Shown here: piece after piece, positions 1-64,000 of the stretch | Numbering within the stretch: the first letter of the stretch is position 1 | Layout: every line of letters starts with the position of its first letter | From: Naegleria gruberi | Lineage: Eukaryota | Assembly (NCBI GenBank): GCA_000004985.1 | Contig: GG738913.1 | DNA: 64,000 nucleotides | Direction: 5' to 3' (one strand) | Notes under the pieces: generated by a model | Databases searched by the model: none | Told to the model about the DNA's origin: nothing | The model's input: the letters and a program-made list of their open reading frames with translations, nothing else | Program-made: the position numbers and the translations under genes

Positions 1-1362
1 TCAGATATTCATTCCATTCTCAATCTAAGAACAAGCAAAATTAACAAACTAATCATTAACAGGTGCAAAACCATTGAATTTAAAGAAAAAGCAATTTCTT
101 GGAATAGAGTTGCTGCCAGAGAAATTGTGAAATGTTTCAAATCACTTACAATTATTGAAAGTCCAGATATGGTTGAGTTTTGTAATACGTGTAAATTCAA
201 TGACCTGGAAAAATTGCATGTCATTGATGAGCGTTGCATCAATCTACCAATTTTAAATCCCAATGAATATCCAAATTTGACAGATTTTGGTAATAACCAC
301 TTTAAAGTCAAAAATCAAAGAGCTCTGAAGAAACTCTTTCTCAATAGAATTGACAGTTTAAATTTTAATCAAGAAACAGCCAATTTGTGGTCTTCCATTA
401 TTGTAAAATATCCACCTTATAGAATTAGAGATGTATCCTATCTGAAAGTGCCTGAATTGACCATTCTAAGTGAGGAAAGTAATTTATCCTTACATGAAAT
501 GATGGAAAAAGTTGCAGTTTTTGAACATGTTATCATTCCAGAAACATTCATAAGATTAACTACTGAAAGTTTAAGTGAAATTTCCAATCCAAATCTTAGA
601 AGAATTACAATTATGACCTCACGTCAAAGTAGAATTATTGTAAAGATTTTGAAAGCTCGATTGGAATGCATGTTTCCAAATGCATGTATTTTCATAAAAG
701 AAATGGAAGAAAGAATAATCACAAAGCCATCTAAACAATTTGGTATCTTTAAATGGGAAGATGAGAGACTTGGAAATATATTCGAAAGACTTTTGAGAAG
801 AATTGATTCCATTTCTAATCAATGCATTTATTTGAGAGAGGAGGCATCCAAAACATTTATTCAACAAATTAAAGAATCAATGAAGACTCTTGGTGAATTA
901 TTTGAAGAAAGAAACAGCTCTCGGAGAAACATTACCAAAGAATTAATGATATTCCAAACTGAAACCTATTTACTTGAAGGTTTGAAAGCCAACATTGAAT
1001 TTGCATTACACAATGTCAAACACGCCATTGAAATCTACGAAGAAGTCATTGGAAAAGATGAAATCATAGCAAGGGTCATTTCCAAATACGAAGCAACTCT
1101 AAACTCTTCTGTCAGTGGTCAATTCCTCAATCAGAATCTCAAACTTTTGGAAGAAAGCTTTGATGACATGAAATACCACTTTGAAATGAAGGGTTTCACC
1201 TACAAATTGCTGTTCAAGAATTTGTGGCAAGCAGATGATGTTGTCGAGTTCTATAGAGATGGATATTTTGATAATGAAGAGGAAGAATTATTTCTAGATG
1301 AAGAGGATAATATCTTGTTTGAAGATGAAGAATGGTTATCAGAGTTTAGTGATGAAGAATGA
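1..1362 (+). CDS. hypothetical protein, 5'-partial (reading frame open to the window edge), acidic D/E-rich C-terminus
   Basis: Frame is open from nt 1 with no stop until TGA at 1360-1362. The ORF track lists 127..1362, but its start is GTG. No recognisable domain. C-terminal tail is DNEEEELFLDEEDNILFEDEEW. Confidence 0.45.
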   Translation, partial: SDIHSILNLRTSKINKLIINRCKTIEFKEKAISWNRVAAREIVKCFKSLTIIESPDMVEFCNTCKFNDLEKLHVIDERCINLPILNPNEYPNLTDFGNNHFKVKNQRALKKLFLNRIDSLNFNQETANLWSSIIVKYPPYRIRDVSYLKVPELTILSEESNLSLHEMMEKVAVFEHVIIPETFIRLTTESLSEISNPNLRRITIMTSRQSRIIVKILKARLECMFPNACIFIKEMEERIITKPSKQFGIFKWEDERLGNIFERLLRRIDSISNQCIYLREEASKTFIQQIKESMKTLGELFEERNSSRRNITKELMIFQTETYLLEGLKANIEFALHNVKHAIEIYEEVIGKDEIIARVISKYEATLNSSVSGQFLNQNLKLLEESFDDMKYHFEMKGFTYKLLFKNLWQADDVVEFYRDGYFDNEEEELFLDEEDNILFEDEEWLSEFSDEE

Positions 1363-1390
1363 ATATTAAGTGTTTGATTCTTAATATAAA

Positions 1391-1417
1391 TTGTAAATAT
1401 TGTAAATATTGTAAATA
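1391..1417. repeat. tandem repeat (tgtaaatat)x3 in the 3' flank of the first gene
   Basis: tgtaaatattgtaaatattgtaaatag, read directly. Confidence 0.8.
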
Positions 1418-1639
1418 GCATATAAAAATATAACATTAAATTAAATAGAGGGCCTATATCGAACGAAATAGCTATGACTGATTGGATGTAAAGTCTTCCT
1501 GTCTATTGATGTTGTTGCTTATTAAGTAGATTGCTCATTTTTTTTAAAATATTTAATTTATTTAATATTTATTTAATATTTCCAATATTTTCCTTAACCA
1601 TGCTTGTGAATCTGTTGACTCTGTTGAATTATCATAGTT

Positions 1640-3028
1640 TTAAAGTGAGATTGTTACATCTGTTAATTGGTTAAATTTCAATGTATGTAATAATTTCTTA
1701 TTAAATTGAATTCTTTCTCCAGTGTAAATTGAAACATGCAATTCATCAACACATTCTTCTGTAATAGAATCCTCTAAATCATTATCATCAGTATTTGTGT
1801 AAAAAACTAAAATTCTTCCATCACTTGTACAAATAAATAAATTATTTCCATCTTTGGACCATTTCATTAATTTAAAATTTTCATTCTTTGCAACTTGTTT
1901 TGGTGTTAAAATAGTATGTGTTTCTACTGCTAAAAAGAATGTTGATACTTGATTTTTTGTTAATACTATCGTTTGATATTTTTTTTCATTAATATTAATT
2001 TGTAATACTTTAAAATATTAAATATTAAATAATAATTAATGCTTACTTTCATCAGATTTTAGTAATATGGTATTGGTATTTATGTGCGTCGAAAATAAAG
2101 CATCTGGATAACCTGAAAAGTAATCAACATTATGTGAATATCTTGCAATTTCTTCTTCAACAATTTCATTGCTTTCAACCTCTTCAATTTTCTCTTCATT
2201 TAACGTCTGTTTAGAATAATCATTATTATTATCTGTAAGAATATTTAATTCTTCATTATCTTCATTTTTAAATGTTTTCTTTTCATTTAGACCACTACTG
2301 ACCATTAGTAGACTATCATCTGGACTTATTTCCATCAGTTTAATACTATCATCATAAATTCTTTCATTATATCGTGCACATTCTTCACTACTGATACTAT
2401 ACATTGCTAATAATGAATCACTCCATAGTATTAAACATTTGCTATTGTACATTGAACCTCCATGTACGTAATAATTAATATAAACTTGTTCTTCTCTTAA
2501 TTTAAAATCTAAATTTTCATTCATAATTTTGTAATTTTGTTTAATATCTAATTGAATTTTTTTATAATTTCCATTTCTATTTCTAGTAAAAATATAAATA
2601 GTATGATCTGCAGATTGAATTCCAACTATATTTTGAATGTATAATATTTGTAATTGATTCATATCTTTATCATTGAAAATTAATTCATTCTCAGACCATG
2701 TTAATATTAATTTATAATATTTTTCATAATAACAACCTAAAATTCTATCGGAATGAACTTGTTTACAATAATTTCCATCTTTTTTAATGGTATTCAATTC
2801 TTCATGTGTCCAATATTGTGTTTGTACATTTTTACTATTTTTTCTATCATAAATTGTTGATGAGAGGTAACCATTATAATATCCGATTAATATTTGATCA
2901 TAATCATGTTGCTTTTGTTGACTTGTTGTTGTATCATTTAATTTCAATGATGATGAATATGATGAAGGGCTAAAAGAATGTTGAATTGTATAAAAACATG
3001 ATGGTTCCCATAATTGTTGTCTCGGCAT
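1640..3028 (-). CDS. beta-propeller (WD40-like) repeat protein, 2 exons: complement(join(1640..2007,2047..3028))
   Basis: ATG at 3028 (MPRQQLWEPS). The long ORF ends ...LLKSDE followed by gtaagc. A 39-nt intron (2008..2046, gtaagc...tttaaag) joins in frame to ORF 1640..1867 (WSKDGNNLFICTSDGRILVF, WD-like strands). Splice phase is consistent (phase 1). Confidence 0.45.
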
Positions 3029-3163
3029 TTTTTTTTGATCAAAGAACAAAGAACAGTGAAATTTCGTAAAGTTCAAAAGTTCATCCAAACAACAATCAAA
3101 AAATGTGTGGAGCGTAAGTTTGTGTTTTTTATCCACAACCATAACCACAACCATGGTGAATAA
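3029..3163. promoter_or_regulatory. short head-to-head intergenic region (bidirectional promoter) between the divergent genes starting at 3028 (-) and 3164 (+)
   Basis: 135 bp between two divergent ATGs. A-rich context precedes both starts. Confidence 0.4.
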
Positions 3164-4963
3164 ATGTATAAAATTCACGTTGATGATGATCATCATCATA
3201 GTCCCCCAATTTTTATATTTCCCACAATTTCACCGGAATGGACAAGGTTTTGGAGAGACAAATTTGATAAGATTGGTGAGACCAATGCAGCCATTATGGA
3301 ATTATACAAGAATAGACAAGAAAATTATGTGGCCCATCGATTGGAAAGTAACTGTTCATTGAGCATTGAGGAGATGAAGAAACACTCGGAGGATTTGAAT
3401 GAGAAGGACAAGGGGGAATTGTGTAGCATGTTGATGAGGAGAAGTATTGCGAGAATGGAAATTTCCAAGTTTGAGGAAGCTGTTGAAGATGTGGAAATGG
3501 CCATTTGGTTGATGGATACAGAGGAGAGAAGAAATCATTTCATTGTATTGTATATTCTTGGTATGGCTCAGTATGGAGCTTGTTTGTATCGAGATGCTGC
3601 TCATACTTTTATGAAAGCCATCGATAATAGAGAATCTATGAATCAGTATGTAAATGAGGAGGAATTTGTGGAAATGGAAAAGGAATTTTTGAATTGGCAA
3701 CTTGAATCTAAAAAACCATTTGAAAAGACAATTCTTGGAATTAATCAAGGAATGACAAATTGGAATAATTCAATTTTTAATGCTAAAAATTCTGTCAAGA
3801 ATTGGTTAAACCATAGTTTGGGTCTAAATACTTCAGATGCTATCATTCAATCAAGACCAAAAACTGTTATTACTTTGGAATTGTTGTATATTAGAGCTGG
3901 GTTGGCTTATTTTGATGCAAATATTTATCAAAATGCCATTCCGTTGTTTACACATGCTATTGATTTGGGTTCTAAATACAAATCAGATAATGTGGGATCG
4001 TCATTTTACAATAGAGGTCTTTGTTATTATTTTTCATGGGATTTTCAACAAGCTTTGGAAGATTTTAGTCATAGTATTCAAGTTCAAACGAAACCAAATG
4101 AGAAACCATTCATTATGAGATCAAGTTTATTTTCTAGAATTGGAAAACAAGATGAATACGAAGAAGATTACAATTGTGCCAGAAATATCAATCCAAGAGT
4201 TTACAAAAGTGGTCTATCTCAATATAGACACATGTCTGAGGATACCTTCTTCCACATGTTGAGCTTTTTAGAAACCAAGCAAATTGTTCAAGTTGTCAGA
4301 ACTTGTAAACACTGGAAGAGTTTGGTGACCAAATATTTACAAGAAAAACCAGTACTCCTTTCTGATACATTCATTGTGGATAAGAGAGTTGCTTTCAATC
4401 AAGATCCTCGAAGTCCTATCATGCAAACATTTTTCCCAAAAAAGACAGTTTCCTTTGCAGAATTTTTTAGAAATGCCTTGATTGTTCCAATACTTTGTCA
4501 GAATGTTGCTCATGCTGTATGTTTTGAATCAGATGATTACTGGAAATACAACAATTACACATCTCTCACACAAGATTTAGTTAAACATTACAAAAATCTC
4601 AAAACATTGAAGACCAGTGAATCGCTCTATGATGATGATTTTAATAATCTTGCATATAATTCACCAAATATAGAAAGTATTGAACTGGATGTGCAATGTC
4701 AATCCAATCAAGTCAGTAATTTACTCACAAAATTTGACAAGTTGACAAGAATTAGATTTGGTAGTATATTCTTCACTCCAAACATGTTTGCCAACCACAA
4801 TCCATCCCTCAAAACTGTAGAATATAGATATCCAACAAAGAAAGATGTTTCCTATCTTCTCGAAACCACAACGTATGAACAACTTGTCGCTGATTCTGAT
4901 AATGAAATGAAATCTCATCCAGAAATTACTTTCCAAGTCCACAAATATCCAAATATCCAATAA
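3164..4963 (+). CDS. TPR-repeat + F-box domain protein
   Basis: 599-aa ORF. TPR-like helical repeats (AIWLMDTEERRNHFIVLYILGMAQYGACLYRDAAHTFMKAID; LAYFDANIYQNAIPLFTHAIDLG; YNRGLCYYFSWDFQQALEDFSHSIQV). F-box motif HMLSFLETKQIVQVVRTCKHWKSLV. An alternative upstream micro-exon (3103..3113, then intron 3114..3201) is possible but unproven. Confidence 0.6.
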   Translation: MYKIHVDDDHHHSPPIFIFPTISPEWTRFWRDKFDKIGETNAAIMELYKNRQENYVAHRLESNCSLSIEEMKKHSEDLNEKDKGELCSMLMRRSIARMEISKFEEAVEDVEMAIWLMDTEERRNHFIVLYILGMAQYGACLYRDAAHTFMKAIDNRESMNQYVNEEEFVEMEKEFLNWQLESKKPFEKTILGINQGMTNWNNSIFNAKNSVKNWLNHSLGLNTSDAIIQSRPKTVITLELLYIRAGLAYFDANIYQNAIPLFTHAIDLGSKYKSDNVGSSFYNRGLCYYFSWDFQQALEDFSHSIQVQTKPNEKPFIMRSSLFSRIGKQDEYEEDYNCARNINPRVYKSGLSQYRHMSEDTFFHMLSFLETKQIVQVVRTCKHWKSLVTKYLQEKPVLLSDTFIVDKRVAFNQDPRSPIMQTFFPKKTVSFAEFFRNALIVPILCQNVAHAVCFESDDYWKYNNYTSLTQDLVKHYKNLKTLKTSESLYDDDFNNLAYNSPNIESIELDVQCQSNQVSNLLTKFDKLTRIRFGSIFFTPNMFANHNPSLKTVEYRYPTKKDVSYLLETTTYEQLVADSDNEMKSHPEITFQVHKYPNIQ

Positions 4964-5049
4964 ATGAAGAAAATTTAGTGAGCTGGAATTATTTGGTTAT
5001 TAAGTTTGTTGGCGCAAAATGAATTAGTTTTTGTTAAGATTGTAGAACT

Positions 5050-6495
5050 TTAGGCGAGTTTAGTCTTTTTCTTTGGAGGCTTAACGTCATCAACTAATTC
5101 AACACTATACACGATAGAATTAGGAGCAGAGTTTGGTAATACAGTTCCATCTTCACCCTTACAACAGAATCTTTCTACATTAGAAACAAGATTGCAAATG
5201 GACGGTCTGTTATTCTTCTCCTTCCTTTCTTCTAAGATGGAAATCAATGTGGAAGAGAGTTCTTTCTTTGTCGTGTTGGCAGCATGTACTATTGAAATAT
5301 TTTCCATTACAGTTTTGAGCTCGTTCAATAATAATTGTTCACAGAATGTTGTATAAAGTTCTTCAACAGGTTTCTCACCGAATAGATCAATTCTTTCGAA
5401 TAAATCCTTTTCATCTGTAGCAAAGAAACACAATGAACACAGATCATAGTCATTTTCATCCAATTTGTGATACCTAAAACCTCTGACTTTATCCATGCAC
5501 TTATTGCATGAATATGTTCCAAACTCCTCTTCACCAACCGATTGGAATGTATGATCGTGAGGATGATCAGCATTTTCACACATTTTCAATGTTGATCCTT
5601 TTTGTTTCATAATGACCTTTTCACAACAATATCCACACAAATCATACTCATCACAATCCAAACAATTATATCTGATTCCATGAATTGGTTCTTCACAAAT
5701 ATCACATGAGAATTCTGGTAATTCCTCTTCATCTTCCAATTCATCTTCATCCTCAGAATGTTTTCCACTTAAACTTGAACCATGAACATCGCCAAACATT
5801 TTAGATCTATAAAGTGTATCAATAATATCTTGTTTGTAACCAGAATTTCCTGTTATAAATGTCAAGACATGTGGATAACGTTTTCTGAAATCTTCCTTAT
5901 CCACACAACCAAGATGAAGTGCCTTCCTTTTACCTAACCCAGTCAATTCAATAAATGGTTCATCATCATCAATTCCCTCTTTACAGTTTTCACAATTATG
6001 AAACCTTTTACGTCTCTTCTCAACTGGAATTGGTTCATGGAATACATATTTCGAAGATGAAAATAACGCAAAACGCATCTTGTAAAAAGTTCTCCATGAA
6101 TCCACAAAGCTCTCTTTAAAGTTATTAGAAAGTTCCAATCTCTTCTTGAAATCTTCCCATGTACTGGTATTGAACTTTATCATACATCCTGAATCGTAAC
6201 GATAATGCATGAGTTTCTCCCACAAATCATCACTCCGAGAAAACTTTTCGAATAATTTACAAGTAGGTTGAATAGAAAGTGCCAAATCAAACTCATCCAA
6301 ATAGGTCAAGATATTCATAAATACGCCTCTATACCCATCGTAATAATTATCAATCTTGTCATCTAGAATTATTCTTCCGTGATCATTTTGATCATTGCAA
6401 GATGATGAATGGATTGATGATGATGATGATGACAATTTCTCATCAGCGAAAAGTTTGATAAATTCTTGGAGTATCCTGCGCTTTGGGTCTTTCAT
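5050..6495 (-). CDS. F-box-like + two ZZ-type zinc-finger protein
   Basis: 481-aa ORF, ATG at 6495. N-terminal F-box-like segment ILTYLDEFDLALSIQPTCKLFEKFSRSDDLW. Two ZZ fingers: CDICEEPIHGIRYNCLDCDEYDLCGYCC and CNKCMDKVRGFRYHKLDENDYDLCSLCF. Confidence 0.6.
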   Translation of the reverse strand: MKDPKRRILQEFIKLFADEKLSSSSSSIHSSSCNDQNDHGRIILDDKIDNYYDGYRGVFMNILTYLDEFDLALSIQPTCKLFEKFSRSDDLWEKLMHYRYDSGCMIKFNTSTWEDFKKRLELSNNFKESFVDSWRTFYKMRFALFSSSKYVFHEPIPVEKRRKRFHNCENCKEGIDDDEPFIELTGLGKRKALHLGCVDKEDFRKRYPHVLTFITGNSGYKQDIIDTLYRSKMFGDVHGSSLSGKHSEDEDELEDEEELPEFSCDICEEPIHGIRYNCLDCDEYDLCGYCCEKVIMKQKGSTLKMCENADHPHDHTFQSVGEEEFGTYSCNKCMDKVRGFRYHKLDENDYDLCSLCFFATDEKDLFERIDLFGEKPVEELYTTFCEQLLLNELKTVMENISIVHAANTTKKELSSTLISILEERKEKNNRPSICNLVSNVERFCCKGEDGTVLPNSAPNSIVYSVELVDDVKPPKKKTKLA

Positions 6496-7060
6496 TTTTT
6501 TTTAATAAATTTTGGTTTTATTCAACAGACTTTACAATTTCCCATTCCGAATAATAAAAAAATATTCGCATCGAATCCATGCTGATTTTCGGAATGGTTT
6601 CACATCATGAAAGCATCAAACTTTCACATCTCAACATCATCTGAATAGTAATAATAATAGTAATTTTTATTAGTGGATTATTATCATCAAATAGGAATTT
6701 TTCATGTATTTGTCCAAAATAGTATTTGTGGAAATTAATAGTGTATTATAATTTAATTTTCGTGAAAGTCATCATTTTCACTAAATCTCCCTGCTTGGAA
6801 TTTAAATGAGTTGGATTTACCGTCAAACAATAGTATTTTCATCAAGTTAGGATATTTGAAAGTAACATGTTTTTTACTATTATTTATTAGCAGATTTTCA
6901 TCATGTTGTCAATTTACCAAGTATATGATGTTGATTTCTAGTACACTCGTAGGAAACATCACAAGAAGTATGTGAACATTCCACTCTCTACCTAATAAAT
7001 TCTACGATTACAGATTTTACTCTTACAGTTGAGTGAAAAGTAGCCACAAATTCATTTCAA

Positions 7061-8458
7061 TTATTTAAAAGTTATGGAGATATCAGAAAATCCAGAAAGG
7101 TTTCTATAGTTTCTTATAAATTTTGCTAATAACTGATTTCTAGTTGTCGATACATGATTAACCAAAACGTACATTTCGGTACTAGAGCTCATTAGAATTC
7201 TATCATCTCTACTAATTTGATCAAATTTGAATACCAGTGTTGGAATATTGTTGTAGACAAGCTGTTGTTTCAATTTCTGTTTAACTAGACTCATAACGTA
7301 ATGATGTCCAGTATTATAAATGCTTCCATTATTTGTCAGAAAGTGTGTATTATCAGTTCCACATGTCATGCTTCTAATTTCATCTCCTTTCCATTGAATT
7401 TCAGTAATTGGATATACCTCATCATTTTTAGCGTCAATACCCAACTCACCATCCCTCTGAGTTCCAAAAGTATATAAACAACCATCCTGAGTAATAATCA
7501 TAGAAAATCCATAACTTGATATCATATTCTTGACAGTTTTTTCCTTGCTCTTTGAAAAGAAGTCAATCAAGACAGGCTCAACTTTGTAAACTCTTTCCCA
7601 ACATTCTTCAGTGATAACCCCATCAACATAATCATACTTTTCCCAATATTGCTCTGTCAATTGCCCAAATTCCATATAACCACAAGCATATAATTGTTTC
7701 AGATAATTTGTTGATGCACTTGGAGTGGTTAAAAAGAATACATTGTGTTCTCCACAATAAATAGTTTCCAACTCAATCTTTCCCTTCCCAAACATTTCCA
7801 ATTTGGTTGGTAGCAAGACACTCTCAGATTTATATCCCAGTCCAAGCTGACCCCAATGATTCAATCCAAATCCATAAACTTCAGAATCTTGGGTCAATAC
7901 CATTGAAAAGAAAGTTCCACAGACCAATTTCTTAATATTCAAACCATTCAAACTCTCAATTTTCACAAAATCGTTCTGATTTAAGTTATTTCCAACTCCC
8001 AACTGCCCATTTTCATTCTCTCCAATTCCATAAATACCATCATTTGTAATAAAGAATGTAAAATAAGCTCCAGAAACTATATCCACAATATATAACCCTC
8101 TCTCCTCAAAGAAACTAAACCTAATACACTCTTCATTATGTCCATATTTATCAATCAATTCTGGATCTCTAGTAAAACCCCACAATTCCTGTTTCTTCTT
8201 CTCCCCACAATCAAATGCATTCACAACAAGAAAATATCTTCTCCAATGCGTGCACGACATCTTCTCAATAATCGGAATCAAGTGCTCCGACTCTGGAAAC
8301 AACTCTCGCATACTTGTCATTGCCTTCGAACCCATCGTGGAATTTTCAAAGGCTTTGGGATGAGTCAGTCTAGGATTCTTCCATAAATTATAGTAGAGAG
8401 AACATGAACCCGAGTAGTAGGCTGGAGAATTATTGTCGGAAGCGTGTGGGGAGTACAT
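7061..8458 (-). CDS. RCC1-repeat (regulator of chromosome condensation-like) beta-propeller protein
   Basis: ATG at 8458 (MYSPHAS). The ORF-track extension to 8632 is AT-rich non-coding. Repeated RCC1 signatures: GENENGQLGVG, GLNHWGQLGLG, GYMEFGQLTE, GTQRDGELGID. Confidence 0.7.
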   Translation of the reverse strand: MYSPHASDNNSPAYYSGSCSLYYNLWKNPRLTHPKAFENSTMGSKAMTSMRELFPESEHLIPIIEKMSCTHWRRYFLVVNAFDCGEKKKQELWGFTRDPELIDKYGHNEECIRFSFFEERGLYIVDIVSGAYFTFFITNDGIYGIGENENGQLGVGNNLNQNDFVKIESLNGLNIKKLVCGTFFSMVLTQDSEVYGFGLNHWGQLGLGYKSESVLLPTKLEMFGKGKIELETIYCGEHNVFFLTTPSASTNYLKQLYACGYMEFGQLTEQYWEKYDYVDGVITEECWERVYKVEPVLIDFFSKSKEKTVKNMISSYGFSMIITQDGCLYTFGTQRDGELGIDAKNDEVYPITEIQWKGDEIRSMTCGTDNTHFLTNNGSIYNTGHHYVMSLVKQKLKQQLVYNNIPTLVFKFDQISRDDRILMSSSTEMYVLVNHVSTTRNQLLAKFIRNYRNLSGFSDISITFK

Positions 8459-9004
8459 TAGATGTGAAGATATTTTTTTTAAAATAAATTTAAAAACTAA
8501 ATTTTCCTTTTTTATATGAAAATTGTTGGCTATGGTGTAACATTTATTGATATTTACATTGAAAACGGATGAAAGTGTAACATTTATTGAAGGAAACATT
8601 AAGTTTGCATTCAAATTTATTTTAAATTTCATTGTAAATAGTTAATAATTTTGTAAACTTTTATTACATCCACCTTATGTCAATTCCCTCTTATTCAATT
8701 TTACAAATAACCAAGCCCATAATCTTATCATCCTACACTTCTTCATTATCTTTTCTCACTTATTAATTATAAAGCTAAATCACAACTTAATTTTGCAAAA
8801 AAATGTCTATCTCAACTACCTTATATAAAGAATACACAATCCACAAAGCCCCAAGTATTCTCAGATTGTGTAGGTATAATGGCAAGGTCGATAACCCTGA
8901 ACAACAAGACAAAACAGTTGTGCTAAAGTTCAACTTCGTTATTTCTCCTTCCTCCGAAATCCATCTTTACAAATCCAATCTCACAAGAATACATTGAGGT
9001 TTTC

Positions 9005-9853
9005 ATGGATGACCAAAAATTGTCTGGAGCCATGAGTAATTGTTGGAGGAAAAAGATTGGCGAGAGGAAGAATTGCTTCTTTCATTGCAACAAATCATTG
9101 GTCAAAAGGCCTATCAAAGAAAGTGACTTTATGATTGTTGAAGAGAATTCAAGTGAATTTGATGAGAATTTATATGAGGTTGTGGCAGAATTTTTGGTGA
9201 TCAGAAAGAAGTTTATTTGCAAAACCAATCCCAATGCGATATTAACCATTGACCTTACCGAATTTCCCTTTGGAGACACTTTTGTCGTATTTGGCTTCCA
9301 AGTCAAGCTTTTAGAGGAAGATTTATTTGAAATGTTAAATCGAGATTCCCATATGTCGAGAGAATTAGATTTGAAACCATGCAGAAGTAAGATTATTGAA
9401 TACTTTTATAGACACAACAGACAAGTATATGAGAAACTTTCCAACAAGATTGTTCCAAATTTCCAATATGTTGCAATGAGTTCAACTTCTCTTATATCAG
9501 GTTTTCACTCTCAAAGCAAATATTCTCAATGGATTAATTCTTGTAAAGGAAAAATACCCAATATTACAATTCTTTCCAATAACATTGGGTGCTCACCAAG
9601 GAAAGTATTGACATTTTTGAAAGGAAGAATGGTTGGTAGAAGAGAGCTACTTTTAATTGAACAATTCGTCAAGTATTCTCCCGCCACAAAGAAGAGAATG
9701 ACGAAACAATTCGACAAGTCGACAACTAATATTTTGTTCAATAGTTATCTTGATTCCAAAAGAGAATTCAAAGAGGAATTTCTAGAATTAAGGAACATTA
9801 TGATAAGGTCTGGGGCTATTCAATTAGTCACTTGTATGGATTTCCATCATTGA
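9005..9853 (+). CDS. hypothetical protein
   Basis: 282-aa ATG-initiated ORF with no recognisable domain. The small upstream ORF 8803..8997 is of unclear significance. Confidence 0.4.
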   Translation: MDDQKLSGAMSNCWRKKIGERKNCFFHCNKSLVKRPIKESDFMIVEENSSEFDENLYEVVAEFLVIRKKFICKTNPNAILTIDLTEFPFGDTFVVFGFQVKLLEEDLFEMLNRDSHMSRELDLKPCRSKIIEYFYRHNRQVYEKLSNKIVPNFQYVAMSSTSLISGFHSQSKYSQWINSCKGKIPNITILSNNIGCSPRKVLTFLKGRMVGRRELLLIEQFVKYSPATKKRMTKQFDKSTTNILFNSYLDSKREFKEEFLELRNIMIRSGAIQLVTCMDFHH

Positions 9854-10281
9854 ACTGGAAGTTGAATGTGGTGATTTAGAATTTATTGAAGATAAATTCT
9901 CCAAAGATATTGAAAGTGGATGGGTAAGAATATTGGAAGGTAAACCACCAAACTTTCAAGTTTAATCAACAAATCAACTACTATTCGAAACCGAACTTAT
10001 CTTTGAAGGTTTGAAAGCAATCATTGACTTTTTGAAATCTCGAATCCGTTCTTCATTTCAAGCACGATTGCTGTAAAATGTTCACAGTTCATTCCAATTT
10101 CCTTATTTATTCTCAAATTGGATAATTTAAAATCGAGCGTTTGTAAACATGTCAATAATCGTTAATACTCTTTAATTTCAAATGTTCTCTATTCACTAGA
10201 ACCGAAAATGACTGAACACAATCACTTTCATAAAAAATCAACTTGTGAATTGGAAGAAATAACAAATTCACATTAAAAAAA

Positions 10282-13200
10282 ATGGTCCTTTCATGTCAGT
10301 CATGCAAAACAACAATATTCACACATATTCTGTGTGGTTTATTGGTAGTTTACTTGGTGATGATGGTTGGAAGTGTGCAGGGTTTAGAAAATTTAAATAC
10401 GAAACTGGACGCAAGAAGCCGAATGAGCTCCGAAGGTCTTTCAAAGAGAGGATTGACAGGTATGGCACAAGCAATGGCAACGGATGTTTATATGAGGGCC
10501 TATGTGGATCCAATTAATGGTAATAATGATGTTTCGAATAATTGTAGTATGCAGAGTTCTCCCTGTGCTAGTCTAAAGATGGTTTTTAACATATTAGAAA
10601 GGATTCCGAATTATGTTGAAGATGGAAAAACAGCCTATCTAGCAATTTTCCTCATGAATAATATTGGACAAGCACAAATTAATGAAAATTGTGGAATTGT
10701 AGTTTCGAATGCTTTTCAAAAGAAGTTTCCAGAAATATTATTTTCCACAGATTCGACACTCTACTTGAGAAAGTTGAGTTGTGGCAGTAATCAAGGGTTT
10801 TTGAAAAGTAACAATGAAGTAATTCCATTCCTGATCCAATTTTTCTATATGGACCTTTCTAATATTGCAATTTCAGTACAAAACAACACTGAGGTTTGGA
10901 CTCTACTTTGTATCATTTCTGATTCATCATTCAAAAGTGAAAGAGTAACATTTGATACTTCTGAAATCTTTGGAATCAATTCAGTCGATTCGAATAATTT
11001 CATAATTGATGGAACAACTTTACGAAATGCAACTTTAAATTTTATTTGCATGGAAGCTAGTTTAACGATTAGATATAGTAACTTTATTGATTCGGCATTG
11101 ACATTGGATCCTCAACGATTATCCAGTACGAGAAGTATTACCATTTCGAGTTCACATTTTAAATATTCGAATCGTCCAAATTTGAAGAGTTTTCCAAGTT
11201 ATTTCATTACTAATAATAGATATCCATTTGAGAAGTTTATAATTAGGGACAGTACGTTTGAGGGAAGTGGAAGGGATTCGGATAATATTGGAGGAATTTC
11301 TATTCCTCATATTTATCCATTTATTTTGGATGTCGATGGATCAAACTTTAAGAAACTCTATTCGAAAGAAGGTGGAGCTCTTAATATTGCTGGTTATTCT
11401 ACAGTTATCATCAGTCGAACAGTATTTGATTCGAATAGAGCTTTATACATGGGTGGCTCTATTCGATTGAAAGGTTTAGCATCAAGAGCCAACTTTCTCC
11501 AATGCACCTTCCTAAACAATGAACAAATTGTACAAAATTATGCATCTTCCAGTAGTGAACTATCTTCCAATGCACTCTATGGAGGAGGTGCCATTTACTT
11601 TTCACAAGATTCGCCTTCTTCTATTCTATTTAACACTTGTGTCTTTAAGAATAATAGTGCAGGAGGTTTGGGTGGGGCTTTTTTGAGTTATTCTGGAAGA
11701 TCAGATGAGTTTATATTTGTGGAATCTGAAATTAATGGAAATAGGGCTGGATATTATGGTGGAGGAATTGCAGTTTTGGTCAACCCATCACTTTCCATTT
11801 ATGATGAATATGTTTCAATATTTGATGCCAAAAAAACAAAGATTTTGAGAAATGAAGCAACTATAGGAGGTGGATTATTCTTCAATACATTGGATACAAT
11901 TAGTTTGGATTCAGAATCGTCAATTTCCAACAATGTTGCCACCAAATATTCACCAGGAGTATTTTACAATAAGATTAATAAGTTGCAGAATTCTGCAGTG
12001 GTTGACAATAACTATATTAGAGATGGTTCATCAATTATTCAATCCCAAACTAATCAATATCCTTCAACAATATCTCTATTTCAGCAGGATCAAATTAGTG
12101 AACTTTCTAATGCTGAAATTATTCCTGGCTACACTCAAATATTTTATGCCAAGTTTAAGGATGCAAATGGAAACCTTGCAAATACTTCACTCCTATTCAA
12201 CATGCAAACCTATTGGAAACTCACACTAACTTCAATTGAGGGAACCATTATTATTGATGATTTGAATTTCAGTCCATCTGGAGACTTTCTCATGATTGAA
12301 TGCAAAACCTCCTTATTGAGAAGAGACATTAAGGGAGACAGATTTTCATTAAGTATGACAATGGACACAAAATCTGCTCTTCAGGCATTTTCTGACATGC
12401 AAGTTGTCAAATCTTTCAATATTTCTGTTGGATCATGCGGAGCCGCTGAATATATTGAAGTGAGAACAGCCAACGATGGAAATGACTATTATATTTGTTC
12501 AAACAGACCATCTATCATTGTTGGAGTTACGATTTCAGCATTGTTTGTGGGTTGCATTGTTTGTATTGTGTTGGTTATTTTCACTGTGAAATTCTGTTTC
12601 TTGTATAAGGACCAGAGAAGAAAGGCCAAGAAGGAAAAGGAATTGGAAATGAAATTAAGAGATTTTGAGTTGAATTATACTAAACTTGGCGACACTAATG
12701 CTTCTGCACTTTCTAGTCAATCTGCTTCTGGCATTGATTATTGGATGATTAAGGAAGAGGACATTGAAATTCAACAAAAGGTTGCAGAAGGCGCTCAGGG
12801 TAGTGTTTTTAAAGGAAAATGGTAAGTTTAGTTCTGTTTCTGCTTGTTTGTTAAATTTTGAAAAAGGAAAAACAAGACACAAGTTGCCATCAAAACATTC
12901 AAATTGACATTGGAGGAGGAGGCAGAGGCATCATTCCAACAAGAAGTAGGTTTACTGAGAGCTGTTCACCATGAAAATATTGTCACATTCTATGGAGTTG
13001 TGGTTTTGGAAACGACAAGATGTATGGTTACTGAATTTGTGCCAAACAACTCATTAGAATTTTGGATTACCAAAATGAAGAAGGGAGAAAAGAAGATTTC
13101 ATTCAAGGAAAAGTTGAAAATCTTGTTGGATATTGCAGCAGCCATGAGTTATTTGCATGAACTCAATCCTCCAATTATTCACAGGTAGGTTTATTGAAAT

Positions 13201-13828
13201 TTTGATTAGCAATATTTATTCGAAATTCAGAGATTTGAAACCTGGAAATGTATTACTTGACAATCAAATGAAAGCCAAAATTTGTGATTTGGGAGTTAGT
13301 AAAATTGTGGCCGACAACATGGTCGAGAAAACAAATCAAATTGGAACTTTCAATTTCATGGCCATCGAGACCTTTAATGGAACTGAGTATAATGAGAAGT
13401 GTGATGTTTTCAGTTATGCAATCATTTTGTGGCAATTGATTTTTGAGGAGAATGCAATTTATTCCAATGAATTATTGAAAAACAAACGAGTGAGCTATTT
13501 CATGACTGATCAGGATAGACAAGTTTATGAAAAGTTGACACCTCAAAATTTCAATAATTATTATATTGCCAAGTTGATTAGTGAAGGATTGAGATATCCA
13601 CTGCCTTCAATATCTAAAAGTTTGGAAGAGGAAAAGAAACTCTTTGTATGGGTTGAGGAATATATGAACCAGGAAGGAATTGATACTAGTAGACTCACTA
13701 TTCGAATCTTACCAATTTATTTCTCATTAATTGAGTCATGTTGGAGAGCAGATTACAATCAAAGACCAAGTTTTTCATTCATTGTAAAGAAACTCCAAGA
13801 AATGATTGAGTTGGCAGATAAAATTTAA
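10282..13828 (+). CDS. receptor-like transmembrane Ser/Thr (TKL-type) protein kinase with Pmp-like parallel beta-helix ectodomain; join(10282..12822,12877..13184,13231..13828)
   Basis: N-terminal signal/anchor (ILCGLLVVYLVMMVGSVQG). Ectodomain with GGAIYF / GGAF / GGGIAV / FxxN repeats. TM IIVGVTISALFVGCIVCIVLVIF. Kinase motifs GSVFKGKW | TQVAIK ... IIHR | DLKPGNVLLD ... ICDLG are restored only by removing two introns (gtaagttt..acaag 12823..12876; gtaggttt..ttcag 13185..13230). Phases are consistent. Confidence 0.8.
12823..12876 (+). other. spliceosomal intron (54 nt, GTAAGT...AG) between kinase subdomains I and II
   Basis: GKW | intron | TQVAIK. The only in-phase acceptor is the one at 12876. 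Confidence 0.75.
13185..13230 (+). other. spliceosomal intron (46 nt, GTAGGT...CAG) splitting the HRD catalytic motif
   Basis: IIHR (ag|gtaggt) ... cag|a gat ttg aaa cct gga aat restores HRDLKPGN. Confidence 0.8.
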
Positions 13829-13880
13829 ATCACTTCCATCACGTTTAGTTATTTTTAGATTCATTTCTCATTTGAAAAAA

Positions 13881-14771
13881 ATGTGCAAACGATCAAGACA
13901 ATTATTCGATGAAGGTAGTGATGATAAAAAATCAAATGTTGAACCATTATTATTAGAATTGGAACATTTTTCGGATCAAAATTCCACCATCTTTATTGAT
14001 GATCATGTAGATGAAATTTTATCGTTTTTTGATGATTTTAAATTTATTGTTCTGAATTGTGCATTAGTTTCTAAACAGTGGTTGAGAGTCATATCGGAAA
14101 GAGTAAGATTTTCGCTCACTTGCAAAAGTAGCCAGAATTTGCAAGGTGAATTTTTGCAAAATATTCAAAATCTTAAAGTGAAAGAACACAAGGAAATAGT
14201 ATTCGATTGTCAAGTATTTAGTTTGATGAAATCATTGACTAGTCTTGATATTTCTTTTAATAACATTAGTTATCGATCTCATTATTTTAAAGAACTGAGA
14301 CAATTACCTAAATTGACTAATTTAAATATTAGTGGCAACAAGATTGAGGCTATTGGAGCCATGCAGATTAGTAAAATGAGGCAATTAACTTGCCTTAGTG
14401 TTTCTAATAATAATATTGGAAATGAAGGATTCAAATTCATTTGTGAAATGAAGCAATTAACCTATCTCGATGTTGGTAGAAATGATATTAATAGTAAAGG
14501 ACTCAATCATATCACTAACCTTGATAAGTTAAAAGATCTTCGTATTTATTACAATAGTGTTGGAGATGGAGCTAAATACATAAGTGAAATGAAACAATTG
14601 ACTAATCTTAATGTAAATACAGCTTGCATTAATGAAAAAGGTGCCAAGTTCATTAGTGAGCTGCCACTGGTCACTAATCTCAATATCAGTTTCAATGAAA
14701 TAGGCAATCAAGGACTCGAACACATTAGTAGAATGAAAACCGTATTAAATTGTATAAATAATTACAATTAA
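13881..14771 (+). CDS. F-box-like / leucine-rich repeat (RNI-type LRR) protein, paralog A
   Basis: ATG at 13881 (MCKRSRQ). F-box-like FIVLNCALVSKQWLRVISERV. About 24-residue LRRs (LTNLNISGNKIEAIGAMQISKMRQLTCLSVSNNNIGNEG...). Paralogous to 26658..27515 and 41848..43056. Confidence 0.65.
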   Translation: MCKRSRQLFDEGSDDKKSNVEPLLLELEHFSDQNSTIFIDDHVDEILSFFDDFKFIVLNCALVSKQWLRVISERVRFSLTCKSSQNLQGEFLQNIQNLKVKEHKEIVFDCQVFSLMKSLTSLDISFNNISYRSHYFKELRQLPKLTNLNISGNKIEAIGAMQISKMRQLTCLSVSNNNIGNEGFKFICEMKQLTYLDVGRNDINSKGLNHITNLDKLKDLRIYYNSVGDGAKYISEMKQLTNLNVNTACINEKGAKFISELPLVTNLNISFNEIGNQGLEHISRMKTVLNCINNYN

Positions 14772-15911
14772 TAATAATAATTACTAGTATTTAAAAATTT
14801 GTAAATTGTTTTAAAAAAAATAGCAAAATTTGATGATCAATTTTCTTTCCTCAAGATCGGAAAATAGTTTCTGTCAGTTTTTTGTGTAATTGGTTACTTC
14901 GGAAGAAACTAGACACTCCTACAATAGTTTGCTAGGAAGAGGCTCACCTAGTTGAATTAAAACCATTCCCGAAATGTGCTTTAATTCATCATTCGAAAGT
15001 GTTACTTCATTTATACGATTACTGCACATAAATTGGAACTTGCTTCTACTAAATTATTGGAAACTTCTATTCTTTCTCGACCTACATTTGAGAAATTGTG
15101 GAAAACAGCAAGTTAAAAGATGTGGTAGTATACTCACTTGTGGATGATTGACTTATGAAATCGAAGTTAAGTATTGATTCGGTCTGTATTGTAAAGATTT
15201 CGAATTGTGAAACAATCAACCTCCAAATTAAGGTCTTTCTATTTTAGCCACTTCATGCTCAATTTAAAAAAAAGCCTCACCATTACATCAATCATGCATA
15301 AGAGCATGATAATTGGGCCTATTAATATTTAATAATGAATACTAAATGTTAAATCGGGGTCCAATAGGAAGCAGTATATCAATGGGTCATTCATTGCCAT
15401 TTTCGCTCCCTCCTACATCATTGAAGAATTTATCAGTTTCCTTTAAGATTTGACAACAACCGCCTTATTGCCTCTTCCAAAGGAACTTATTTGCACTAAT
15501 GAAGAACTTAACAGTTTCCTTGGTCTTTCAGTGTTTAATATTATTCAAGTGGTGGCCCCATTCATCTAATCAGTCCTCTATTTTACCATCTATGTGAAAA
15601 AATGGAGGAGTAATATTTTTCGCCGTTTCTTTGATTTTGCCTCTGAGGAGACCTATTTTGTTGGCAACGAAAATGATCCTCTCAGAAGATTAAGTAGGGT
15701 GTGTTATTAAGGTTAGTTTGCTCACTCGCCTTAATGTGTTTGTCATTTAGTGAAATGCATCAATCATGAAGCGCGTCCATCCACAACGTCACATCTTCAT
15801 AGTGCCGAATTGGCTCTCAAGTTGAACTTGAAAAAAAGGCAACATTCACTCTCTCAAATAATTAGTTCGAAAATTTACAGATCATAACAAATTCATCAAA
15901 ATTGAAACAAT

Positions 15912-15940
15912 TCAACGACAAAGCGTTTTCTTGTCGTTGA
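15912..15940. promoter_or_regulatory. perfect 10-bp inverted repeat hairpin (tcaacgacaa-agcgttttc-ttgtcgttga) about 140 nt upstream of the cyclase ATG
   Basis: Read directly: the 10-nt stem arms are exact reverse complements, with a 9-nt loop. Confidence 0.4.
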
Positions 15941-16077
15941 GACAGTGTGGAAACAAAAATCTATAGATCCGTTCACAACAAGTTGACACACAACACCAAG
16001 TCCTTAATTACAATCAACAAAAAGAACATCATCAATAGGAATATAGAAATATTTTATCAACAACCAAACAAAAAACA

Positions 16078-19000
16078 ATGACAGAATCACCACATGCATC
16101 ATTGAGTTCATTGGCTCGTCCAGTAACCTTCAATCTTGCTACTGCAACAGCAAACACTTCACACAGTGGCACTAATTTGAGGCCAGCCCTCAAGATTTAT
16201 TCTAATTATGAAACGACAGCATCTACTCATTCAGGAGATGATGAAGATGCAGTCTCTGCTCAACCAACATCTGTGGAGGAGGGTTCAACTGCTGATAAGA
16301 TCTCCTCTAATCAATTCACTGAGGAATACATTGTTCCATCACTTAAATCGATAAGAACACATCCATGGGATGATTTACCACATGTTTCGAGTTTATTAAT
16401 CTTTGGTATCATTCAACCAATACAATTTATTGCACTTTCTTTCATTCCCATTGATCAGTGGGGTTCCATCTCACGATATATCATAGATTATGGCATCAAG
16501 AGCATGTATACATTCGGGTTACACTTACTGCCCTACGAAGGATCAGCAGCCTTTCTCTTCATCTTTCTGCTTTTGGAAATGTTATGTGGAATAGCTCTTT
16601 ATTTGTCCAAAGAATCTATAGGCAAAGATGCCAAGCTTTGGAAATTAATGCCAAAGATATATACTTACATGACCTTTCTGTGCACTGTATTGTACCTCCC
16701 AATAACGAGTATTTATTCAACCTTCTGGTCATGTGATTATGTCCACGGAAAGAAGGAAGTTCAATCTGATATTACATCAACAATAACGACCAATTATTAT
16801 TTGAAAGTTTACCCAGATGTGGAGTGTTGGGATACTCCTAACCTTGTGTTTTCAATCTTTTCCATGATTGGACTGATTTTTCACATTGTGGCAATTCCAG
16901 TTTTGTTCACATTGACGGTGGCCAGTCCTTCCATTATTTTAGTTCCAACAAAGATAAGGACTGCATGGTGGCACAGAGTCATCAAGAAGGCATTCTTCAA
17001 TACACTGCGTCCTATTGTTCCTGTGGCTGTGTCCATAATGAGTGGATTTTATATTGTGTTTCAACAGATGGTACCCTCGTACACCGAGTTTTCATTCCTC
17101 TATCCAAGTGTAATGATAGCAATAGCCATAGCATCAGCTGGAATAATAATATACACGCTTCCTTATCATCGCCCTAAAGAAAACAGCTTTCAGTTCGCTG
17201 TAAACTTGGCAAAACTAGGGCCAAGTTCAGTAATGCTCATTTGTTCACTTCAAAATACAATTTCGGATGTCAATCACATCAGTGGAACGCTTTACCAATG
17301 GGAAGCTGGTTTAATTTATCTGGGAACTTCTCTAGCTTCTTGCCTTACTATTTTCCTGTTTGCCTTTTTTGGATGTCAAGCTTATCAGAAAATTTACATT
17401 GAAAAATTGGCAAAACAATTGAATGAGAAGATTTCGGAAAATTCTGGTGCCTTTTCGAATGATTTATTGGAAGATATTGGTGAAACTAATATGGGAAGAG
17501 TTGCACAATTCGCCTTAAATGTCGATGAGAAGGCAATTTCCAAAGTTGACATTGAACTGTTGGTAATTTCTAAAAAGATTATTACCGAAATGAAACGAAA
17601 CAAATTGACACCAACGGATACTTTCTTTGCAAGCTCACTTTCCTGCTTGGTTATTAAATTATTCAAGGAAAAGGATCCAAGATATGGAATCATGTATTCT
17701 TTACAATTACTTTCAGGTCAATTGAAAAGAAGAATCAATATTTGGGATCGTTTAGTTATTTCTTTACAAAAACATGAGAAAGATGTTTTGAAGAAACGTG
17801 AAGAAATCAAGCCAGGTTCAAGAAAAGCCGAAGAGATTGATAAGAAAATATCACAACTCTACAAGAAGCAAACTCAGCTTTCTAATTTGCATAGAAATTA
17901 TTGGAAACTTGTTTTGAATGAGAATAGCGATGATTCGAATGCCATTCTTCAAGTTTCTGATGAATTGTACATTTTGCAAAATGAAACTAGAAGCATGTTT
18001 GAAGAACTCTTCTCCCAACACTCAACCAGTGTCACAGTTTTAAGAAACTATTCACGTTTCGCTGAAAAATTCCTATTCCAACCTGAACTTGCAGAAGATT
18101 TACAAGCTGCTGTTTTGGAAGAGGAAGAAGAAAACAATAGAAAGAAGCAAGCATTCAAGGGTGGAAGAAGAGGAAGTAGAGCAGTACCTGGTTTCCAACA
18201 AGAAACCATTGATTTGAGTAAATTTGACGATTTGGACGAACTGCCAGAGGAAGCCGAATGTTTAGAAGAAGAGAATAGAAAACAAAAGGAAGGAAATAAG
18301 AATTTGATCAACAAGCATCCAGATTTCACATGGTTATTGATTGTTATTTTGATTATTCCATGCTATGTCATTTTGGGAATCACCGGAGGATTAATAGCAG
18401 AGATTATCCAAGGAACTTCCACAAAAGGAAGTTCTACCAAAGGTTTTGAATCCAAAGTTTGGATGTATTATGAATTATGTGATGCTGCAAATGTTCCTTT
18501 CTATGTCCTTGTAGACTATAGAGCTTTACAAAAGTTGAAACTCTTCTCTGGAAACACTGCATACATTACCAAATTAGAAAAAGATCACAAGGAGAGATTT
18601 TCCTCGTATAGTCAAAGAATGAAGAGTATGATGTTGGATTATTCATCAAGTACTGACAATTTAATCAGTGCTGTGGTCAAGGGCTATCAGCAAACCTACT
18701 ATGAAGTTTACATTCCAAAAGCAGTTTCTAATGCCTCATCATTTCAAGAAGGAACCAAGAAGAAAGTGACCTTATCCGAAATCTACTCCATGATGGCTGT
18801 TCAATTGGAAAATATCGTTCAACAAGATGATAGTATGAGTTTGAAAACAATTGAAAACTTTCCATTCATGTTCTTTTGGGAAAATCGAGAAATTATGCCA
18901 ACAATAATTTCCAATTTTTGTTCTACAATTATTGAAGATCACAGAAATTTGTTAATTGACCAATTGAGAGATTTCATTTTGGGTATGTCAATAGCCATGG

Positions 19001-21467
19001 CGAGCTTTATGATGGTAGCTTTTGGTATCTTTGGTGTCATTATTTACAAATTTAGAGATCGTCAACGTTTAATCAATTTATTCAAGAAATTGCCAAAGGA
19101 TGAAGTTGGACGAATCTATCAAGAATTGAAGGCTGGATGCTCCAACGATAAGCACTCACTTTCCAATGATAAGAAACAATTTATTCTCACTCGATTCTTA
19201 AGAAATCCAGTTTATGCCGTTCCATCTCTTCTCATGCTTTCATTTGCTATTGGCGGAATTGCCTTCTCTGTCTTTATTTACGATTCCACTAATAACATGA
19301 ATCTACAGTATAGTTCCATGTTGAAATTGAGAAATTCTGTTGATATCCAAGTTGATTACCATAAGGGTTTGTTCAATTTGGTCGAGTTGATTAGTGGAGA
19401 TAGTTCACTACCAACAAATAGTTCACTTGTTTATAATGAAGTGACGAATAGTATGAGAGGATTGGTAGATAACTTTTTAGTTTTCACAAGAGGAGATAGT
19501 CAGAAAGGTTACAACCCAATCAGAAGTTTCAGCACAGATATTGAAATACTCATGATTTCGAATACTTGTTCCAATAATTTTACTTCTATCAATAGAACTA
19601 TTGGATCAAATACTACTTCAACAACATTGCCAGCTTCATCTAAAACATGGAATTCTAACTTTACACTCTCTCAAAATTTGGATTTCTTCTCTTGTCTTTC
19701 GATTGAAGACCTAATGTCATATATTTTATCTGGAATGGAACAATTCAAGGAAGAATCTTTCAAGAATATTCGTACTTCAGGCTATTTTATTGAAACCTTC
19801 TTCAAGGATCATGTTTCCTTGAGTTTATCCTTCAGAGCAAAGGTCGACAAGGTTTTACTCGTTCTAGTATCTGTCATTGATAACATTGTGTCAATTACTC
19901 CAAGTTTGACAGCTTGTTTAATGATTGTTGTCTTGTGTATGCTCATTAATTACATTGTATTTACTTCATGGAAGGTCTACACATCTGAAATGACCCAACT
20001 TCGTCACATGTTTCATTTCATTTCTTGGGAAACAATCGAAAGCAACGAAATCTTCCTAAACTATATAATGAACTATGAATTAGTCAGAAAAAAGAAAGGT
20101 TCAAGAATTCATCCTGGAGATGAAGGTGCAGATAGTGATAGTACCACCATGCTTAAGAAAGTTTTGGATAGTTGTGTTGATGGAGCTGTTATTTTCAATC
20201 AGGAAGGAATTGTGGAAAATATTAATCAAGTTGCCTTGTCAATGTTTGGAATTAGATCTCAATCTGATGTTGTAGGAACTGAATTTTATGGACTTTTCCA
20301 ATCTAAAGATGTCATTGCCAAGACAATTAGTGACATTTCCAAGTCAGCTAATTCTCATGGTGAAATTCTTGAAGTTGAAGCTAAAAGATCTCAAAATATG
20401 CTCAATTCCAAGACATTCCCTGTAAGACTGAATTTATGTGTTGCATTTTCTGGTGGAAAGAGCAAAAAGGTCACATTTGCTGGTATTTTAAGTGATGTAA
20501 CATCAGAGAAGAAATCTCTTGAATTGCTAAATGTGGAAAAGAAAAAGTCAGAAGACCTGTTGAAGAGTATCTTCCCAGAAGCTGTTGCTGCTCGTTTAAA
20601 GAAAGGAGATACCTTCATTGCTGAGAAGTTTGATGATATTACTTGTTTCTTCTCAGATATGGTTGGTTTTACCAAAATGAGTAGCACTTTGCAACCAACT
20701 GAACTAGTAGAAATGTTGAACGATTTAGTGAATGGTTTTGATGAAGTGTGTACAAAGTATAATTTGGAAAAGATTAAGACTATTGGTGATGCTTATTTTG
20801 CAGCTGGGTAGGTTTTCTTCTTTTTGGAATATTTAAATTATTTATTTAACAATTAAATAGTGGATTGCATGGTCAACAGAGTGATCACCCTGAAAGAGTT
20901 TTAAGATTTTCAATTGATGTTTTTGGACTATTGCACAGATATAATATTACCAGAAATAGAAGTGTTGACAATTCTATTAATTTGCGAATTGGTATAAATA
21001 CTGGAAGTGTTGTCGGTGGTGTTATTGGTAAAAAGAAATTTGCCTACGTGAGTTTTCAATTTTTTTCAATGTTTATTTACAATAATGTTAATTATTTTAA
21101 TTTAATATTAAACAAATAGGATTTATGGGGAGATGCAGTCAATACAGCCTCAAGAATGGAATCAACTTCATTCCCAGGTCGTATTCAAGTTTCCAGAACA
21201 ACTTACGAAAGAATTCACGATCTAGTTCTTTACGATTTGGATCAAAGATTAAATCCTAATGGAAAGGGAATTATGGTGGAATTTGAGGAGAAACGAGTTG
21301 AAGTGAAAGGAAAGGGATTGATGCAAACCTATGTTCTTTTGGAAAAGTTCCATGAAAGAGCATTGTTTGAACATTTGGCAATGCATATTGATCATTCTCA
21401 AGACTCAGCATTGGTTCCATCTGTTGCACTTTCTAACCAATCATTATCAGATAAACATTCAGATTAG
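16078..21467 (+). CDS. polytopic membrane PAS-domain class III adenylate/guanylate cyclase; join(16078..20807,20861..21047,21120..21467)
   Basis: About 1754 aa. Three clusters of TM helices, a coiled-coil-like middle, a PAS-like segment (VLDSCVDGAVIFNQEGIVENINQVALSMFGIRS...) and a cyclase domain (FSDMVGFTKMS ... KIKTIGDAYFAAG | GLHGQQSDHPERVL ... RIGINTGSVVGGVIGKKKFAY | DLWGDAVNTASRMEST). The canonical DxWGDxVNxASRMES motif is recovered only after removing a 72-nt intron. Confidence 0.85.
20808..20860 (+). other. spliceosomal intron (53 nt, GTAGGT...TAG)
   Basis: Phase-2 junction in the cyclase domain. It removes the in-frame TAG. Confidence 0.7.
21048..21119 (+). other. spliceosomal intron (72 nt, GTGAGT...TAG)
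   Basis: Joins ...KKKFAY to DLWGDAVNTASRMES. Confidence 0.8.
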
Positions 21468-21479
21468 GGAATTTATTGA

Positions 21480-22469
21480 TTAGGCAAAATGTCTGGATAC
21501 TTGTTCGAGAATAACCTTGATATTTTGGATAGTGTCTTTTTGTAATTGAAGAACTTGTTCAATAAATTCGTTAGAGTGGTTAGAATTCATTTCTGGAAGT
21601 GGAATTTGATCTAGATCTAAAATGATAAGTTCTAATTGAGATTGTGCATGGTCCAATATTCTAGAATCTGTGCTCAAAATACATTGATCCTTGAGATAGG
21701 TCTTGATACACTTGATGATTCTAATGACTATTTGCAAGTAGTGTTTGAGAAGAATTCGTTTTGGTACTGAACTTCTTGGTTGTTTTGGAAAATCAAATTC
21801 CATTGTAGTATGCTGAAAATGGAATGAAATATCGGTCAATGGATGAGAAGCTTCATCTTGAGCTGCCTTACATGGATTAGTGTAAACATTTCCATTAAAG
21901 GAAAATAATGGCTTGATCCATTTGTCAGAACCTGTTGATGTACATTCTTTGGATTGAAGGATTTTGTCATTATCGGATTGGAAATTAATATATGTTTCCT
22001 TTGCCAATTTATCAATTCTATTCATCACCAAATTCAAAACTGTCTTTCCAGTTGGAAATTCCAATTCAGCTTTCATTTCGAATACTTGCAGCAAGTGCAA
22101 TACCACATCTCTGGCATATTTGAACATACATTCTTTGAATTGTGTACATAAACCATACTCTTCTGTTTGTTTCTTAAAGAAGAGTGATGAAACTTTTTGT
22201 AAAATCAATTCTTGACAATCAATCTTGTCATTATTCGTTGAAAGTCTACTAGGAATTGGTTGCTTACTAATCAGAATCTTCTTCAACTCCTCTGGATCAT
22301 CCACCACTTGATTATTATATACAATCTTTCCATTGTAATATGGATCTTCCTCATCTACAACAGCATGAAACGAAAGTCCACCCAATTCAAACTGAGCACA
22401 AACAACAGTCAATAAAACTGCCACCACCACGACCACTATCAATAGTGATACTTGTATTGTTTTTTTCAT
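21480..22469 (-). CDS. hypothetical secreted or signal-anchored protein
   Basis: ATG at 22469 (MKKTIQVSLLIVVVVVAVLLTVVCAQ, hydrophobic N-terminus). 329 aa with no recognisable domain. Confidence 0.45.
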   Translation of the reverse strand: MKKTIQVSLLIVVVVVAVLLTVVCAQFELGGLSFHAVVDEEDPYYNGKIVYNNQVVDDPEELKKILISKQPIPSRLSTNNDKIDCQELILQKVSSLFFKKQTEEYGLCTQFKECMFKYARDVVLHLLQVFEMKAELEFPTGKTVLNLVMNRIDKLAKETYINFQSDNDKILQSKECTSTGSDKWIKPLFSFNGNVYTNPCKAAQDEASHPLTDISFHFQHTTMEFDFPKQPRSSVPKRILLKHYLQIVIRIIKCIKTYLKDQCILSTDSRILDHAQSQLELIILDLDQIPLPEMNSNHSNEFIEQVLQLQKDTIQNIKVILEQVSRHFA

Positions 22470-22960
22470 TCTTGTATGTTGAAGGCTTTTAAATCCAAGC
22501 TCCAAATTAATAGCACTTCCTTCATCACGTTTCTTTCCAAATTAATATCAAAGAAATATATTGTGGATTATTTTAGGATGGTCAGATTCAGGTGTGTGGA
22601 ACACGTTTTTCTATTGTTCTACTTCTTCTTCATAATTCAACACGTAGGAAAGGAAGCCTTCCTTGCTGAACGATTTTGTTACTAATTAACTATCGAAAAT
22701 CCATTATAATTACTCTATAGGTGCTTCAGTTCTAATTCACGTTTTATACAGTCAGAGTAGGATGATAAGAAAAAGTTTATGATGATGAAATTCCTTCCAT
22801 GATGAGAATCAAGCTAATTTTTTCTAATTATCAAACTTCTGTTGGCGGTAACAAAACTAGCCGTTACAAGAATTAAATTCAAAAAAAAGCAAATTAAAAA
22901 AAAATCAAAACTTCTTTCTCAAATTTTTATTTATCTTCTTATGATGAAATCGACGACGAA

Positions 22961-24430
22961 TTAACTTCTATTATTTGTAGGAGACTGACTGAATGGCAAA
23001 GTACCCCCAGTATTCTCATCAATCCAATACATCTTGCCATCAATTACCGTGTATCCCTTCAGAGGAGCAGCCTTTGATGGCTCATCACCCGAAGATGATG
23101 ACGATTGAACAATTTGATTGCTCTGTGCGAGTGGAGTATTCGTCTCTACCAAGCTACCATCCTCATTGACCATGTAAATCCTTCCATCATTGTAATAGTA
23201 AGTCTTCTTTCGTGAGGTGCTGGCAGAGTTTGCTGCTGTTGCCGAATTGCCTATTGCCACAGTTTGAAGATTGGATGGGCAGGCAATGTGTTCTCCCAAT
23301 TGATTGAGCATGAAACATTGACCACTCACTGGATCAATGTAGTAGGATTCACCTGTTTCTGAGTTTTGGTATGTGGCCATTCCGTTCTGATCCTTGTAGT
23401 AGACTCTACCTTGTGAATCAACAAAAGGACCACCTGCCAAACCATTTGGATTAACAATTTGGGCACTGCCTGATGGTGTATTCACATAGATGGAAGATGT
23501 TTGTCCATTGTTATTGTTATTGGAATTACCAGAAGTGGTAGTAGAACCAGTACCAGTGGTACTTCCTGTGCTTCCTGTATTTCCTGTATTTCCTGAAGAA
23601 GTAGTTGGTTTGATTGTGGAGCTGGCTACAGGTTTTGGAGGATGTGGTCTTTTTGAAGGAACAGGCACAGGAATTGGAATTCCAACAATAGGAGAAGGTA
23701 CTGGTCTGACCACAACGACTATTGGTGGTTTAGTTCCAGTTGTAGGGGTTGAAGTTGTTGGAGTGGCTTGGGTTGTACCAGGACTTGGAATGTCTGCCAA
23801 ATTCAAGCCAGGTATTTCCTTAACTTTGGATGGAGGAAGAAAGAAGATTTGTCTTCCTGTTTTGCCATCAATGTAATAGTATCTACCAAGTGAATCTCTA
23901 AAGAAGATTCTATCATAACTATCTACAAAGTATTCCTTATTGTTATTGTCAATGTAGAAAGGGAGTCCAGTTTTTGCATCCATATAGAATGCATTTCCTT
24001 GCGAGTCGACAAAATAACGACGATTCTTATTATCTGTTAGAGCTTTGGATTGGAGTGAGGTTGGAAAATTTGGACTCGATGGATTGCTTGAATCAAAATA
24101 CTTGATATTACCATTCTGAGCAACGTAGAATGGTCTTCCAAGAGCATCTGCAAAGGTTTGATATTTGGTTCCTCCAACCTCAATATCAATGCCAAGTGGT
24201 TTGTCCTTGGATGGAGTGGATACACCATTCAGTGATGAGTATGAAGATTTGGATTCAACCACTACTGTTGTGGTGCTAGAACTGTAGGAAACGGTACTGC
24301 TACTACCTCCATTGTTGTTATTATTTACTATTGGTTTGGAAGGAACCTCAACTGGTTGCTGACCATGGGCAAGTTGACCAAACAAAACCACTTGAATGAG
24401 CAAAATTGTGGCCAAAACAATTGCTTTCAT
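22961..24430 (-). CDS. secreted protein with aromatic YYxD..G tandem repeats (reminiscent of bacterial YG / cell-wall-binding repeats) and a Thr/Pro-rich linker
   Basis: Signal peptide MKAIVLATILLIQVVLFGQLAHG. Repeats: YFVDSQGNAFYMDAKTGLPFYID, YFVDSYDRIFFRDSLGRYYYIDGKTGRQIFF, FVDSQGRVYYKDQNGMATYQ, YYYNDGRIYMVNEDG, YTVIDGKMYWIDENTG. Central TTSTPTTGTKPPIVVVVRPVPSPIVGIPIPVPVP linker. Confidence 0.6.
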   Translation of the reverse strand: MKAIVLATILLIQVVLFGQLAHGQQPVEVPSKPIVNNNNNGGSSSTVSYSSSTTTVVVESKSSYSSLNGVSTPSKDKPLGIDIEVGGTKYQTFADALGRPFYVAQNGNIKYFDSSNPSSPNFPTSLQSKALTDNKNRRYFVDSQGNAFYMDAKTGLPFYIDNNNKEYFVDSYDRIFFRDSLGRYYYIDGKTGRQIFFLPPSKVKEIPGLNLADIPSPGTTQATPTTSTPTTGTKPPIVVVVRPVPSPIVGIPIPVPVPSKRPHPPKPVASSTIKPTTSSGNTGNTGSTGSTTGTGSTTTSGNSNNNNNGQTSSIYVNTPSGSAQIVNPNGLAGGPFVDSQGRVYYKDQNGMATYQNSETGESYYIDPVSGQCFMLNQLGEHIACPSNLQTVAIGNSATAANSASTSRKKTYYYNDGRIYMVNEDGSLVETNTPLAQSNQIVQSSSSSGDEPSKAAPLKGYTVIDGKMYWIDENTGGTLPFSQSPTNNRS

Positions 24431-24639
24431 TTTTAATTATCTTTTGTGATTGGAAAGATTGTGCTTATCTTCTCTCTTATAGATTACCAAATTTGTACAT
24501 TGGACAATGCAGGTTCTATTTCAAAATAGTTAATCTATTTAATGGTACAATTACTTTATATTGACCCAAATAGATTGTTACCACTCTACTTGATACAAAT
24601 TGGATGAAAATGAAGTACCAATTTATTATTCTAATATAT

Positions 24640-25572
24640 TTACAAATATTTGTCCTTGTGTTGGTTAAAGAATTCTTCAACACTTCTTGGCTTCTTTCCA
24701 GTTATTAATTGATAATCTCCATGAACGTTTGCTGTAGTTCCATTGAGTTTGAAAACTTGATACAATCTAACAAATGGGAAAATAAGGAATGGTGGAACGC
24801 CACTCTTTCTCAATAATTCACCATATTCAAATTCGTCCAATTCAACAAATTTGATTTCCTTTCCAAGTGACTTGGAAATGATTTGGGCAACTTGTTCGTA
24901 GGTCAAACTCTGTGGACCTGTCAAATTATAGGTTTGATTAGCGTGTTGCTCTGGAGGTTGAATCAAGATTTGAGCAACCATTTCTGAAATATCACGAGTA
25001 TCAACATGACTAATTCTATATGGTAATCCATGGTCATGCTTTGGTCTATAGAATACTCCACTATTCTTGATATCTGCCAAGTCACCTCTCACATAATTTT
25101 GAATGAACATGTTTGGTCTAATGACCACATACGAAATTGAGGTATTTTTCAAAGCTTTTCTGACACTGGTTTCAGAATCATGAAGATTTTTGAAAAAGTT
25201 GTTTTGCTCAAGATCTCCAGAGGCTCCCAAAGCTGAAATCTTGACAACTTGTTTCAAACCCTTTGAGGTCTTGACAGCTAGTTCCACAACTTGTCTTTCC
25301 AATTGAGCAACATTTGGAGTGGCAATTGTTACAAAGAAAATTCTCTCAACATCTTGGAATATAGTTGGAAGTGATGAAATGGTTTCAAATTCTCCCAGAA
25401 CATATTCAATATCTAAATTGGTGCATTCCTCGAATAACTTGTAGGCCTTTTCCACGTTTCTAACCAACAATTTGAGTTTCAACTTGGTTTCTGTTGGAGA
25501 AGAATTCAAAATACGAATCAATTCACTTCCAATATTACCAGTTGCTCCAGTAATGAAAATCTTGCTTGCCAT
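24640..25572 (-). CDS. NmrA-like / NAD(P)-binding Rossmann-fold reductase family protein
   Basis: N-terminal MASKIFITGATGNIGSELIRIL (GxxGxxG). Length 310 aa, typical for NmrA / isoflavone-reductase-like proteins. Confidence 0.7.
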   Translation of the reverse strand: MASKIFITGATGNIGSELIRILNSSPTETKLKLKLLVRNVEKAYKLFEECTNLDIEYVLGEFETISSLPTIFQDVERIFFVTIATPNVAQLERQVVELAVKTSKGLKQVVKISALGASGDLEQNNFFKNLHDSETSVRKALKNTSISYVVIRPNMFIQNYVRGDLADIKNSGVFYRPKHDHGLPYRISHVDTRDISEMVAQILIQPPEQHANQTYNLTGPQSLTYEQVAQIISKSLGKEIKFVELDEFEYGELLRKSGVPPFLIFPFVRLYQVFKLNGTTANVHGDYQLITGKKPRSVEEFFNQHKDKYL

Positions 25573-26139
25573 CTATCTTTCAGTAGATTGTTTTTTTTAA
25601 TGAAATTTGGTTTCACAGAATTGTCCTTGACCTTGCAGTTTTATAACAAAATTAATCCTCACGAGGTTTCAAAAGAGTTATGGCATAACTTGGTTTCTTT
25701 TCATGAAGAATGTTGTGGAGAAATTTCCATTGCTTTGTGGCTCCGTCCGTTCCTCGCTCATATTTGAGGGGTTTCTTCCAAACAATATACAAATAATAAA
25801 AAAAACGTGTAAGTTTATTAATGTCTCTTATATCAATAACGACCTGAGAGACCACACGTATGATAACTTGTCTAGTTTATTAAGGTAGTAAGTGAACGAA
25901 ACTATTGTAACTTACCGAAAGTTCATGAAGAATAAAGTCACTGACACGCATTATTGTAAACCATCTCACGAACGCCATTTTCACAACAACGCCATCAATT
26001 CTAAATATCTCCATATTAGTACAATTTTACAACTCGTCCATAAAAGTAACCCAACAAGTGTCAAAAAATTCAAATAAATAGCACGACAAGTAACACCCAA
26101 CATTTCACAAAACAAAAACAATTAAAAACAAAATCAAAA

Positions 26140-26499
26140 ATGTCCTATCCAATCCCAACCCCATACGAATGGTCAACCACTCTCGATATTGGCAATGCTG
26201 AATTAAACGAACAACACAAGAAACTCTTCACTCTCATCAATGCCTTAGATGCCAAGAGAAGTTGTGGCACCACCTTGAAGGAATTATTGGATTACGTTGT
26301 TTTCCACTTCAAGACTGAAGAAGATTTGTTTGCAAAGGCTGGTTGGTCTGAATCGGCCTCTCATAAGGAAACTCATGATAAGTTTGTTCAGGATGCTTTG
26401 GCATTGACAAGTGTTGGAGATGCTGAGATGCAATTTATTAAGCAATGGTTGATTACTCACATTTGTGCTTCTGATATGAAGTATAAGGGAGTTATTTAA
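26140..26499 (+). CDS. hemerythrin-like (HHE cation-binding) protein
   Basis: 119 aa. Repeated H...E and H...D ligand pattern (NAELNEQHKKLF ... VVFHFKTEEDLF ... ETHDKFVQD ... WLITHICASDMKY), typical of hemerythrin. Confidence 0.7.
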   Translation: MSYPIPTPYEWSTTLDIGNAELNEQHKKLFTLINALDAKRSCGTTLKELLDYVVFHFKTEEDLFAKAGWSESASHKETHDKFVQDALALTSVGDAEMQFIKQWLITHICASDMKYKGVI

Positions 26500-26657
26500 A
26501 TAAAGCGAGTGTGTTGAATGTTTTGTATTCGAAACTGTTTAGTTTTCAAAATTCAAGAAGAATTGGTGAAACAAAGGCCAATATTGTGTAATTGGTTAAG
26601 CCTTTCGTTTCGAATAATTGCCATCACCTCGTATCTCATTAAACTGTTTCAGTTCCT

Positions 26658-27515
26658 TCAAAAATAAAACTCCTTCTCATCAATTCTATTATAACTAACA
26701 TCCAGTATTGTTAATTGTTTCATTTTCGTTAAATATTTGACTCCATTTGCTCCAATACTATTGTTAGAAATATCAAGTTTAGTTAATTGTTCAAGTTGAG
26801 TGAGATGTTCAACTCCCTTCTCTTCAATCATATTATTATGAATATCAAGAGTTCTTAATTGTTTCATTTCTCCAATAAATTTAACACCCTCTTCGAATAT
26901 ACTATTATTACTAATATTGAGTTCTGTTAAGTATTCCAAGTTACTAATAGCTTTTGCTCCTTGTTGTCCAATAAGATTTCCAGAAATATTGAGAATTGTT
27001 AAATGTTTCAATTTGCTAATGTGCTTGGCTCCATAAACACCAATAGTATTGTGAGAAATATTGAGATTTGTCAACTGTGGAGCCAATTCTCCAATTAACT
27101 TTGCTTGACTGAATGTAAATAAATTAACCGAAACATCAAGTTGAGTCAAATGTTTCATCAATCCAAACAATCGACAATCAAATAGTTCAAAAGCAATAGT
27201 CCCAATTCTCACTTTCAGATTTTCAATATTTTGTAAAAATTGACCTTGCATTTTCGAATCACTGCCACAAACTAATGAAAATTTCAATCTTTCCGAAATG
27301 ACATTCAACCACTGTTTTGAAACCAAAGCACAATTCATCACCATAAATATAAAATCATTCCGATGATAATTTAAAATTTCATAAATTACATCATCAGAGA
27401 ATATTTCAAATGGTGAGAGTTTTGTCTTTTTTGCTTCTTGTTGAGATGAATGGGAATTGTTTTCTGATATTAAAATATCGGCAGATGTAATGTCTTCTCT
27501 TATTCGTTTGTTCAT
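26658..27515 (-). CDS. F-box-like / LRR protein, paralog B
   Basis: ATG at 27515 (MNKRIRED). FIFMVMNCALVSKQWLNVISERLKFSL is almost identical to the motif in 13881.. and 41848... RNI-type LRRs follow. Confidence 0.65.
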   Translation of the reverse strand: MNKRIREDITSADILISENNSHSSQQEAKKTKLSPFEIFSDDVIYEILNYHRNDFIFMVMNCALVSKQWLNVISERLKFSLVCGSDSKMQGQFLQNIENLKVRIGTIAFELFDCRLFGLMKHLTQLDVSVNLFTFSQAKLIGELAPQLTNLNISHNTIGVYGAKHISKLKHLTILNISGNLIGQQGAKAISNLEYLTELNISNNSIFEEGVKFIGEMKQLRTLDIHNNMIEEKGVEHLTQLEQLTKLDISNNSIGANGVKYLTKMKQLTILDVSYNRIDEKEFYF

Positions 27516-27632
27516 TTTTTTGTTTTTTAAATTAAGATTAAAATCTTCAGTTAAATAGATTGATTACAATGACAGAGAGTGTTCAATTTACTTCTGTCAC
27601 TTATTTTGAACACGAATGTGAAAGAAATTAAA

Positions 27633-28290
27633 TTACTCTTCTAATTCTTCTAATTCTTCTAATTCACAACTCCACATTATGATGTTGTCTTTCAATATTT
27701 GTAAAAGGAGTATGGCTTCCCTATACCATTCATCACTTAAATAATCGACTTCAGGAATTGCCTTATCAAATTCTGATTGAGCCATTTCAATTGCCTTTTT
27801 CTTATCTTTCAAAACATCGCTGTAATATACAACAAGTGAAATGATCAAACTCAATCTAGTTGGATCCACAATTGAGAGACTTTTGATTGTTTCTATACCT
27901 GATTCATATGAGTTCAAACATTTTTCTTTCAATAATTCATCTTTGGCGGATTCTGGGTCAACAGTAAGAACGTGTCTATAGAAATCTCCTTTGAGTTGTG
28001 CATAGAAAACCAATTCTTGATCAGTCAATCCTTTTACTTTCAAAATTCTGTCAATCATCTCAATCAACTGTTCAGCAAGTTGATGAATTTCATTTAAAAC
28101 TTTCCTGGTAAACATGTTTGATACGTCCGAGGGATCATATTGATGAAGCTACATTATAAACAGCTCTCTTTTTCTTCATTGTCTCTGTAAAGGCCAACTT
28201 TAACAATTTTCTTTCCTCTTGTGAAGGAATAAATTCTCCCGATGATGCAAGAATTAATTCATCAAATGACTTGTACAATACAGCAGCCAT
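27633..28290 (-). CDS. 14-3-3 protein homolog; N-terminal half (28141..28290) and C-terminal half (27633..28112) cannot be joined by a canonical splice (possible pseudogene or sequence error)
   Basis: N-terminal MAAVLYKSFDELILASSGEFIPSQEERKLLKLAFTETMKKKRAVYNVASSI matches 14-3-3 helices 1-3. C-terminal ...KGDFYRHVLTV...DPTRLSLIISLVVYYSDVLKDKKKAIEMAQSEFDKAIPEVDYLSDEWYREAILLLQILKDNIIMWS matches helices 5-9. Between them lie an in-frame TGA (28135..28137) and a +1 frame change. Confidence 0.55.
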
Positions 28291-28640
28291 TTCTATTCAA
28301 CAAAACAACAATCATGTTAATCCATTATTCTCTTGTTCTTCCTTACTTCATACTTTTCAGAATCACGACAAATTAAGGCCCAAATTACATAATCTTCTCT
28401 TGAAGAGAGAGTTGGTACATCCCTTCCTTCTTGTTGTTGTTTCATTTTTTTCAAAGTTCATCCTTAACAAACAACTAAGCTACAATTAACACGAATGAAC
28501 TTTTTTTACTAAGGGAGAAATATAAAAGACTTATAAACCATTACTTTACATTTTCTTCTTGTGGAAGGAAAAAGGAAGTTGGATAGTAACAAAGGAATGT
28601 GAAAATGGAACTTGAACTTGAATGAAAAAATTGAAAAAAA

Positions 28641-29753
28641 ATGACAGATGTTCAATCTTTGATTTTGGATATTGGATCGGGATCGATAAAGGCTGGATTA
28701 CATTTTCATGATGAACCTTCATTAATTATTTCATCAATGATTGGAAGAGTGAAATATAAACCTGTCATGATGACAAATGTCAAATTGGGATATGTTGGAA
28801 ATGAAGCAATGAGGAGGAGAGGGATATTGGATATTTCGTATCCGATCAGGAGAGGAATTGTTCAAGATTGGGATGATTTGGAATTATTATTTCAATATAT
28901 ATTCGAAAGTGAATTAAAGGTGGATCCACACGAGTTTTCACTTTTTCTTTCTGATTCTCTTCTCAATCCAGATTCTAACCGAGAGAAAATGGTAGAATTA
29001 CTATTCGAAACCTTTGGCATTCCAGGGCTTTATTTCGAATATCAACCCTTGCTATCTCTATATTCGTCTGGAAGAACTTGCGGAGCTGTTTTACATTCCG
29101 GAGAGGGACTTTCTCAAATAGTTTCAATTTCTAATGGATATGTTCTTCCCCAAACTATTCGTCGACTAAATTTGGGAGGTTTTGATCTGACGGAATATTC
29201 AAGAAAATTACTAAATACGAAAGGTCATTGTTTCAAAATGAAAGCAGATTTTGAAATTGTGAGAGAATTGAAAGAGAAATGTGCAAGAATTTCACTTTCT
29301 AACGATGATTTGCAGCATATAGATTCATCTGAATTATTTTACGAATTACCTGATGGAAATCGAATAGAAATTGGAAACGAAAGATTTGAAATAGGAGAAG
29401 CCTTATTCAATCCACAATGCCTAGGAATAGATTCCATTGGAATTGACCAATTACTAATTGACTCAATACAGAAATGTGAAATTGACACTCAAAGAGACAT
29501 GTTTGGAAACATTATTCTTGATGGAGGGAATTCACGAATTCCAAACTATTCCACTCGAATAGTGAATCAAGTTGAGAAGAGTGCCTCACCATCAATGAAA
29601 GTAAGGCATGTCAACATGTCAAATGAATACTCTGAATGGATTGGAGCTGCCTTCATGATTCTCCATTCTCAAATGAATTACATGTGGTATTGCAGAGAAC
29701 ATTATGATGAATTTGGAACAAATTTTATTCATAAACATGGAGAAACATTTTAA
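28641..29753 (+). CDS. actin-family protein (divergent actin / actin-related protein)
   Basis: 370 aa. DIGSGSIKAG (the actin DNGSG motif), YVGNEAMRRRGIL, YPIRRGIVQDWDDLE, LNPDSNREKMVELLFETF, ILDGGNSRIPN. Intronless. Confidence 0.8.
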   Translation: MTDVQSLILDIGSGSIKAGLHFHDEPSLIISSMIGRVKYKPVMMTNVKLGYVGNEAMRRRGILDISYPIRRGIVQDWDDLELLFQYIFESELKVDPHEFSLFLSDSLLNPDSNREKMVELLFETFGIPGLYFEYQPLLSLYSSGRTCGAVLHSGEGLSQIVSISNGYVLPQTIRRLNLGGFDLTEYSRKLLNTKGHCFKMKADFEIVRELKEKCARISLSNDDLQHIDSSELFYELPDGNRIEIGNERFEIGEALFNPQCLGIDSIGIDQLLIDSIQKCEIDTQRDMFGNIILDGGNSRIPNYSTRIVNQVEKSASPSMKVRHVNMSNEYSEWIGAAFMILHSQMNYMWYCREHYDEFGTNFIHKHGETF

Positions 29754-29973
29754 TTTTGTTCACAAATTTTGTAATCTATATTTCAAACCAACTGTCTTTC
29801 ATATATTGAATTCATAATTCATTGTTGAAAATAATGAATGAATAATAATTATAATGATGTTCATTAAGAAGAGATTGAACTTGCATCTTCAATTCTAAAA
29901 AAAAGATCAAAAAACTTTTCATAAAGCCCGCTTTTTTTTATCCTCTTAAATTTTATATTTAATTTGAAAAAAG

Positions 29974-31332
29974 ATGGAAGCGAATGTATTTGCGGCTGGT
30001 ATGACCGATAATTATGAATATCCAGCAGTAAAGAATCCGGGTGGTAAGTAAACGAGCATCACTACAAAATTCTCAAGAAGTTTTGGCTTTTTTATGTGTG
30101 ATTGTGATCGGAATGAATTTTGATCTATTTTTGTATGATGGTGTATTATTTAAATCATGATCATGATAATTTAATTGATTTTTAATGGTGATGAAAAAAG
30201 CCTTTGTTCCTCTTGAGCCTTCATTGTTTGGATATGAAAGAATTAAACATGCTGCATGTGGATATAGAACTTCTTTCTTTCTGACCGAGTCAGATCAATT
30301 GTATTGTTGTGGGCAGAATTCATCAGGAGAGTTGGGGAATGGAACTAGTGTTGATTATGAACCTCTCTCGAAGAATAGAACTCTGATTCCACATTATGGA
30401 ACCATAGAGACAATATTAGGAGGAGATACATTTACATTCTTTATCATGAAGGGTATGTTGCTTTGTTGGCCAAGTGTTTAATGGAATTGATTGCATACAT
30501 GACGAATTTGTAAAGATGGTACTTTTTGGAGATGTGGATCTAATAATGATGGCCAACTTGGAGCTGGATCAAAAAGTAAATTATTGGTACCTGAACCGGT
30601 CAATCCTACACCTTGGGGAGCTCACAGAGTGATGAAGATTGCATTTGGATATTATCACTCTGCAGTTCTTGTTAATAATACAGTGTACATATCAGGAAAA
30701 CTTTCAGGAAGTGATACCACCCATGCATATACTAAAATTGCAGATGCAGATCAGAAAATGATTGGAGAAATTGTGGATGTTTCTTGTGGAGTTTTTAACA
30801 CAATGGTTGTAAATAGTATGTTGTTGTGAATTATTGAATTTGAGATTAATTTTCAACAACAGGAAGAGGACATTTGTATAGTATTGGTCAATCAGTTGAA
30901 AATGCTTCAACTTCAGCATGGACCAGAATGAATATTGATGCACCTGTTTCCAAGATTTTTTGTGGATCACTTTCCGGCATTGCAATAACATCACAAGATG
31001 AGGTCTATTGTTGGGGAGATAACGGCTCAGGTGAGACTGGAATTCCAAGCTCAAGAGTTTCTAATTGGACAATGAATCACGATTTGTGCTATAAGGAAAT
31101 TACCAATGTTGGTATTCACACCTATCAAACCATTATCCTTACTCGTTCAGGACAAGTACTCATTTGTGGAAATAATTCCAACAATCAATTGGGAGCAGTC
31201 ATGGAAACTAGTCAAGGTGTAAAAAGAAGTACTCAATTAGAGGAATTATGTAGGAAATTCTCAAACAAGACAGCATTTGTTACAGGAGGATTTCAACACA
31301 TGATTGTCTATTTTGCTGATGGTGGTAAGTAA
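29974..31332 (+). CDS. RCC1-like repeat protein, 4 exons: join(29974..30043,30201..30452,30516..30815,30863..31332)
   Basis: Three frame-shifted ORFs (30185.., 30584.., 30874..) carry RCC1-like motifs (CGQNSSGELGNG, CGSNNDGQLGAG, CWGDNGSGETG, CGNNSNNQLGA). They are joined by GTATGT...AG introns of 63 and 47 nt with consistent phases. The first exon (MEANVFAAGMTDNYEYPAVKNPG) and its 157-nt intron are less certain. The terminal GGK-TAA could alternatively be a donor (ggtaagtaa). Confidence 0.55.
30453..30515 (+). other. spliceosomal intron (63 nt, GTATGT...AAAG)
   Basis: FFIMK | DGTFWRCGSNNDGQLG, with phase-1 continuity. Confidence 0.65.
30816..30862 (+). other. spliceosomal intron (47 nt, GTATGT...ACAG)
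   Basis: NTMVVN | RRGHLYSIGQ, with phase-1 continuity. Confidence 0.6.
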
Positions 31333-31764
31333 TTTCATCTATTCATCTACATTTTAATCATCCATTTCAAAGCCATGTCAAAAGGAAAAACCTACATGAT
31401 TGCAATGCTTCGTCAAGCAAGTCAATCCTCAGAATTGAGTGATATTTCATTTGATTTCCTAAATACATTGTAAAAAAAATTGTAAATTTAAATATTTTTG
31501 GAATGTTACTGCTATTTATTGAATATTATTTATTAACATTTTAATTTTCGTGTTCCAATTCGCCCAATTCGAATGAGAATGGAAATTAAATTCCAAAATT
31601 GCAAATTTTCCAAAACTCAAAAAAGGCTACAAACAAAAATTTAACAAAAAAAATACCTCAACCTATTTAGCGAAGCTTTTTTTCAATTTTGAATACAACA
31701 CACGTATTATTAATACATCATCATCGTCATCATAATTTAAATTATATCGGAATAATAGTAGAAA

Positions 31765-32418
31765 ATGGAACGATCTATAATGATGGTACATGCAACCTTG
31801 TTTTGGTTGATTTTCCTTCTCTTGTCTGTGTCTAATAGTTTTCTCCGAGAATCAGTGTATGAACCTTTAGCAGGTGAATTGTGGAGTCATATATTTGCAA
31901 CATCTAGTCTTGTTTTGATTAATTTACTATTAATGTATTACTTTTTTATGCAAAAGAGAAGTTATAAAAAGCAAGCCTTGATAAAGGAGAAGAGAGAAAG
32001 AGCATCAAGTGCTGCTAATAGCAACTCCGAAGGTACATCATCCCTTACTGGCGGATTATCAAATTTAACATTGAGCAATATTTCAAATACGACGAGGAAA
32101 TTATTTTCTTTTGAAAGAAAGAGAAATATGTTCTTGATTGGTGTTTGGTGGCTCTTGTTGACCATCTTGTTTGAATTGTTTATTGGATGGATTAGAGGAG
32201 TTGATGGATTGAGTGAATCAAAGGATTATTCTTGGTTATCTTACGTTTCTGTGATGAGATGGGCAAAGAGTCATGTTGTTATTTTGATTGTTGGTGTACA
32301 ATTAATGTTCCCAATTCTTATCGGAACACTTGTTATGAGAATGGACGAAAAGGCAGAAATTGTGGACAGAGATTTGAATGAATTACAACATGCTGAACAA
32401 GAAAAGAAAACCATGTAA
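31765..32418 (+). CDS. hypothetical four-TM membrane protein
   Basis: 217 aa, ATG in A-rich context. Hydrophobic helices: LFWLIFLLLSV, SLVLINLLLMYYFF, FLIGVWWLLLTILFELFIGWI, VVILIVGVQLMFPILIGTLV. Confidence 0.45.
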   Translation: MERSIMMVHATLFWLIFLLLSVSNSFLRESVYEPLAGELWSHIFATSSLVLINLLLMYYFFMQKRSYKKQALIKEKRERASSAANSNSEGTSSLTGGLSNLTLSNISNTTRKLFSFERKRNMFLIGVWWLLLTILFELFIGWIRGVDGLSESKDYSWLSYVSVMRWAKSHVVILIVGVQLMFPILIGTLVMRMDEKAEIVDRDLNELQHAEQEKKTM

Positions 32419-32523
32419 ATAATTTGTAATATAGGATTAATTTTTATTCACTCAATAATCTATTATTATTACAAATTCTCTAAGAAGATTGGACAATCAT
32501 TACAACAGGTGAAAGGATAAGAG

Positions 32524-33219
32524 TTATTTCTTTAAGGATGGAGAATTTGATGGCGTTCTAACCTTAAATCCTAACAATTCGGCAATTTTCACAACTGCCA
32601 AAGGACTACTGTACACAGCACTGTTAACAACTGATGCAGGAATCCATCCATTGGCAGATGCTTGATTGGTGAATGAAACATGGAAGGTTTTTTCGCTCAA
32701 CTTTTCAAATTTTCTCCATGCAAAAATGTTGGTCGAACGAACAGCACCTTTTTGGAACGAGAAATCTTTTGGAGTTTCGTACAAGTCGTCAACACTTGTT
32801 GAAACGTGATTAAGAACATTTTCTTTGGTAAAGAATTTTTCCACACAAAGTAAATCTCTATCAGCAACAAAAGGAACACCTGCAGTATAACAAGTATATC
32901 TAATCTTCCACAAATCTCCACTTTCGTCCTTCCATTCTTCCAAAGTATTCGATCTGATCGATCCTTTCTGCACATGATTCGTCTTTTCCAAATCATCAGT
33001 GGAGAAATAGTCCAACAATTGCTTGGCATCATCCATTCCCTCAACAATTACATCTCCCCTGATGATTGTATTGGCATCCCCCTTGTTATCATAAATATCC
33101 ATATTCTGTTTGGTGTGATGATAGTGCATTGCATCGAGGGATGACTTGTTCTGAGCCAATTCATAGGCAGTTTTCCACTTTTCAAGGATTTTCTTCTTTG
33201 ATTCTTCGGTGAGTGGCAT
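32524..33219 (-). CDS. START / Bet v1-like (SRPBCC) lipid-binding domain protein, paralog A
   Basis: 231 aa. The C-terminal NGWIPASVVNSAVYSSPLAVVKIAELLG matches the START C-terminal GW[IL]PxS[IV][IV]N helix region. About 50% identical to 40351..41067. Confidence 0.5.
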   Translation of the reverse strand: MPLTEESKKKILEKWKTAYELAQNKSSLDAMHYHHTKQNMDIYDNKGDANTIIRGDVIVEGMDDAKQLLDYFSTDDLEKTNHVQKGSIRSNTLEEWKDESGDLWKIRYTCYTAGVPFVADRDLLCVEKFFTKENVLNHVSTSVDDLYETPKDFSFQKGAVRSTNIFAWRKFEKLSEKTFHVSFTNQASANGWIPASVVNSAVYSSPLAVVKIAELLGFKVRTPSNSPSLKK

Positions 33220-33411
33220 GGTGTTGGTTGTGAGCGGGTTTTTTTTGGTCTAGTTTTGAATTAATTGGATTCTCTTTGATCTTGTAAAAGGAGGAGTTGA
33301 ACAAGTCCTCAAGTTGAGTGTGTGGAGGACTTGATAATCCGCTAGATAAATAAACCGATTCGAAAGTTTACAATTATTTATTAGTTATGTAGAGCATGTC
33401 CACGAGACGAT

Positions 33412-35043
33412 CTATTGAATATCAATATAGGCATATTTCTTCTTCTTTCTTAAACAGAGCCAGAATCCAAGTGCAGTAAGCAAAACAGCCACCAGAACGA
33501 ATGCAGCAGCCAAACAAACTCCAATAATTACTGGAACTCTCCAATAAGGTTGAATAGAAGAGGAGAATTTGTAAGTTGAAATAGTATCATTTGAGGTTGT
33601 GTCAAAGAGGAATACCACTTGTTGGACATCACTTCCAATTTCTTTAGAAACTGCATCGCTGGAGCAGAATTTGATTGAATTGGATCCAACTTGAGCAATT
33701 TGCTTTTCAGTATAGCTTGATATTGTTGGAAGGGTTGGATTGTTAATATTGGACTTTTGTTGTAAAGCATAAATAGCTAATGGGCTACCAGAAACGGTGC
33801 CATCAAATGTAATGCAACTGTCATCGTGAGTTTGTGCAATCAAGTAAACTGGACTCGCAGAAGTAATAGATCCAGATAATTTGGTTCCATCAGCAAGTGT
33901 TGAAATGAATGGTTTTGGTGGAATTGTCTTTTTGATATTACCATAAACAATAATGAGAGAATTGTTAAAAAGGAGATTGTTTGACATATCACAAACCATC
34001 TGTCCATCATTATCAGATGATGGAATAATTGGTGAAATTACAGTTCCAAATTGATATCCACTTCCAATAGTACTTCCACAAGTTATTGAATTTGCTTGAA
34101 TTTTCACTTCGTTTCCATTAATATCCTTCATGTTATCAAATTGATACCAGAATGAGAATGTGCTTTCAAGTTTCTCCAAATAGTGAGCATCATAAAACAT
34201 GTAAGCTCTCAAAACAACAAGCTCATCTTGACTATTTTGATATCTAGTGTCAGCAATATCTTTTGGATTAACATTTGATGCAGGAGCCAGCTCAAATTGA
34301 GGAGATGCTGTTCCATCACAGATTGGTTGTTGTTTTGGGAATGCAAGAGTAATCACTCTATTCCATTGATTACCAGTTTGTAATGAGTAACTGGATGGAT
34401 AGGAAACATCAATCCACTCATTCAATGAAATTTCCTTTGGTTTTGGAGTATCGTTAGGTGAAACATCCAGATAAAATTCATTTCCACCTTCAGACAATGA
34501 AACTGCCTTTGCAAGATTCAATTCAAAACTCAATTTCCTGCAATTTCTTGTCAATTTTCCATATTCATCTCCTTGAACTGAAAGAACATGTTCCGCTTCG
34601 CCACTACCAATAATAGTTACATTCATTTGACTCACATCCCTATTGAAAATTCCATCCAATGTCATTATATCCACAAAAATCTTTTCTTGTCCAGTGAAAT
34701 TTGCATCAAATTTGAAATGTCTCAAATATGAAAATTTAGAAATTGAAAATGTAAAATTTGTATCATGATCGGTAGTAGTAGTAGGATATTCATAAAACAC
34801 TTTCATCAAATAAAAGGAAGGAAGTGGTTGATTGTAAACAAATGTAGCAGATTCCATTGTATTATTATTCAGAGGTAAACTATTCTGCTGATCAATTTGA
34901 TAGATCTTTCCCATCTCGGCAGCAATCTCCTCTCCGTTCGCCACCACCACCACAAACTGATGTGTAAAACTCAAAGCTAAAACCAAGACGCAAATCAACA
35001 AGTGGTGGGTACCAATTGCAATTCGGTGATGATGTTTACACAT
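33412..35043 (-). CDS. hypothetical type I membrane glycoprotein (signal peptide, large ectodomain, C-terminal TM + short basic tail)
   Basis: Probable ATG at 35043 (MCKHHHRIAIGTHHLLICVLVLALSFTHQ). C-terminal TM VPVIIGVCLAAAFVLVAVLLTALGFWLCL followed by RKKKKYAYIDIQ. Many N-x-S/T sites. Confidence 0.5.
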   Translation of the reverse strand: MCKHHHRIAIGTHHLLICVLVLALSFTHQFVVVVANGEEIAAEMGKIYQIDQQNSLPLNNNTMESATFVYNQPLPSFYLMKVFYEYPTTTTDHDTNFTFSISKFSYLRHFKFDANFTGQEKIFVDIMTLDGIFNRDVSQMNVTIIGSGEAEHVLSVQGDEYGKLTRNCRKLSFELNLAKAVSLSEGGNEFYLDVSPNDTPKPKEISLNEWIDVSYPSSYSLQTGNQWNRVITLAFPKQQPICDGTASPQFELAPASNVNPKDIADTRYQNSQDELVVLRAYMFYDAHYLEKLESTFSFWYQFDNMKDINGNEVKIQANSITCGSTIGSGYQFGTVISPIIPSSDNDGQMVCDMSNNLLFNNSLIIVYGNIKKTIPPKPFISTLADGTKLSGSITSASPVYLIAQTHDDSCITFDGTVSGSPLAIYALQQKSNINNPTLPTISSYTEKQIAQVGSNSIKFCSSDAVSKEIGSDVQQVVFLFDTTSNDTISTYKFSSSIQPYWRVPVIIGVCLAAAFVLVAVLLTALGFWLCLRKKKKYAYIDIQ

Positions 35044-35177
35044 TTTTTTTAGATTGTGAAATCTTGCAATTCCGCGTGCTCCTAAAATTAACCCCGCCAT
35101 TAAGGGAGCATTATTCAGAATACTAACTCCTATTAATGGAAGGTAATTGGAAGATCCAACTTTGTACAACAACAATC

Positions 35178-36989
35178 TTATTTATTGTTGTTGTTGTGGA
35201 GAGGAATGCACTGACCGTTGTTGCTTACATTGAGTGTGTTGGAGAGGAGTGGAGTGCCAATCTTGTTGGAAAGTGATGCTTGTGAAATGGAGGTGTGGAT
35301 GTGGGTTCCCTTCACCATTTTGAGAATTACGAAAGTGTCATACTTCTCTGTTGTGGTTTGGTCGCCATCCAATAGTTCAGCAAGTCCATAATATTCTGCT
35401 TCCAATTTGAAAACAGCCCAATCATACATTTTCACGCTCACGTATCCAATTTGTAAGAATTGATAAATTAATTTGAAGAATTTTGATGGTCTATCCACCA
35501 AAAATCTACCCTGTTCATCCATTCCACAATAAGATTCCAATCTATAAATTCTCTTATCAAATCCAGCACGTGCCAAAACTGTTTCGCATACAGTTAATTG
35601 AGTATCTGAAAAGACCAATGTAAAATATCCATCAATCATTCTCTTAGGGCTTGTATTGCCAGTCTTATTGGCTGTTGCTTGTTGCTGCAAATTGTTAGAG
35701 GAAATTGAATTTCTCCTAGACATGGTTGGTATTTGAATCACTGCATTTTGATACTCTTGTGTACTTCTCAATTCTCTCAATCTCTCTACGAATCTTTGAG
35801 GTCTGTCACAAAGGCAAAAGTTGGAAGCAGACAATCTTTCCCAACTTTTCAAATGACTTCTAATGTGAGCATAGTGGAAAAAGTCTGATTTCTTAACTTC
35901 CAAAATCATAATCCACAAACTAGGTACATTGGTTGTTTTTTTGAATTCCAATCGATAATGGATAGCAACTCTTGGAGCTGGTGTAATTTGGAAATTTCTG
36001 ATACAATTGTCAAACATGAGTCTAATCTTGTCTCTTTGTTTTTCAGAGAGTTTCATTCCCATGACAACACCATCATCTCGAACACCAAAAATCAAAGCAC
36101 CTCCATTAGAGTTTAAATAAGCAATCAAATACTCAGTCATTCTTTCTCCTAATTTAGCATAATCTATAACACCTGATTCTGAATTTGTTGAACTAGTAGA
36201 AGTTGCAGTGGTTGTTGGTGAAATTACAAATTGAACATGTGAATGCTCACTCACTGGTGTTTTCTCCAATGAACCAATATTTTCTGCAATGAGCTCCTTT
36301 TCAAGTTTTTGTGATTCCTCCTTATTGGTCGTCTTGAAATTGATATAATCCGAAAAGATTGTCAATTTATAATCAAGTGTATTTCCTTCATCATAATTTA
36401 ATTGTGTTCCAACAGGAAAATCTACATTCTCAATAAAGAACCAATCTTGTTGTTGTTGCTGAGTTTGAATAGAAGGTGATGGTGATACAGTTTTTACAGT
36501 TTTAATATTTAAATTATCGGTATATATAGATAATTTGGAATTTCCTCTCGAACGACCATTATTACCACTATTATCATCATCATCATCATTATTCATATTA
36601 TCACTATTTATATTATTATTATTATTACTATTATTACTATTACTATTTAATATTGTTGTTGTTGTTGTATTATGATGCATGGAAGAGGCTGATGATGGAA
36701 AATCCTTCAGCGATGAAGAAAATGGTGAAGTAATCGATCCAGTCGAAGTATTCGTATGTAAATCATCAATATCCTCATCAAAGCCTACTTTTGTATGATG
36801 ATGAGTAGTAGAAGCACCAACAACACCACTGGGAATATTAGAATTACTATTACTTTCATTGGAAAAGTAGGACCAATTAGAGTTTGTTGTTAAACTCGAA
36901 TGTTGTTCAAAATCTTCATCATCAATAATATCAGAATTGGATGATTTGTTGGTTTTTTCCTGTGGGGAAGTAGGTGGAGATTGTAACAT
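35178..36989 (-). CDS. AlbA_2 (Schlafen-like) + BTB/T1 (KCTD-like) domain protein with N/S/D-rich low-complexity N-terminus
   Basis: 603 aa. AlbA_2-type signature LNSNGGALIFGVRDDGVVMGMKL. C-terminal BTB/T1-like FTLVFSDTQLTVCETVLARAGFDKRIYRL...DEQGRFLVDRPSKFFKLIYQFLQIGYV...LEAEYYGLAELL. Poly-N/D tract encoded by an att/ttg microsatellite. Confidence 0.5.
   Translation of the reverse strand: MLQSPPTSPQEKTNKSSNSDIIDDEDFEQHSSLTTNSNWSYFSNESNSNSNIPSGVVGASTTHHHTKVGFDEDIDDLHTNTSTGSITSPFSSSLKDFPSSASSMHHNTTTTTILNSNSNNSNNNNNINSDNMNNDDDDDNSGNNGRSRGNSKLSIYTDNLNIKTVKTVSPSPSIQTQQQQQDWFFIENVDFPVGTQLNYDEGNTLDYKLTIFSDYINFKTTNKEESQKLEKELIAENIGSLEKTPVSEHSHVQFVISPTTTATSTSSTNSESGVIDYAKLGERMTEYLIAYLNSNGGALIFGVRDDGVVMGMKLSEKQRDKIRLMFDNCIRNFQITPAPRVAIHYRLEFKKTTNVPSLWIMILEVKKSDFFHYAHIRSHLKSWERLSASNFCLCDRPQRFVERLRELRSTQEYQNAVIQIPTMSRRNSISSNNLQQQATANKTGNTSPKRMIDGYFTLVFSDTQLTVCETVLARAGFDKRIYRLESYCGMDEQGRFLVDRPSKFFKLIYQFLQIGYVSVKMYDWAVFKLEAEYYGLAELLDGDQTTTEKYDTFVILKMVKGTHIHTSISQASLSNKIGTPLLSNTLNVSNNGQCIPLHNNNNK
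36611..36675. repeat. (ATT/ACT/GTT)n trinucleotide microsatellite inside the coding region, encoding the N-rich tract
   Basis: tattattattattattactattattactattactatttaatattgttgttgttgttgt, read directly. Confidence 0.7.
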
Positions 36990-37351
36990 GATGATGAATG
37001 AATTGTTTGATATATTCCTTTCTCTACTTTGATGATGAAAATTAATATATTTAATATTTAATTATATTGAGCGGAGTATGATGATGATGGCGGATAATGA
37101 AAATTTAAAATTCTTGATGAATTTTCTTGTCGGTATTTTTTCAAAGTTATTTGATTGTTGTTGAATGGGAACCAAAAAAAGGTCTTTTTCATTATCTATT
37201 TAAACTATTTAATATTATTTACTGTATAATATTAAATAGTATTACAATAAATATTACAATAAAATTGAAAAATACAAGATTCGGATGGTTGATCATGTTG
37301 TGAAAAGATATTTTGAGCATCACGGGTCAATAAATCTCAGAACAGTTTTTA

Positions 37352-40267
37352 ATGACCACGTCAGATTTCACACATCAAAAAAAATTAATAGACATGAAGA
37401 GGGGAGGATTGTTTTCGACTATTCCCTCAGTCAATACAAACACCAACAACAATACAACATCATCTTCATCTGCTCTCTATCAAAGATCCTCAATTTCGAA
37501 TAACAATTCGAATAATTTAAATGATAGAATTTCTTCACCTTCCGATAATTCGAATTTTCGACCAATTTCCACTTCTGTTGGTCAACAGCCTTTCAAGTTT
37601 AATCCATCACCAGTTTCGTCTCCAACTTCAACCTTTCCAACAACTAATTTTACTGGAAATCGGTTAAATATTTCCTTGACACATCAAGAACGAAATTCTA
37701 ATAGTAGTGGAGTTTCGTCTGGTGTTTCTTCCTCCTCTTCAATTTTACCACTAGTTTCGAATAACCCTTCTTCCATCAATAGAAAGAATGTCAACATTCC
37801 AATGAATTTTTCTCCAATTAGAGGAGCCAATAGTTTATTCCGAAAGAGTTGGAGAAATTCCAGTGGAGGTTTCTGCTGTAATTTATCCTATTTCGTATTG
37901 GGAATTATTTTCTTCATTTCCTTTCTGACTTTTATTGTTTTTGTTTATTATTCAATGAAAAAATCAAATTCTGCATCAAATTCTTTAAATTCAGGAAATT
38001 CACTTGGAGGAGATGGAATGAATACGAAACATTCCGAATCTACATTGATTCTGTCAACTGTTCAGGATTTTTTCACACGTTTGAGGACTAAGAATGATCA
38101 TAGATTGAAAAATGTGCCACTCGAGGAAGGATACAGTCAATTGTTTGAACACGAAAAGGCAGATCAGGAAACTTTGGAAAGGGCAAGTGACAAGCTCACT
38201 AAAGAAATGAAAGAGGAAATGTTAAAAGTGAAGGAATTTTATAAAAAGACTCCAATCAGTAAGGTATTTGTGGCAGTTGTGAATGATCACTCTCAAGTGA
38301 TGAGTGCTCTGATTGTGGCCAAACAGGAAAGACTTGTGCCATCCCACTTGTCTTTGCCAATTCTTCATGTGGATTCTCATTCAGGTCACAAAATAATTCA
38401 ACACTCAAAGAGTTTGCCAGTTTTGGATTTGAAAAAGAAGAAATCAATTACAGCAATTGAAAAGATGACTGATATCAATAATTTCATTTCCACAAGTCAA
38501 TATTATGATTTATTGGGAGGACACGTTGTTTGGGTTCACAATGATTGGGAAGGATCTCATTTTGCAATGCCAAGAGGTAGACATACAGCAGTTCTTGCCA
38601 AGAGATCCAATGCTAAAAAGGGAAAACCAAAGATTTGCTACAAGAATATGCGTGGAATTTTCTGGGATGGAACTGTCAGTGATTTGACATTTGAAACCAT
38701 GGTAGATGAGAATGGCAAGATTTACAAGAATGAAAAGGCAGTTTGCACAAAATCTGAAAAATTGAAAAAGCAAAAACATGTCAGATGGGATGTTTATTCG
38801 ATGGATCAAATTTCTCGATTGAATCATCAAATTTTCAACAATACTCCATATATTTTACATTTGAATGAGGATTTTTTCACTAGCACAGATCCAACGCTTG
38901 CTAGTTTACTTCCAAGGGATGAATTTGGACACTTGTTTGATATGTTAGCTAATCTCCTCTCTCCAAGTAAGATTTGCTATTCAAAGCCAATTAAAATTCC
39001 AACTAAGGAAGGAGTGGATAAGGTCTGGACCAATGAGGAACACAATAGAGAGTGGATTTCAAAGATTATCGATGAGCTCTTCTTTAAGGGATTAATTTTT
39101 GAAAAGGAGGGTACCAGAGCTCCTAGATATACATTCTATTCACCAGAAGTTTTGGAAATGTGGTGTGGTGGACCAAAAGTAGCTCTGGAAGAATTGAAAA
39201 AGATTAACAAGTTGGTTCTCATCATGTTGGACAATATTCCATTCTATACTCTCTCATTATTGAGATATGAATATGATTTTCCAACTATTCACCAAGTTTG
39301 CAATGTGAACAATTTATTTGGAGTTTGTCCTTCTGTTAGGGTAAGTTTACTTTCTAATAATTTTTCCATTAAAGACTTTTGGAACGTGTAGAGCCCAGCT
39401 CATGAATCAACTGATGTGCAAGTTACCAGAGTTTCAGATTCTTTGAAGAATGTTATCAAGAGAGAAGGTTTACCTGCCTTGATTATTCTTTCCAGAGCTA
39501 ATAGAGAGGGATTCGTCAGTGCTGATAAATTATACAAGATTGAACATTCAGCTCTCAAAGCCATTGAAAAAGGACTCTCTGCTCCAATCTTGCTTCACTA
39601 TTTGGATGGTGCCAAACCACTTTCAGAAGCACAAGAATCAAACAATCAATTGGAACAAGAATATTCCATTTTGCAACACGTTGTCGAGCAAGATATGGAT
39701 GATTTGAGCGTCTATGCACCACTCATGACTGATAGAATTGAAAAATTCAAACAAATGAAGAAATTCATCAAGTACAAGGAACTGAGAGTGATGGAATTAT
39801 TCTATGAAGGTCAAGAATTATTGAAAGAATTTGTCAATCAAGTGGAAGAAAACTTGAGATTTGAAACCCCAATTGTCAAGACTCCATATCAATCTCCAAA
39901 GACTCGTATCAAGATTTGCATCAATATGATTGGTGTTTCCAAATTAATTCCACCTTATTTGAAGTGTGTGATTCAAAGAATGAGACAAGAGAAGAGAATT
40001 AATTTCCTAATCAGTGAAAAATTAGTAGAAACTGCAGGAGAATTCAGACAAATCATCACCTCAGATATTCAAATTGCCAAAATCAGTAATCAAGTGAAGG
40101 AGGACAAGTTTATTTTATTGATGGATATAGGATGTGACAATATTCACAAAGTTTTAGTTCAAACCGAAAGAGGACTCAACAAGTATTTCAGTTCCATGCA
40201 AACCAATGTGGATGGTAAATTAATTCATGACATTATGCAAACTCATTCCAAGAGTTGTAGAAAATAA
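37352..40267 (+). CDS. hypothetical type II (N-in, single TM) membrane protein, 2 exons: join(37352..39340,39392..40267)
   Basis: S/N-rich N-terminus, then TM FVLGIIFFISFLTFIVFVYY, then a large lumenal domain. ORF 1 ends ...GVCPSVR followed by gtaagt. The downstream frame is open from 39392 with no ATG until about 39690, which argues that it is a continuing exon. A 51-nt intron gives phase-0 continuity. Confidence 0.5.
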
Positions 40268-40350
40268 CGAATTGAAATCAATCAATATACAATTATGGAG
40301 TTTAATATAATTTATTCGAAATATATTTACAAAAATATATAAAGCAACAA

Positions 40351-41067
40351 TTACTTCTTCAAAGATGGTGAATTAGTTGGCACTCTGACCTTCTTTCCTA
40401 AAAAATCAGCAACTTTGACCATAGTTAATGGAACTGGATAAATTGCTGAATTGACAACTGCTACTGGAATCCATCCATTAGGTTTTGCTTGATTGGCATA
40501 GGTCACTAAATATGATTTTTCTGAGATTTTCTCATAACGTTGAGCAACGAAAATGTTTGTAGCTCTGACAGCTCCCTTTTGTGGTTTGAAATCTGAAGGA
40601 GGTTCATAAATTTCATCACAACTGGTTGACACAAAGTAATCAACATTATCCCTCGTAAAGAATTTGACAACATAAATGAAATCTCTATCAGAAACAAATG
40701 GAGCTCCAGCAGAAATGCAATAATAACAAATTCTCCACTTGGATCCATCATCATCTTTCCATTCTTCCAATAAATCAACTCTCTTTGAATTGGGATCCAA
40801 TTTTGTGGCAATATTCATGTCCAAAGAAGTGAAATATTCAATAAATTCGTTTGAATTTTCCAAATCATCAACAATGACATCTCCTCTAATGACTGTAGTT
40901 GAATCCCCCTTCAATTCATAAACATCAACCAATTGTTTAGTGTGATGATATTTCATTTCACCATTTTCGCTATCGATGGCTTTTTGGCTGGTCAATTTAT
41001 CAGCAATTTCAAAAGCTTGTTGCCATTTTTCAACGACTTTTTGTTTGATCGACTCGGAGAGAACCAT
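40351..41067 (-). CDS. START / Bet v1-like (SRPBCC) lipid-binding domain protein, paralog B
   Basis: 238 aa. Ends PNGWIPVAVVNSAIYPVPLTMVKVADFLGKKVRVPTNSPSLKK. Clear paralog of 32524..33219; both end in NSPSLKK. Confidence 0.5.
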   Translation of the reverse strand: MVLSESIKQKVVEKWQQAFEIADKLTSQKAIDSENGEMKYHHTKQLVDVYELKGDSTTVIRGDVIVDDLENSNEFIEYFTSLDMNIATKLDPNSKRVDLLEEWKDDDGSKWRICYYCISAGAPFVSDRDFIYVVKFFTRDNVDYFVSTSCDEIYEPPSDFKPQKGAVRATNIFVAQRYEKISEKSYLVTYANQAKPNGWIPVAVVNSAIYPVPLTMVKVADFLGKKVRVPTNSPSLKK

Positions 41068-41847
41068 TTTCTATTTCTGCACGTGATGAGTTATTGGAGG
41101 TGAATTAGGAATCAGCAAGGGAGCGGTTGATTTGTTTTTCCTATTTTTTTTTAAATTTTTTTTATTTCAGATTGGTGATTGAGAATCATCAATTACCAAT
41201 TCATTATGACTTGTCGCATCAGTCGCAATATCAAGCAGAGGACTAGGAGCAGTTCCTCCCCTTTATGGAATATAAATGGTTATGGATGACGATTTCTGAA
41301 ATCAAATTTATGTTTCATAATAGCATTGAATGAATGCATCAAAATCCGTGTTTCCATACATTGGAATATTATGAAACATAAATTTGACATTTCCACAAGC
41401 ACTCATTCTTGAATGTTTTCCTCGATGATGACAATTTTACAATTCCCTTCTTTTCTGAACATTTAATTGACGGAGGTGATTTTGCATTTCTTACAAATCT
41501 TGTTTCATTCAATTTTAAATATGAACATTCCACAACTGCTGTTTGGGTTACTCATGGAGTGTTAGATCTGAATTGAACATTATCCAAACAATATTTCACT
41601 TTTTTCGAAGTAAGACAAGTGTCCTTTCTTAATCAATATTTAATTTATTAAATTGAAATATTTTCAACAACATGCATTATGAAAAAATCAGTTTAATGAA
41701 TTCCAATTTCGGGCGTTTCAGCAAATAATCTCTAGTTTATTTAAACAATAATTGGACTAATTCATTCTGACTTGAAGAGGATCAAAACTCTCATATATTA
41801 ATTTCGATCAAATTGATTTAATCACATATAATTCGATGGACTAATCA

Positions 41848-43056
41848 TTAAAGATTTAGAATCACATCGATATCTTGATATATTTCCCTAATATGTTGTT
41901 TTACTTCAACACTTACATCATTATCACAAAGATAAAGATATTCTAATTCTTTCATAGTTGAAATATGTTTAGCTCCTTCATTGCCTAATGAATTCGTGTG
42001 AATTTCGAGTTCAGTTAGTTGATTCATTTGACTAATATATTTGGCTCCTTCAGCATCAACATTATTACCGCTTATATCCAGCAGGTTTAAATTTTGCAGT
42101 TGACTAATGTATTTACATGCGTTAGTCTGAATAGAATTATCTTCAATGTAAAGTTCTGTTAATTGATTCAATTGACCAAAGTTTTCAAAATTTACTCGAT
42201 CAGTAATCTCATTCGAGCCAATATTTAAAATTGTGAGCTGTTTCATTTCGCTTATATATTTAGCTCCTTCATCTCCAATAAAATTGTCATTAATATTAAG
42301 ATTGATCAACTGCTTCATTTCACTTATATGTTTAGCTCCTTCAGCACCAAATTCATTTCTAACAGTTTCAAGTTCTGTTAAATTGGTCAGTTTAATCAAG
42401 TGCGCAGCTCCTTCCTCATCAATATTGTTTGATGATATCACAAGACTCGTTAGTTGTTTCAGTTCACTAATATATAGAGCTCCATTACTTCTAATATCAT
42501 TCTTACTGATATCAAGATACGTTAATTTCTCTAGTTTACCTATATATTTTGCTCCTTCTTCCTCAATGTTGTTTGAACTAATATTAAGAAGTGTCAACTG
42601 TTTCAATGCACTAATGTGTTTGGCTCCATCGTTTTCAATATTGTTCCTACTAATGTACAGTGTAGTTAATGATTTACTCATCAAGTCAAATACTCCACAA
42701 TTAAACACAACACCTTTGATCCGAAAGTTCACTGACAATGTTTCAATATTTTGTAAAAATTCACCATTCAATTTCACATTGTTTTTACATTTCATATGTA
42801 ATTTCAATCTTTCCAAAATGACATTCAACCACTGTTTTGAAACCAATGCACAATTCATCACAATAAATTTAAAATTACCGGAATAATAATGTAAAACTTC
42901 ATAAATTACATCATCGGGAAGGATGTAATTTTGTTCTTTTAATTTTTTCTTTTTTAATTCTGATTCGGAATTATTTAGCTGATCATTAATAGCATCATCA
43001 TTGTTGAATATTGATTGATCCGACAAGTAACAACCTTCTCTTGCTCGTTTGCTCAT
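41848..43056 (-). CDS. F-box-like / LRR protein, paralog C
   Basis: Preferred ATG at 43056 (MSKRAREGC, A-rich context; it matches the M-x-KR-x-R starts of the paralogs). FKFIVMNCALVSKQWLNVILERLKL. About 13 RNI-type LRRs (LTLLNISSNNIEEEGAKYIGKLEK...). Confidence 0.65.
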   Translation of the reverse strand: MSKRAREGCYLSDQSIFNNDDAINDQLNNSESELKKKKLKEQNYILPDDVIYEVLHYYSGNFKFIVMNCALVSKQWLNVILERLKLHMKCKNNVKLNGEFLQNIETLSVNFRIKGVVFNCGVFDLMSKSLTTLYISRNNIENDGAKHISALKQLTLLNISSNNIEEEGAKYIGKLEKLTYLDISKNDIRSNGALYISELKQLTSLVISSNNIDEEGAAHLIKLTNLTELETVRNEFGAEGAKHISEMKQLINLNINDNFIGDEGAKYISEMKQLTILNIGSNEITDRVNFENFGQLNQLTELYIEDNSIQTNACKYISQLQNLNLLDISGNNVDAEGAKYISQMNQLTELEIHTNSLGNEGAKHISTMKELEYLYLCDNDVSVEVKQHIREIYQDIDVILNL

Positions 43057-43358
43057 TTTTTTTAAATTATTGTAAAATCCATTATTGGTGAATGCGAAGT
43101 AATCTATTCGAAATAATATAGCCTGCATTGTAAATCATTGTAATTCATTTATTGTAAGCAAGAATATATTAAAATTATTACAAAAATTTTCTTAACCTTT
43201 CACTTGGCATCATGGGTTCAAAAATTCGTTTAAGGAATTTCCGATGAGATTTCATCAGATGTTAATAGATCGATTACATTGGATGATAGTAATTGATAGT
43301 AATTGTGTATGAACCGCCAAAGCTAAATGTCATTAAACATATTCAGAGATAAAAAAAA

Positions 43359-46300
43359 ATGTCAGCACTCAAACAAGTTAAAATTGCTGCCTTGTTGCTC
43401 AATCTCTTAATTATTAGTTGGTGTTTGAATGTTTTTGGAGCGATTAATAGGTTTTCTGCAACTCCAAAGATATTCAATTTTGGTGGAGGAAATACAAGTA
43501 GGTTTCTATTGAGCTTTCGAATTGGAAACTAATATCAAAAAGTTGGTGATGGTTCGGATGCTAGTTTAGCTGTTTTGCAATCACCATTATCTCTATTTAC
43601 TGACTCTTATGAAAGTGGAGGTGATTTATTTATTGTAGAATCGAATAGAATAAGAAGAATCTTTTCCTCCAATAATACAATTGTAACCATAGCAGGAAAT
43701 GGATATTCTGGCTATACAGGAGAAGGATATCTTGCTCTTGAATCTAGATTATCCACTCCTAGTTCTGTTTTTGTTAAATCCAATGAAATTTACTTTACCA
43801 CATTGGACAGAATTAGAAAAATTGATTCTAAAGGTTATGTCACAACAATTACAGGAAATGGAATTCAACAATTAGGTCAGAATGGTGTATTTGCCAATAT
43901 TTCTTCGGTAAATATACCTTCCTCCTTGATAGTTTCAGATGAAAATGAAATATTCTTTGCTGACACTTTCAATTATCAAATTAGGAAAATATCTGATGGA
44001 ATTATTTCAACAATTTGTGGAATTGGAGAAAGTGGATATGGTGGAGATGATCCAATATTAGCCGTAGATTCTCCGATTGGATTAGTCACAGGAATGGCTT
44101 TAGATTTTGAAAATCGACTCCTCTATTATGTTGATTATGATAATAGACGAATCAAAATGATTAATCTCAATGATGAAATGCTCTATACACATGTTGGCGC
44201 AGGCTCCTTATTTGATGATAATGCTAATCGAAATGAAACTCAATTATCTTCTCCACACTCAATTGCCTTCTCATCCTATTCGGGTGCTCTCTATTATTCT
44301 GAAATTGCTAGTAATTACTCAGTGATTAGACGAGTTTATCAAGATGTGGTCAATACGGTGGTTGGTTCTGGAAATTCTGGTTTCTCTGCTGATGGATCCT
44401 TTGCTACTATTGCACAAATTAACAAACCAAAAAGTATTTGCATTACCAGTGATGAGGATATCATTTTCATTGACAGTGGAAATAACAGAATACGAAAGGT
44501 GCTTCACTCCAATGAAACTTTGATAACCATTTCTGGACAGAATACTTCCTTCAAAGCACCTTTCACAACTCCCATTCAATACTCTCAATTATACAATCCA
44601 ACGAGGATAAAACTATATGAGAACAAGACAATCATCACCGAATCAACAATTGTAAGACAAGTGGTGAATGGAGTAATTTCAATTGTAGCAGGTGTATATG
44701 GTAGCTTTGGAGTTGCACAAGAAGGTGCTTTGGCAACAAGCTCCTATTTGAGCTTTCCTAGAAGTGCTGCATTAGATCTTAATGGCAATATTCTCATAGC
44801 TGATTTCAATAATGGTAAAATCAAATTAATTACCAATAGCAAATCGTACACCTTTGCTGGAAGTAAGGCGACCTTTGGTCAAGAAAATGTGATTGGAACG
44901 GCCACAAGATTGTATAATGGATGTGGTTTCTCCTACTATAATGGAGAATTCTATTGGAATGATAGTGGAAATTGCAGAGTTCTCAAATTGGGAACTGATG
45001 GAATAGTTAGAAGAATTGCTGGCATAACAGGTATATGTGGCTTTTCAGGGGATGGTGGTTTGGCCACCAATGCTCTAATGGGAGTTTCATGGGGATTGAG
45101 TGTCTCACCAAGTGGTGATATTTATGTTGCTGAATCTATTAATTCTAGAATAAGAAAGATTTCGAATGGTATCATTACAACTGTTGCTGGAACATCAGTG
45201 GCTGGATACAATGGAGATGATATTGCTGCCACAAGTGCAAGCCTTAATGGCCCTCCTGCAGTCTTTGCTACCAGCACTGCATACTATTTGGCTGATGCTG
45301 GAAACCGTAGAGTTAGAAAAGTTTCATACAGCACTGGAATAATTACAACCATTGCTGGAAATGGAGCTAGTGGATCTTCTGAGGAGAATATTAATGCCAC
45401 AAGTGCAATTATTGGTACAAGCTCCCCAAGAGCTCTTTGGGTTAGCAATGACGATTCTGTCTATTATGCAGATGTTTCAAATGGAAAGACAAGAGTTGTA
45501 ACTAATGGAATAGTTTCGACCATCGCTGGAACTGGAGTGTTGGGCTATTCAGGAGATGGTGGTTTGGCAACCAATGCCAATTTTAGATGGATATATGGCT
45601 TGTGGATGGTTGGTTCTGACTTATATATTGCTGACAGTACTAATAATGTTATAAGAAAGCTGTCGAATAATATTGTAACCACAGTGGCAGGAACTGGAAA
45701 TGCTAACTTCAATGGAGATGGTATACCAGCTCTCTCTGCAAATATTAACACTGCCAATCAAGTAATTATTCATCCACAAACATCTGAAATGTTCATTCTC
45801 TCATCAGATAGAATCAGAAAGGTCAACACCAATGGCACCATTTCCACAGTGGTTGGAGGTATTGGTGATGGGGCTCAGGCCATATATGCACTCATTAATC
45901 CAACAGATATTCATGTCACCAATAATGGTACAATCTATCTCACAGATTCATTAAATCATTGCATTAGAATGATTACAAGTGATGGAGTTATTTCACTTGT
46001 TGCTGGTTCTTACTATGGTGGTTTTGGAGGTGATAATGGACCTGCTGCTAACGCTGTTTTGAATAGTCCAGAATCTCTATTTGTAAATTCGAAGGGTGAA
46101 ATTTACGTTTCAGATACAGTCAACCATCGAGTAAGAAAAATTGATTTGAATGGAACCATTACCACAGTTGCTGGGAGTGGTTTGGCTGGTTTCTATGGAG
46201 ATGGTGGATTGGCTACAAATGCTAAATTGAGTTATCCTATGGGAATTTACGTATCCAAAAATGGTGACATTTATATTGCTGATTATGGCAATCATAGAAT

Positions 46301-49300
46301 TCGAAAGGTTTTCAGTAATGGAACAATCACCACTATAGCTGGAACTGGAAGCATAAATTATAATGGAGATATTCAGGAGGCAACTTTAACAACTCTTAAT
46401 TCACCAAGAGGAGTTTACATGTCACCAAATGAAGATGAAATTTACATTGCCGATTCGGGAAATAACTTGATTAGAAAAATCAAACTTGATTGTCCATCAG
46501 ATTATGAATTGGACAAGAGATTGGGAGAGTGTGTGCAAATTGTCAAGTGTTTTGGTATTTTGGCCACCGACAACTCAGTTTGTTCTGGAAATGGACAATG
46601 TGTCGATGGAAGCTGTATCTGTAACAACCAAACCTTTACAGGGCCTAACTGCTCTAGTATCACTTGTTTTGGAAAAGTACCTTCAGATTTGATGGTTTGT
46701 AGTGGAAATGGTCAATGCGTTACAGCAAATAATTGCTCATGCCTTTCTGGTTATGTTGGGAATGAATGTCAAGCGAATCTGAATCCATTCTCCATCGAAT
46801 TGTTGAGAAATGAAACTATTTCCAATAATTATAGTTATCAGATTAAGGATAATGGATTGAATATGACAAATTATTATTGGACATGCCAGAATTGGGATCC
46901 AAATATTTCAATTTCAACAAGTGGAAGGAATGCATTCGTAACTTTCAGTTCAGCTTACTCTAAAGTGTATCTGTTGTCGGTTTATGCTTCAATTCCCAAT
47001 TTCAGCCCATATCCTCCAAGAATTTCGAATACTATCCTGTTCACTATTATTTCCCCTAATGTTACCATTCAGCCAAGTTTCAATCAAACAACCAATGAAA
47101 CTCTACAAAATAACCAGACAGTGAACTCAAACCAAACAACAAACAATTCATCCATTCCCGTTCAAAATAATCAAACAATAGCAAACGAAACATCCACTAA
47201 TTCAAACAGTACTGATACCAAAAGCGTTAATATTTCAGGAAAGTTGGGAGTTTTTGGTCTTCCCTCGGTTTTGGTTTCAAAACAGATTGACGTTTCAGCA
47301 GTAATTTCTAATATTTCACTGAACCAAACTTCTATCAATTCGTTCCTATCATGCACTCCTAATTGTACATTAAAAATTTCATATGAATGGAAAATCAATA
47401 TTGATAACAACCAAGCAGCCAATCAAACTGGTTTTACCACTTCCATTTCTTTAGGTAATAATTTGATGAGCTTTAATCCACCAATTCAAATCCAATTCAG
47501 TACAAGTAATGTAAAAGGAGAGAAATTCACACTTTCCCTTGCCCTTTTTTCAAACAATGGAAATATTTCATCGAGTACAAGTATGGATATCGTTACCCCA
47601 GTCCAACCACCAACAGCATCTAATTCCACAACTTCAAAATCATCAAATTATTTAATGAGTGTCAATCCAGAGAAGGGAGTTGCCCTGAGTGACTCATTTT
47701 CAGTTAGTGTCGCATCATGGAATGCACCATCACAAATTCTTCCTCTCAAATATGCTATTGGATTTGTTTCTAATGGAAAGGACGTGAGATTTACAGATTA
47801 TGCACAAACTACTTTGTTCAATATTTACCTTCCTTACTTGATCCAACAATCCAGGGGTCAAGTTTCAGAAATTCAACTCTATCTCTATGTTATGGATGCA
47901 ATTGGAAATGTTGTAACATCTCCAACTGGACTCTCCATTTCAGTTTCTCCTTTTAATGGAACTTCTAGTGAATTGGTCCAAAAAATCAACGAGCTTGGCA
48001 CTACTTCACTAGTAGTTGCATCCTATGATAAATCCTATACAGTTCTCTCAAGTAGTGGAGGAAATTCAAGTGAGTTAGTGTATGAAATTGTGAAAAATAT
48101 TCAAATTGATCCAAAGAATCCAGAAACTGCCCTCACATCCATCACCAGTCTTACATCCACTACGAGTGTAATTAATGAAAATATTGTGAGTGAAGTAGCA
48201 AGTAAGATCACCTCGTTTGTTGATAATGTGAAAGATATCTATGCATACGAAAAGAGAGTATATGGATTTGTCAAAAGCAAGGTTTCACCTGACAATATTC
48301 TCTCTACTGTGACTATTACTTCCAACCTATTAGCAAGTGGAGTTGATAGCGAGAAAACTGTTGGCGTAGTTGATAATGTTGCCTCAATGGTATTGTTAGC
48401 AGAAATTCCAAAACTTCTCACAAGCTCTGAAAAGCTCCAATACATCTCATTCACAACTGGTATGGTGAATATTACAGTTTCTAGTTTCAAGATGACCTCT
48501 CCAATAGAGGGTAATCAACTAATCGAGGAGGAGAACAATAAGGTATCTGCAAATTTGACAAGTATCATGATGGAATATGGAACCTTAAATAAGGAGTGTG
48601 GTCTATCGATGGTCTCCTACACAAAGAACATGAAGTTTGACAATTACACATCAAATACTATTCATGCTTCGAGTATTAACGATTTCAAATTCATTCAAGA
48701 GCAAAATATTGTACGACTCGATAATCTCGAGCATCCAATTGTGCTATCATTCAAATTATCTCATATTCCACAACAAAACAGTTCAGTAAATTCCACATTC
48801 TCCTGCAGATATTGGGATGAAACTAATAAGATATGGAGCGATAGAGGTTGTCAACTTTCCAATATTGACCTGAATGCTGGCACAGTAGAATGTTCATGCA
48901 GCCATACTACAATGTTCACAACATTTGTAGAACAAAAGACTACCAGTATTATGATAGCAATGAAAGAAGAAGTTGCAACATTATATTTTGTACAAATAGC
49001 TCTTGGTGCTGTTTATACTATTGTTGCTTTGGTAATTATTACTGGTTTGATAATATTGAGAAAGGAGCAACCAGTAACAAGTAGACTTATCACCCCATAT
49101 GTAGGAATGGTGGCTCTCATTGCAGAGAGTGTGTTGATTTACATTGTCCAAAGAAGTGTCCTTGTGAGTCAGCTCCTTTCCACAACAGATCCCAAAGTAT
49201 GGGAAGTTGGTGATAATGCTGCCAATATTATTGCAAACAGTGTTGCCATTGTTGTGAATACTTTGAATTTGACTGCTACATTGTGCTATGTGATGCAAGT

Positions 49301-50732
49301 TTCCAGATTCCAATTCCTTAAACATTTGTACAAGCTCTTGTCCGATAATAGATCAGATATGGCAAAGAATGCCAAGATTTTGAAAGTCCTCAAATTGATA
49401 ACCTCTCAGAAAATATTCTTTTCAATTATTGCAATCTTTGCCGTGTTGAATGTTTGTTTCTGGACTCTTTGGGTTGTTCTAGTAAGGACACAAGTCATTG
49501 ATGCCTCTACCTATACCTATATTGTATCATCTTGTTACATTACTTGTATTCTCTTCTTTGGAGCAGTTATTTGCATTGTAGCCATTGCTGATTGGATTAT
49601 TTCCACCAAGAAACACGTAACAGCAGGTCAGGAAAGAAAGAGAAAGACTGTCAGTTTCACCACTCTCAGCTCTGAACCACGAGAATCCATCAAGAAGCGA
49701 CTCTTCTCTCCAAAACAACTCTACGAATGGTTAATTCAAGTTGATGAACCACTCTATTTCCGATTCGAAATGCTCCTCTACATGATTTGCTTTGTCTTCC
49801 AAGTGTTAAATCTTGCCATTGGCTCCTCCAGTCTTTCCTACCGATATGCTGACTTGGATTCATACAAGAAAGCACTTGCTCTCGATGGAATCTCCTTCAT
49901 CTTTGAAGTACTCTATGTGGTGAGTTACTTGTTTGTGTTTGGTGGTTTTGCTCTCTTGATTGCCATATTGTACAAGTACAAGAAGAAGAAACAACATGAT
50001 GAAGCCTCTACTTTTCTCATCAACAAATTGAATGGTGGCAACAATAACAAGGTCGACGAAGGAATCATGAGTGAGGAGATGAGGGATGTGCTAGATAAGA
50101 ACGAAGGCTATCTATTATTCGAAGCCTTCTGTGAGAAGGAATTCTCTCTAGAAAACCTCTACTTGTACTCTGACTTGAAAGCCAATGAAACCATCACCAA
50201 AGGAAGACAATTCACCAACCTAACAACCTTCATGAGATTCATCTTTAATAACTACATCCGAACAGGAAGCACCACAGAAGTGAATATACCAGCCAAGTGT
50301 AGGAATAACTTTTTACTTGTCTATAAGAATGTAGCATCAAGTAGTGAACATATGCAACAACAATTGGGAATTGCTGAGAAGGTGAGTAGGAGTGAGGTGG
50401 AAAGACTCGATAGGAATCTACAGGTGGTTATCAAGAATGATCAAGTAGCTACTTTATCAACTAAAACAACAACTACAACTTCTACTAATGAACAACAACA
50501 ACAAGAAGGAAATATCAAATCTTCATCGCCAGTAGCTGCTGTAGAAAATGTTGATCATGTGGTGGAGGGTGTTGTTTCTGCCTTTGAATTCCTCTACAAG
50601 CAAACATTGGTTAATTTGGGTGATACCTTCTCTCGATTTGTCTTTACGAGTGAATACAAGGAATATTTGGCTTCATTGGAGGCTCAGAAGGTTGTTACGG
50701 TGGAAATTATTGCTGCCTACGGAGATGTTTAA
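43359..50732 (+). CDS. giant secreted multidomain receptor: signal peptide, about 20 NHL repeats, 2 EGF-like modules, S/T/N-rich stalk, GPS/GAIN-like motif, 7TM, cytoplasmic RGS domain; join(43359..43497,43543..50732)
   Basis: Exon 1 MSALKQVKIAALLLNLLIISWCLNVFGA... is joined through a 45-nt GTAGGT..AAAAG intron, phase 1. NHL-type repeats (TIAGTGxxGYSGDGGLATNA...P.G....G..YIAD..N..IRK). EGF-like CSGNGQCVDGSCICNNQTFTGPNC and CSGNGQCVTANNCSCLSGYVGNEC. GPS-like CRYWDETNKIWSDRGCQLSNIDLNAGTVECSCSHTTMFTTF. Seven hydrophobic helices at 48960..49990. RGS signature FEAFCEKEFSLENLYLYSDLKANE. Confidence 0.85.
43498..43542 (+). other. spliceosomal intron (45 nt, GTAGGT...AAAAG) after the signal-peptide exon
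   Basis: ...GGGNTS(I) | GDGSDASLAVLQSP. Phase-1 junction; removes the in-frame TAA. Confidence 0.7.
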
Positions 50733-51003
50733 TCATGTTGTTTGTCATTATGTGATGAAAAGCCTTGAAAAATTTGAGATGAAGATTTTCAGACCATTTT
50801 TTGTGAAAATAAAATTTTTATTATTGTTTTAAATTTGATGTAACGGATTAATTAATCTGTATTACAAAATCTTGACAATTTCAAAGCAAGTAGGCCAATT
50901 ATGTTTCCATTTAGGAAATTCAAGGAAAATTGTACATTCTAATTTTCCGAAATTAATTCGACGCCATACTAAAGACAAGCTCTAAAATGGTGATGGAAAT
51001 TTC

Positions 51004-51351
51004 ATGCATTCTATTCAAATCATTTGTTTGGCCATATTGAAAAAAATGCATTTAAATCTCTTGAGTGTTTCAGTTCCTTTGATTTGTGGTCTTTTATCGT
51101 TTGTTTTATTTCCTGTAACATCTGACAGTTTGAAACCCTTCTTGATAATTGGAATATTGCAGTGTTTTGCATTTGTAGCTTTGTTTGTGGTTGATGTAGT
51201 AACTTGTTTTTGGAAGGATTTTGTGTTGGTTGGATTTATTTTTGCAGTGGGACTTGCTTTGTTTTATAGAAATGATATTTGTTTGATGAGTGACAGGAAT
51301 GCATTGCTTTCGGGATGGTGTCATATTTGTCTTTCTCAAGGATTTTACTAG
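51004..51351 (+). CDS. possible small multi-TM membrane protein (low confidence)
   Basis: 115-aa ATG ORF consisting almost entirely of hydrophobic helices. No homology recognised. Could be spurious. Confidence 0.25.
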   Translation: MHSIQIICLAILKKMHLNLLSVSVPLICGLLSFVLFPVTSDSLKPFLIIGILQCFAFVALFVVDVVTCFWKDFVLVGFIFAVGLALFYRNDICLMSDRNALLSGWCHICLSQGFY

Positions 51352-51417
51352 AAATATTTCAATATTCCTTGATGGATTAATTAATGCTAGAAATTATTTA
51401 TTGAAATATTGAAGAAA

Positions 51418-52825
51418 TTATTGAGCTGGTTTATTTGATCTTAGAGGAGACTTGGAAGCTGTAGTTGTCTTTCTAACACCCAAAACTGAGGAAGGTGTTG
51501 AACCAGTTGATCTCTTTGTTGGTGAGCTTGCTTTGGTTGTTGTAGTTGTTGTCGAAGACTTTTTAGTTGGAGAAGAGGATGGTGACCTAGTGACTGATGT
51601 TGGTTTCTTTACTCCCAAACTTGAGGATGGAGTTGTTGTAGTTCTTGTTTTGGTTGGTGAGACAGATTTGGTGACTGTTTTAGAGACTGTTGGTTGACTT
51701 GATACAGTTGTGGTAGGCTTGGTTGTTGCAGTAGTTGACGAACAAGAGCTACCTTCCTTTGCAATTAAATTCTTAATTGCTGTTTCCAATTCCTTTTGGC
51801 TAAATCCTTCAAGACGCTTTGATTCCTTTCCATGGTGGAAGAGCTTGAACGTTGGTAAGCAGCTAATACGTTCCTTAGAAGTGATAGAGTAGAGTTTTGA
51901 TGTATCTACTTTGATAAATTTAACTTTTTGATTACTGAAAGCTAATTTGCTGTATGGAGTTGCACAAGCAACACAAGCTCCACAATTATCTCCATAATAA
52001 TCTGCAACAACTAGAGAATTATCCTTGAGTACGTGATTATATTCCTCCTCACTCTTGACATAGGTAACAAATTCATCACTCGATCCAGCCAACATGTCCT
52101 TCTTCAAATATTCCTCAGATGGAGAATCAAAGTGTAATAAGCATTCCTCCATTTCATAAGAAGATCCACCAATTACAGTTTCCTTCATTTTTCCATTGTA
52201 GAAAAAGACAAATGTTGGCATTGCATGAACATCACATTTAGACATGATCTTTCTATGTTCATCCACATTGACTTTCATAAAGGTGACATCTGTATGTTTG
52301 GCAGCTAAACTCTCAACATATGGAGTGATAGCCTTACAAGGACTATTAAAGGTACATTAATAAAAAGGAAAGTCAAACAGAAACATACCCACACCAATCA
52401 GCATAGAAATCAACTACAACTTTGGTTTTAGATTTGATTGTATCATCAAAATCTTTTTCCTTAACAATATGAAGGATTCCATTTTCGTAAAATGGTGGTT
52501 CAAGTTGCTTTGCTAACATGTCAGCATTTCTTGATACAATGGATTCACAAAGACCATCCAACTTTTGAACAACTTCTCCTTGGGAAATAAAGAGAAAGGT
52601 CGGAAGACACTTGGCTCCATATTCATCAGCAATGCCACTAAAATTATTAATATCCACCTTAGCAAAATTAACCTTTGGTTTTTCAGAGGCCAATCCCTCA
52701 TAATTAGCATCATAGTCTCTGCAAACACCACAATAAGGTGATGAAAAGTAAACTACAACTGATGGATTTTTAGCGATCAAACTACGAAACTCTTCTTCGG
52801 ATTGAATCTTTGTAAAATTGGTCAT
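51418..52825 (-). CDS. three-thioredoxin-domain (PDI-like) protein with Ser/Thr/Pro-rich C-terminal tail; complement(join(51418..52342,52389..52825))
   Basis: Domain 1 FSSPYCGVCRDY. Domain 2 active site WCG | PCK is reconstituted only by removing a 46-nt GTATGT...TAG intron (52343..52388); without splicing, ORF 1 ends DWCGYVSV*. Domain 3 DNCGACVACATPYSKL. The 100-aa T/S/P-rich tail is mucin-like. ATG at 52825 in an A-rich context; no signal peptide from that start. Confidence 0.8.
52343..52388 (-). other. spliceosomal intron (46 nt, GTATGT...AATAG) splitting the WCGPCK thioredoxin active site
   Basis: tgg tgt gg | gtatgtttctg...ctttaatag | t cct tgt aag. Confidence 0.85.
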
Positions 52826-53140
52826 TTCTATTGATTTATTACTCTCTATAGATTTTAATATACAACAATGCAGTATTAGAAAAAAGATCAAAAAATCGTT
52901 CCTTCCAATGTCTTGCTATTTTTTTTGATGATTAAGGGGAGATAAGGCTCAGAGAGAATGAACTTTAAAATTTACAGAAAAAAAAAGTTCATCTCATCAT
53001 TCGCCATCATCATTAATTTATTCATTTATTTTAATTATAAATGATGAAGTAATAATATTAGTTTTTATGATCGGGATGTATTGGAATTTATTTGCTTAAT
53101 GAGATTATTTACAATAAGAGTAGTAACTTTTCTCTTGAAT

Positions 53141-53728
53141 TTAAACTTGTTGATTTTGTTGAAGAGTTGGATAATGAACACCAATTGGATTGGTTGTGTT
53201 ATAAACAACAGGAACTTGAGTAATGTATTGAGAAGGCATGACTTCTTCCTCTCTCAACATTTGATGAGAGTCTTGCTTTTGAATTGTAATGGAATATCCC
53301 TTCTTCTTCAAAATGATAAAAGTAATTCCAGCTCCACAGGCAAATGTCAAGGAAATCATTGAAATGAGACAACCCAAGAATGTGAAAATCATACCGAATG
53401 GGAATCCACGACGACGACCACGTTGATTTGATTCTCCATCACGATTGTTGTTATCATTATTTTGGTCTTGAGCTGATTCAGGATGCTTATTTCCTTGTTG
53501 TTGACCTTGTTGCTTTCCATCTTGTTGTTTCTTTGGTGGTTTGTTTTGATGGTTTGGAGGCATATTCTTATTAGAATCAGAACCAGATTGTTCATCAGGT
53601 CTTGGTGGCTTACCACCAGAAGGCATTGGTGGTCTTGGTTTGTTATTAGAATCTTGATTTTCTTGAGCGAAAGCAAAAGTCAAAATGAGCAAGAATGCAA
53701 TAGCAAGGAGAAGAAATTGTCTAGACAT
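53141..53728 (-). CDS. hypothetical type I membrane protein with P/Q/N-rich low-complexity ectodomain
   Basis: Signal peptide MSRQFLLLAIAFLLILTFAFA. PRPPMPSGGKPPRP ... QQDGKQQGQQQGNK. TM FGMIFTFLGCLISMISLTFACGAGITFIIL. Confidence 0.45.
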   Translation of the reverse strand: MSRQFLLLAIAFLLILTFAFAQENQDSNNKPRPPMPSGGKPPRPDEQSGSDSNKNMPPNHQNKPPKKQQDGKQQGQQQGNKHPESAQDQNNDNNNRDGESNQRGRRRGFPFGMIFTFLGCLISMISLTFACGAGITFIILKKKGYSITIQKQDSHQMLREEEVMPSQYITQVPVVYNTTNPIGVHYPTLQQNQQV

Positions 53729-54052
53729 GTTGTTGATTCTTTTTGTTTTGTTGATTGAAAGATATTACATGTTCAGATTTTGAATTTATAGCTCTGAAAT
53801 TGGAACTGCTCGTCCGAACTGTCACCAAATGTCACTTCGTTCCAAATAGATGAAGTACTTTGGATTGCGGATTTAGAGTTCCTGTGAATGTTCCATTCAG
53901 TGGAAGATGTTCAGTTGATGAAATAGTTGTTCCTCCTCCAGATTTCAATAAATTTTATATTTTATTTATTATTTTGATGGATGGCAATAACGAAATAGTT
54001 GAATGAAGTAAGGGAATTGTAAATGGGTTAAAGTTTTATTTTATTATGTACA

Positions 54053-57000
54053 TTATTTATCATTACTTGGACTGACAGGAGTGGCAGCAGTGACACCAAT
54101 AGAACCAAAGCCACCAACATCAATCTTCAAGAAGGATTTACTCTTCTTATCGTCATTTTCCAATCTCTTTTCAATCCATCCAATAATTTCAGTATTATCA
54201 CTTTGAATGGCAAGTTGTAAAGCTTGTTCAAGTGAGACAGCTCCAATTTCACACAAATACTTGACAACATTCAATTGAACACGTTTGATGGCCATTTCCA
54301 AAGGTGAAACTCCATTCAATGTCTTGATAGCACTAATGTCAACTTTCAATGGTGAATCAGCTGCTGGAGCGAATTTACCATGGTAATTTCCATTTTCAAC
54401 TAATAATTTAACAACGTTTGGATGTCCATAACCAGCTGCAAAGTGGAGTGGAGTCAATTGTTTGTCTTCTCTTGTGTTGATGACTACTGAACAGTCACAA
54501 CCCTTTTCAATGAGATATTGAGCACAGTCAACTCTGCCACTGATAGCACACAAGATAATTGGTCTCATTTGCAAGTCGTGTCTAGATTGATCAACTGAAA
54601 CATTGTACTTTTCAACAAGCAACTTGACAGCATCCAAATTACCATTCTTAGTAGCAGCATGAATTGGTGGATAGGAATTTTCAGTGTACGATTCTTCATA
54701 ACTTCCACAAGGATCCAATTTAACTTCATCAATCAAATATTCAATAACACTGACATTTCCTCCATAAGCAGCAGCTGAAAGAATTGTTTCGGCTCCCTCT
54801 GTAACAGCACCACTGTTAGCACCCTTTTCAATGAGCTTCTTGACAAGCTCAACTTGAGAATTTTGAGCAGCAAAATAAAGTAATGATTGACCCAAACTAT
54901 TGGAGAAGTTCAAAATGTTTTCCTCAGATGGGTTTTCAAGAGCTGTTTGAACAATCTTGGCACCGACGTGTCCTGGCAAATCCTTACATTGAACAGCAAG
55001 GAAAATTGGTAAATCCTTTCCACCAGAACGCTTTTGACAGTCAACTCCATGGTCAACCAAGAAAGAAGCAGCAGGTGGGCAGTGCAACATGCAATTGTGG
55101 AGAGCAGTATATTCTACAGAGTCAGCAGCACGTTTTTCACTTTCATTGACAAGATTGGTCAATTCTTCACTTGTCAACAAGTTAGCATTCAAAATTAATG
55201 GAATGGCATTCATGTTCTTTGCTCTGATAGCCAAATGCAAGAAGGTTGATGAAGAGTGCATTCCAGAAACAGTGCTACCAATATCGAAACGAGAGAGGGC
55301 AAACTTTGGAACTTTGGAGAAGAGAGTCTTCAAGATGACTTGACATTTTTCCAAACAGAATTCATCATGGAATTGAATTCCAGAAATTACAAATTCAATC
55401 AAGAGATTTCTCAAATTTTCCTTCACTTCACCATCAGAATTATCATCAGATGGTGGAGCAATGAATTCAGAAGCCAATTCTTGTAAGTGGGTTTCAATGG
55501 CTTCAGTAGTGACCAATCCAATAGATCCTGTTTGAGTATTATCACCAATGATACTCTTTCCAATTGAAAGCCACTTGGTCACGAGTGGATTATTATTAAT
55601 GGTGAAGAGAACAGATTGATTTGCTGTTGAGCTAGTTGGAGCCAATGGATTGGAAGGTGCATTCTTGTAACCTGGAGTGGCTAATCTTTCATTGAAAGAG
55701 TTCAACAAGGTAGCATTCATCAACTTTCTAGTATTTGAACCAATCAATGAAACCAACATTGCAAATGGACTCATCTTGCCATACTTTTTCAATTCTTCCA
55801 ATTTAATATTACCATACTTGGAAGCTTCACTTTCTGTAATCTTGTCAACATTTCGTTTAGTTCTAAAGAACAAATTACCACCTCCTCTCTTGAGCAAAAT
55901 CTCCAACATTCTTCCATTTTGATTGTAAATGGCATAGTGCATTGGTGTCCAACCAGCATCATTCTCAACATCAACTTGAGCATCTTCATAAACCAATTTT
56001 GTAACCAAATCAAATTCATTTTCACGAGCACACAAATTCAATGCAGTAAATCCACCATTCTTATCAATTTGATTAATGTTAATCTTACTTTCCTTCTTCT
56101 TTTCCAAGATCATACTCAATAATTCTTCACGTGGTTTCAATTGACCTCCAGAACGTGGTGAAATGCCACGAGGAGACATTCCTCCAGATCTAGGTGAAAT
56201 GGATGAACTAAATTCAGCTGTACCAGAAGTATTTAAACTCAATCCAGGAATATCACTTGCAAGTGTTGAGCTAGCAGTTGCTGTCGAAGAATTTTTACTG
56301 TCAGCAAGTGTCAAATCTCTTGAAATGGCAATGAAATGCAAAGCAGTTTGATCCAAACGATTCTTCTTATTAAAATCAACCCCATTATCCAACAAGAACT
56401 TGGTCAATTTCAAATCCTGATTCTTCACAGCAATATGCAATAAAGAATCCTTGTCAACATAACCCATTTGTGTCAATTGTCTAATTTCTTCACTTGTCAA
56501 ATATTGTTCATCTTCTTCATCATCTGATAAATCTTCTTCTCTCAATCCAGGAGCAATTGTCATTCCTCTTGATGAAGGAGTTTTTGGAGTATCTTCTTTC
56601 GAATAATGTAAATAAGCTAATTTCGAATATTCTCCATTACCAATCAAACTACGAACGTCAGTAAAGGAATGTTGTTCGATCAATTTTACAACTTTGAGAT
56701 GAAGTTGAGTTTGAGAAGATTTCAATTCGTCAATTACGTTTTCAATGGCGTTCATCCATTCTTTACGTTGTTCTTGATTTTCGGCTGAGAACCAATAGGT
56801 GAAAGTGGTTGGGGAGTCTTCAGATTGGTTATTTGATCCTTCCTCATTGGAAGGAGCTGTTGTTTTTAAACCAAAGGTGTTTTCTATTGTTATTCGAAAG
56901 TAAAATTAATATTCGAAAAAAGGTAAAATGATCGAATAATGTGATGATTACTTACGGAAACCTTTGTGATTTTCAATATCTACAATAGTAGAAAAACGAG

Positions 57001-57297
57001 TTAATGGAATCTTTTCTTCATGTTTCTTATCAACTTTCTAAAATCAAATTATTCGAAACTAGACTAAATACAAAAACTTACTTCACTGTCTTTAAAACAC
57101 AACATCTTCCTACCTGTCAAGACTACAAATCTTTTATATGATGACTTTTGAAAGAATTTCTTTTTCGAATTTTCCAAAACGAGTTTTCCACTCTTTTTCA
57201 CACGACCAGCAAATCCAGAACTTCCAACAGCTGAAGCAGCAGCAATTCCAGAAGTGCTGATGGATGTGGATGGAGCAAGTAAGTCAATGGTTGACAT
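54053..57297 (-). CDS. PH-domain + ankyrin-repeat protein; complement(join(54053..56883,56956..57037,57082..57297))
   Basis: Exon 1 encodes PH-like strands (KLVLENSKKKFFQKSSYKRFVVLTGRKMLCFKDSE). A 44-nt intron (gtaagttttt..ttttag) leads to the 82-nt exon 2 (KVDKKHEEKIPLTRFSTIVDIENHKGF). A 72-nt intron (gtaagtaat..caatag) leads to exon 3, which completes the PH C-terminal helix (FTYWFSAENQEQRKEWMNAIENVI). At least 10 ANK repeats follow (TPLHFAAGYGHPNVVKLLVENG, PPIHAATKNGNLDAVKLLVEKYN, ...). Phases are consistent. Confidence 0.75.
56884..56955 (-). other. spliceosomal intron (72 nt, GTAAGT...CAATAG) within the PH domain
   Basis: NHKGF(c) | (aa)NTFGLKTT ... WFSAENQEQRKEWMNAIENV. Joins the 57064..57297 ORF frame to the 54053..56755 ORF frame. 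Confidence 0.75.
57038..57081 (-). other. spliceosomal intron (44 nt, GTAAGT...TTTTAG) within the PH domain
   Basis: FKDSE | KVDKKHEE. Confidence 0.7.
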
Positions 57298-58893
57298 GTT
57301 TTTTTTTTATGTTTGATTTTTGTGTGTTGATGGATGACTGATGGCAATATTGAAAAGTTTTTACATGACAGGAGATGGAAATAGTACATTGTTGGAGGAT
57401 GAACATCTTTTGCTTGAAGTGAAAGTTTGAGAATGATAAGGATTTGTGTTATCCTAAAGTGATTATGTATTCGATTCGAATGGTGTGAAATTTCATATGG
57501 AGGAAGAACCCATTCAATTTAAACAAATAATAATTATTAATTTTGTTTTAAGTTTAAACTACTATTTTTGAATGCATCTTCAATTCTCTTCAATTCTTTG
57601 CTATGCTTCAATGGTTTGCTTCTTGCATTTCTTTCAAATTTTAAACAAACATAATAAAAGTAAATTATTTCTGAATTTTGTTGAATTCTGATTGAATATG
57701 AGGAATGGACTTTTTTTCGATTGTAAATTACAAAATAAAGTGAAAATATTTTGAGTTGCTTAATAAGCGACCTCAATTCCGAGTTGTTAACAATTTTCCA
57801 TGCTCAAAAAATTATTCAAATGTCTGGAAATAACAAGAAAGGAACTCCACAAAGGAAACAACACACTGTATCATCTCCATCTCATCCTAAACAAAGAGTG
57901 GACCCACTACTCCCTCCCAAAAACTGTTGCGCTCATTAATCTTTGGTAAGGGATTAATTTCTGAGTGAGGTTTTTATCAATATTTCGGAAACATTGTAAA
58001 ATTTTCTTTATTTCACTAACATTTCTTTCTCATATTCGCATTTATCGTTGGTCTGACGTTTTTTTTCTTATCCTTAGGATAATGATATTATCTCAAGACC
58101 TGCTCAATAAAGATTTATATTCTTCAAAGCAGGTTCCAGACTGTTTCACCATTAAGGTGAACAGTCTCTGAGCTTTAATACCCATTTGTTTTTATTAATT
58201 TGCAATGTAACATAAGCTTTATGGTGCTTAATGGTTCCTGGCAATTCAGAATAGTCCAACGACAAACCCGTTGCACTTGAATGTTTTGCTGCATACCCTT
58301 CTATTAATAAGAAAAGTTATGATATTAATACATTGAAACCAGCCATTCAATTCTTTGCAGACGTGGAAGGTTGGCAACTCAATGTAGCTGGTAGTTTTTC
58401 AAGAGTTAAGAAAGGTCTTACTAAAGCCTACTATATTGTGGATCGTTCTAAACTCAAACGTAATGGTTTCTCTTCTTATGATATTAAATCATATGTTGAT
58501 TCGATTTCATCACATAATGAATATAGTATTGATAATAATCTAATAAATATTCGTAAAGTGATTTGACTGTATTCCTTACTCAAACACATTTTCAAATAAT
58601 ATTATCCAATCCGAGATTTATCCAAAAAGCCAAGCCCATAAAAATTCAACCAGATTGCCCTTTTTAATTAAGCCATAATATATCCAAAAAAAGCGGTTTG
58701 GATTCTGGATACTAATTCTAGGAATCAGGATTTTATTTTCAATTATAATAGTCAAGTGAGAACAAGAGGAGCACTATTCTCGATAATACATAATACAAAT
58801 GCTTCAACTAAGAGTGAATCAAATGAATGGACATTTAAAAATTGCTTTGAGCAATTTAAATTGAACTGTAAATATATTGAAGAAACGTTAGAT

Positions 58894-61800
58894 CTATTGG
58901 AGAACCTTTTTACAAGTTTGATATATATTATCCAAACTTTCTGCCATGTGTGATGAATCTGTTGTTCTGGAAATATTGCAAATTTCTCTCAGGGTTTGTT
59001 CATATCTCAATAATTGTGCCCTCATGGACTGATTTTCAAACCTCAAAGCATCCATTGTTGAACTTTTCAATTGTAATAATCCTTTCAATAGATCGACATG
59101 TGTAAAATGTTTGGTCGGCTCCTTTAGAATTTCTAATAGATTATTCATAATTTTGAGATAATGAATACATTCTCCTCTGTGTGTTGAACGAGATTGGATC
59201 ATTGTAATTAAACACCTTCCAAGAATATCATTGAATAGCACCTTTTCCAAAAAAGAATTAGGATGGGAGCAAATAACCTCAAGATTTGGATCTATAAACT
59301 TGTCAATTTCCTTTCTAATAGATTGATGAAGCATGGCCTCTCCTTGTGGAGTACTTAATAACTTGAAAAAGTAATTTTTTCCAACTCCAAATAAACAAGA
59401 TGAACCAGAATCTTCATTCGTTGATATAATACTCAATGTTCTGTTGCAGATCATTTTCATTAAGACACATCCCATTGAGTAAGTGTCACAATTCTTTGAG
59501 ATTTTGAAATTTTCCGTTTGTTTGCCTTCTTCCTCATCATAAACCTCTGGAGCAAGATATTACCATGTCCCTATATTCACTGATATTGAGTGGTTGGATT
59601 GAATAACTTTGGAATTGTCAAAATCAATGAGTTTGGCATGTCCTTCATTGTTGATTATTACATTTGCCAACTTTAAATCTGTACAAAATTTCAGTATTGA
59701 TTTTGAAAACAATAAACATACCTCTGTGTGTGAAATTTAGATTATGCAAACTGATGACACCCTCAAGAACTTCAGTAAAGTACTGTAAAACTTCAATCAA
59801 ATCTTGAGTGGATAAGCAATGCTCCAAATTTAAATAATTTTGGTGCATTTCTGACATTACATGATCCAAAGGAGATCCCATTTCCATAATTAAATAGCTA
59901 TACTTGCTATTATGCAACTCATAAAAATTACATTCAAATGTTTTGACAATACCCTTCAAATTTGGTGTTTTCTGCATTTAAAGTTGTGAGTTAATGGAGT
60001 ATGAGGTAGGAGACTTTTTACGGGCAATTTTTCAACAATTTCTTCAATCCTACCGTCTCTAACATATTGATAGAGTTGAAATAGAAATTGAACATCCTCT
60101 CTAAGTTGTTCGGTCTCTAGGACGTAATTTAAAATCTGTTTGTTCTCATAAAGTTTGTTAATTTTTACACAGTCCAAAATTAGTTCAGTATCCAATTTTT
60201 TAGTCGAGTAGAGGATGGCCAATCCAAAAGTTTTGGTAGCTGTCAAGATAATATTTGAATCGCTTTGTAGGGAATTTGATGCAAATTTCAAAAGTTCACC
60301 TTTTTTCTCAATGAGTGGAGTGATAAGATTCTTTCCATACTTGAATTTTTCAGAGGCGAATTGAATGGAAAGTGGATTTTGAGCAATCGCCATCTGAACT
60401 ATTTGTAAATCCTCTTTGAAAATACCTGGAACTATTTCAAGAAGCAATCCGTTCCTTTCTACATATTCCAATATCTTCATTTTGTCGTTTTTCAATTCTC
60501 TAGAAGCATATTCGAAAGAATAATAGTTTTGAGAAACTGCAAGATCAACTATTGTAGGATTATTCCTCAATCTTTCAGATGCATACTTTAAAGATAGTCC
60601 TCTCGATTTTACAGCAATAGAAACGAGACTTTCATCATCCTGAAAGGAGTTTGGAAGAAATTCCAAAGCATATCCATTAAATTCGAGCAACTCCTTCATT
60701 GTTTCAATGCTTACAGTATTCCAATCTGTAAATTTTTGGAGAAGCATTACATTTCTTTCTGTCAATTCTTTTACAGACATATTTTCCTTCATTTCCAAGT
60801 TTAAATAAGAAAATTCCTGTTTCATCAAGAAATTAATAAACACCTGCAGTGCTGGGCAATCAGTTTTGATTCGAATAAAGTGTTCTAAATAATCCATGCC
60901 ATGGATTATGTTATTTTTCGTAACCTTGTTACCAATACCGCCTCTACTAGTTTCACTTTGAGGAAATACCAAAGCCAATAGAAAATAGTATTGAACGGCC
61001 ATTTCTGATGTTGTTATGGCTACTGCCTTCATATCATCAATCAACTTTTCAATAATTTCAAAAGTATAACTTTGTGAAAGGTTGTTGATATATCTGAAAA
61101 CGATATCGACTCCCAAAATTGTTAGATTTGAAATCATACTTCTTATACTGGAACGATAGTCCATTGCTAGGAACCAGTAATTAATGTTCTTCCAATAAAT
61201 TTCCTTTAACAATTCCAAATTACAACAATTTCTTGATTTCTGTTGAAACATTTTCTTGAAACAAAACTCAATTAATTCAAAATCTTTTTCATCTTGAGTA
61301 GTTTCTACAAATTCTCTAAAAATACTGAAAGATTTGTTAAGGTTACGAATTGACTGATTGTAATATGTTTGTAAGAGCATTGCTTTAAATCTTAAAGTTG
61401 CTTCCTTGGATAGTATTTGACTAATTACACCATTTTCGTCCAACAACATGCTGCATTCCGTGAGAGAGCAATAGCAATGTAGATCTTTTGATTCTTTAAC
61501 TAGCATCAATGCATCAAGAATATCTAGTTGTGTTACATGGGAAATAAAAATGAAATTGTCAATAGATATTCTTTCGTTAATAGAAATGACCTCTTGCGGT
61601 AGGTTTCGAATGCTCTTTTGTCTAAGATTCAACAATTTAAGCAGACTGGGACCAAAATATTTACCTTCATCATCGTACACAATTCCTGAATCACGAAATT
61701 GTTTCTTAGCTGATCCATCACTATTAAATAAAATTGAGGAATATTGAGAGTGGACCAAACCTTTAGTCAGCACAATATAATTCTTTTCATCTAACATCAT

Positions 61801-62983
61801 GAGTTCTCTAATGTCATATCCAAAATCCAATGGATCTGTATTTGTTTCATAATCCATTAATAAATTGAATGCTTGATGAATTTTATCATCCATGATAAAT
61901 TGAAAAGCTTTTTGAATTATTGAATGATCTTTTTTGGTTGGAATCTTAATATTTGGATGTGTGAATTTCATAACAATTTGAGTAGTAGACTTGTAATTAG
62001 TGATTCCTTCGATAGTTACAAATAGTCCATGAATGGTTTCTTGAATATTAGTGAATTTTGTTTGTTTCAATTTTGAACCTTCTTGGTGTTGGCTCATTAA
62101 TTCTTCTACAGTCAATGTCTGAAATAAATCAACACTTTTGTCTTTGTTAATATTGTAAAATTGTAATGTTTTTCCATCATGTGAAATACAGGAAGCTAAT
62201 ATTGGTTGACAAATTGAAATTCTCTTAAAAAAATAACCATTAAAAGTGATATCATTCTTTTCAATATTTGAAATCAATTGAGCAACAACTTGAATCTCTG
62301 TCTTTCCATTTCTAATATCGGCTTCATCTCCATTCAACACAATCTCTTTCAAAATTGTTTCGGTTTTGTAATCATACACTACATACACATTCCTAAATCT
62401 CAATACCATACTATTTGCGAGAAAAATCAATGAATCACATCTTTTAGATTCAAATTTCTCCAAATTAAATCTTTTTTCAAAAGATAGAAATAAAAAAGTC
62501 ACTGGTAATTTTCTGTAAACTGTAAATCGAAATTCCTTTCCCCAAACAATACAAAAAGAATCGTCTAAACTTTGTAAAGGAATTCTTCTTGTACAAGAAA
62601 TCAATTCTCCTGTTTCTTTCTTTTGGAAAATGGAATTTCTTTCCTTTAGTGTAAAATCCAAATCAGATCCAGTCTTCTGGAATGCGTTACCCTCAAATTT
62701 AATTGTCAGCTCTTTTCCTAAAGCTGAAAAACTGTAAGAAAAGAGTTGTACAATAGAATTCACACCTTCACCTTGTAAACTTTTATCAATTACTGTTGAG
62801 TAATGAACAAGCAACATTCCTTTTTCTTCATGACATTCAATTTTTTGAATGGAACAAGTTTCGGGTGAATTTTCTTGGAATAAATGTTGGTGGTGAAAAC
62901 TTACCACAAAATAATTCCCAAATTTGTTCCACAAATAACTTGCTGATATTTTGAATCAAAGGTTGAACAAGTAATCGAGCCAT
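58894..62983 (-). CDS. DUF4116-repeat + C-terminal Ser/Thr protein-kinase-domain protein carrying an in-frame TAA; complement(join(58894..59678,59722..59971,60022..62873,62905..62983))
   Basis: A large N-terminal region with DUF4116-like repeats (ALEFLPNSFQDDESLVSIAV, LSLKYASERLRNNPTIVDLAVSQN, YSFEYASRELKNDKMKILEYV...). Kinase subdomains are split by two introns: ...EKLP | KTPNLKGIVKTFE (50 nt, GTAAAA..CAG) and NFTHR | DLKLANVIINNEGHAKLIDFD (43 nt, GTATGT..ACAG). Then SISVNIGTW-TAA-YLAPEVY...CDTYSMGCVLM. The 5' exon (MARLLVQPLIQNISKLFVEQIWELFC) and its 31-nt intron are tentative. Confidence 0.55.
59560..59562 (-). other. in-frame TAA stop inside the conserved kinase activation-segment motif (GTW-*-YLAPE)
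   Basis: Minus-strand codons ...ata ggg aca tgg TAA tat ctt gct cca gag... The reading frame remains open and kinase-like for 220 more codons downstream. Confidence 0.8.
59679..59721 (-). other. spliceosomal intron (43 nt, GTATGT...GTACAG) splitting the HRD motif
   Basis: cac aga g | gtatgtttattg...ttttgtacag | at tta aag restores HRDLK. Confidence 0.75.
59972..60021 (-). other. spliceosomal intron (50 nt, GTAAAA...TGCAG)
   Basis: Joins the 59956..62934 ORF frame to the 59645..59977 ORF frame with phase 0. It removes the TGA that ends the upstream ORF. Confidence 0.6.
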
Positions 62984-64000
62984 GTTGTGCGGAATCAAAG
63001 TGAAAACATTGGCAAGTTTTCATTAGTGGACCTGATGTCATTTTTTACTAATAATTACAACGCGGTCATGTTTAAAAAATCTTATTTTTGGTTCACAGTT
63101 TGGAATTTATTTTTCATGTGATGAACACCAAATTGTGAAAGATCTGATTCAGGAAAACAGTCCTTCGAACTGAATTCAATGAACCCAATTCGAGTGAATT
63201 CAGATGCCTGCCCAACAGGTTATGGAATTACAATTGAGGCGACAATGTTACGGCAATTTCCTCTAAAAGGAGAGGTTATGGAGTCGTAAAAGAACTCTCA
63301 AATTGCCAGAGACCTCTACAAGATCTTGATGAGAAGAAAATGGTCGATTTCAAAGGAGAACAATTATGCAGTCGTTTAACATCCCAAGAACTACTTGATT
63401 TAGTTCAGACAGAATTTGGAGAACACTCTATGGACGGATTCGTGAATTAACCACAACAATTCAGTTCAACTCATGGATAGAGAACGACACATTCTTGAAT
63501 CCTTGGGAACAAAATCTAACGAGTTATTGTGTTCCTCCTTTGGGCTAATTTCTCAAGCTCTAGTTCACTGCATAAAGTCAGAACCCCCCGACAGTTCCAA
63601 CAGTTGTTTCTTTTACAATATCTCTATATTAGATATTGCAAAAGAAACAACTATTCCAAACTAATCATTTTGGTCAAGTTTTGCTTCTGATTATTGATGA
63701 TATTGATTAATAGACCAAACTGGAAACCGATTCTGAAACTAATTTCCCTGAACGCCGTAAAATCTGTTATCCGAAACTCACGAATGTCAAGTAACCATTC
63801 AACATCCGTTAAAAAATGTCGCAACTTGATGTCAGCTCACATAATGCAAGAGATTCGTCTATTCCACTCCGTGCTACTACTTCTACCCTTCTAAAACAAT
63901 CAACACTCGAGCAATCGTGTGAGAAAGTAAACGAAAGTTCATTAATCATTGAAACATTTCCTTCCCAACATTCTATTGGAAATCAAACACGAAAGGTTCA

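What the first reader, a model, noticed from the sequence alone, without database searches (positions are those of the whole stretch)
10282..13828. Receptor Ser/Thr kinase whose ectodomain is built from chlamydial Pmp-like (GGAI / FxxN) parallel beta-helix repeats
The 847-codon first exon encodes a signal/anchor and an ectodomain. The ectodomain is full of GGAIYF, GGAFLSY, GGGIAVL and FxxN motifs, characteristic of bacterial polymorphic-membrane-protein / pectate-lyase-like beta-helices. A single TM and a TKL-type kinase follow. Its conserved motifs (GxGxxG...VAIK, HRDLKPGN, DLG) are only reconstituted across two very short introns (54 and 46 nt), the second splitting the HRD motif. A beta-helix adhesin fused to a kinase is an unusual receptor design and may reflect an ancient bacterial-derived module.
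Basis: partly seen in the sequence, partly recalled or inferred. Interest (0 to 1): 0.7.

Follow-up and report, generated by a model that had tools for sequence, protein, structure and literature searches.

The report
Naegleria receptor kinase with beta-helix ectodomain
This is an intact, apparently unannotated Naegleria gruberi gene for a single-pass membrane protein that joins an outside beta-helix built from Pmp-type (GGAI/FxxN) repeats to an inside TKL-type Ser/Thr kinase, a domain combination I could not find described elsewhere, though both parts are individually ordinary.

Summary
The gene is real and mostly as described. The window is Naegleria gruberi. The gene has three exons (10282-12821, 12867-13184, 13231-13828) and encodes 1151 aa: signal peptide, ~710-aa ectodomain, one TM helix (aa 745-775), and a kinase with all catalytic motifs.

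One correction: intron 1 is 45 nt (canonical GT-AG), not 54. Intron 2 is 46 nt and splits the Arg codon of HRD, as stated.

Direct Pfam and TIGRFAM hits to the Pmp repeat are below threshold (E 0.37 and 0.45). Indirect evidence supports the call:
- An exhaustive HMMER search gave 95 relatives, and 58 of the 61 scanned carry Chlam_PMP.
- A repeat HMM built from those relatives scores 52.7 bits, against at most 8.6 for shuffles.

Only about a third of the ectodomain carries clear repeats; the rest is unassigned. The nearest solved kinases are TKL members (CTR1, TAK1, Roco4, ZAK).

None of the 95 ectodomain relatives has a kinase. The protein is absent from a 15-billion-protein collection, and no full-length orthologue was found. 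Bacterial origin of the module and an adhesin role remain untested. Verdict: a new variant of a known kind (protist receptor-like kinase), of moderate interest.

The parts
10282..12821 (+). Exon 1 (aa 1-846 plus 2 nt): signal peptide, whole ectodomain, TM helix, juxtamembrane segment and the kinase glycine loop
   Evidence: ORF 10282-12825; spliced translation
10282..10383 (+). Predicted signal peptide or anchor, aa 1-34 (hydrophobic core IFTHILCGLLVVYLVMMVG, then SVQG|LE)
   Evidence: Kyte-Doolittle peak of 2.32 at aa 8-36. The cleavage site is inferred, not predicted with a dedicated tool.
10384..10968 (+). N-terminal ectodomain, aa 35-229, fold unassigned
   Evidence: No homologues (coverage 0), no Pfam hit, AF2 pLDDT below 50
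10969..11946 (+). Predicted right-handed parallel beta-helix, aa ~230-555
11293..11955 (+). Pmp-type repeat rungs, aa 338-558. GGxx motifs start at 338, 364, 391, 435, 464, 493 and 529. Upstream partners are FDSN382, FLNN410, FKNN455, INGN484 and ILRN521.
   Evidence: Motif statistics, paired-motif scan, unit-HMM domains, conserved G/N/A columns in register with 39 PMP-protein segments
11956..12513 (+). Membrane-proximal ectodomain, aa 559-744, unassigned (degenerate rungs, then an all-beta region with Cys674, Cys719 and Cys739)
   Evidence: Few or no homologues. AF2 is not confident.
12514..12606 (+). Transmembrane helix, aa 745-775, followed by a basic stop-transfer stretch KDQRRKAKKEK
   Evidence: Kyte-Doolittle peak of 3.01, the only internal hydrophobic segment
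12822..12866 (+). Intron 1, 45 nt, GTAAGT...AAAAAG, phase 2, between the glycine loop (GKW) and KNKTQVAIK
12867..13184 (+). Exon 2 (VAIK to HR of the HRD motif)
13185..13230 (+). Intron 2, 46 nt, GTAGGT...TTCAG, phase 2, inside the Arg codon of HRD
13231..13828 (+). Exon 3 (DLKPGN to the C-terminus; stop TAA at 13826-13828)
12763..13789 (+). Protein kinase domain, aa 828-1139 (genomic span includes both introns), TKL-like, with ~50-60 extra residues in the C-lobe
   Evidence: Pfam PF07714 1.3e-50 and PF00069 1.4e-44; PDB neighbours; alignment gaps against P0110

Best explanation
A Naegleria gruberi gene encodes a type-I, single-pass receptor-like Ser/Thr kinase. After a cleavable signal peptide, the extracellular part contains a right-handed parallel beta-helix of roughly 12 rungs. 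About seven of these (aa 338-558) are Pmp-type rungs in which an [F/I/L]xxN turn packs against a GG[A/G/S][I/L/F] turn. N- and C-terminal extracellular regions of unknown fold flank the helix. One TM helix links it to a cytoplasmic TKL-group kinase that keeps every catalytic residue (AxGxxG, VAIK Lys, alpha-C Glu, HRDLKxxN, DLG), so the kinase is probably active.

Inferred mechanism: the beta-helix face and its loops (one 17-residue loop at aa 414-430 and a longer rung at 493-528) bind an extracellular ligand. By analogy with other beta-helix surface proteins this is most likely a glycan or a cell-surface or prey-surface polymer. Ligand-driven clustering would activate the kinase by trans-phosphorylation of its activation loop.

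Shown here: gene structure, domain order, fold class and kinase class. Inferred only: topology, ligand, activation and expression.
For: - Organism: ORF 16078-20811 is identical to N. gruberi EFC37886.1.
- One ORF carries the signal peptide, ectodomain, TM helix and kinase glycine loop.
- Two canonical short GT-AG introns restore a continuous kinase HMM match. A neighbouring gene has a similar 53-nt GTAGGT intron.
- There are only two hydrophobic segments, with positive charges after the second.
- Ectodomain search: 95 hits at E<=1e-3 among 1.84 billion representatives. Of the 61 scanned, 58 carry Pfam Chlam_PMP and 29 carry Beta_helix.
- Conserved G, N and A columns align in register over five consecutive repeats.
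- The repeat HMM scores 52.7 bits, against at most 8.6 in 300 shuffles.
- A profile of the region hits the beta-helix protein Rhombotarget A (3.4e-8) and a Tetrahymena membrane protein (4.9e-30) in the PDB.
- Kinase neighbours are CTR1, TAK1, Roco4, ZAK and TNNI3K.
Against: - There is no transcript evidence, so both splice junctions are predictions.
- The direct Pfam and TIGRFAM Pmp-repeat hits are sub-threshold.
- Foldseek against the PDB is not significant (best E 0.018), because half of the model is unstructured.
- AF2 is reported to over-predict beta-solenoids for repeat sequences (bioRxiv 10.1101/2024.10.30.621056, title and abstract seen).
- About half of the ectodomain (aa 35-229 and 560-744) has no assignable fold.
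- The kinase has non-consensus features of unknown effect: APE is AIE, the first glycine-loop Gly is Ala, and the C-lobe carries a ~50-60-aa insertion.
- Nothing identifies a ligand.
Confidence: 0.75

Rival explanations
1. The ectodomain beta-helix is a carbohydrate-active enzyme (lyase, hydrolase or epimerase) tethered to the membrane, not a passive binding module. The kinase would then report on or regulate polysaccharide processing.
Confidence: 0.12
2. The GGxx/xxN periodicity is a generic or convergent beta-solenoid in a Ser/Asn/Gly-rich sequence rather than true homology to the PF02415 repeat family. On this view 'Pmp-like' is only a motif resemblance.
For: Pfam Chlam_PMP scores 11.6 bits against a cut-off of 20.6, and TIGR01376 scores 10.5 against 15. 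FxxN alone is not enriched. The best E-value to any PMP protein is only 1e-10. The ectodomain is compositionally biased (S 13%, N 9%, I 9%).
Against: 95 independent hits survive a 1.84-billion-sequence E-value correction, and 95% of those scanned are PF02415 proteins. Matches run up to ~250 residues and keep register over five or more rungs. Composition-preserving shuffles reach at most 8.6 bits, against 52.7 for the real sequence.
Confidence: 0.1
3. The locus is not expressed as one receptor. It is a decaying or chimeric gene, which would explain why it is missing from the reference annotation.
For: Neither the ectodomain nor the kinase retrieves a self-hit in the collection that does hold the neighbouring N. 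gruberi protein. No orthologue was found. The only specific relative is a 160-aa metagenomic fragment at 38% identity.
Against: The 1151 codons contain no frameshift or internal stop once two canonical introns are removed. All catalytic residues are intact. The kinase glycine loop lies in the same ORF as the TM helix and ectodomain. The neighbouring annotated model EFC37886.1 is itself truncated at an unrecognised short intron, so annotation failure is a sufficient explanation.
Confidence: 0.05

Closest known systems
Trichomonad Pmp-like surface proteins (TvPmp; Handrich et al. 2019, PMC6701047)
   Same: Eukaryotic type-I membrane proteins with an N-terminal run of FxxN/GGA[ILV] repeats. They lack the chlamydial Pmp middle and autotransporter domains and carry a single C-terminal TM helix.
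   Different: The trichomonad proteins end in a short cytoplasmic tail with endocytic motifs. This protein carries a ~375-aa cytoplasmic region with a complete TKL kinase. It also has fewer and more degenerate repeats.
Chlamydial polymorphic membrane proteins (Pmp; PF02415; PMC10715098, PMC11166332)
   Same: Paired [F/I/L/V]xxN and GG[A/G][I/L/V] motifs about 27-30 residues apart build the rungs of a beta-helix, with occasional long loops between the two motifs. Non-canonical variants (GGGI, IxxN, LxxN) occur in both.
   Different: Chlamydial Pmps are bacterial type V autotransporters with a Pmp middle domain and a beta-barrel. They have no TM helix and no kinase. This protein does not reach the Pfam or TIGRFAM thresholds.
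Protist and plant receptor-like Ser/Thr kinases, such as Entamoeba histolytica transmembrane kinases (PATMK, PMC2211552) and plant RLKs (own knowledge for family properties)
   Same: Signal peptide, variable ectodomain, one TM helix and a cytoplasmic TKL-related kinase. The presumed logic is ligand-induced activation.
   Different: Entamoeba TMK ectodomains are Cys-rich (CXXC) repeats. Plant RLK ectodomains are LRR, LysM, lectin, malectin and similar. Here the ectodomain is a Pmp-type beta-helix with only 11 Cys. The kinase is closer to MAP3K-like TKLs (CTR1 4e-38, TAK1 1e-31) than to RLK/Pelle kinases (SOBIR1 5e-28, BAK1 ~1e-25).
Raf/MLK-like TKL kinases (CTR1, TAK1, ZAK, Roco4)
   Same: They are the best sequence matches to the kinase domain. 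They share the HRDLKxxN Ser/Thr-type catalytic loop and the G.W....VAIK spacing.
   Different: Those kinases are cytosolic, with no ectodomain or TM helix. This kinase has DLG in place of DFG, AIE in place of APE, and a ~50-60-aa C-lobe insertion.

Membership tests
Pmp-type repeat family (Pfam PF02415 Chlam_PMP / TIGR01376 POMP_repeat) | Score above the curated threshold of the family HMM | tested here: not met
   PF02415: 11.6 bits against a cut-off of 20.6, E 0.37, one stretch at aa 453-468. TIGR01376: 10.5 bits against 15, E 0.45.
Pmp-type repeat family (Pfam PF02415 Chlam_PMP / TIGR01376 POMP_repeat) | Repeated, paired FxxN and GGA(I/L/V) motifs (or accepted variants) at a rung spacing of ~27 residues or more | tested here: met
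   Seven GGx[ILFV] motifs at 27-44-aa spacing, against 0.29 expected. Five [FILV]xxN...GGxx pairs. Five repeat-HMM domains with i-E from 9e-12 to 8.5e-4. The definition is taken from PMC10715098.
Pmp-type repeat family (Pfam PF02415 Chlam_PMP / TIGR01376 POMP_repeat) | Significant sequence similarity to bona fide family members | tested here: met
   95 hits at E<=1e-3 in an exhaustive phmmer search. 58 of the 61 scanned contain PF02415, best E 2.9e-35.
Chlamydial Pmp autotransporters (sensu stricto) | Pmp middle domain plus a C-terminal autotransporter beta-barrel | tested here: not met
   No such Pfam hits. The C-terminal part is a TM helix plus a kinase.
Right-handed parallel beta-helix (pectin-lyase-like fold) | Three-sheet right-handed solenoid of stacked rungs | tested here: met
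Eukaryotic protein kinase superfamily, TKL group | Kinase domain HMM match with catalytic residues present (Lys of VAIK, alpha-C Glu, HRD Asp, Asn, Asp of DFG/DLG) | tested here: met
   PF07714 1.3e-50 and PF00069 1.4e-44. Motif positions. Alignment.
Eukaryotic protein kinase superfamily, TKL group | Closest relatives are TKL kinases; formal group assignment by Kinomer/KinBase HMMs or phylogeny | tested here: inconclusive
   The nearest solved kinases are TKL members: CTR1, TAK1, Roco4, ZAK and TNNI3K. One EGFR entry and other Tyr kinases follow closely. No group-specific HMM library or tree was available.
Receptor-like kinase (type-I single-pass) | N-terminal signal peptide, one TM helix, kinase on the cytoplasmic side | tested here: met
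   Hydropathy shows exactly two hydrophobic segments, with a basic cluster after the second. No dedicated signal-peptide or topology predictor and no experiment were available.
Plant RLK/Pelle (IRAK) family | Kinase domain groups phylogenetically with RLK/Pelle | not tested
   The only relevant data are PDB E-values: SOBIR1, BAK1, CERK1 and SymRK (5e-28 to 1e-24) rank below CTR1 and TAK1. No tree was built.
Entamoeba transmembrane kinases (TMK) | Cys-rich CXXC-repeat ectodomain | tested here: not met
   The ectodomain has only 11 Cys, with no CXXC repeats.

The most novel reading that the evidence does not exclude
This is the first recognised receptor kinase whose ligand-binding ectodomain is a Pmp-type parallel beta-helix. 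It would be a lineage-restricted, fast-evolving Naegleria sensor that escaped annotation, and it would show that free-living heteroloboseans built receptor Ser/Thr kinases independently from a surface-adhesin scaffold shared with bacteria and trichomonads. If its ligand is a bacterial or prey-surface glycan, it would be a protist pattern-recognition receptor kinase analogous to plant PRRs.
Probability: 0.3. Interest if true: 0.6.

Novelty: new variant of a known kind. Interest (0 to 1): 0.45.

Why it matters
Receptor kinases outside animals and plants are poorly charted, and how free-living amoeboflagellates sense prey, surfaces or each other is largely unknown. A beta-helix of the Pmp type is otherwise known from bacterial autotransporter adhesins and trichomonad surface proteins. 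Finding one wired directly to a kinase would add a new ectodomain class to the receptor-kinase repertoire and give a concrete candidate for glycan or surface sensing in Naegleria.

There is also a practical point. The gene appears to be missing from the reference protein set, and a neighbouring annotated model is truncated at a short intron. N. gruberi gene models with 45-55-nt introns therefore deserve re-annotation before any kinome or receptor census is trusted.

Tried and rejected
1. The word-indexed homology search with the ectodomain found nothing. With the full-length protein and with the kinase alone it returned only generic TKL or RLK kinases, no self-hit and no Naegleria paralogue. 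It was uninformative on architecture.
2. An exact look-up of both spliced models found neither in the collection.
3. phmmer of the ectodomain against PDB sequences gave no hits.
4. tblastn of the ectodomain against the window found no paralogue.
5. A metagenome scan for close relatives of aa 227-745 gave no confirmed locus. An alignment-based scan was impossible because no block was conserved enough.
6. The afdb50 fold library was unavailable. Foldseek against the PDB was not significant.
7. A single-sequence AF2 run on the membrane-proximal region (aa 580-745) gave pLDDT 31, so nothing could be assigned.
8. Literature searches for Naegleria plus Pmp, Chlam_PMP plus kinase, a beta-helix receptor kinase, and the Naegleria kinome found no description of this architecture. 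The N. gruberi genome paper is not held.
9. It lacks GT, and the alternative in-frame GT-AG introns (72, 84 and 96 nt) delete the glycine loop.
10. The dual-kinase protein P0110 looked like a close relative by E-value, but it simply matches twice.
Full report
**Source and context.** The window is AT-rich (29-38% GC) and gene-dense, with long ORFs. ORF 16078-20811 is identical to Naegleria gruberi EFC37886.1 / XP_002670630.1, so the window is N. gruberi nuclear DNA. Neighbouring ORFs encode ordinary eukaryotic domains: RCC1, ZZ, TPR, LRR, PAS plus cyclase, and Schlafen/BTB.

**Gene structure.** An 847-codon ORF runs from 10282 to 12825. Its last ~20 codons encode the start of a kinase domain (QKVAEGAQGSVFKGKW).

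- The next kinase element, VAIK, lies 58 nt downstream in the same frame, with three in-frame stops in between.
- I enumerated every in-frame GT...AG intron that avoids stops and keeps VAIK. There are four candidates, of 45, 72, 84 and 96 nt. Only the 45-nt one (12822-12866, GTAAGT...AAAAAG) keeps the glycine loop.
It also gives a lower kinase HMM score (156.4 vs 163.7 bits for PF07714; 144.7 vs 150.4 for PF00069).
- A neighbouring gene in the window has a comparable 53-nt GTAGGT...TAG intron, so such introns are normal here.
- The spliced CDS is 3456 nt and encodes 1151 aa, with a TAA stop at 13826-13828.
- Pfam aligns PK_Tyr_Ser-Thr positions 1-232 to aa 828-1059 in one stretch that crosses both junctions. 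This is the main support for the splice model in the absence of transcripts.

**Topology.** Only two windows exceed a Kyte-Doolittle mean of 1.6.

- The first is aa 8-36, an N-terminal signal-like segment ending SVQG|LE.
- The second is aa 742-777, with core IIVGVTISALFVGCIVCIVLVIFTV, followed by KDQRRKAKKEK.
- This fits a type-I protein with ~710 extracellular residues and a ~375-residue cytoplasmic part. The topology is inferred, not measured.

**Kinase.**

- Conserved elements are all present: A-x-G-x-x-G-x-V (836-843), VAIK (853), the alpha-C Glu in FQQEVG, HRDLKPGN (952), DLG (972), AIE in place of APE (997), DVFSYA (1011) and RPSF (1131).
- The HRDLKxxN loop is the Ser/Thr type.
- The closest solved kinases are CTR1 (4e-38), TAK1 (1e-31), Roco4, MLT/ZAK and TNNI3K, all TKL members. 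One EGFR entry (1.2e-32) also ranks among these; other Tyr kinases and plant RLKs follow at 1e-28 to 1e-24.
- The C-lobe is ~50-60 residues longer than the Pfam model, and the alignment against P0110 shows gaps there.
- 'TKL-type, probably active' is therefore supported. A formal group classifier was not available.

**Ectodomain: direct tests.**

- Pfam Chlam_PMP gives one stretch at 11.6 bits (cut-off 20.6, E 0.37).
- TIGR01376 gives 10.5 bits (cut-off 15, E 0.45).
- No Beta_helix hit was found, and there was no PDB sequence hit.

**Ectodomain: indirect tests.**

- GGx[ILFV] occurs seven times (aa 364, 391, 435, 464, 493, and an overlapping GGGG run scored at both 529 and 530), plus GGIS at 338. 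Shuffles expect 0.29.
- FxxN alone is not enriched (6 vs 4.1). Five [FILV]xxN motifs sit 4-21 residues upstream of a GGxx motif: FDSN...GGSI, FLNN...GGAI, FKNN...GGAF, INGN...GGGI and ILRN...GGGL. This is the pairing described for Pmp rungs, including the accepted non-canonical variants (PMC10715098).
- An exhaustive phmmer search of aa 60-745 against 1.84 billion cluster representatives gave 95 hits at E<=1e-3 (best 2e-13 and 1e-10). All align to aa ~255-640, mostly 320-590.
- Of the 61 hits scanned, 58 contain Pfam Chlam_PMP (best 2.9e-35) and 29 contain Beta_helix.
- In a MAFFT alignment with 39 matched segments, the near-invariant G, N and A columns coincide with this protein's residues over five successive repeats.
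- A single-rung HMM built from 400 repeat units of the hits scores the real ectodomain at 52.7 bits. The maximum over 300 composition-preserving shuffles is 8.6 bits. It finds rungs at 364-392, 391-413, 435-466, 464-495 and 529-554. Weak partial matches to the strand part reach back to aa ~196.
- AlphaFold2 with that alignment is confident (pLDDT mostly 70-98) for aa ~230-555 and below 50 elsewhere.
- Foldseek returns the same fold class but not significantly.
- A profile of the alignment hits a 3634-aa Tetrahymena membrane protein (7w5z_U2, 4.9e-30) and Rhombotarget A (3.4e-8) among PDB sequences.
- One caveat is the report that AF2 can over-predict solenoids for repeats. Here the prediction agrees with independent sequence homology.

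**Conclusion on the ectodomain.** aa ~230-560 is a divergent Pmp-type beta-helix. The regions aa 35-229 and 560-744 remain unassigned.

**Distribution and origin.**

- No search returned the protein itself or an orthologue, although the collection holds the neighbouring N. gruberi protein. The gene therefore appears to be missing from the reference annotation and has no relative at 50% identity or above.
- The only specific relative is a 160-aa product from a 604-bp metagenome contig, 38% identical over aa 258-382.
- None of the 95 relatives contains a kinase, and neither do the flanks of four relatives' loci.
- One of the closer relatives (P0005) lies on a contig next to an OSCA/RSN1-type gene broken into ORFs as if by introns, which points to a eukaryote. 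Other hits carry bacterial sorting domains (Por_Secre_tail, dockerin).
- PF02415 is documented as widespread beyond Chlamydia, including ~200 non-bacterial UniProt proteins (PMC11166332). Trichomonads have type-I Pmp-like proteins with a TM helix and a short tail (PMC6701047).
- 'Bacterial-derived' thus remains an open conjecture. The authors of the trichomonad study note that phylogeny on these repeats is impeded by low identity.

**Mechanism (inferred).** The domain order matches a receptor-like kinase. The extracellular beta-helix would bind a ligand through one face and its loops. The single TM helix would transmit clustering, and the TKL kinase would autophosphorylate and signal. A glycan or cell-surface polymer is the most plausible ligand class, given what beta-helix surface proteins bind. 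An enzymatic ectodomain is a minority alternative. None of this is tested.

**Novelty.** Receptor-like Ser/Thr kinases with lineage-specific ectodomains are known in plants, Entamoeba and other protists, and Pmp-type beta-helices are known on eukaryotic surfaces. I did not find the combination in the literature searched or among sequence relatives. I could not query InterPro architectures or other Naegleria genomes. I rate it a new variant of a known kind, of moderate interest.

Noticed in passing
window 16078-20811 (+) and 20808-21050: The annotated N. gruberi protein EFC37886.1 (1577 aa) equals the bare ORF and stops at a TAG that lies inside a 53-nt GTAGGT...TAG intron (20808-20860). Its Guanylate_cyc match covers only model positions 3-64 of 183, at the extreme C-terminus. 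The next exon reads GGLHGQQSDHPERV...RIGINTGSVVGGVIGKKKFAY, which is the rest of a class III cyclase, followed by another GTGAGT. The database model therefore looks truncated (PAS plus cyclase protein).
   Followed up: partly
window 10282-13828: The receptor-kinase gene itself seems absent from the public protein collection, although a neighbouring gene from the same window is present. No self-hit appeared for the ectodomain, the full-length protein or the kinase. It is probably an unannotated gene in the reference N. gruberi annotation.
   Followed up: partly
window 13881-14771 (+): The gene immediately downstream (ATG 53 nt after the kinase stop codon) encodes an LRR_6/RNI-like leucine-rich-repeat protein (LRR_6 2.3e-19). 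The ORF ends at 14771, but the gene may continue across an intron.
   Followed up: partly
window 9005-9853 (+): The upstream 282-aa ORF has no Pfam hit. It shows a weak tblastn similarity (E 0.016, 26% over 151 aa) to the C-lobe of the kinase studied here. This could be chance or a kinase-like remnant.
   Followed up: no
protein aa ~1020-1125 (window ~13430-13750): The kinase C-lobe carries about 50-60 extra residues between subdomains IX and XI relative to Pfam and to P0110 (several gaps in the alignment). The insertion is of unknown function.
   Followed up: no
PDB 7w5z chain U2 (not in window): A profile of the Pmp-type region hits a 3634-aa Tetrahymena 'transmembrane protein, putative' in a solved cryo-EM entry at 4.9e-30 (residues ~2999-3154). 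An experimentally resolved eukaryotic Pmp-type beta-helix may therefore already exist and could serve as a template.
   Followed up: no
L004 1663-7224: On a 1.58-Mb metagenome contig, two adjacent Pmp-repeat ORFs (385 and 690 aa) lie ~2 kb downstream of a small ORF with a weak Pkinase hit on the same strand. The order is kinase before Pmp, the opposite of this gene. tblastn with this gene's kinase domain found nothing there.
   Followed up: partly

Follow-up and report, generated by a model that had tools for sequence, protein, structure and literature searches.

An orphan Naegleria gene for an apparently secreted protein with two blocks of aromatic repeats

The gene, its leader and its repeat blocks

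The window analyzed here is a stretch of 64,000 nucleotides of Naegleria gruberi contig GG738913.1. On its minus strand, where all features described below also lie, positions 22961-24430 hold a complete single-exon gene, a genuine open reading frame in the frame list, with an ATG start, 489 codons and a stop codon at 22961-22963; an in-frame TAA stands 9 nt upstream of the ATG. An exact-sequence look-up shows the product to be identical to N. gruberi NEG-M XP_002670681.1 (NAEGRDRAFT_53422, UniProt D2VZ63), which is already annotated as a "predicted protein" yet uncharacterized. A literature search found no paper that mentions the gene or protein identifiers of NAEGRDRAFT_53422 or its orthologues, and nothing in the Naegleria cyst-wall and encystation literature that bears on it. 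On present evidence the product is an orphan repeat protein of an ordinary kind.

The protein begins with a signal-peptide-like N-terminus (residues 1-23, MKAIVLATILLIQVVLFGQLAHG, 24362-24430), which reads MK-AIVLATILLIQVVLF-GQLAHG and then QQ, an h-region of about 15 residues being followed by a small-residue AHG site. Cleavage is predicted after AHG (between G23 and Q24), as A-H-G fits the -3/-1 rule. By hydropathy the only other strongly hydrophobic stretch is a VVVV run in the linker between the repeat blocks, and hydrophobic leaders also open both orthologues, in N. fowleri and N. lovaniensis. Because the N-terminus is the sole long hydrophobic segment, a hydrophobic C-terminal tail is absent, and the protein carries Ser/Thr/Pro-rich regions and two invariant cysteines, we infer that it is probably secreted, the signal peptide being judged by eye and from hydropathy. 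The original prediction of a secreted protein is thus borne out to the extent that the product looks secreted.

Two regions of low complexity flank the first repeat block. Residues 24-78 (24197-24361) are rich in Asn, Ser, Thr and Val (27% Ser) and poorly conserved, with 22-24% identity to the orthologues. The second is a Thr/Pro/Ser/Gly/Val-rich spacer, residues 201-312 (23495-23830), and its composition of 20% T, 17% P and 13% S agrees with the Thr/Pro-rich linker that had been predicted between the blocks. It includes the runs KPPIVVVV / PVPSPIVGIPIPVPVP and GNTGSTG and, at 23559-23595, a 9-bp tandem repeat of 4.1 copies. Identity to the orthologues is just 27-28%, with many gaps, and Pro-rich KPP[IV]VV motifs are found in their spacers too. 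Its composition suggests that the spacer is probably O-glycosylated; N-glycosylation sequons number just one in the whole protein.

The protein has 11 instances of the motif [FYW][FYW]x[DN], where 5000 shuffles gave a mean of 0.45 (sd 0.67, maximum 4). This motif belongs to a repeat unit of 9-10 aa with the consensus xxG[RN]x[FY][FY]xD, which amounts to one beta-strand and a turn. Two tandem-repeat blocks of 13-20 aa units had been proposed; there are indeed two aromatic blocks, but the unit is shorter and the C block is not a clean array. The N block (residues 79-200) opens with leading hairpins (residues 80-113, 24092-24193; AF2 strands at block positions 3-32) that hold two degenerate units, DALGRPFYVA and QNGNIKYFD, of which DALGRPFY and YFD are invariant in the orthologues. 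The core array follows at residues 134-198 (23837-24031), where motif spacing, a unit HMM and AF2 delimit seven consecutive nonamer or decamer units (NKNRRYFVD, SQGNAFYMD, AKTGLPFYID, NNNKEYFVD, SYDRIFFRD, SLGRYYYID and GKTGRQIFFL), each scoring 5.3-7.5 bits with the unit HMM. Aromatic pairs stand at residues 139, 148, 158, 167, 176 and 185, and the array is 12% Tyr and 12% Phe, with Tyr at 5.1% in the whole protein. The AF2 models of both blocks were built from a three-sequence alignment; for the N block, with one strand per unit (pLDDT 64-79 over the array, mean 63.8), a flat antiparallel beta-meander is predicted with moderate confidence. Structure comparison gave no significant neighbour for the predicted fold, and a PDB profile search with the N block found nothing.

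The C block consists of three short hairpin clusters parted by Ser-rich loops. Cluster 1 (residues 331-385, LAGGPFVDSQGRVYYKDQNGMATYQNSETGESYYIDPVSGQCFMLNQLGEHIAC, 23276-23440) aligns with the N-block array in hhalign (probability 90%, E=1.6e-6), has unit HMM matches at residues 339-347 and 359-366, and reaches a sub-threshold 19.7 bits with Pfam WW. It also holds the only two cysteines of the protein, C372 and C384, 12 residues apart and both invariant. Cluster 2 (residues 408-430, KKTYYYNDGRIYMVNEDGSLVET, 23141-23209) is modelled by AF2 as three strands at low confidence. Cluster 3 (residues 457-480, LKGYTVIDGKMYWIDENTGGTLPF, 22991-23062) has AF2 strands, a unit HMM match at 465-471 and the sole Trp of the 489 residues, W469; KGY, GK.YW.D and P.F are invariant in the orthologues. 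With the unit HMM the whole C block reaches 7.3 bits, where the best of 200 shuffles gave 6.2. Its copies of the unit are weaker than those of the N block, and at the sequence level the two blocks are built from the same repeat unit. The AF2 model of the C block is poor (mean pLDDT 46.2), and a word-index search of a large protein database with its profile gave no homologue outside the Naegleria orthologue family.

Cluster 2 shows a single-motif likeness to the blades of PQQ-type designed 'Cake' propellers, every individual match being insignificant. We rejected a propeller reading of the C block: a 19-aa motif (GNDGTIYMVNEDG...) alone matches each Cake blade at about 4 bits per match, where several blades of about 40 aa would be expected, and the Cake matches amount to one short motif summed over identical blades. 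Foldseek matches to propellers stay at TM<=0.33 and E>0.01.

Distribution and distant repeat proteins

Orthologues were found in our database searches solely in N. fowleri (FDP41_011370) and N. lovaniensis, and the family is restricted to these three Naegleria species. The N block is 61% identical to the orthologues, ungapped, and the C block about 50%, as against 22-28% in the spacer and the N-terminal Ser-rich region; the turn residues (G, R, D) and the number of units are strictly kept. GC3 is host-like (0.31, with 0.22-0.38 in neighbouring genes), and profile and sequence searches found no bacterial full-domain relative. On these three grounds we see no sign of the horizontal acquisition that the original prediction had considered, and reject it.

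Outside Naegleria, the best matches in an exhaustive HMM search are proteins with tandem "NGNAYYLDQ" nonamers (E=4e-8 to 1e-3), namely P0004, P0009, P0011 and P0014-P0017, mostly metagenomic, together with GAQ91591.1 of Klebsormidium nitens. They share the 9-aa period and the unit pattern xNG[NR]x[YF]Y[LI]D with NAEGRDRAFT_53422, although the likeness is limited to the repeats and the flanking domains are unrelated. Bacterial arrays also show almost perfect repeats and varying lengths, unlike the degenerate array of Naegleria, whose unit number is the same in each species. The P0004 locus has compact, prokaryote-like packing of genes on the same strand, and by our reading of the sequences the nonamers follow lipoprotein- or signal-type N-termini or precede beta-barrel-like C-termini, so that most would sit on secretion, lipoprotein or membrane anchors. 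P0004 and P0015, at 36.4 and 26.1 bits, pass the Pfam Choline_bind_1 cutoff of 20.5, with matches that span profile positions 6-18 or 6-17 of 19; others pass the WW or PBCV adaptor thresholds instead, and some weakly match the choline-binding part of PspC/PspA. Because these proteins pass the thresholds of Choline_bind_1, WW or PBCV adaptor, the hairpin motif is diagnostic of no family, and for the nonamer proteins homology and convergence on the motif appear inseparable at this level. The aromatic-aromatic-x-D-x-x-G pattern is common to the Pfam models of WW, OCRE, Choline_bind_1, PBCV adaptor and PQQ propellers, so that automatic labels like "OCRE domain-containing" or "WW" cannot be relied on.

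Resemblance to WW and OCRE domains

Only one Pfam family, WW, comes close to its threshold. The full protein scores 24.4 bits and the N. fowleri and N. lovaniensis orthologues 26.6 and 27.4 bits against a cutoff of 26.9, the matches in all three being partial (profile positions 7/8-25 of 31). For the isolated array (residues 134-200) the best Pfam profile is OCRE, at 18.8 bits (E=0.0017) over profile positions 8-48 of 52, followed by WW at 17.1 bits, both sub-threshold; with the full protein OCRE scores 8.4 bits, and with the orthologues 11.9 and 14.7, against a cutoff of 24.7. UniRef nevertheless names the orthologues 'OCRE domain-containing protein'. Both WW and OCRE act in the cytosol or nucleus, and bind Pro-rich peptides rather than serving as lectins. 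That the nearest profiles bind such peptides inside cells speaks against reading the Naegleria protein as a lectin-type binder.

The WW signature comprises two Trp spaced by 20-22 residues, the second of them followed by a Pro. In Naegleria both Trp positions are Phe or Tyr, and the Pro is retained in the last unit only (FFLPP). The central hairpin signature of WW (PF00397), D-x-x-G-R-x-Y-Y-x-[ND]-x-x-T-G, is found in the array and is followed by an aromatic residue and then Pro (FRDSLGRYYYIDGKTGRQIFFLPP); in our own alignment this segment fits W..D..GR.YY.N..T..T.W..P with W replaced by F. WW domains are discrete three-stranded sheets, whereas AF2 gives one continuous seven-strand meander for the Naegleria array, which is apparently extracellular.

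OCRE folds as a twisted antiparallel sheet of six strands, one face of which is shielded by an N-terminal extension. Like the Naegleria array, OCRE (PF17780; RBM5/RBM6/RBM10) has tandem short repeats in which clustered aromatics are followed by Asp/Asn and a Gly turn, and each repeat supplies one beta-strand to a small antiparallel meander (PMC5127646; predicted on the Naegleria side). OCRE is built of five imperfect octamer repeats with aromatic (Tyr) triplets (PMC5127646), whereas the Naegleria array has seven units of 9-10 aa, mostly with doublets and much Phe. The settings differ too, OCRE being found in nuclear RRM, Zn-finger and G-patch proteins and the Naegleria repeats in an apparently secreted protein with mucin-like spacers, and no structural match was obtained.

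A proposed extracellular binding protein and its alternatives

Our preferred reading, to which we give a probability of about 0.45, is that NAEGRDRAFT_53422 is a Naegleria-specific secreted glycoprotein in which two aromatic beta-hairpin modules on a spacer allow bivalent binding or cross-linking of a polymeric ligand outside the cell. After cleavage of the signal peptide, the two modules would be held apart by the extended, Thr/Pro-rich and probably O-glycosylated spacer, which is about 110 residues long. In the modules, each unit of 9-10 aa would supply one beta-strand and a tight Gly/Asn/Asp turn, so that the N module would form a flat antiparallel meander of about seven strands showing rows of Tyr and Phe, with conserved Asp and Arg at the strand ends, and the C module would carry three shorter copies of the same hairpin with one probable disulphide. 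The two aromatic sheets would most likely be the binding surfaces, for which the ligand platform of exposed Tyr rows in OCRE (PMC5127646) is a known analogue. The preferred ligand would be a glycan or cell-wall-type polymer, such as the surface of bacterial prey or the organism's own cyst wall or glycocalyx, and the lectin-like function proposed originally would be a reasonable guess; a proline-rich (PPII) peptide, as in WW and OCRE domains, would come second.

Possible, though unlikely, is that the modules are genuine Trp-less relatives of WW and OCRE that bind PPII peptides, perhaps in the KPPIVVVV, PVPVP and KRPHPPKP spacers of the same protein or its neighbours, and so assemble an extracellular network. 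The near-threshold WW score, with the N. lovaniensis orthologue above the cutoff, the OCRE match of the isolated array, the UniRef name and the fit of FRDSLGRYYYIDGKTGRQIFFLPP to the WW pattern are consistent with this kinship. The Tyr rows exposed on the six-stranded antiparallel sheet of OCRE form a ligand platform and bind PPII motifs with flanking basic residues (PMC5127646), and in all three orthologues the spacer is rich in Pro and contains basic residues. Against it, every score of NAEGRDRAFT_53422 itself lies below the curated cutoff, neither signature Trp is present, the period is 9-10 rather than 8, the spacer is poorly conserved (27%), and the protein looks secreted while WW and OCRE are intracellular. 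The stronger proposal, in which the meanders of an extracellular polyproline binder would engage the basic Pro-rich spacers (KPPIVVVV, KRPHPPKP) of neighbouring molecules to build a matrix such as a cyst wall or glycocalyx, we regard as a long shot. If true, such polyproline self-assembly would put to use outside the cell a class of modules that, to our knowledge, has so far been known only inside cells.

Naegleria cysts have walls, and other protists cross-link the Tyr-rich proteins of theirs. A structural component of a wall (the cyst wall, say) or matrix, with Tyr-rich blocks that undergo oxidative (dityrosine) cross-linking instead of acting as a specific binder, would suit the aromatic content of the core array, the secreted-looking architecture and the low-complexity spacers. 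We hold this to be improbable: Phe freely replaces Tyr (FFRD, IFF), which points to a packing or stacking role that does not need the hydroxyl, the strictly kept turn residues and unit number point to a folded domain, and Tyr content over the whole protein is low. It is slightly less probable again that the protein is not secreted at all, the hydrophobic stretch being a membrane anchor or the product of a mis-called start and the protein an intracellular adaptor. The WW/OCRE-like similarity would suit such a role, but the in-frame stop upstream of the ATG, the h-region with its AHG site, the hydrophobic leaders of both orthologues, the invariant Cys pair and the mucin-like Ser/Thr/Pro-rich regions all argue for secretion.

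Least likely of all is that the modules are divergent members of the bacterial choline-, cell-wall- and glucan-binding superfamily (YG, CROP), possibly transferred horizontally and binding cell-wall polymers as a solenoid. The YG-type resemblance noted in the original prediction stands at the level of the motif, by way of the nonamer proteins, and fails as kinship. The PF01473 class (LytA, CbpF/J, PspC, YG repeats, clostridial CROPs) does share extracellular aromatic beta-hairpin repeats with the Naegleria modules, their aromatic-aromatic-x-D-x-x-G core fitting the second half of the Choline_bind_1 profile, and has a multivalent binding-module architecture like that predicted for the Naegleria protein. 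The link is indirect, through N-block matches above the PF01473 cutoff (P0004 and P0015) and others that weakly resemble PspC/PspA, together with weak PDB matches to CbpJ, CbpF and TcdB. However, neither PF01473 (Choline_bind_1, gathering score 20.5 bits) nor MORN gives a Pfam match at E<=10 with the full protein, the N array alone or C cluster 1, and the Pfam glucan-binding repeats do not match; with no significant family found among them, the proposed homology falls. In the PDB searches the matches to solved choline-binding proteins and TcdB are insignificant (E 0.05 to 7; CbpJ and TcdB, E=0.05-1.8). The class has a unit of about 20 aa with GW...WYY and alternating strand types, and forms a superhelical hairpin solenoid, whereas the Naegleria period is uniformly 9-10 aa, there is one Trp and no GW/WYY signature, and the N block is modelled as a flat meander. 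The nonamer intermediates are also linked just as well with WW, PBCV adaptor and PQQ propellers, and the Naegleria-only orthologues and host-like GC3 weigh against transfer.

If the modules are binding surfaces, as the preferred reading of a bivalent extracellular binder holds, Naegleria would have in this protein an extracellular adhesin or cross-linker of its own. The pathogen N. fowleri has a conserved counterpart, FDP41_011370, which would then be a candidate for a role in prey capture, surface adhesion or cyst-wall assembly. FDP41_011370 is annotated with a 122-nt GT..AG intron, which we dropped as a sign of eukaryotic ancestry: read in another frame, it gives a linker like that of N. lovaniensis, and the gene model probably uses the "intron" to bridge a frameshift.

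A conserved Naegleria gene built from one aromatic nonamer

The open reading frame at window 22961-24430 on the minus strand (489 codons, starting with ATG, with an in-frame TAA 9 nt upstream) is a conserved gene restricted to Naegleria, and its product carries two modules of a single aromatic nonamer hairpin separated by a low-complexity Thr/Pro spacer. By exact-sequence look-up the product is XP_002670681.1 (EFC37937.1, NAEGRDRAFT_53422, UniProt D2VZ63) of Naegleria gruberi NEG-M, and six nearby open reading frames are likewise exact N. gruberi proteins; the window is therefore nuclear DNA of N. gruberi, and the gene has a database entry already. There it is labeled "predicted protein" and nothing more, and a literature search found no mention of NAEGRDRAFT_53422 or its orthologues.

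The protein contains 11 copies of the motif [FYW][FYW]x[DN], against a mean of 0.45 ± 0.67 and a maximum of 4 in 5000 shuffles, and the spacer (residues 201-312) is 20% Thr, 17% Pro and 13% Ser. The ATG reading frame, this motif enrichment and this composition confirm the original prediction of aromatic repeats with a Thr/Pro-rich linker, but its repeat unit of 13-20 aa is too long: aromatic pairs in the N block (residues 79-200) fall at residues 139, 148, 158, 167, 176 and 185, giving a unit of 9-10 aa. Seven such units follow one another (NKNRRYFVD, SQGNAFYMD, AKTGLPFYID, NNNKEYFVD, SYDRIFFRD, SLGRYYYID and GKTGRQIFFL; consensus xxG[RN]x[FY][FY]xD), with two degenerate units upstream of this core array at residues 95-113. 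Searching the C block (residues 313-489) with an HMM of the seven core units reveals four weaker copies, at 339-347, 359-366, 414-419 and 465-471; the block scores 7.3 bits, whereas none of 200 shuffles exceeded 6.2. In a profile-profile comparison N-block residues ~122-163 align with C-block residues ~323-368 (probability 90%, E=1.6e-6), and together these results indicate that both blocks are made of one hairpin type. The protein has a single Trp (W469) and only two Cys, C372 and C384, both invariant among orthologues.

A word-index search returned only three proteins: a 99% identical N. gruberi variant (P0001), N. fowleri FDP41_011370 (P0002) and N. lovaniensis C9374_003835 (P0003). Identity to the orthologues is 61% without gaps in the N block, ~50% in the C block, 27-28% with many gaps in the spacer and 22-24% in the leader and Ser-rich region, and the number and register of units are constant throughout. 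This constancy across the genus indicates a folded domain under purifying selection, accompanied by a spacer conserved in composition. A 9-bp tandem repeat (GTACTTCCT x 4.1, window 23559-23595) encodes a GNTGSTG run in the spacer; the ENA variant P0001, a second N. gruberi-like sequence, lacks three residues (GNT) of this run, and spacer length therefore appears polymorphic. The N. fowleri gene model places a 122-nt GT..AG intron in the Pro-rich spacer (positions 6694-6815 of the locus on VFQX01000009.1), and in another frame this segment encodes PPQTTTTTTTPPKPQKPPIVVVVPSTPIPP..., closely resembling the N. lovaniensis spacer. The supposed intron probably reflects a gene-model fix for a frameshift or an indel in the assembly, and we did not use it as evidence; in that case the N. 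fowleri protein would be ~40 aa longer.

Relation to bacterial and other aromatic repeats

The repeats had been likened to bacterial cell-wall-binding repeats, possibly acquired horizontally. In Pfam, the full protein has no match to Choline_bind_1, glucan-binding, MORN or RHS families even at E<=10. Kinship with the bacterial wall-binding repeats is not demonstrable. The full protein scores 24.4 bits for WW (cutoff 26.9), in partial matches over profile positions 8-25 of 31, with OCRE and the PBCV adaptor at noise level, and the orthologues fall on either side of the WW cutoff (26.6 and 27.4 bits). The isolated core array scores 18.8 bits for OCRE (E=0.0017, cutoff 24.7, profile positions 8-48 of 52) and 17.1 bits for WW, and the first C-block cluster alone scores 19.7 bits for WW; neither segment matches Choline_bind_1. 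Among PDB sequences, choline-binding proteins J and F and toxin B are matched only at E=0.05-7, and the N-block profile has no match. We see no sign of horizontal acquisition. At 0.31, the GC3 of the gene is no outlier among nearby genes, which span 0.22-0.38.

When the N-block HMM was run exhaustively against 1.84 billion cluster representatives, 17 proteins scored at E<=1e-3, and only the two Naegleria representatives fell below 1e-10; a search with the C-block profile gave no match outside the family. Matches outside Naegleria (E=4e-8 to 9e-4) consist of near-perfect tandem nonamers, such as NGNAYYLDQ, which in our reading of the sequences are joined to lipoprotein-like leaders, transmembrane segments or beta-barrel-like C-termini. 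The gene for P0004 is packed closely among same-strand genes in prokaryote-like fashion, P0012 lies on a gene-sparse 1-Mb contig, and P0008 comes from the alga Klebsormidium. Their Pfam assignments are mutually inconsistent, with Choline_bind_1 above cutoff in P0004 (36.4 bits) and P0015 (26.1 bits), WW in P0008 (39.4 bits) and PBCV_basic_adap in P0007 (43.3 bits) and P0010 (60.4 bits). Some match the choline-binding part of PspC/PspA weakly, and the P0004 repeat also matches PQQ propellers in the PDB. The inconsistency implies that several repeat families, unrelated or with only an ancient relationship, share the hairpin motif aromatic-aromatic-x-D-x-x-G, and the motif cannot assign family membership. 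The likeness to bacterial YG repeats is therefore real as a hairpin motif and goes no further, and NAEGRDRAFT_53422, which databases already list as a predicted protein, is an orphan: a lineage-specific version of the widespread aromatic beta-hairpin repeat theme.

Seven of these distant proteins (P0004, P0009, P0011 and P0014-P0017; locus L002, 5001-5915) are mostly metagenomic and bacterial-looking, with near-perfect NGNAYYLDQ or NGRPYYIDE nonamers. In our scans no dedicated Pfam or NCBIfam model matched this nonamer, which gave only partial matches to Choline_bind_1, WW or PspC models. P0007 and P0010 are ~680-700 aa long with signal-like N-termini, and their scores for the 'PBCV-specific basic adaptor domain' are well above cutoff; this domain, chlorovirus-specific by name, is apparently not confined to chloroviruses.

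Predicted fold, secretion and possible role

The AlphaFold2 model of the N block, made from a three-sequence alignment, has a mean pLDDT of 63.8 (64-79 over the array) and places exactly one beta-strand per unit in an antiparallel meander. Foldseek found no PDB match at E<0.01 (TM-scores <=0.33) and nothing significant in BFVD; the structural matches are generic meanders (propeller blades, the CPAP G-box, Rhs shells), with no choline-binding, CROP, WW or OCRE structure among the matches listed. The C-block model is poor (pLDDT 46) and shows disordered Ser-rich loops between three hairpin clusters. We infer that the modules fold as a flat beta-meander. A "Cake" propeller was rejected for the C block, the scores against designed Cakes being sums over identical blades, each matched at ~4 bits by a single 19-aa motif.

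The N-terminus, MK-AIVLATILLIQVVLF-GQLAHG followed by QQ, reads by eye as a predicted cleavable signal peptide, its hydrophobic leader ending in a small-residue A-x-G site; in the hydropathy profile the only other long hydrophobic stretch is a VVVV run in the spacer. Taken together with the two invariant Cys, the mucin-like stretches and the lack of any further hydrophobic segment, this leader suggests that the protein is secreted. What stands of the original prediction is thus a probably secreted aromatic-repeat protein, without demonstrable bacterial kinship or any sign of horizontal transfer. Such a protein could use its Tyr/Phe rows to bind or cross-link a ligand bivalently outside the cell. 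Among solved structures the nearest mechanistic analogue is OCRE, in which exposed Tyr rows on a six-stranded sheet bind PPII peptides (PMC5127646); judged by cellular location, the nearest analogues are the wall-polymer-binding aromatic hairpin repeats of bacteria. We favour a glycan or wall polymer as the putative ligand, given that the setting appears extracellular and that the most similar nonamer arrays occur in a surface-protein context; a PPII peptide, perhaps in the protein's own spacer, is possibly bound instead and is our second choice.

Neighbouring genes

Upstream on the same strand lies NAEGRDRAFT_74374 (window 24640-25572), an NmrA-like NAD(P)-binding protein (Pfam NmrA, 81.5 bits) whose stop is only ~210 bp from the start of the repeat gene. 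Immediately downstream, also on the minus strand, a 341-aa reading frame (window 21480-22505) is listed from TTG, its true start probably being an internal Met; its product carries a hydrophobic segment at the N-terminus (IQVSLLIVVVVVAVLLTVVCA), matches nothing in Pfam and may be a further orphan membrane or secreted protein. On the plus strand are the single-exon, 1577-aa predicted protein NAEGRDRAFT_74371 (window 16078-20811) and the 370-aa NAEGRDRAFT_74378 (window 28641-29753), whose UniRef name is actin.

What the first reader, a model, noticed from the sequence alone, without database searches (positions are those of the whole stretch)
28105..28140. 14-3-3 gene whose two halves cannot be joined by any canonical splice
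Positions 28141..28290 (-) encode a convincing 14-3-3 N-terminus (…EERKLLKLAFTETMKKKRAVYNVASSI). Positions 27633..28112 (-) encode helices 5-9 and the acidic ELEELEELEE tail. Between them lie an in-frame TGA (28135..28137) and a +1 frame change inside caggaaag. No GT…AG pair of plausible length restores the frame. Residual similarity continues in the first frame (RIKHVYQE versus the 14-3-3 REYRE region). That pattern points to a 1-nt indel plus a nonsense change, or an unconventional junction, rather than a normal intron. 14-3-3 is usually essential, so either another functional copy exists elsewhere or the sequence is wrong here.
Basis: seen in the sequence. Interest (0 to 1): 0.55.

Follow-up and report, generated by a model that had tools for sequence, protein, structure and literature searches.

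The report
Broken 14-3-3 gene copy in Naegleria
This is a divergent extra copy of the 14-3-3 gene in the amoeba Naegleria gruberi that carries two one-base frame breaks, so it is most likely a young pseudogene (or a locally mis-sequenced gene), not an example of unusual splicing or recoding.

Summary
The window is Naegleria gruberi. The locus is annotated only as a 141-aa fragment, NAEGRDRAFT_74377.

The gene is larger and more damaged than described.
- It has an upstream exon (28445..28347, helix 1) and a typical 54-nt GT-AG intron (28346..28293).
- That first junction is also one base out of frame.
- A related environmental gene (L001) has a clean phase-1 intron at the same position. One G therefore appears to be missing at the Naegleria donor.
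- The second break needs only one surplus base at about 28135..28140. That base itself creates the TGA. No separate indel in caggaaag is required.

Repairing both bases gives a 252-aa protein. It matches Pfam 14-3-3 end to end and folds as a confident nine-helix 14-3-3 model. Frame-restoring GT-AG pairs do exist, but they delete conserved helices and score worse. No RNA structure follows the TGA.

A canonical 14-3-3 epsilon is reported in the Naegleria core genome.

Verdict: an unprocessed pseudogene of a fast-evolving paralogue is most likely, and assembly error is the main rival. Interest is low.

The parts
28347..28445 (-). Exon 1 (ATG at 28445..28443). It encodes MKQQQEGRDVPTLSSREDYVIWALICRDSEKYE, which is 14-3-3 helix 1.
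   Evidence: Translation. It aligns to Giardia 14-3-3 TREDYVFMAQLNENAERYDEM. It adds about 13 bits to the family HMM score. Codon-usage log-odds are +0.35 bits per codon in this frame, against -0.8 in the other two.
28293..28346 (-). A 54-nt GT-AG intron (GTAAGG ... TTAAC ... TTGTTGTTTTGTTGAATAG). Lesion 1 sits at its edge. Splicing at these sites leaves exon 2 one base out of frame, giving KWLLYCTSHLMN*. The ancestral junction is inferred to be phase 1: GAA G|GT...AG|AA ATG. One G is therefore missing next to 28346.
   Evidence: Sequence and frame arithmetic. The region is non-coding in all three frames. The related gene on L001 has a clean phase-1 GT-AG intron of 52 nt at the same codon position...ERFE G|GTTTGT...ATCAG|AT GTA ATG. 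Another short intron in the window, 39341..39391 (51 nt, AGG|GTAAGT..GTAG), shows the local intron style.
28138..28292 (-). The middle coding piece: AA + ATG...ATA, reading (E)MAAVLYKSFDELILASSGEFIPSQEERKLLKLAFTETMKKKRAVYNVASSI. It covers helices 2-3 and is out of frame with both neighbouring pieces.
   Evidence: Translation. Codon-usage log-odds are +0.42 bits per codon in this frame, against -1.0 and -0.5 in the others. It aligns to the canonical EERNLLSVAYKNV...RIVSSI.
28135..28140 (-). Lesion 2: ATA TGA. The stop is in frame at 28137..28135. Removing any one base of 28137..28135 gives ...SSI-D/Y/C-PSDVSN... with no stop. This is most simply a 1-nt insertion that itself created the TGA.
   Evidence: Skipping 28137 gives 178.2 bits and no stops. 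Skips further downstream score the same but keep the TGA.
27636..28136 (-). The downstream coding piece (167 codons): DPSDVSNMFTRKVLNEIHQ...MWSCELEELEELEE, covering helices 4-9 and the acidic tail. This frame is open from 28148. The annotated 141-aa CDS (NAEGRDRAFT_74377) starts at the internal ATG 28058..28056.
   Evidence: Translation. P0001 is 100% identical over residues 112-252. Codon-usage log-odds are +0.31 bits per codon, against -1.0 in the other frames.
27633..27635 (-). TAA stop codon of the 14-3-3 reading frame.

Best explanation
The locus is an unprocessed pseudogene of a fast-evolving, species-specific 14-3-3 paralogue of Naegleria gruberi. It still contains its intron and was disabled recently.

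The ancestral gene had two exons: helix 1, then a 54-nt phase-1 intron, then helices 2-9. It encoded about 252 aa. Two independent one-base lesions now break it.
1. One G has been lost at the exon 1/intron boundary, next to 28346. The strong GTAAGG donor and the first AG (28293) should still be used, so the spliced mRNA would run out of frame into a stop after 12 codons.
2. One base has been gained at about 28135..28140, in the turn between helices 3 and 4. It created TGA and pushed the remaining 167 codons into the +1 frame.

Shown here: the frames, both defects, the 14-3-3 identity of all three pieces, the lack of a conservative canonical splice, and the lack of RNA structure after the TGA. 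The existence of a canonical 14-3-3 elsewhere rests on PMC9928731.

Inferred: that the lesions exist in the organism and are not sequencing errors, and that no full-length protein is made.
For: - Organism and annotation: the only database match is the N. gruberi predicted protein EFC37940.1 / NAEGRDRAFT_74377. It is 141 aa and covers only the last 56% of the repaired protein.
- All three pieces are 14-3-3. Pfam PF00244 scores 131.5 bits over profile positions 3-223 of 223. The AF2 model has pLDDT 91 and nine helices. Foldseek gives TM 0.82/0.91 and rmsd 1.8 A to 14-3-3 zeta.
- There are two separate frame defects 210 nt apart.
- The homologous intron on L001 is phase 1 with intact G|GT.
- Canonical GT-AG alternatives remove conserved sequence and score lower: 171.8, 156.4 and 150.3 bits, against 178.2 for the repaired model.
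- Each piece shows codon bias only in its 14-3-3 frame. Inactivation, if real, is therefore recent.
- The copy is divergent. It is at most 38% identical to anything among 1.84 billion representatives. Two of the four phosphate-contact residues, by zeta numbering recalled from the literature, are replaced: K49 to T and Y128 to H.
- It has no close relative in the protein collections searched, and the one metagenome scan found nothing.
- A canonical 14-3-3 epsilon is in the Naegleria core genome, so losing this copy should be tolerable.
- The other large ORFs I looked at in the window are uninterrupted, and the three ORF-ORF junctions I examined are explained by adjacent genes or by a clean intron. 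The window is therefore not generally error-ridden.
Against: - No reads, transcripts or second assembly could be consulted, so two base-calling or assembly errors cannot be excluded.
- Apart from the two indels, there is not one stop codon in 252 codons, and the family's near-invariant residues are kept. An intact, functional gene that was mis-sequenced would look exactly like this.
- The reference strain is thought to be heterozygous or polyploid (my own background knowledge), so another allele may be intact.
Confidence: 0.6

Rival explanations
1. Sequencing or assembly error. The gene is intact and functional in the organism, and the reference sequence has one missing G at the donor and one extra base near ATATGA.
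For: Outside the two indels, the ORF has no stops in 252 codons, has coding-type codon bias in all three pieces, folds as a complete 14-3-3 and keeps the family's near-invariant residues. Each fault is a single base.
Against: Two independent indel errors within 210 nt would be unusual. The other large ORFs in the window run uninterrupted for up to 2385 codons, and the junctions I checked are clean. Neither site is a long homopolymer: the contexts are GAAG-TAAGG and CAATATGATC. The public gene model could only call the last 141 aa.
Confidence: 0.27
2. A truncated product is the real gene. Translation from an internal Met (ATG at 28115..28113 for 160 aa, or 28058..28056 for the annotated 141 aa) gives a helix 4-9 fragment with some function. 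The upstream pieces are relics.
For: The public annotation uses exactly this model. The downstream ORF is long and has strong codon bias.
Against: The fragment lacks helices 1-3. From general 14-3-3 structural knowledge, these form the dimer interface and contribute half of the phosphate-binding groove. No promoter or transcript evidence is available. The codon bias is equally explained by recent inactivation. The fragment alone scores 130 bits against 178 for the repaired protein.
Confidence: 0.07
3. Recoding. A programmed +1 ribosomal frameshift occurs at AUA UGA U, with the stop in the A site and the next codon GAU, as in antizyme UCC UGA U. It would have to be combined with an unconventional 5' splice site (G|UAAGG) or with initiation at the exon-2 Met.
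For: The +1 frame is open across the stop, and a shift exactly at UGA U yields a stop-free 14-3-3. The resemblance of the site to the antizyme shift site comes from my memory of the literature.
Against: The first junction needs a second, unrelated rescue. After normal splicing the mRNA reads GAA AAA UGG, which is not an X XXY YYZ slippery site. No structured RNA follows the stop: z = +0.70, and 151 of 200 shuffles fold at least as well. No orthologue exists in which conservation of the site could be tested. The related gene on L001 is a continuous ORF at this point. AT-AC or TA-AG 'introns' of 16-40 nt lack U12 motifs and are shorter than the 51-54 nt introns seen locally.
Confidence: 0.03

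Closest known systems
Canonical 14-3-3 proteins (Pfam PF00244; for example human 14-3-3 zeta or epsilon, Giardia 14-3-3 in PDB 4f7r/4zq0)
   Same: The repaired translation matches the full-length profile, has a nine-helix fold (TM 0.82-0.91), has conserved helix 1 (REDYV...KYEEM), EER.LL, SSI, KGD.YR and LLRDN-like motifs, and has an acidic C-terminal tail.
   Different: It is only about 25-30% identical. The loop between helices 3 and 4 is about 11-12 residues shorter, and helix 2 carries a 5-residue insertion. K49 is replaced by T and Y128 by H. The ORF is interrupted twice.
Divergent Naegleria-type 14-3-3-like paralogues (N. gruberi NAEGRDRAFT_34237 = P0010; environmental gene P0014 on contig L001)
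   Same: These are the closest relatives, at 38% and 35% identity. They share the (E/S)PIP(S/T)xxER and ILKV/ILKM motifs. The phase-1 intron sits just before the conserved Met (L001). Like this gene, P0010 has no close relatives in the databases.
   Different: Both are continuous ORFs across the helix 3/4 turn, and L001 has an intact G|GT donor. This copy has a frame defect at both places.
Unprocessed (duplicated or unitary) pseudogenes
   Same: The locus is homologous to a functional family, retains its intron, carries frame-disrupting single-base indels and a premature stop, and has a functional family member elsewhere.
   Different: It has only two lesions and no other decay. It is therefore very young, polymorphic, or an artefact. 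No parent copy with high identity exists.
Programmed +1 frameshift sites (antizyme UCC-UGA-U; Euplotes AAA-UAA/UAG)
   Same: A stop codon in the zero frame is followed by an open +1 frame that continues the same protein, and UGA U is the local sequence.
   Different: There is no downstream structure and no conservation that can be shown. A second frame defect upstream cannot be explained by frameshifting.

Membership tests
14-3-3 (PF00244) | Full-length match to the family profile above the curated cut-off | tested here: met
   The repaired 252-aa translation scores 131.5 bits against a cut-off of 33.2, E 4.4e-38, over profile positions 3-223 of 223. PDB 14-3-3 chains match at E down to 8e-28.
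14-3-3 (PF00244) | Nine antiparallel helices forming the cup-shaped fold | tested here: met
   The AF2 model has pLDDT 91, pTM 0.86 and nine helices. Foldseek against 14-3-3 zeta 6yo8_C gives TM 0.82/0.91 and rmsd 1.8 A.
14-3-3 (PF00244) | Phosphate-binding residues K49, R56, R127 and Y128 (zeta numbering, from the literature) | tested here: not met
   In the alignment to canonical chains, AFTETM aligns with AYKNVI (K49 to T) and DFYRH with DYYRY (Y128 to H). R56 and R127 are kept.
14-3-3 (PF00244) | A continuous, translatable coding sequence | tested here: not met
   There are two frame defects: one at the donor next to 28346, and TGA with a +1 shift at 28135..28140.
Unprocessed pseudogene | Homology to a functional gene family plus disabling lesions, with the intron retained | tested here: met
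   Two one-base frame lesions and a 54-nt intron are present. The homologous intron on L001 is intact.
Unprocessed pseudogene | The lesions are real in the genome, and no full-length product is made | not testable with these tools
   No reads, transcripts or alternative N. gruberi assemblies were reachable. Exact-protein look-ups found no contigs.
Programmed +1 ribosomal frameshifting | A stimulatory element (structured RNA) next to the shift site | tested here: not met
   The 85 nt after the UGA fold at MFE -11.5 kcal/mol, against a shuffle mean of -13.5, z +0.70.
Programmed +1 ribosomal frameshifting | The shift site is conserved in orthologues, and the rest of the ORF is intact | tested here: not met
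   No orthologues were found. The relative on L001 is continuous at this point. A second frame defect lies upstream.
U12-type (AT-AC) or other non-canonical intron at junction 2 | A conserved ATATCC/GTATCC donor, a TCCTTAAC branch site, and a workable length | tested here: not met
   The AT-AC pairs that restore the frame are 16-37 nt (28140..28125, 28138..28108 and others) and lack these motifs.

The most novel reading that the evidence does not exclude
The DNA sequence is correct and the gene is still expressed as a full-length 14-3-3. This would need an antizyme-like +1 ribosomal frameshift at AUA-UGA-U in the helix 3/4 turn, together with use of a shifted, non-GT 5' splice site (G|UAAGG) at the first junction. 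It would be the first recoded 14-3-3 and the first programmed frameshift reported in a heterolobosean.
Probability: 0.03. Interest if true: 0.7.

Novelty: new member of a known kind. Interest (0 to 1): 0.13.

Why it matters
The main value is to annotation. NAEGRDRAFT_74377 is listed as a 141-aa 'predicted protein'. It is actually the tail of a two-exon, 252-codon 14-3-3 paralogue carrying two frame lesions, and it should be flagged as a pseudogene or a low-quality locus.

It also shows that N. gruberi carries at least two very divergent, orphan 14-3-3-like genes beside the canonical epsilon-type gene. That pattern suggests birth-and-death turnover in this family. It has no wider mechanistic consequence unless the recoding reading, which I put at about 3%, turned out to be true.

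Tried and rejected
1. Canonical splicing at junction 2. I listed every GT-AG, GC-AG and AT-AC pair that joins the two frames without a stop. The GT-AG options (85, 94 and 100 nt, among others) all delete conserved helix 3/4 sequence and lose at least 22 bits. Rejected.
2. Canonical splicing at junction 1. GT(28346)-AG(28270), 77 nt, is in frame but drops EMAAVLYK, loses 6.4 bits and skips the first AG after a TTAAC branch-like motif. It could at best be a minor cryptic product.
3. TA...AG 'introns' at both junctions (G|TAAGG..AATAG, 53 nt; A|TATGAT..GGAAAG, 40 nt). I judged this a coincidence. L001 has no intron at junction 2, and the second candidate has no pyrimidine tract.
4. A -1 slip or transcriptional slippage at the spliced GAAAAAUGG. 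It is not a slippery heptamer in the zero frame, and the A-run exists only after splicing.
5. Locating the frameshift by HMM score. The result is flat from 28137 to 28100, so it is uninformative apart from the stop count. Codon usage weakly favours the downstream frame immediately after the TGA.
6. Searching for orthologues, transcripts or other copies. None of these found anything closer than 38% identity: the word-indexed protein search, the exhaustive HMMER search, the metagenome scan, exact-protein contig look-ups, a tblastn of the window, a literature search by accession and a search with P0010.
7. Alternative genetic code (TGA as a sense codon, ciliate-like). Long standard-code ORFs across the window and the identification as N. 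gruberi rule it out. It also would not fix the frame.
8. Other apparently broken genes in the window. The overlaps at 13.8 kb and 35.2 kb are just adjacent genes.

Full report
**What the window is.** The window is AT-rich, with about 33% GC. It is densely packed with long standard-code ORFs. A conceptual translation of the locus finds one database protein, 100% identical over its C-terminal 141 residues. That protein is 'predicted protein [Naegleria gruberi]', EFC37940.1 / XP_002670684.1 / NAEGRDRAFT_74377, on a 236-kb contig. The sequence is therefore nuclear DNA of Naegleria gruberi. The public model covers only MIDRIL...ELEELEE, starting at ATG 28058.

**Checking the observation.** On the minus strand, 28290..28138 reads MAAVLYKSFDELILASSGEFIPSQEERKLLKLAFTETMKKKRAVYNVASSI, followed by TGA at 28137..28135. 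A different frame reads ...LHQYDPSDVSNMFTRKVLNEIHQLAEQ... through to ...MWSCELEELEELEE and TAA at 27635..27633.
- The downstream frame is already open from 28148, straight after a TAG at 28151..28149. The frame change therefore need not lie in caggaaag.
- GT-AG pairs that restore the frame do exist, for example 28152..28068 (85 nt) and 28152..28059 (94 nt).
- The downstream piece begins with helix 4, not helix 5.

Upstream, in the same frame as the downstream piece, an ATG at 28445 opens MKQQQEGRDVPTLSSREDYVIWALICRDSEKYE. This is 14-3-3 helix 1. It aligns to Giardia 14-3-3 TREDYVFMAQLNENAERYDEM. It ends at a strong donor, GAA|GTAAGG (28346). The segment that follows is 54 nt, is non-coding in all frames, contains a TTAAC branch-like motif and a T-rich tract, and ends in AATAG at 28293.

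A 54-nt intron does not change the frame, yet the next coding piece (AA ATG GCT...) is one base off. Normal splicing would therefore give ...EKYE-KWLLYCTSHLMN*. The gene has two frame defects 210 nt apart, and the middle 51 codons are out of frame with both neighbours.

**Evidence for the ancestral structure.** The closest relatives found by an exhaustive HMMER search are only 35-38% identical. One is N. gruberi NAEGRDRAFT_34237 (P0010). The other is P0014, on a 1.4-kb ENA metagenome contig, L001. On L001 the annotated start Met is preceded by ...GAT GAA GCA GAA CGA TTT GAG G|GTTTGT...(52 nt)...ATCAG|AT GTA ATG. This is a clean phase-1 GT-AG intron at exactly the position of junction 1 here. 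The ancestral junction in this gene is therefore inferred to be GAA G|GTAAGG...AATAG|AA ATG, and one G is missing. L001 has no intron at the position of junction 2.

**Testing alternative gene models.** I built a family HMM from 79 single-domain hits and scored every model against it.

| Model | Score (bits) |
|---|---|
| Repaired model (G restored, base 28137 skipped), no stops | 178.2 |
| Skipped base moved anywhere from 28137 to 28100 | 176-178.6 |
| In-frame 77-nt GT-AG at junction 1 | 171.8 |
| 85-nt GT-AG at junction 2 | 156.4 |
| Both canonical introns | 150.3 |
| Annotated 141-aa fragment | 130.1 |

Moving the skipped base does not change the score, but only 28137..28135 avoids the TGA. 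One surplus base at about 28135..28140 (for example ATA GAT becoming ATA TGA T) therefore explains both the stop and the shift. Codon-usage log-odds trained on 18 long ORFs of the window are clearly positive for each piece only in its 14-3-3 frame: +0.35, +0.42 and +0.31 bits per codon, against -0.5 to -1.0 in the other frames. They weakly favour the downstream frame directly after the TGA.

**The repaired protein.**
- It matches Pfam 14-3-3 end to end: 131.5 bits, profile positions 3-223 of 223.
- AlphaFold2 gives a confident nine-helix model, with pLDDT 91 and pTM 0.86.
- The model superposes on solved 14-3-3 structures at TM 0.82/0.91 and rmsd 1.8 A.
- Junction 1 falls in the helix 1/2 turn (residues 33/34). 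Junction 2 falls at the end of helix 3 (residues 84/85), before a four-residue turn.

The protein is very divergent, about 25-30% identical to canonical 14-3-3s. It has a shortened helix 3/4 loop. Two of the four classical phosphate ligands are replaced, K49 by T and Y128 by H, while R56 and R127 are kept.

**Recoding and unconventional splicing.**
- The 85 nt after the UGA are no more structured than shuffled controls: z +0.70, and 151 of 200 shuffles fold at least as well.
- After normal splicing the first junction reads GAA AAA UGG. This is not a -1 slippery heptamer in frame, and the A-run does not exist in the DNA, so transcriptional slippage is excluded.
- AT-AC pairs that restore the frame are 16-37 nt and lack U12 motifs.
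- A TA...AG reading of both junctions is formally possible. I regard it as a coincidence.

A programmed-frameshift reading would still need a separate rescue of junction 1, so I rate it at about 3%.

**Other copies and context.**
- The window holds no second 14-3-3.
- A canonical 14-3-3 epsilon homologue, 73% identical to human YWHAE, is listed in the Naegleria core genome by PMC9928731. The essentiality argument therefore does not apply to this copy.
- Neither this gene nor P0010 has close relatives anywhere in the protein collections. A metagenome scan also found nothing.
- The neighbours look like ordinary intact genes: an LRR protein (26658..27515, minus strand), an actin-family protein (28641..29753, plus strand, divergent from the 14-3-3 start) and an NmrA-like protein.
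- Apparent ORF overlaps elsewhere in the window are adjacent genes or clean introns. The window is therefore not generally of poor quality.

**Verdict.**

| Reading | Probability |
|---|---|
| Young unprocessed pseudogene of a fast-evolving, lineage-specific 14-3-3 paralogue, with one base lost at the intron donor and one gained in the helix 3/4 turn | about 0.6 |
| Both indels are errors of the reference sequence and the gene is intact | about 0.27 |
| A truncated helix 4-9 product is the real gene | about 0.07 |
| Recoding | about 0.03 |

The assembly-error rival remains open because the ORF is otherwise flawless. Reads or cDNA across 28090..28360 would decide between the first two at once. 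I could not reach any such data with these tools. The finding is real but ordinary, and its main use is to correct an annotation.

Noticed in passing
L001:1-736 (ENA metagenome contig NODE_20199, sample ERZ12289978): This environmental contig carries a divergent 14-3-3-like gene (P0014, 35% identical to the repaired protein). Its annotated start Met is preceded by an unannotated exon-1 end (DEAERFE) and a 52-nt phase-1 GT-AG intron at 23..74. The public model therefore lacks helix 1. The organism is probably a heterolobosean relative, but I did not identify it.
   Followed up: partly
not in the window (N. gruberi NAEGRDRAFT_34237 = P0010, on a 461,873-bp contig): This is a second divergent 14-3-3-like gene of N. 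gruberi, 227 aa in the public model. The model starts at the conserved Met, so it may also lack an upstream helix-1 exon. It has no close relatives in 5.8 billion proteins. Its DNA could not be fetched.
   Followed up: partly
window 28641..29753 (+): This 370-aa actin-family ORF (Pfam Actin, 294 bits, profile positions 3-408 of 410) is transcribed divergently from the 14-3-3 locus. Only 195 nt separate the two ATGs. It is shorter than the Pfam Actin profile (410 positions), so it may be an actin-related protein.
   Followed up: no
window 16078..20811 (+): This 1577-aa ORF has TPR and PAS domains and ends inside an adenylate/guanylate cyclase catalytic domain (profile positions 3-64 of 183). 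The gene must continue past an intron after 20811.
   Followed up: no
window 39341..39391 (+): A clean candidate intron of 51 nt (AGG|GTAAGT...GTAG) joins ORFs 37352..39391 and 39416..40267 in frame. I used it only as an example of local intron style.
   Followed up: partly
window 35178..36989 (-): This 603-aa ORF combines a Schlafen AlbA_2 domain with a BTB_2 domain, which seems an unusual pairing. The next ORF downstream (33412..35175, minus strand) has no Pfam match and appears to be a separate gene starting about 80 nt after the stop.
   Followed up: no
window 27516..27632: Only 117 nt separate the 14-3-3 stop codon from the ATG of the next gene on the same strand (LRR protein, 26658..27515). 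This illustrates how short the intergenic regions are here.
   Followed up: no
window 43575..50732 (+): This is a very long uninterrupted ORF of 2385 codons. I did not examine it.
   Followed up: no

Follow-up and report, generated by a model that had tools for sequence, protein, structure and literature searches.

What does a protein do that joins a Schlafen-type nuclease domain to a BTB domain of the kind found in KCTD proteins? Schlafen/SAMD9-type AlbA_2 nucleases are immune effectors common to prokaryotes and animals. The question is raised by a gene of Naegleria gruberi, located within a 64,000-nucleotide stretch of contig GG738913.1 that we refer to as the window. An intact ORF on the minus strand (35178..36989) encodes 603 aa followed by a TAA stop, as seen in the ORF list and the sequence. 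It is NAEGRDRAFT_59651 (XP_002670686.1 / UniProt D2VZ72), with the public model's intron left unspliced. The original prediction described the product as an uncharacterized fusion of an AlbA_2 and a BTB domain. We ran the Pfam check, and both PF04326 and PF02214 score above their curated cut-offs. The peptides on which the prediction was based are present: GGALIFGVRDDGVVMGMKL spans aa 296-314 (nt 36104..36048), and those resembling a BTB domain fall within aa 453-545. “Uncharacterized” is also apt: databases give only generic names (“predicted protein” or “Schlafen AlbA-2 domain-containing protein”), and our literature search found no paper on the protein. Its parts, from N- to C-terminus, are as follows:

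36459..36989, minus strand: low-complexity N-terminus (aa 1-177), presumably disordered, judging by composition and low identity between orthologues
36558..36647, minus strand: imperfect trinucleotide tract of AAT/GAT codons encoding an N/D run (~aa 115-144), located with TRF
35754..36443, minus strand: Schlafen/AlbA_2 nuclease-type domain (aa 183-412), complete, split by an insert
36372..36389, minus strand: E201-x4-D206-Y-K208 motif (DEGNTLDYK), holding the first and second catalytic acids of the SLFN-type site, from alignments
36171..36344, minus strand: 58-aa family-specific insert (aa 216-273), with a predicted helix and then a disordered S/T-rich stretch, from alignment A4 and a predicted model
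36030..36077, minus strand: D305 (GVRDDG), the third catalytic acid, to D320 (KQRDKIR), a fourth conserved acid, from alignment A4
35634..35753, minus strand: S/N-rich linker (aa 413-452), from alignment A1
35355..35633, minus strand: T1/KCTD-type BTB domain (BTB_2; aa 453-545), from Pfam, a PDB profile search, and hhalign
35178..35354, minus strand: poorly conserved C-terminal tail (aa 546-603) and TAA stop, from alignment and sequence

The AlbA_2 domain and its acidic site

The Pfam-A profile SLFN_AlbA_2 (PF04326) matches aa 282-372 with an E value of 7.6e-10 and 39.8 bits (cut-off 25.3). When the insert is removed, the score rises to 46.2 bits and the match covers profile positions 1-97, i.e., the full profile; orthologues score 38.5-47.9 bits. 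The domain has the alpha/beta AlbA_2 fold of the SLFN C-lobe, SAMD9, and DIP2311, and its best structural match is a SAMD9 domain crystallized with DNA. The 58-aa insert follows the catalytic strand and precedes the first helix. It is absent from all 32 outgroup AlbA_2 domains in alignment A4, has a pLDDT of 37-74 in the predicted model, and falls to 17-29% identity in distant orthologues. Alignment A4 contains AlbA_2 domains only; it replaced a mixed MAFFT alignment of the core and single-domain AlbA_2 and BTB homologues (A3), in which the C-terminal halves of the AlbA_2 homologues fell on the BTB region. No second AlbA_2 lobe was found: the Pfam match is a single stretch, and PDB alignments cover the SLFN C-lobe region only (~residues 177-345). 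With one lobe, and no room for another in 603 aa, the protein is therefore Schlafen-like rather than a Schlafen.

The acidic residues of the SLFN-type site are conserved. The E201/D206 motif aligns with E-x4-E-F-K of the 32 relatives in A4, and DEGNTLDYK aligns with TESTHVEFK of SLFN14, in which a deposited E211A mutant chain marks the second E as E211; the E201 and D206 columns are those of SLFN14 E206 and E211. D305, which aligns with the GVDD/GVHD aspartate of SLFN14, Slfn13, and SLFN5, is found in every one of the 38 A4 sequences, and at least 90% of them have D320. All four residues are invariant in five orthologues. By sequence alignment, the protein thus has the acidic site of active SLFN/SAMD9-type RNases (E-x4-E/D...D plus a further acid). 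The acids at these AlbA_2 positions are catalytic in nuclease relatives such as Avs9 and CbCash (PMC12680541, PMC13462974). The E-x4-D form seen in the Naegleria family is also that of CbCash (E17/D22; PMC13462974) and Avs9 (E14/D19; PMC12680541), and the CbCash substitutions E17Q/D22N abolish tRNA cleavage (PMC13462974). AlbA_2 domains had been introduced in the original prediction as nucleic-acid-binding modules, which names the domain correctly and understates it, since the acids that are catalytic in SLFN11/13/14, SAMD9, Avs9, and CbCash are retained. Conserved catalytic residues do not guarantee activity, and non-nuclease functions have been noted for some Schlafens.

Three further candidate features were rejected. 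A putative zinc site (C329, H372, H375, C392) is invariant in five full-length orthologues, but in the fragmentary member P0006 the corresponding residues are S, H, I, and S. Matches of aa 175-254 to engineered I-CreI variants (E values of 0.04-0.13) and a match to DUF5733 (E value of 0.11, under its cut-off) are not significant.

The BTB domain

Pfam BTB_2 (PF02214) matches aa 489-539 with an E value of 1.6e-5 and 25.6 bits (cut-off 21.4), covering profile positions 37-89 only. The isolated C-terminal part scores 27.9 bits, and all orthologues score at least 21.5 bits. In hhalign comparisons with KCTD-like BTB domains, the match extends over 88 columns from beta1 to alpha5, i.e., the whole domain (probability 98.2%, E value of 5.4e-14), with the proviso that such profile-profile scores are somewhat circular because the outgroup alignments were assembled from family-profile matches. 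Searching the PDB with the family profile gave KCTD9 (E value of 4.1e-4) and KCTD5 (E value of 1.1e-3). An AF2 model of aa 178-545, built from five sequences and the only one to include the BTB domain, was discarded (pLDDT 39, pTM 0.36).

Like KCTD and Kv T1 domains, the Naegleria domain is a full-length BTB_2 with the core GRFxxDRxxxxFxxIxxFLxxG and an EAxFYGL helix. Unlike in KCTDs, where the BTB domain is N-terminal and carries LNVGG, it is C-terminal, and in the Naegleria-type family the near-invariant LNVGG of the beta1 region is replaced by LVFSD. No KCTD pairs its BTB domain with a nuclease fold, as this protein does.

These features bear on whether the protein is a Cul3 substrate adaptor, with the BTB_2 domain docking Cul3 and the AlbA_2 domain bringing in what is to be ubiquitinated, either targets bound to nucleic acid or the nuclease itself. 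Among solved structures, its BTB domain is nearest to those of KCTD9, KCTD5, KCTD17, and the BACURD proteins, a group that includes several CRL3 adaptors, and a few related AlbA_2 domains are joined to a U-box (two cases), UBA (two), or WWE (one) domain; there is therefore a precedent for a link between such nucleases and ubiquitin, which lends the adaptor idea faint indirect support. However, the original prediction went too far in treating KCTD-type BTB domains as cullin-3 adaptors by rule. Cul3 recognition is not universal among KCTDs; it depends on a variable alpha2-beta3 loop and is unpredictable from overall similarity, and sequence does not separate binders from non-binders (PMC4431850, PMC10856315). 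KCTD adaptors contact Cul3 through that loop and the alpha4-alpha5 hairpin, and AlphaFold-Multimer interface predictions have told the binding KCTDs from the others (PMC10856315). Moreover, the adaptor order of KCTDs, in which the BTB comes at the N-terminus and the substrate-binding domain at the C-terminus, is reversed here (AlbA_2 at aa 183-412, BTB at aa 453-545), the LVFSD substitution lies in the beta1 region, and a pure recruitment module would have no need of invariant catalytic residues. We consider an adaptor function unlikely, although it is the strongest of the rival readings.

Distribution and conservation

The AlbA_2-BTB architecture is conserved and, among the matches listed in our searches, restricted to one family. 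It occurs in Naegleria lovaniensis, Naegleria fowleri (FDP41_011365), Willaertia magna, and a few environmental sequences, and both Pfam domains score above their cut-offs in all four full-length orthologues. A word-indexed homology search, even with a profile, returned only four or five family members, and an exhaustive search of representatives was used instead. A search of 1.84 billion proteins yielded no other protein with both domains among the matches listed, and BTB_2 was found in none of the 117 nearest AlbA_2 representatives. A scan of viral contigs gave no relative, and a metagenome scan gave one further member with both domains. Restriction to Heterolobosea holds for the named members, a set that excludes P0004 (GCA_037189345.1) and L002 (SRR20718583).

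Identity between the N. gruberi and N. lovaniensis proteins is 87% in the AlbA_2 domain and 75% in the BTB domain, compared with 15% in the N-terminus. The two domains are the conserved parts. This indicates, as judged from the alignments, that purifying selection acts on each of them and on their being joined in Naegleria, in Willaertia, and in more distant members.

A further possibility is that the protein is a non-catalytic, oligomeric DNA or RNA binder acting in transcription or chromatin, modeled on the KCTD1/15 repressors, the bacterial AlbA_2-HTH “transcriptional regulators,” and the DNA binding of SAMD9 and SLFN5. The structural match to a DNA-bound SAMD9 domain would fit such a role, as would the annotation of some neighboring metagenomic AlbA_2 proteins as HTH regulators. 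A passage of PMC7618933 describes KCTD1 as an atypical member, a transcriptional repressor rather than a ligase. However, E201, D206, D305, and D320 are strictly invariant from Naegleria to P0004, where overall identity is 41%, and Pfam detects no HTH or other DNA-reading domain. We regard this possibility as quite improbable.

A proposed oligomerized nuclease

The reading that we prefer, in which we place about as much belief as doubt, is that of an RNase whose BTB domain would serve mainly for homo-oligomerization, after the control principle of Schlafen nucleases. The protein would be a soluble, divalent-metal-dependent endoribonuclease of the Schlafen/SAMD9 type, with one AlbA_2 lobe and an acidic site formed by E201, D206, D305, and D320. 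The C-terminal BTB domain would assemble it into a tetramer or pentamer, gathering the single-lobed nuclease domains into a multi-lobe RNA-binding channel such as that used for tRNA cutting by two-lobed mammalian SLFN dimers, SLFN-pAgo tetramers, and CbCash filaments. It would probably act on tRNA or some other structured RNA, either cleaving RNA in response to stress or infection or taking part in RNA processing. Candidate regulatory elements are the disordered N-terminus, the AlbA_2 insert, and the conserved RRNS linker. The whole of this functional reading is a prediction from domain architecture. Homo-oligomerization and Cul3 recruitment by BTB_2 are compatible, and the domain could equally have a Cul3 role.

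To our knowledge, all SLFN-type nucleases studied to date are under oligomerization control. SLFN11 acts as dimers. CbCash forms a dodecamer and a filament (PMC13462974), and tetramerization of SLFN-pAgo “reconstitutes the canonical SLFN nuclease architecture” (bioRxiv 10.64898/2026.05.29.728809). The nearest AlbA_2 relatives of the Naegleria domain form the N-terminal part of NB-ARC/NACHT STAND ATPases, where effectors activated by oligomerization are placed; others adjoin RNA-binding modules (CSD, RRM, CCCH, Dicer_dimer).

The proposed nuclease differs from each known system in its oligomerizing module. Vertebrate SLFN5/11/12/13/14 have two AlbA_2-like lobes per chain together with linker and helicase domains, through which they dimerize, whereas the Naegleria protein has one lobe and BTB_2 in place of the linker and helicase. 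In SAMD9/SAMD9L and bacterial Avs9, the oligomerizer is a STAND NTPase with sensor repeats; the Naegleria protein instead has a small, constitutive-type BTB_2 and no sensor recognizable by Pfam. The prokaryotic effectors CbCash and SLFN-pAgo are likewise single AlbA_2 nucleases, and higher-order assembly switches their cleavage of tRNA (PMC13462974; bioRxiv 10.64898/2026.05.29.728809). In those defense systems, Csx15/cA4 or GHKL/ATP sensor domains drive the assembly, whereas the Naegleria protein lacks both a sensor of this kind and a defense-island context.

Among AlbA_2-only proteins, a profile search found the nearest relatives to be “schlafen-like protein 1” of Salvelinus, Discoglossus, and Patiria, and proteins of Cavostelium, Mastigamoeba, and Nonionella. 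These SLFNL1-type proteins of animals, Amoebozoa, and Foraminifera have, like the Naegleria protein, a single AlbA_2 lobe with the catalytic acids, and they share with the Naegleria family the signature AFLNSxGGxLxFGVxDDGxVxGxxLxxxxRDxxRL, a resemblance judged from similarity and consensus. They differ in having E-x4-E rather than E-x4-D and in lacking both the 58-aa insert and, among the nearest 117, BTB_2. SLFNL1 is functionally uncharacterized (bioRxiv 10.1101/2024.01.12.575368), and the fusion described here would add to the known partners of these poorly understood SLFNL1-like AlbA_2 domains.

More speculatively, and we think it improbable in this specific form, the protein may be a self-contained, innate-immunity-style tRNA nuclease of Heterolobosea, turned on or off by a T1/KCTD BTB tetramer or pentamer and halting translation upon stress or giant-virus infection. 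Gating would then possibly occur by phosphorylation of the RRNS linker or by Cul3-mediated turnover. If true, this would be a third independent eukaryotic coupling of an AlbA_2 nuclease to an oligomerization switch, besides STAND NTPases and SLFN helicase/dimer modules. On the reading that we prefer, the deep-branching eukaryotic lineage to which the pathogen N. fowleri belongs would supply a compact natural case of oligomerization control through a different and well-understood module, the T1/KCTD BTB domain. A construct of ~370 aa would test whether enforced oligomerization suffices to activate a single-lobed Schlafen-like nuclease.

The N-terminus and linker

Of the N-terminal 177 aa, S accounts for 20%, N for 16%, T for 11%, and D for 9%; the region is unconserved, with 15-21% identity between orthologues. 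The original prediction attributed this region to a trinucleotide microsatellite. TRF does find one imperfect period-3 array (30 copies, 72% matches), reading ATT on the plus strand and AAT, i.e., Asn, on the coding strand, but the array accounts for only ~30 of the 177 N-terminal codons. The linker between the two domains is 60-62% identical within Naegleria and 2% identical to P0004. Within it, the motif MSRRNSIS (aa 423-430, nt 35700..35723) is kept in Naegleria, with RRNSI kept in Willaertia too; its R-R-x-S, with S428 as the serine, might be a basophilic kinase site, which we infer from the motif only.

Gene model

The first 590 aa of the public model (P0005 / XP_002670686.1) are identical to those of the 603-aa ORF, which is colinear with orthologues of 546-574 aa. 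The 1112-aa public model probably merges NAEGRDRAFT_59651 wrongly with the next gene. Were that model right, AlbA_2-BTB would form the cytosolic N-terminal portion of a longer product, continuing through a 239-nt intron (35215..34977) into a downstream ORF that ends in a transmembrane helix. We consider this very unlikely: P0005 is exactly such a fusion and the proposed intron ends in GT..AG, but orthologues stop 15-20 residues past the LNVxN motif, as the unspliced ORF does; neither N. lovaniensis nor W. magna has the downstream gene next to this one; the downstream ORF possesses an ATG of its own, and the hydrophobic, signal-peptide-like stretch after it (MCKHHHRIAIGTHHLLICVLVLALSF) would be buried inside the fusion, in its middle; and the intron excises both the in-frame stop and that ATG. 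More broadly, the gene neighborhood is not conserved, with different flanking genes in N. gruberi, N. lovaniensis, and W. magna. The window contains no paralogues of the gene, and its neighbors there are functionally unrelated (actin, an LRR protein, and unknowns). The public model is flagged as probably mis-annotated in the reference proteome of N. gruberi.

A two-domain gene and its public model

The window is eukaryotic and AT-rich, with 29–38% GC. The gene under study is an unbroken ORF encoding 603 aa, with an AlbA_2 (Schlafen-like) domain followed by a BTB_2 domain. The features discussed here are as follows:

28641..29753 (+), ordinary actin gene without introns, a landmark (Pfam Actin, 294 bits)
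32524..33219, ORF
33412..35175 (−), downstream ORF
34977..35215 (−), predicted GT..AG intron of the public gene model, 239 nt
35178..36989 (−), AlbA_2-BTB ORF (in-frame stop at 35178..35180)
35700..35723 (−), linker motif MSRRNSIS, aa 423–430, whose R-R-x-S resembles a basophilic kinase site
36558..36647, period-3 array of 30 copies with 72% matches (TRF)
37042..37263, short tandem repeats in the AT-rich ~360 bp between the start codons of the AlbA_2-BTB ORF and the divergent neighbor
37352..39391 (+), divergent neighbor, 679 aa, with an N-terminal S/N-rich region and a UPF0489 match below threshold (22.8 bits, cut-off 27)

By exact look-up, the AlbA_2-BTB ORF corresponds to residues 1–590 of N. 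gruberi NAEGRDRAFT_59651 (XP_002670686.1, EFC37942.1, UniProt D2VZ72), whose sole database name is “predicted protein”. This 1112-aa public model fuses the ORF to the downstream ORF by a splice from 35216 to 34976, and the predicted intron cuts out both the in-frame stop and the beginning of the downstream ORF. The downstream ORF begins with an ATG of its own and a signal-peptide-like stretch, and it encodes a C-terminal transmembrane helix. Because of this independent start, because ortholog C-termini match the end of the unspliced ORF, and because neither N. lovaniensis nor W. magna has the downstream gene next to the ortholog, the sequence suggests that the real product is the 603-aa ORF and that the public model spans two separate genes.

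The original prediction described an AlbA_2 domain and a BTB/T1 domain, and Pfam-A recovers both above cut-off: SLFN_AlbA_2 (PF04326) at aa 282–372 (E 7.6e-10, 39.8 bits, cut-off 25.3) and BTB_2 (PF02214) at aa 489–539 (E 1.6e-5, 25.6 bits, cut-off 21.4). The peptides it quoted are present where it placed them in the ORF, and its low-complexity N-terminus is borne out by the first 177 residues, which are rich in S, N, T and D and essentially unconserved (15–21% identity to orthologs). The trinucleotide microsatellite said to encode this region is a real period-3 array coding for an N/D run, but it is imperfect and spans just a sixth of the low-complexity region.

There are two conserved blocks: aa 274–412 (87% identity to N. 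lovaniensis, 63% to P0004, a 749-aa family member) and aa 453–545 (75% and 40%, respectively). A 58-aa insert (aa 216–273) splits the AlbA_2 domain, so that its Pfam match does not start before profile position 19; the insert parts the strand DEGNTLDYK (aa 200–208) from the remaining domain and is absent from every outgroup AlbA_2 domain aligned. With the insert removed in silico, the match extends back to E201, profile position 1, and the score rises to 46.2 bits. The linker motif is kept in three Naegleria species, with RRNSI also present in Willaertia, and the surrounding linker is S/N-rich and variable. Positioned between the nuclease domain and the BTB domain, the motif could be a regulatory phosphosite.

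Distribution of the fusion

Full-length relatives with the same domain order, all with both Pfam domains above cut-off, are found in N. lovaniensis (C9374_003841, 546 aa, 69% identity), N. fowleri (561/579 aa, 67%), Willaertia magna (ABK040_007401, 574 aa, 52%) and GCA_037189345.1 (749 aa, 41%). AlbA_2 is also followed by BTB in a Logan contig (L002; tblastn), and a JGI metagenome contig (L005) runs from AlbA_2 through BTB in a single frame; three further members are fragments (P0006, P0007 and P0009). An exhaustive HMMER search of 1.84 billion cluster representatives with a profile of the conserved core (aa 178–545) gave 429 matches at E ≤ 1e-3. Among the best 150 of these 429, both halves of the profile are matched by this family only; of the others, 117 align with the AlbA_2 part and 26 with the BTB part. 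BTB_2 is missing from all 117 nearest AlbA_2 representatives, and no relative was found in the viral contigs searched. Among the matches listed in this near-exhaustive protein search, the architecture is confined to this family, whose named members are all vahlkampfiid Heterolobosea. Because the architecture is shared by relatives and absent from the other matches listed, we judge from sequence that the fusion is conserved and lineage-restricted.

No conservation of gene order was detected between window positions 28000..43000 and the contigs around the N. lovaniensis and W. magna orthologs (L003 and L004). The ORFs at 33412..35175, 32524..33219 and 37352..39391 have no tblastn match within ±6 kb in either species.

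A predicted single-lobed nuclease

AlphaFold2 modeling of the whole core with five sequences gave a pLDDT of 39. For aa 178–425 with a 38-sequence alignment (the family plus 32 outgroup domains), the pLDDT was 78.3 and the pTM 0.70, with confidence >90 in the core of the model and low in the insert alone. The best 32 Foldseek matches of the AlbA_2 model are all SLFN, SAMD9 or DIP2311, and a profile of the family and its relatives matches SLFN14 (E 3.8e-24) and rat Slfn13 (1.2e-22).

In the alignment of that profile, the E-x4-E-F-K columns align with SLFN14 TESTHVEFK, the second E being SLFN14 E211 (the deposited E211A chain reads TESTHVAFK), and the invariant D column with GVDD, at its second Asp. 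At the catalytic columns the Naegleria family carries E201, D206 and D305; D320 lies at a fourth acidic column, conserved in at least 90% of sequences, and none of the four varies among the five orthologs. Of the 38 sequences aligned, only those of this family replace E by D at the second position, and D is also the form in the characterized nucleases CbCash and Avs9. CbCash E17/D22 are needed for tRNA cleavage (PMC13462974); the Avs9 acids are E14/D19/D45/E65, and toxicity is lost in a D45N mutant (PMC12680541). Because acids are conserved at the catalytic columns, in the E/D form of these two nucleases, the AlbA_2 domain looks catalytically competent. The original prediction identified it correctly but, in calling it a nucleic-acid-binding module, probably understated it. 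Vertebrate Schlafens have two AlbA_2-like lobes per chain, whereas the Naegleria protein has one; it is therefore Schlafen-like and lacks the two-lobe hallmark of Schlafens proper.

The BTB domain and a possible mechanism

The BTB_2 Pfam match spans the C-terminal half of the Pfam model alone. When the family BTB alignment is compared with one of KCTD-like BTBs, hhalign gives a probability of 98.2% (E 5.4e-14) over 88 columns, from beta1 to alpha5, and the core profile matches solved chains of KCTD9 (E 4.1e-4) and KCTD5 (1.1e-3). The family departs from KCTDs in carrying LVFSD where these have a near-invariant LNVGG, in having its BTB C-terminal to the partner domain, and in that partner being a nuclease fold.

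BTB_2/T1 domains are primarily tetramerization or pentamerization modules. To our knowledge, assembly switches every Schlafen-type nuclease studied; SLFN11, for example, dimerizes and clamps a single tRNA. CbCash is inactive as a dodecamer and active as filaments (PMC13462974), tetramerization of SLFN-pAgo rebuilds the canonical SLFN nuclease architecture (bioRxiv 10.64898/2026.05.29.728809), and SAMD9 and Avs9 join the same AlbA_2 lobe to STAND oligomerizers (PMC12680541). Because Schlafen-type nucleases are switched by assembly and BTB_2/T1 domains are primarily oligomerizers, the most economical reading, in which we have moderate confidence, is that the BTB domain gathers several single-lobed nuclease domains into an oligomer that would be active or open to regulation. 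Control might be exerted through the presumably disordered N-terminus, the 58-aa insert or the linker motif. Nuclease activity, substrate, stoichiometry and role are what we infer here.

A role as a Cul3 adaptor would be compatible with BTB-driven assembly, and we consider it unlikely: among KCTDs, Cul3 is bound by some members only (PMC4431850), sequence gives no test of adaptor status (PMC10856315), and both the reversed domain order and the conserved catalytic residues count against it. A regulator that binds DNA or RNA without catalysis would fit the structural match to SAMD9-DNA but is improbable, leaving the invariant acids unexplained.

Neither domain is new in itself, and automatic annotations of Naegleria proteins already show the pair; we found no paper describing the architecture. 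What appears to be new is a predicted Schlafen-like AlbA_2 nuclease with a novel oligomerization partner. Its function being predicted, the protein may offer a compact test system for oligomerization control of Schlafen-type nucleases.

Relatives of the AlbA_2 domain

The nearest AlbA_2-only sequences share with this family the signature AFLNSxGGxLxFGVxDDGxVxG..L....RD..RL and include “schlafen-like protein 1” from fish, frog and starfish, as well as Cavostelium, Mastigamoeba and foraminifer proteins. SLFNL1 is ancestral in jawed vertebrates, retains catalytic residues and is functionally uncharacterized (bioRxiv 10.1101/2024.01.12.575368). In the 117 nearest representatives, AlbA_2 is found with these partner domains:

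STAND ATPases: AAA_16 (4), NB-ARC (2), NACHT (1), with AlbA_2 at the N-terminal “effector” position
RNA-binding: CSD (2); also RRM, CCCH, Dicer_dimer
Ubiquitin-related: U-box (2), UBA (2); also WWE, XAF1_C
Toxin: PemK

By analogy, this pattern points to an RNA substrate and a conflict- or immunity-type deployment, and the ubiquitin modules may be a weak precedent for a nuclease-ubiquitin link.

Outside the window, five proteins (P0024, P0034, P0052, P0068 and P0079) join an SLFNL1-like AlbA_2 to other domains. Fusions of this type involve NB-ARC or NACHT STAND ATPases (in Cavostelium, Mastigamoeba and a metagenomic protein), U-box, or UBA+CSD+XAF1_C. The SLFNL1-like clade is suggested to serve repeatedly as an effector module in NLR-like and ubiquitin-linked proteins of protists. 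The representative search also found an unusual poly-AlbA_2 protein of 2337 aa (P0008, on a 401-kb NCBI contig), in which AlbA_2 is matched ~23 times in tandem (23 Pfam stretches, 510 bits).

What the first reader, a model, noticed from the sequence alone, without database searches (positions are those of the whole stretch)
43359..50732. A 2,440-aa secreted NHL / EGF / GPS / 7TM receptor fused to its own RGS domain
A single ORF is continuous for 7.2 kb, plus a signal-peptide exon joined by a 45-nt intron. It combines about 20 NHL-type beta-propeller blades (IAGTG..GYSGDGGLATNA), two EGF-like modules and a long S/T/N-rich glycosylated stalk. A GPS-like autoproteolysis motif (C..W...C....C.CSHTTMF) sits immediately before seven hydrophobic helices. 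A canonical RGS box (FEAFCEKEFSLENLYLY) follows in the cytoplasmic tail. In animals, adhesion-GPCR-like GAIN/GPS-7TM modules and the RGS GTPase-activating protein domain are normally separate. A self-terminating adhesion-type GPCR fused to NHL propellers is, as far as I know, not a described receptor class. It could represent a lineage-specific sensing system, for prey, substrate or cell-cell cues.
Basis: partly seen in the sequence, partly recalled or inferred. Interest (0 to 1): 0.85.

Follow-up and report, generated by a model that had tools for sequence, protein, structure and literature searches.

The report
Naegleria NHL–GAIN–7TM–RGS surface receptor
The gene is real and built as described, but it is an already annotated Naegleria gruberi member of a known amoeba family of seven-helix membrane proteins carrying their own G-protein "off-switch" (RGS) domain, so it is not a new receptor class.

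Summary
Observation confirmed. Exon 1 (43359-43497), a 45-nt GT..AG intron and exon 2 (43543-50732) give a 2442-aa protein. It is identical to NCBI XP_002670636.1 / UniProt D2VZ75 (N. gruberi NAEGRDRAFT_74387, "predicted protein").

Domain order:
- signal peptide
- 18 NHL blades
- 2 EGF modules
- N-glycan-rich REJ-like module
- GAIN domain with GPS motif (H1834-T-T1836)
- 7 TM helices
- RGS domain with the Gα-contact residues intact

Interpretation partly supported. The claim of an undescribed class is wrong. Bosch et al. 2022 (PMC9283941) catalogued 28 "7TM RGS" proteins in N. fowleri. Several carry GPS motifs and EGF or lectin ectodomains, and three RGS domains were shown to act as GAPs on Naegleria Gα subunits.

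An exhaustive profile search found 404 relatives (72 at E<=1e-30). NHL-bearing members occur in N. gruberi, N. fowleri and Willaertia.

The most likely mechanism is a ligand- or force-regulated transmembrane GAP for Gα, like AtRGS1, rather than a self-terminating GPCR.

Novelty: new member of a known kind. The NHL ectodomain and the REJ-GAIN pairing are variations on that kind.

The parts
43359..43497 (+). Exon 1: start codon and signal peptide (aa 1-27 = 43359-43439), up to the first base of codon 47
   Evidence: Hydrophobic segment at aa 9-27. The sequence was read directly. The spliced product is identical to XP_002670636.1.
43498..43542 (+). 45-nt intron, GT..AG
   Evidence: Sequence GTAGGTTTC...CAAAAAG. 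The splice restores the frame and reproduces the public protein model exactly. No transcript data were available here.
43543..50732 (+). Exon 2, through the TAA stop (50730-50732)
   Evidence: Continuous ORF.
43581..46493 (+). NHL beta-propeller region, aa 60-1030: 18 blades, probably three six-bladed propellers
   Evidence: Pfam TEN_NHL 3e-48 and NHL 3e-39. The xRIRKI motif occurs 18 times at about 55-aa spacing. The split into three propellers is inference.
46494..46778 (+). Two EGF-like modules, aa 1031-1125 (13 Cys)
   Evidence: Pfam EGF_2 and EGF_Teneurin, 2 stretches each. Cysteine count.
46779..48080 (+). N-glycan-rich REJ-like module, aa 1126-1559 (24 N-x-S/T sequons)
   Evidence: This segment has no Pfam hit of its own. 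It is homologous to regions of P0003 (7e-72), P0001 (2e-69) and P0011 (1e-52). P0001 and P0003 score as Pfam REJ at 9.6e-9 and 1.8e-10 in that region. REJ was found in 4 of 38 family members, best E 4e-28.
48081..48932 (+). GAIN domain, aa 1560-1843. It contains the GPS motif (aa 1800-1839 = 48801-48920). The predicted scissile bond is T1835|T1836 (codon 1836 starts at 48909). A Stachel-like strand T1836-MFTTFV follows.
   Evidence: Pfam GPS 8.6e-6. The AF2 model shows a helical subdomain plus a beta-sandwich, pLDDT about 80-90. Foldseek hits: CD97 8ikj 2.9e-10, BAI3 4dlo 1.9e-8, BAI2 8oek 2.2e-7, CL1 4dlq 8e-7. C1830, H1834, T1836 and F1838 are invariant in 39 relatives.
48987..49973 (+). Seven-transmembrane bundle, aa 1862-2190, N-terminus outside and C-terminus inside
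50067..50687 (+). Cytoplasmic RGS domain, aa 2222-2428, interrupted by a low-complexity insert of about 80 aa (aa ~2312-2389)
   Evidence: Pfam RGS 31 bits, above the 23.9-bit cut-off. PDB profile hits: RGS16 3.3e-6, RGS10, RGS8, RGS4. The C-terminal helices align to the paralogues' complete RGS; P0002 matches Pfam positions 4-115 of 117. E2246, E2250, N2251 and N2294 are invariant, and S2248, D2407, T2408 and R2411 nearly invariant, in 38 relatives.

Best explanation
This is N. gruberi gene NAEGRDRAFT_74387. It is one paralogue of the heterolobosean GAIN-7TM-RGS family, called '7TM RGS' proteins in N. fowleri.

Shown here:
- It is a type-I, heavily N-glycosylatable surface protein.
- Its ectodomain has 18 NHL blades, 2 EGF modules and a REJ-like module, and ends in a GAIN domain placed directly on a GPCR-fold seven-helix bundle.
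- The cytoplasmic tail carries an RGS domain with the Gα-binding and catalysis-assisting residues intact.

Inferred mechanism: the protein works as a receptor-type GTPase-activating protein. At rest its RGS domain keeps nearby Gα subunits in the GDP state; some Naegleria Gα subunits load GTP on their own. Binding of a particle, surface or cell to the NHL/EGF ectodomain, or pulling on it, would change the GAIN/7TM conformation. This might involve separation at the GPS and exposure of the TxFxxF strand. The result would be altered access of the RGS domain to Gα, or altered residence of the receptor at the membrane, which would release or sharpen local Gα signalling. AtRGS1 works this way when it is endocytosed.

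The cytoplasmic face of the bundle and the GPS strand are the best-conserved parts of the family. That fits coupling between these two ends.
For: Gene and architecture.

Family membership:
- An exhaustive profile search with the 7TM-RGS part found 404 cluster representatives (72 at E<=1e-30). Most are 1200-2700 aa with the 7TM-RGS at the C-terminus.
- Named members are from N. gruberi, N. fowleri and Willaertia magna.
- Of 38 scanned members, 37 have RGS and 30 have GPS.

Structure:
- GAIN fold.
- GPCR fold of the bundle.

RGS competence:
- The residues equivalent to RGS4 E83, S85, E87, N88, N128, D163, S164 and R167 are E2246, S2248, E2250, N2251, N2294, D2407, T2408 and R2411. They are invariant or nearly so.
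- The mapping to RGS4 contacts rests on my knowledge of the RGS4-Gαi1 structure (Tesmer 1997).

Conservation: it clusters at the GPS strand and at ICL1, the cytoplasmic ends of TM2, TM3 and TM5, and the start of TM6.

Literature:
- RGS domains of N. fowleri 7TM RGS2-4 accelerate GTP hydrolysis on Nf Gα2, 3, 5 and 7. Gα5 and Gα7 self-activate (PMC9283941).
- 7TM-RGS proteins act as GAP receptors in plants and protists (PMC3971589).
- The AtRGS1 endocytosis and derepression model, and about 44 Gα genes in N. gruberi (PMC8584482).
Against: - No experiment exists on this protein or on any full-length family member. PMC9283941 itself says it is undetermined whether these proteins are receptors and how cues would alter GAP activity.
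- Naegleria also has slow-exchange Gα subunits that bind the same RGS domains, so a GEF role for the bundle is not excluded.
- The GPS reads H-T|T rather than the consensus H-L|T (PMC10622838), so autoproteolysis is uncertain.
- The RGS carries an insert of about 80 aa of unknown effect.
- The relative placement of RGS and bundle in the AF2 model is unreliable (pTM 0.42).
- No expression data were examined.
Confidence: 0.6

Rival explanations
1. This is the first reader's model: a true GPCR with a built-in terminator. The seven-helix bundle acts as a guanine-nucleotide exchange factor for slow-exchange Gα subunits when the GAIN/Stachel is engaged. The tethered RGS domain then rapidly shuts off the same Gα, giving brief and spatially tight pulses.
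For: - The bundle has a GPCR fold with a well-conserved cytoplasmic face.
- The GAIN domain has a conserved H..T and a TxFxxF strand that resembles tethered agonists.
- N. fowleri has Gα subunits with slow exchange that presumably need a GEF, and only one conventional GPCR candidate was found there. These Gα subunits bind 7TM-RGS RGS domains (PMC9283941).
Against: - No 7TM-RGS protein in any organism has been shown to act as a GEF. The characterised ones act as GAPs on self-activating Gα.
- The bundle shows no sequence relationship to any GPCR family with demonstrated G-protein activation.
Confidence: 0.22
2. It is mainly an adhesion or matrix-binding surface protein. The NHL/EGF/REJ/GAIN ectodomain does the work: attachment to substrate or prey, and a shear-sensitive NTF/CTF junction as in polycystin-1. 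The RGS domain would only be a Gα-docking anchor or an inactive scaffold.
For: - The ectodomain is about 1830 aa, three quarters of the protein. It has teneurin-like NHL and EGF modules and a REJ-like/GAIN pair as in PKD1-family proteins.
- Some RGS domains have lost GAP activity and act as scaffolds (PMC3971589).
Against: - The RGS contact and catalysis-assisting residues are invariant across the family.
- Three related N. fowleri RGS domains are active GAPs.
- The 7TM cytoplasmic face is under strong constraint.
Confidence: 0.12
3. It is an annotation or assembly artefact. Two neighbouring genes (NHL-EGF and GAIN-7TM-RGS) are read as one, or the gene is a decaying pseudogene.
For: - Several relatives are annotated as split or truncated models. 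N. lovaniensis C9374_004465 and C9374_004464 are one example, and N. gruberi P0004 ends inside TM2.
- No transcript evidence was examined.
Against: - The frame is open for 7.2 kb in a 33-38% GC genome with no stop.
- All domains are intact and in register.
- The same N-to-C order recurs in full-length paralogues and in N. fowleri and Willaertia.
- The split models elsewhere look like under-prediction, not like real gene boundaries.
Confidence: 0.03

Closest known systems
Naegleria fowleri 7TM RGS proteins (Nf 7TM RGS1-4 and 24 others; Bosch et al. 2022, PMC9283941)
   Same: - The core is the same: GPS motif, seven TM helices, C-terminal RGS, and large ectodomains with EGF repeats.
- Homology is direct. 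N. fowleri FDP41_005437 matches the 7TM-RGS profile at 1.6e-232, and FDP41_008291 has NHL-GAIN-7TM-RGS.
- The N. fowleri RGS domains are proven GAPs.
   Different: - This is the N. gruberi paralogue, with 18 NHL blades in front of only two EGF modules. Its nearest N. fowleri relative has a long EGF array and no NHL.
- The paper mentions EGF and lectin domains, not NHL or REJ (0 occurrences of 'NHL').
- I could not map Nf 7TM RGS1-4 to specific homologues.
Arabidopsis AtRGS1 (plant 7TM-RGS)
   Same: It has seven TM helices followed by a cytoplasmic RGS domain that acts as a GAP on a self-activating Gα. It is regulated by ligand-induced phosphorylation and endocytosis (PMC8584482). This is the best functional analogy.
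   Different: - AtRGS1 has almost no ectodomain, no GAIN/GPS and no NHL/EGF.
- Homology between the two 7TM bundles was not tested here.
Metazoan adhesion GPCRs (class B2; e.g. CD97/ADGRE5, latrophilins, BAI)
   Same: - A GAIN domain with GPS abuts TM1 (Foldseek 2.9e-10 to 1.7e-6).
- The ectodomains are long, modular and adhesive.
- His(-2), Thr(+1) and Phe(+3) are conserved at the GPS strand.
   Different: - The 7TM is not detectably a 7tm_2 member.
- The P1 residue is Thr, not Leu.
- A C-terminal RGS domain is present, which no metazoan aGPCR has (PMC3971589 states that metazoans lack 7TM-RGS).
Polycystin-1 / sea-urchin REJ (PKD1 family)
   Same: A REJ-type module lies directly upstream of a GAIN/GPS at the membrane. 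The protein links to heterotrimeric G proteins.
   Different: - There is no PLAT domain, no 11-TM or channel-like C-terminus, and no PKD repeats in this protein.
- The REJ assignment for the window protein is only by homology to relatives that pass Pfam REJ.
GPR158/GPR179 with RGS7-Gβ5
   Different: In GPR158 the RGS is a separate polypeptide recruited in trans. There is no sequence relationship, and the ectodomain is unrelated.

Membership tests
7TM-RGS proteins (heterolobosean GAIN-7TM-RGS subfamily) | Seven TM helices, N-terminus outside, followed by a cytoplasmic RGS domain in one polypeptide | tested here: met
   Seven hydropathy segments at aa 1867-2188 after a signal peptide. Positive-inside loops. 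AF2 seven-helix bundle with pLDDT 88. Pfam RGS above cut-off, C-terminal to TM7.
7TM-RGS proteins (heterolobosean GAIN-7TM-RGS subfamily) | Sequence homology of the 7TM-RGS core to N. fowleri family members | tested here: met
   Profile hits: N. fowleri CAG4715528/FDP41_005437 at 1.6e-232, P0008 at 8.7e-97, FDP41_008291 at 4.9e-31.
7TM-RGS proteins (heterolobosean GAIN-7TM-RGS subfamily) | RGS domain retains the Gα-contact residues and the catalysis-assisting Asn | tested here: met
   The EFSLEN motif (E2246, S2248, E2250, N2251), EVN2294IP and GD2407T2408FSR2411F align to RGS16/RGS4 motifs. They are invariant or at least 90% conserved in 38 relatives.
7TM-RGS proteins (heterolobosean GAIN-7TM-RGS subfamily) | GAP activity on a cognate Gα | not testable with these tools
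   It has been shown only for three N. fowleri relatives (PMC9283941).
Adhesion GPCR (class B2) | GAIN domain with GPS immediately N-terminal to TM1 | tested here: met
   Pfam GPS 26.6 bits, above the 22.5-bit cut-off. The AF2 model matches solved GAIN domains at E 2.9e-10 to 5e-4.
Adhesion GPCR (class B2) | GPS consensus H-L|T/S and autoproteolysis | tested here: inconclusive
   The sequence is H1834-T1835|T1836. His and Thr(+1) are invariant, and P1 is Thr in over 90% of relatives instead of Leu. The consensus is taken from PMC10622838. Cleavage itself cannot be tested here.
Adhesion GPCR (class B2) | 7TM belongs to the secretin/adhesion 7tm_2 family | tested here: not met
   - No Pfam 7tm family at E<=10 for the segment or at E<=1 in 38 relatives.
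- A 39-sequence profile hits no solved GPCR at E<=10.
- The best Foldseek E is 0.048, with no aGPCR in the top 50.
- A profile-profile test (HHpred) was not available.
Adhesion GPCR (class B2) | Activates heterotrimeric G proteins (GEF) | not testable with these tools
Polycystin-1 / PKD1-REJ family | REJ module upstream of GAIN/GPS | tested here: inconclusive
   The window segment aa 1120-1620 has no Pfam hit. It is homologous (E 1e-52 to 7e-72) to regions of relatives, and two of these pass Pfam REJ there.
Polycystin-1 / PKD1-REJ family | PLAT domain after TM1 and an 11-TM, channel-like C-terminal half | tested here: not met
   There is no PLAT or PKD_channel hit. Only seven TM segments are present, followed by RGS.
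Teneurins | Type-II orientation with EGF, NHL propeller, YD-shell and Tox-GHH | tested here: not met
   Only the TEN_NHL and EGF_Teneurin models match. The order is NHL then EGF, behind an N-terminal signal peptide, with no YD or Tox hits. The resemblance is at the level of single domains only.

The most novel reading that the evidence does not exclude
The heterolobosean GAIN-7TM-RGS proteins would be 'inverse adhesion GPCRs'. Force or ligand binding on the ectodomain (here three NHL propellers) would separate the protein at the H-T|T GPS. The exposed TxFxxF strand would then dock into a non-class-B seven-helix bundle and switch a tethered GAP on or off. That would be a tethered-agonist mechanism controlling G-protein deactivation rather than activation. 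It would also mean that GAIN-7TM coupling arose, or was assembled independently, outside the animal and fungal side of the eukaryote tree. Bosch et al. hinted at this analogy, but nobody has tested it.
Probability: 0.25. Interest if true: 0.7.

Novelty: new member of a known kind. Interest (0 to 1): 0.35.

Why it matters
The family matters for three reasons:
- It joins the hallmark module of adhesion GPCRs and polycystins (GAIN/GPS) to the plant and protist style of G-protein control, a receptor-borne RGS.
- It is greatly expanded in Naegleria, a genus that includes the lethal N. fowleri.
- If the GPS strand regulates the RGS, that would be a new use of the tethered-agonist principle and a possible drug target class.

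This particular gene adds only a further ectodomain variant (18 NHL blades plus a REJ-like module) to a family already catalogued. It is already in public databases as an uncharacterised predicted protein.

Tried and rejected
Searches that led nowhere:
- The word-index homologue searches returned only 2-4 proteins each and never the protein itself. The exhaustive search was needed to find the self-match and the family.
I therefore got no transcript or assembly evidence for the intron.
- The afdb50 fold library was unavailable, so AtRGS1 and protist models could not be compared structurally.
- Anantharaman et al. 2011, which probably discusses these fusions, is not held.
- Searches for 'GAIN domain' plus Naegleria, and for REJ plus Naegleria, found nothing relevant.

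Ideas considered and rejected:
- Bacterial origin or contamination. The window is a N. gruberi NEG-M scaffold: an exact 1577-aa match to EFC37886.1 and the target equals EFC37892.1, both on a 236,320-bp contig.
- Two separate genes. There is one open frame, and the same domain order occurs in paralogues.
- A polycystin-like 11-TM protein. There are only 7 TM segments and no PLAT.
- A second family member in the window. tblastn found none.
Full report
**1. Observation**

The + strand holds an uninterrupted ORF at 43575-50732. Upstream, an ATG at 43359 opens a 139-nt exon encoding a hydrophobic signal sequence. A 45-nt GT..AG intron (43498-43542) joins it in frame to the long exon. The spliced product is 2442 aa.

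The exhaustive protein search later returned a 2442-aa protein, P0010, that is identical residue for residue. Its accessions are EFC37892.1 / XP_002670636.1 / UniProt D2VZ75, 'predicted protein NAEGRDRAFT_74387 [Naegleria gruberi]', on a 236,320-bp scaffold. Another window ORF (16078-20808) is an exact match to EFC37886.1 from the same scaffold.

No transcript data could be retrieved.

**2. Domains**

Pfam hits above curated cut-offs are TEN_NHL and NHL (3e-48, 3e-39), EGF_2 and EGF_Teneurin (two modules), GPS (aa 1800-1839) and RGS (aa 2227-2309).

- *NHL region.* The blade-closing motif xRIRKI recurs 18 times at about 55-aa spacing between aa 79 and 1019. That gives 18 blades, most simply three six-bladed propellers (inference), not about 20.
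- *Middle region.* The segment aa 1126-1559, read as a glycosylated stalk, carries 24 of the 45 ectodomain N-x-S/T sequons. It has no Pfam hit itself. It is clearly homologous to regions of close relatives (E 1e-52 to 7e-72). Two of these score as Pfam REJ there (9.6e-9 and 1.8e-10). REJ is found in 4 of 38 family members (best E 4e-28). I call it REJ-like.
- *Transmembrane region.* Hydropathy gives seven segments between aa 1867 and 2188. Lys/Arg-rich loops precede TM2, TM4 and TM6, and the tail after TM7 is also rich in Lys/Arg. The topology is therefore ectodomain out, RGS in.

**3. GAIN domain**

An AF2 model of aa 1560-2442 (8-sequence alignment, mean pLDDT 68, but about 80-90 over the first 280 residues) shows a helical subdomain followed by a beta-sandwich. 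The last strand of the sandwich is TTMFTTFV.

Foldseek against the PDB gives:
- full-length inactive CD97 (8ikj), 2.9e-10, with 691 aligned columns spanning GAIN plus 7TM
- the GAIN domains of BAI3 (1.9e-8), BAI2 (2.2e-7), latrophilin-1 (8e-7), ADGRL3 and GPR56

In a 39-sequence family alignment C1830, H1834, T1836 and F1838 are invariant. C1832, T1835 and F1841 are at least 90% conserved. The adhesion-GPCR consensus is H-L|T (PMC10622838), while this family has H-T|T. The base and nucleophile positions are kept but P1 differs, so cleavage is plausible and unproven.

**4. Seven-helix bundle**

- class C type: GABA-B2, GPR156, GPR158
- class A: CB2, CX3CR1, P2Y14
- Frizzled
- class B1: GIPR, PTH2R

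No adhesion GPCR is in the top 60. Foldseek gives only weak hits (best E 0.048), again without adhesion GPCRs in the top 50.

By sequence, nothing links the bundle to a known GPCR family:
- no Pfam 7tm family for the segment at E<=10
- none among the 25 commonest families in 38 relatives at E<=1
- no solved GPCR at E<=10 with either a 3- or a 39-sequence profile

The bundle is GPCR-fold, but it is a family of its own as far as these tools can see. The 'adhesion-type' label holds for the GAIN domain only.

Conservation is highest at the GPS strand and on the cytoplasmic face. The conserved elements are ICL1 (QPVxSR), the start of TM2 (TPYxG), the end of TM3 (QVxRF..K..Y), D2063 after TM5, and PLYFRxEM at the start of TM6, plus VFGG in TM7.

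**5. RGS domain**

Profile hits to solved RGS16, RGS10, RGS8, RGS5, RGS4 and others run from 3e-6 to 1e-4. The Pfam match stops at position 82 of 117. An insert of about 80 aa of low complexity (aa ~2312-2389) separates the last helices; the insert is absent in the paralogues. Those last helices align to the paralogues' complete RGS domains.

The motifs EFSLEN, EVNIP and GDTFSRF correspond to RGS4 E83-N88, N128 and D163-R167. That mapping is my knowledge of the RGS4-Gαi1 complex. E2246, E2250, N2251 and N2294 are invariant in 38 relatives, and S2248, D2407, T2408 and R2411 are at least 90% conserved. The domain looks GAP-competent.

**6. Family**

The exhaustive profile search with the 7TM-RGS part found 404 cluster representatives at E<=1e-3, 129 at E<=1e-10 and 72 at E<=1e-30. 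Most are 1200-2700 aa with the match at the C-terminus.

Named members come from N. gruberi (at least eight paralogues), N. fowleri, N. lovaniensis and Willaertia magna. Unnamed ones come from metagenomes.

Local phmmer mapping shows a constant GAIN-7TM-RGS core and shuffled ectodomains:
- EGF arrays are commonest.
- NHL arrays occur in N. gruberi NAEGRDRAFT_67572 (1e-210), 63528 and 80558, in P0088, in N. fowleri FDP41_008291 and in a Willaertia protein.
- RCC1, PKD and B-lectin domains also appear.

The nearest N. fowleri relative (FDP41_005437, 2720 aa) has an EGF array, REJ, GAIN, 7TM and RGS without NHL. No second member lies in the window.

**7. What is known**

Bosch et al. 2022 (PMC9283941) report 28 N. 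fowleri '7TM RGS' proteins:
- Several have EGF repeats and lectin domains.
- The RGS domains of 7TM RGS2-4 are selective GAPs for Nf Gα2, 3, 5 and 7.
- Gα5 and Gα7 self-activate.
- Whether the proteins are receptors is left open.

De Mendoza et al. 2014 (PMC3971589) show 7TM-RGS architectures in many bikonts, chytrids, filastereans and ichthyosporeans, but not in metazoans. AtRGS1 is the studied example: ligand-induced endocytosis removes the GAP and derepresses a self-activating Gα. N. gruberi is credited with about 44 Gα genes (PMC8584482).

NHL and REJ in these ectodomains are not mentioned in that paper.

**8. Mechanism**

Best supported (about 0.6) is a receptor-type GAP. The ectodomain would sense a surface, particle or cell. 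The GAIN/7TM unit would transmit this across the membrane. The output would be a change in how the tethered RGS domain deactivates Gα.

The rivals are:
- a true GEF-GPCR with a built-in terminator (about 0.22). It is kept alive by the slow-exchange Gα subunits and the scarcity of conventional GPCRs in Naegleria.
- a mainly adhesive protein with a scaffold RGS (about 0.12)
- an annotation artefact (about 0.03)

Shown: architecture, folds, residue conservation and family membership. Inferred: surface location, cleavage, GAP activity, direction of regulation, and ligands.

**9. Verdict**

The finding is a real, correctly read gene. It is already annotated, though uncharacterised, and it belongs to a family described in 2022. 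I rate it a new member of a known kind, with ectodomain variations (18 NHL blades, a REJ-like module) and an unclassified GPCR-fold bundle. Interest is moderate to low for this finding. The untested 'GAIN-gated GAP' idea for the family as a whole would be of considerably higher interest.

Noticed in passing
window 16078-21467 (+): The annotated protein EFC37886.1 (1577 aa; TPR, PAS, many TM segments) ends inside its adenylate/guanylate cyclase domain (Pfam PF00211 positions 3-64 of 183 at aa 1515-1576). Just downstream, short ORFs in other frames (20865-21119 and 21156-21467) carry the missing cyclase motifs (LRIGINTGSVVGGVIG; GRIQVS...VEVKGKGLMQTYVL). The public model probably misses two short introns and the last exons.
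   Followed up: partly
P0003 / P0006 (N. lovaniensis C9374_004465 and C9374_004464); P0004 (N. gruberi): Relatives of the target are split or truncated in public annotation. The two adjacent N. lovaniensis models together make one EGF-REJ-GAIN-7TM-RGS protein. N. gruberi P0004 (NHL-EGF-GAIN) stops inside TM2 with an unrelated tail. Family counts based on annotation will therefore be too low or fragmented.
   Followed up: partly
window 50337-50570 (aa ~2312-2389 of the target): A low-complexity insert of about 80 aa, rich in Thr and Gln (…TKTTTTTSTNEQQQQEG…), sits inside the RGS domain between its first and last helices. It is much shorter or absent in the closest relatives P0001 and P0002. The AF2 model has pLDDT below 50 there.
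   Followed up: partly
window 41848-43128 (-): A 426-aa LRR_6/LRR_8 repeat protein is transcribed divergently from the target, 230 bp upstream of its ATG. No functional link was examined.
   Followed up: no
window 51418-52278 (-): A 286-aa ORF has a thioredoxin-like CGAC motif followed by a long Ser/Thr/Pro-rich tail. This was seen in the translation only, and no profile search was run.
   Followed up: no
window 7061-8632 (-), 35178-36989 (-), 54053-56755 (-), 59956-62934 (-): Other genes in the window are an RCC1-repeat protein, a Schlafen AlbA_2 domain protein, a 900-aa ankyrin-repeat protein and a DUF4116-repeat protein. RCC1 repeats also occur as ectodomains in two members of the 7TM-RGS family.
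   Followed up: no
tool behaviour: The word-index homologue search never returned the target's own public protein (XP_002670636.1) or most paralogues. The exhaustive representative search found them at once. A negative result from the first tool alone would have wrongly suggested that the gene is unannotated and nearly orphan.
   Followed up: yes
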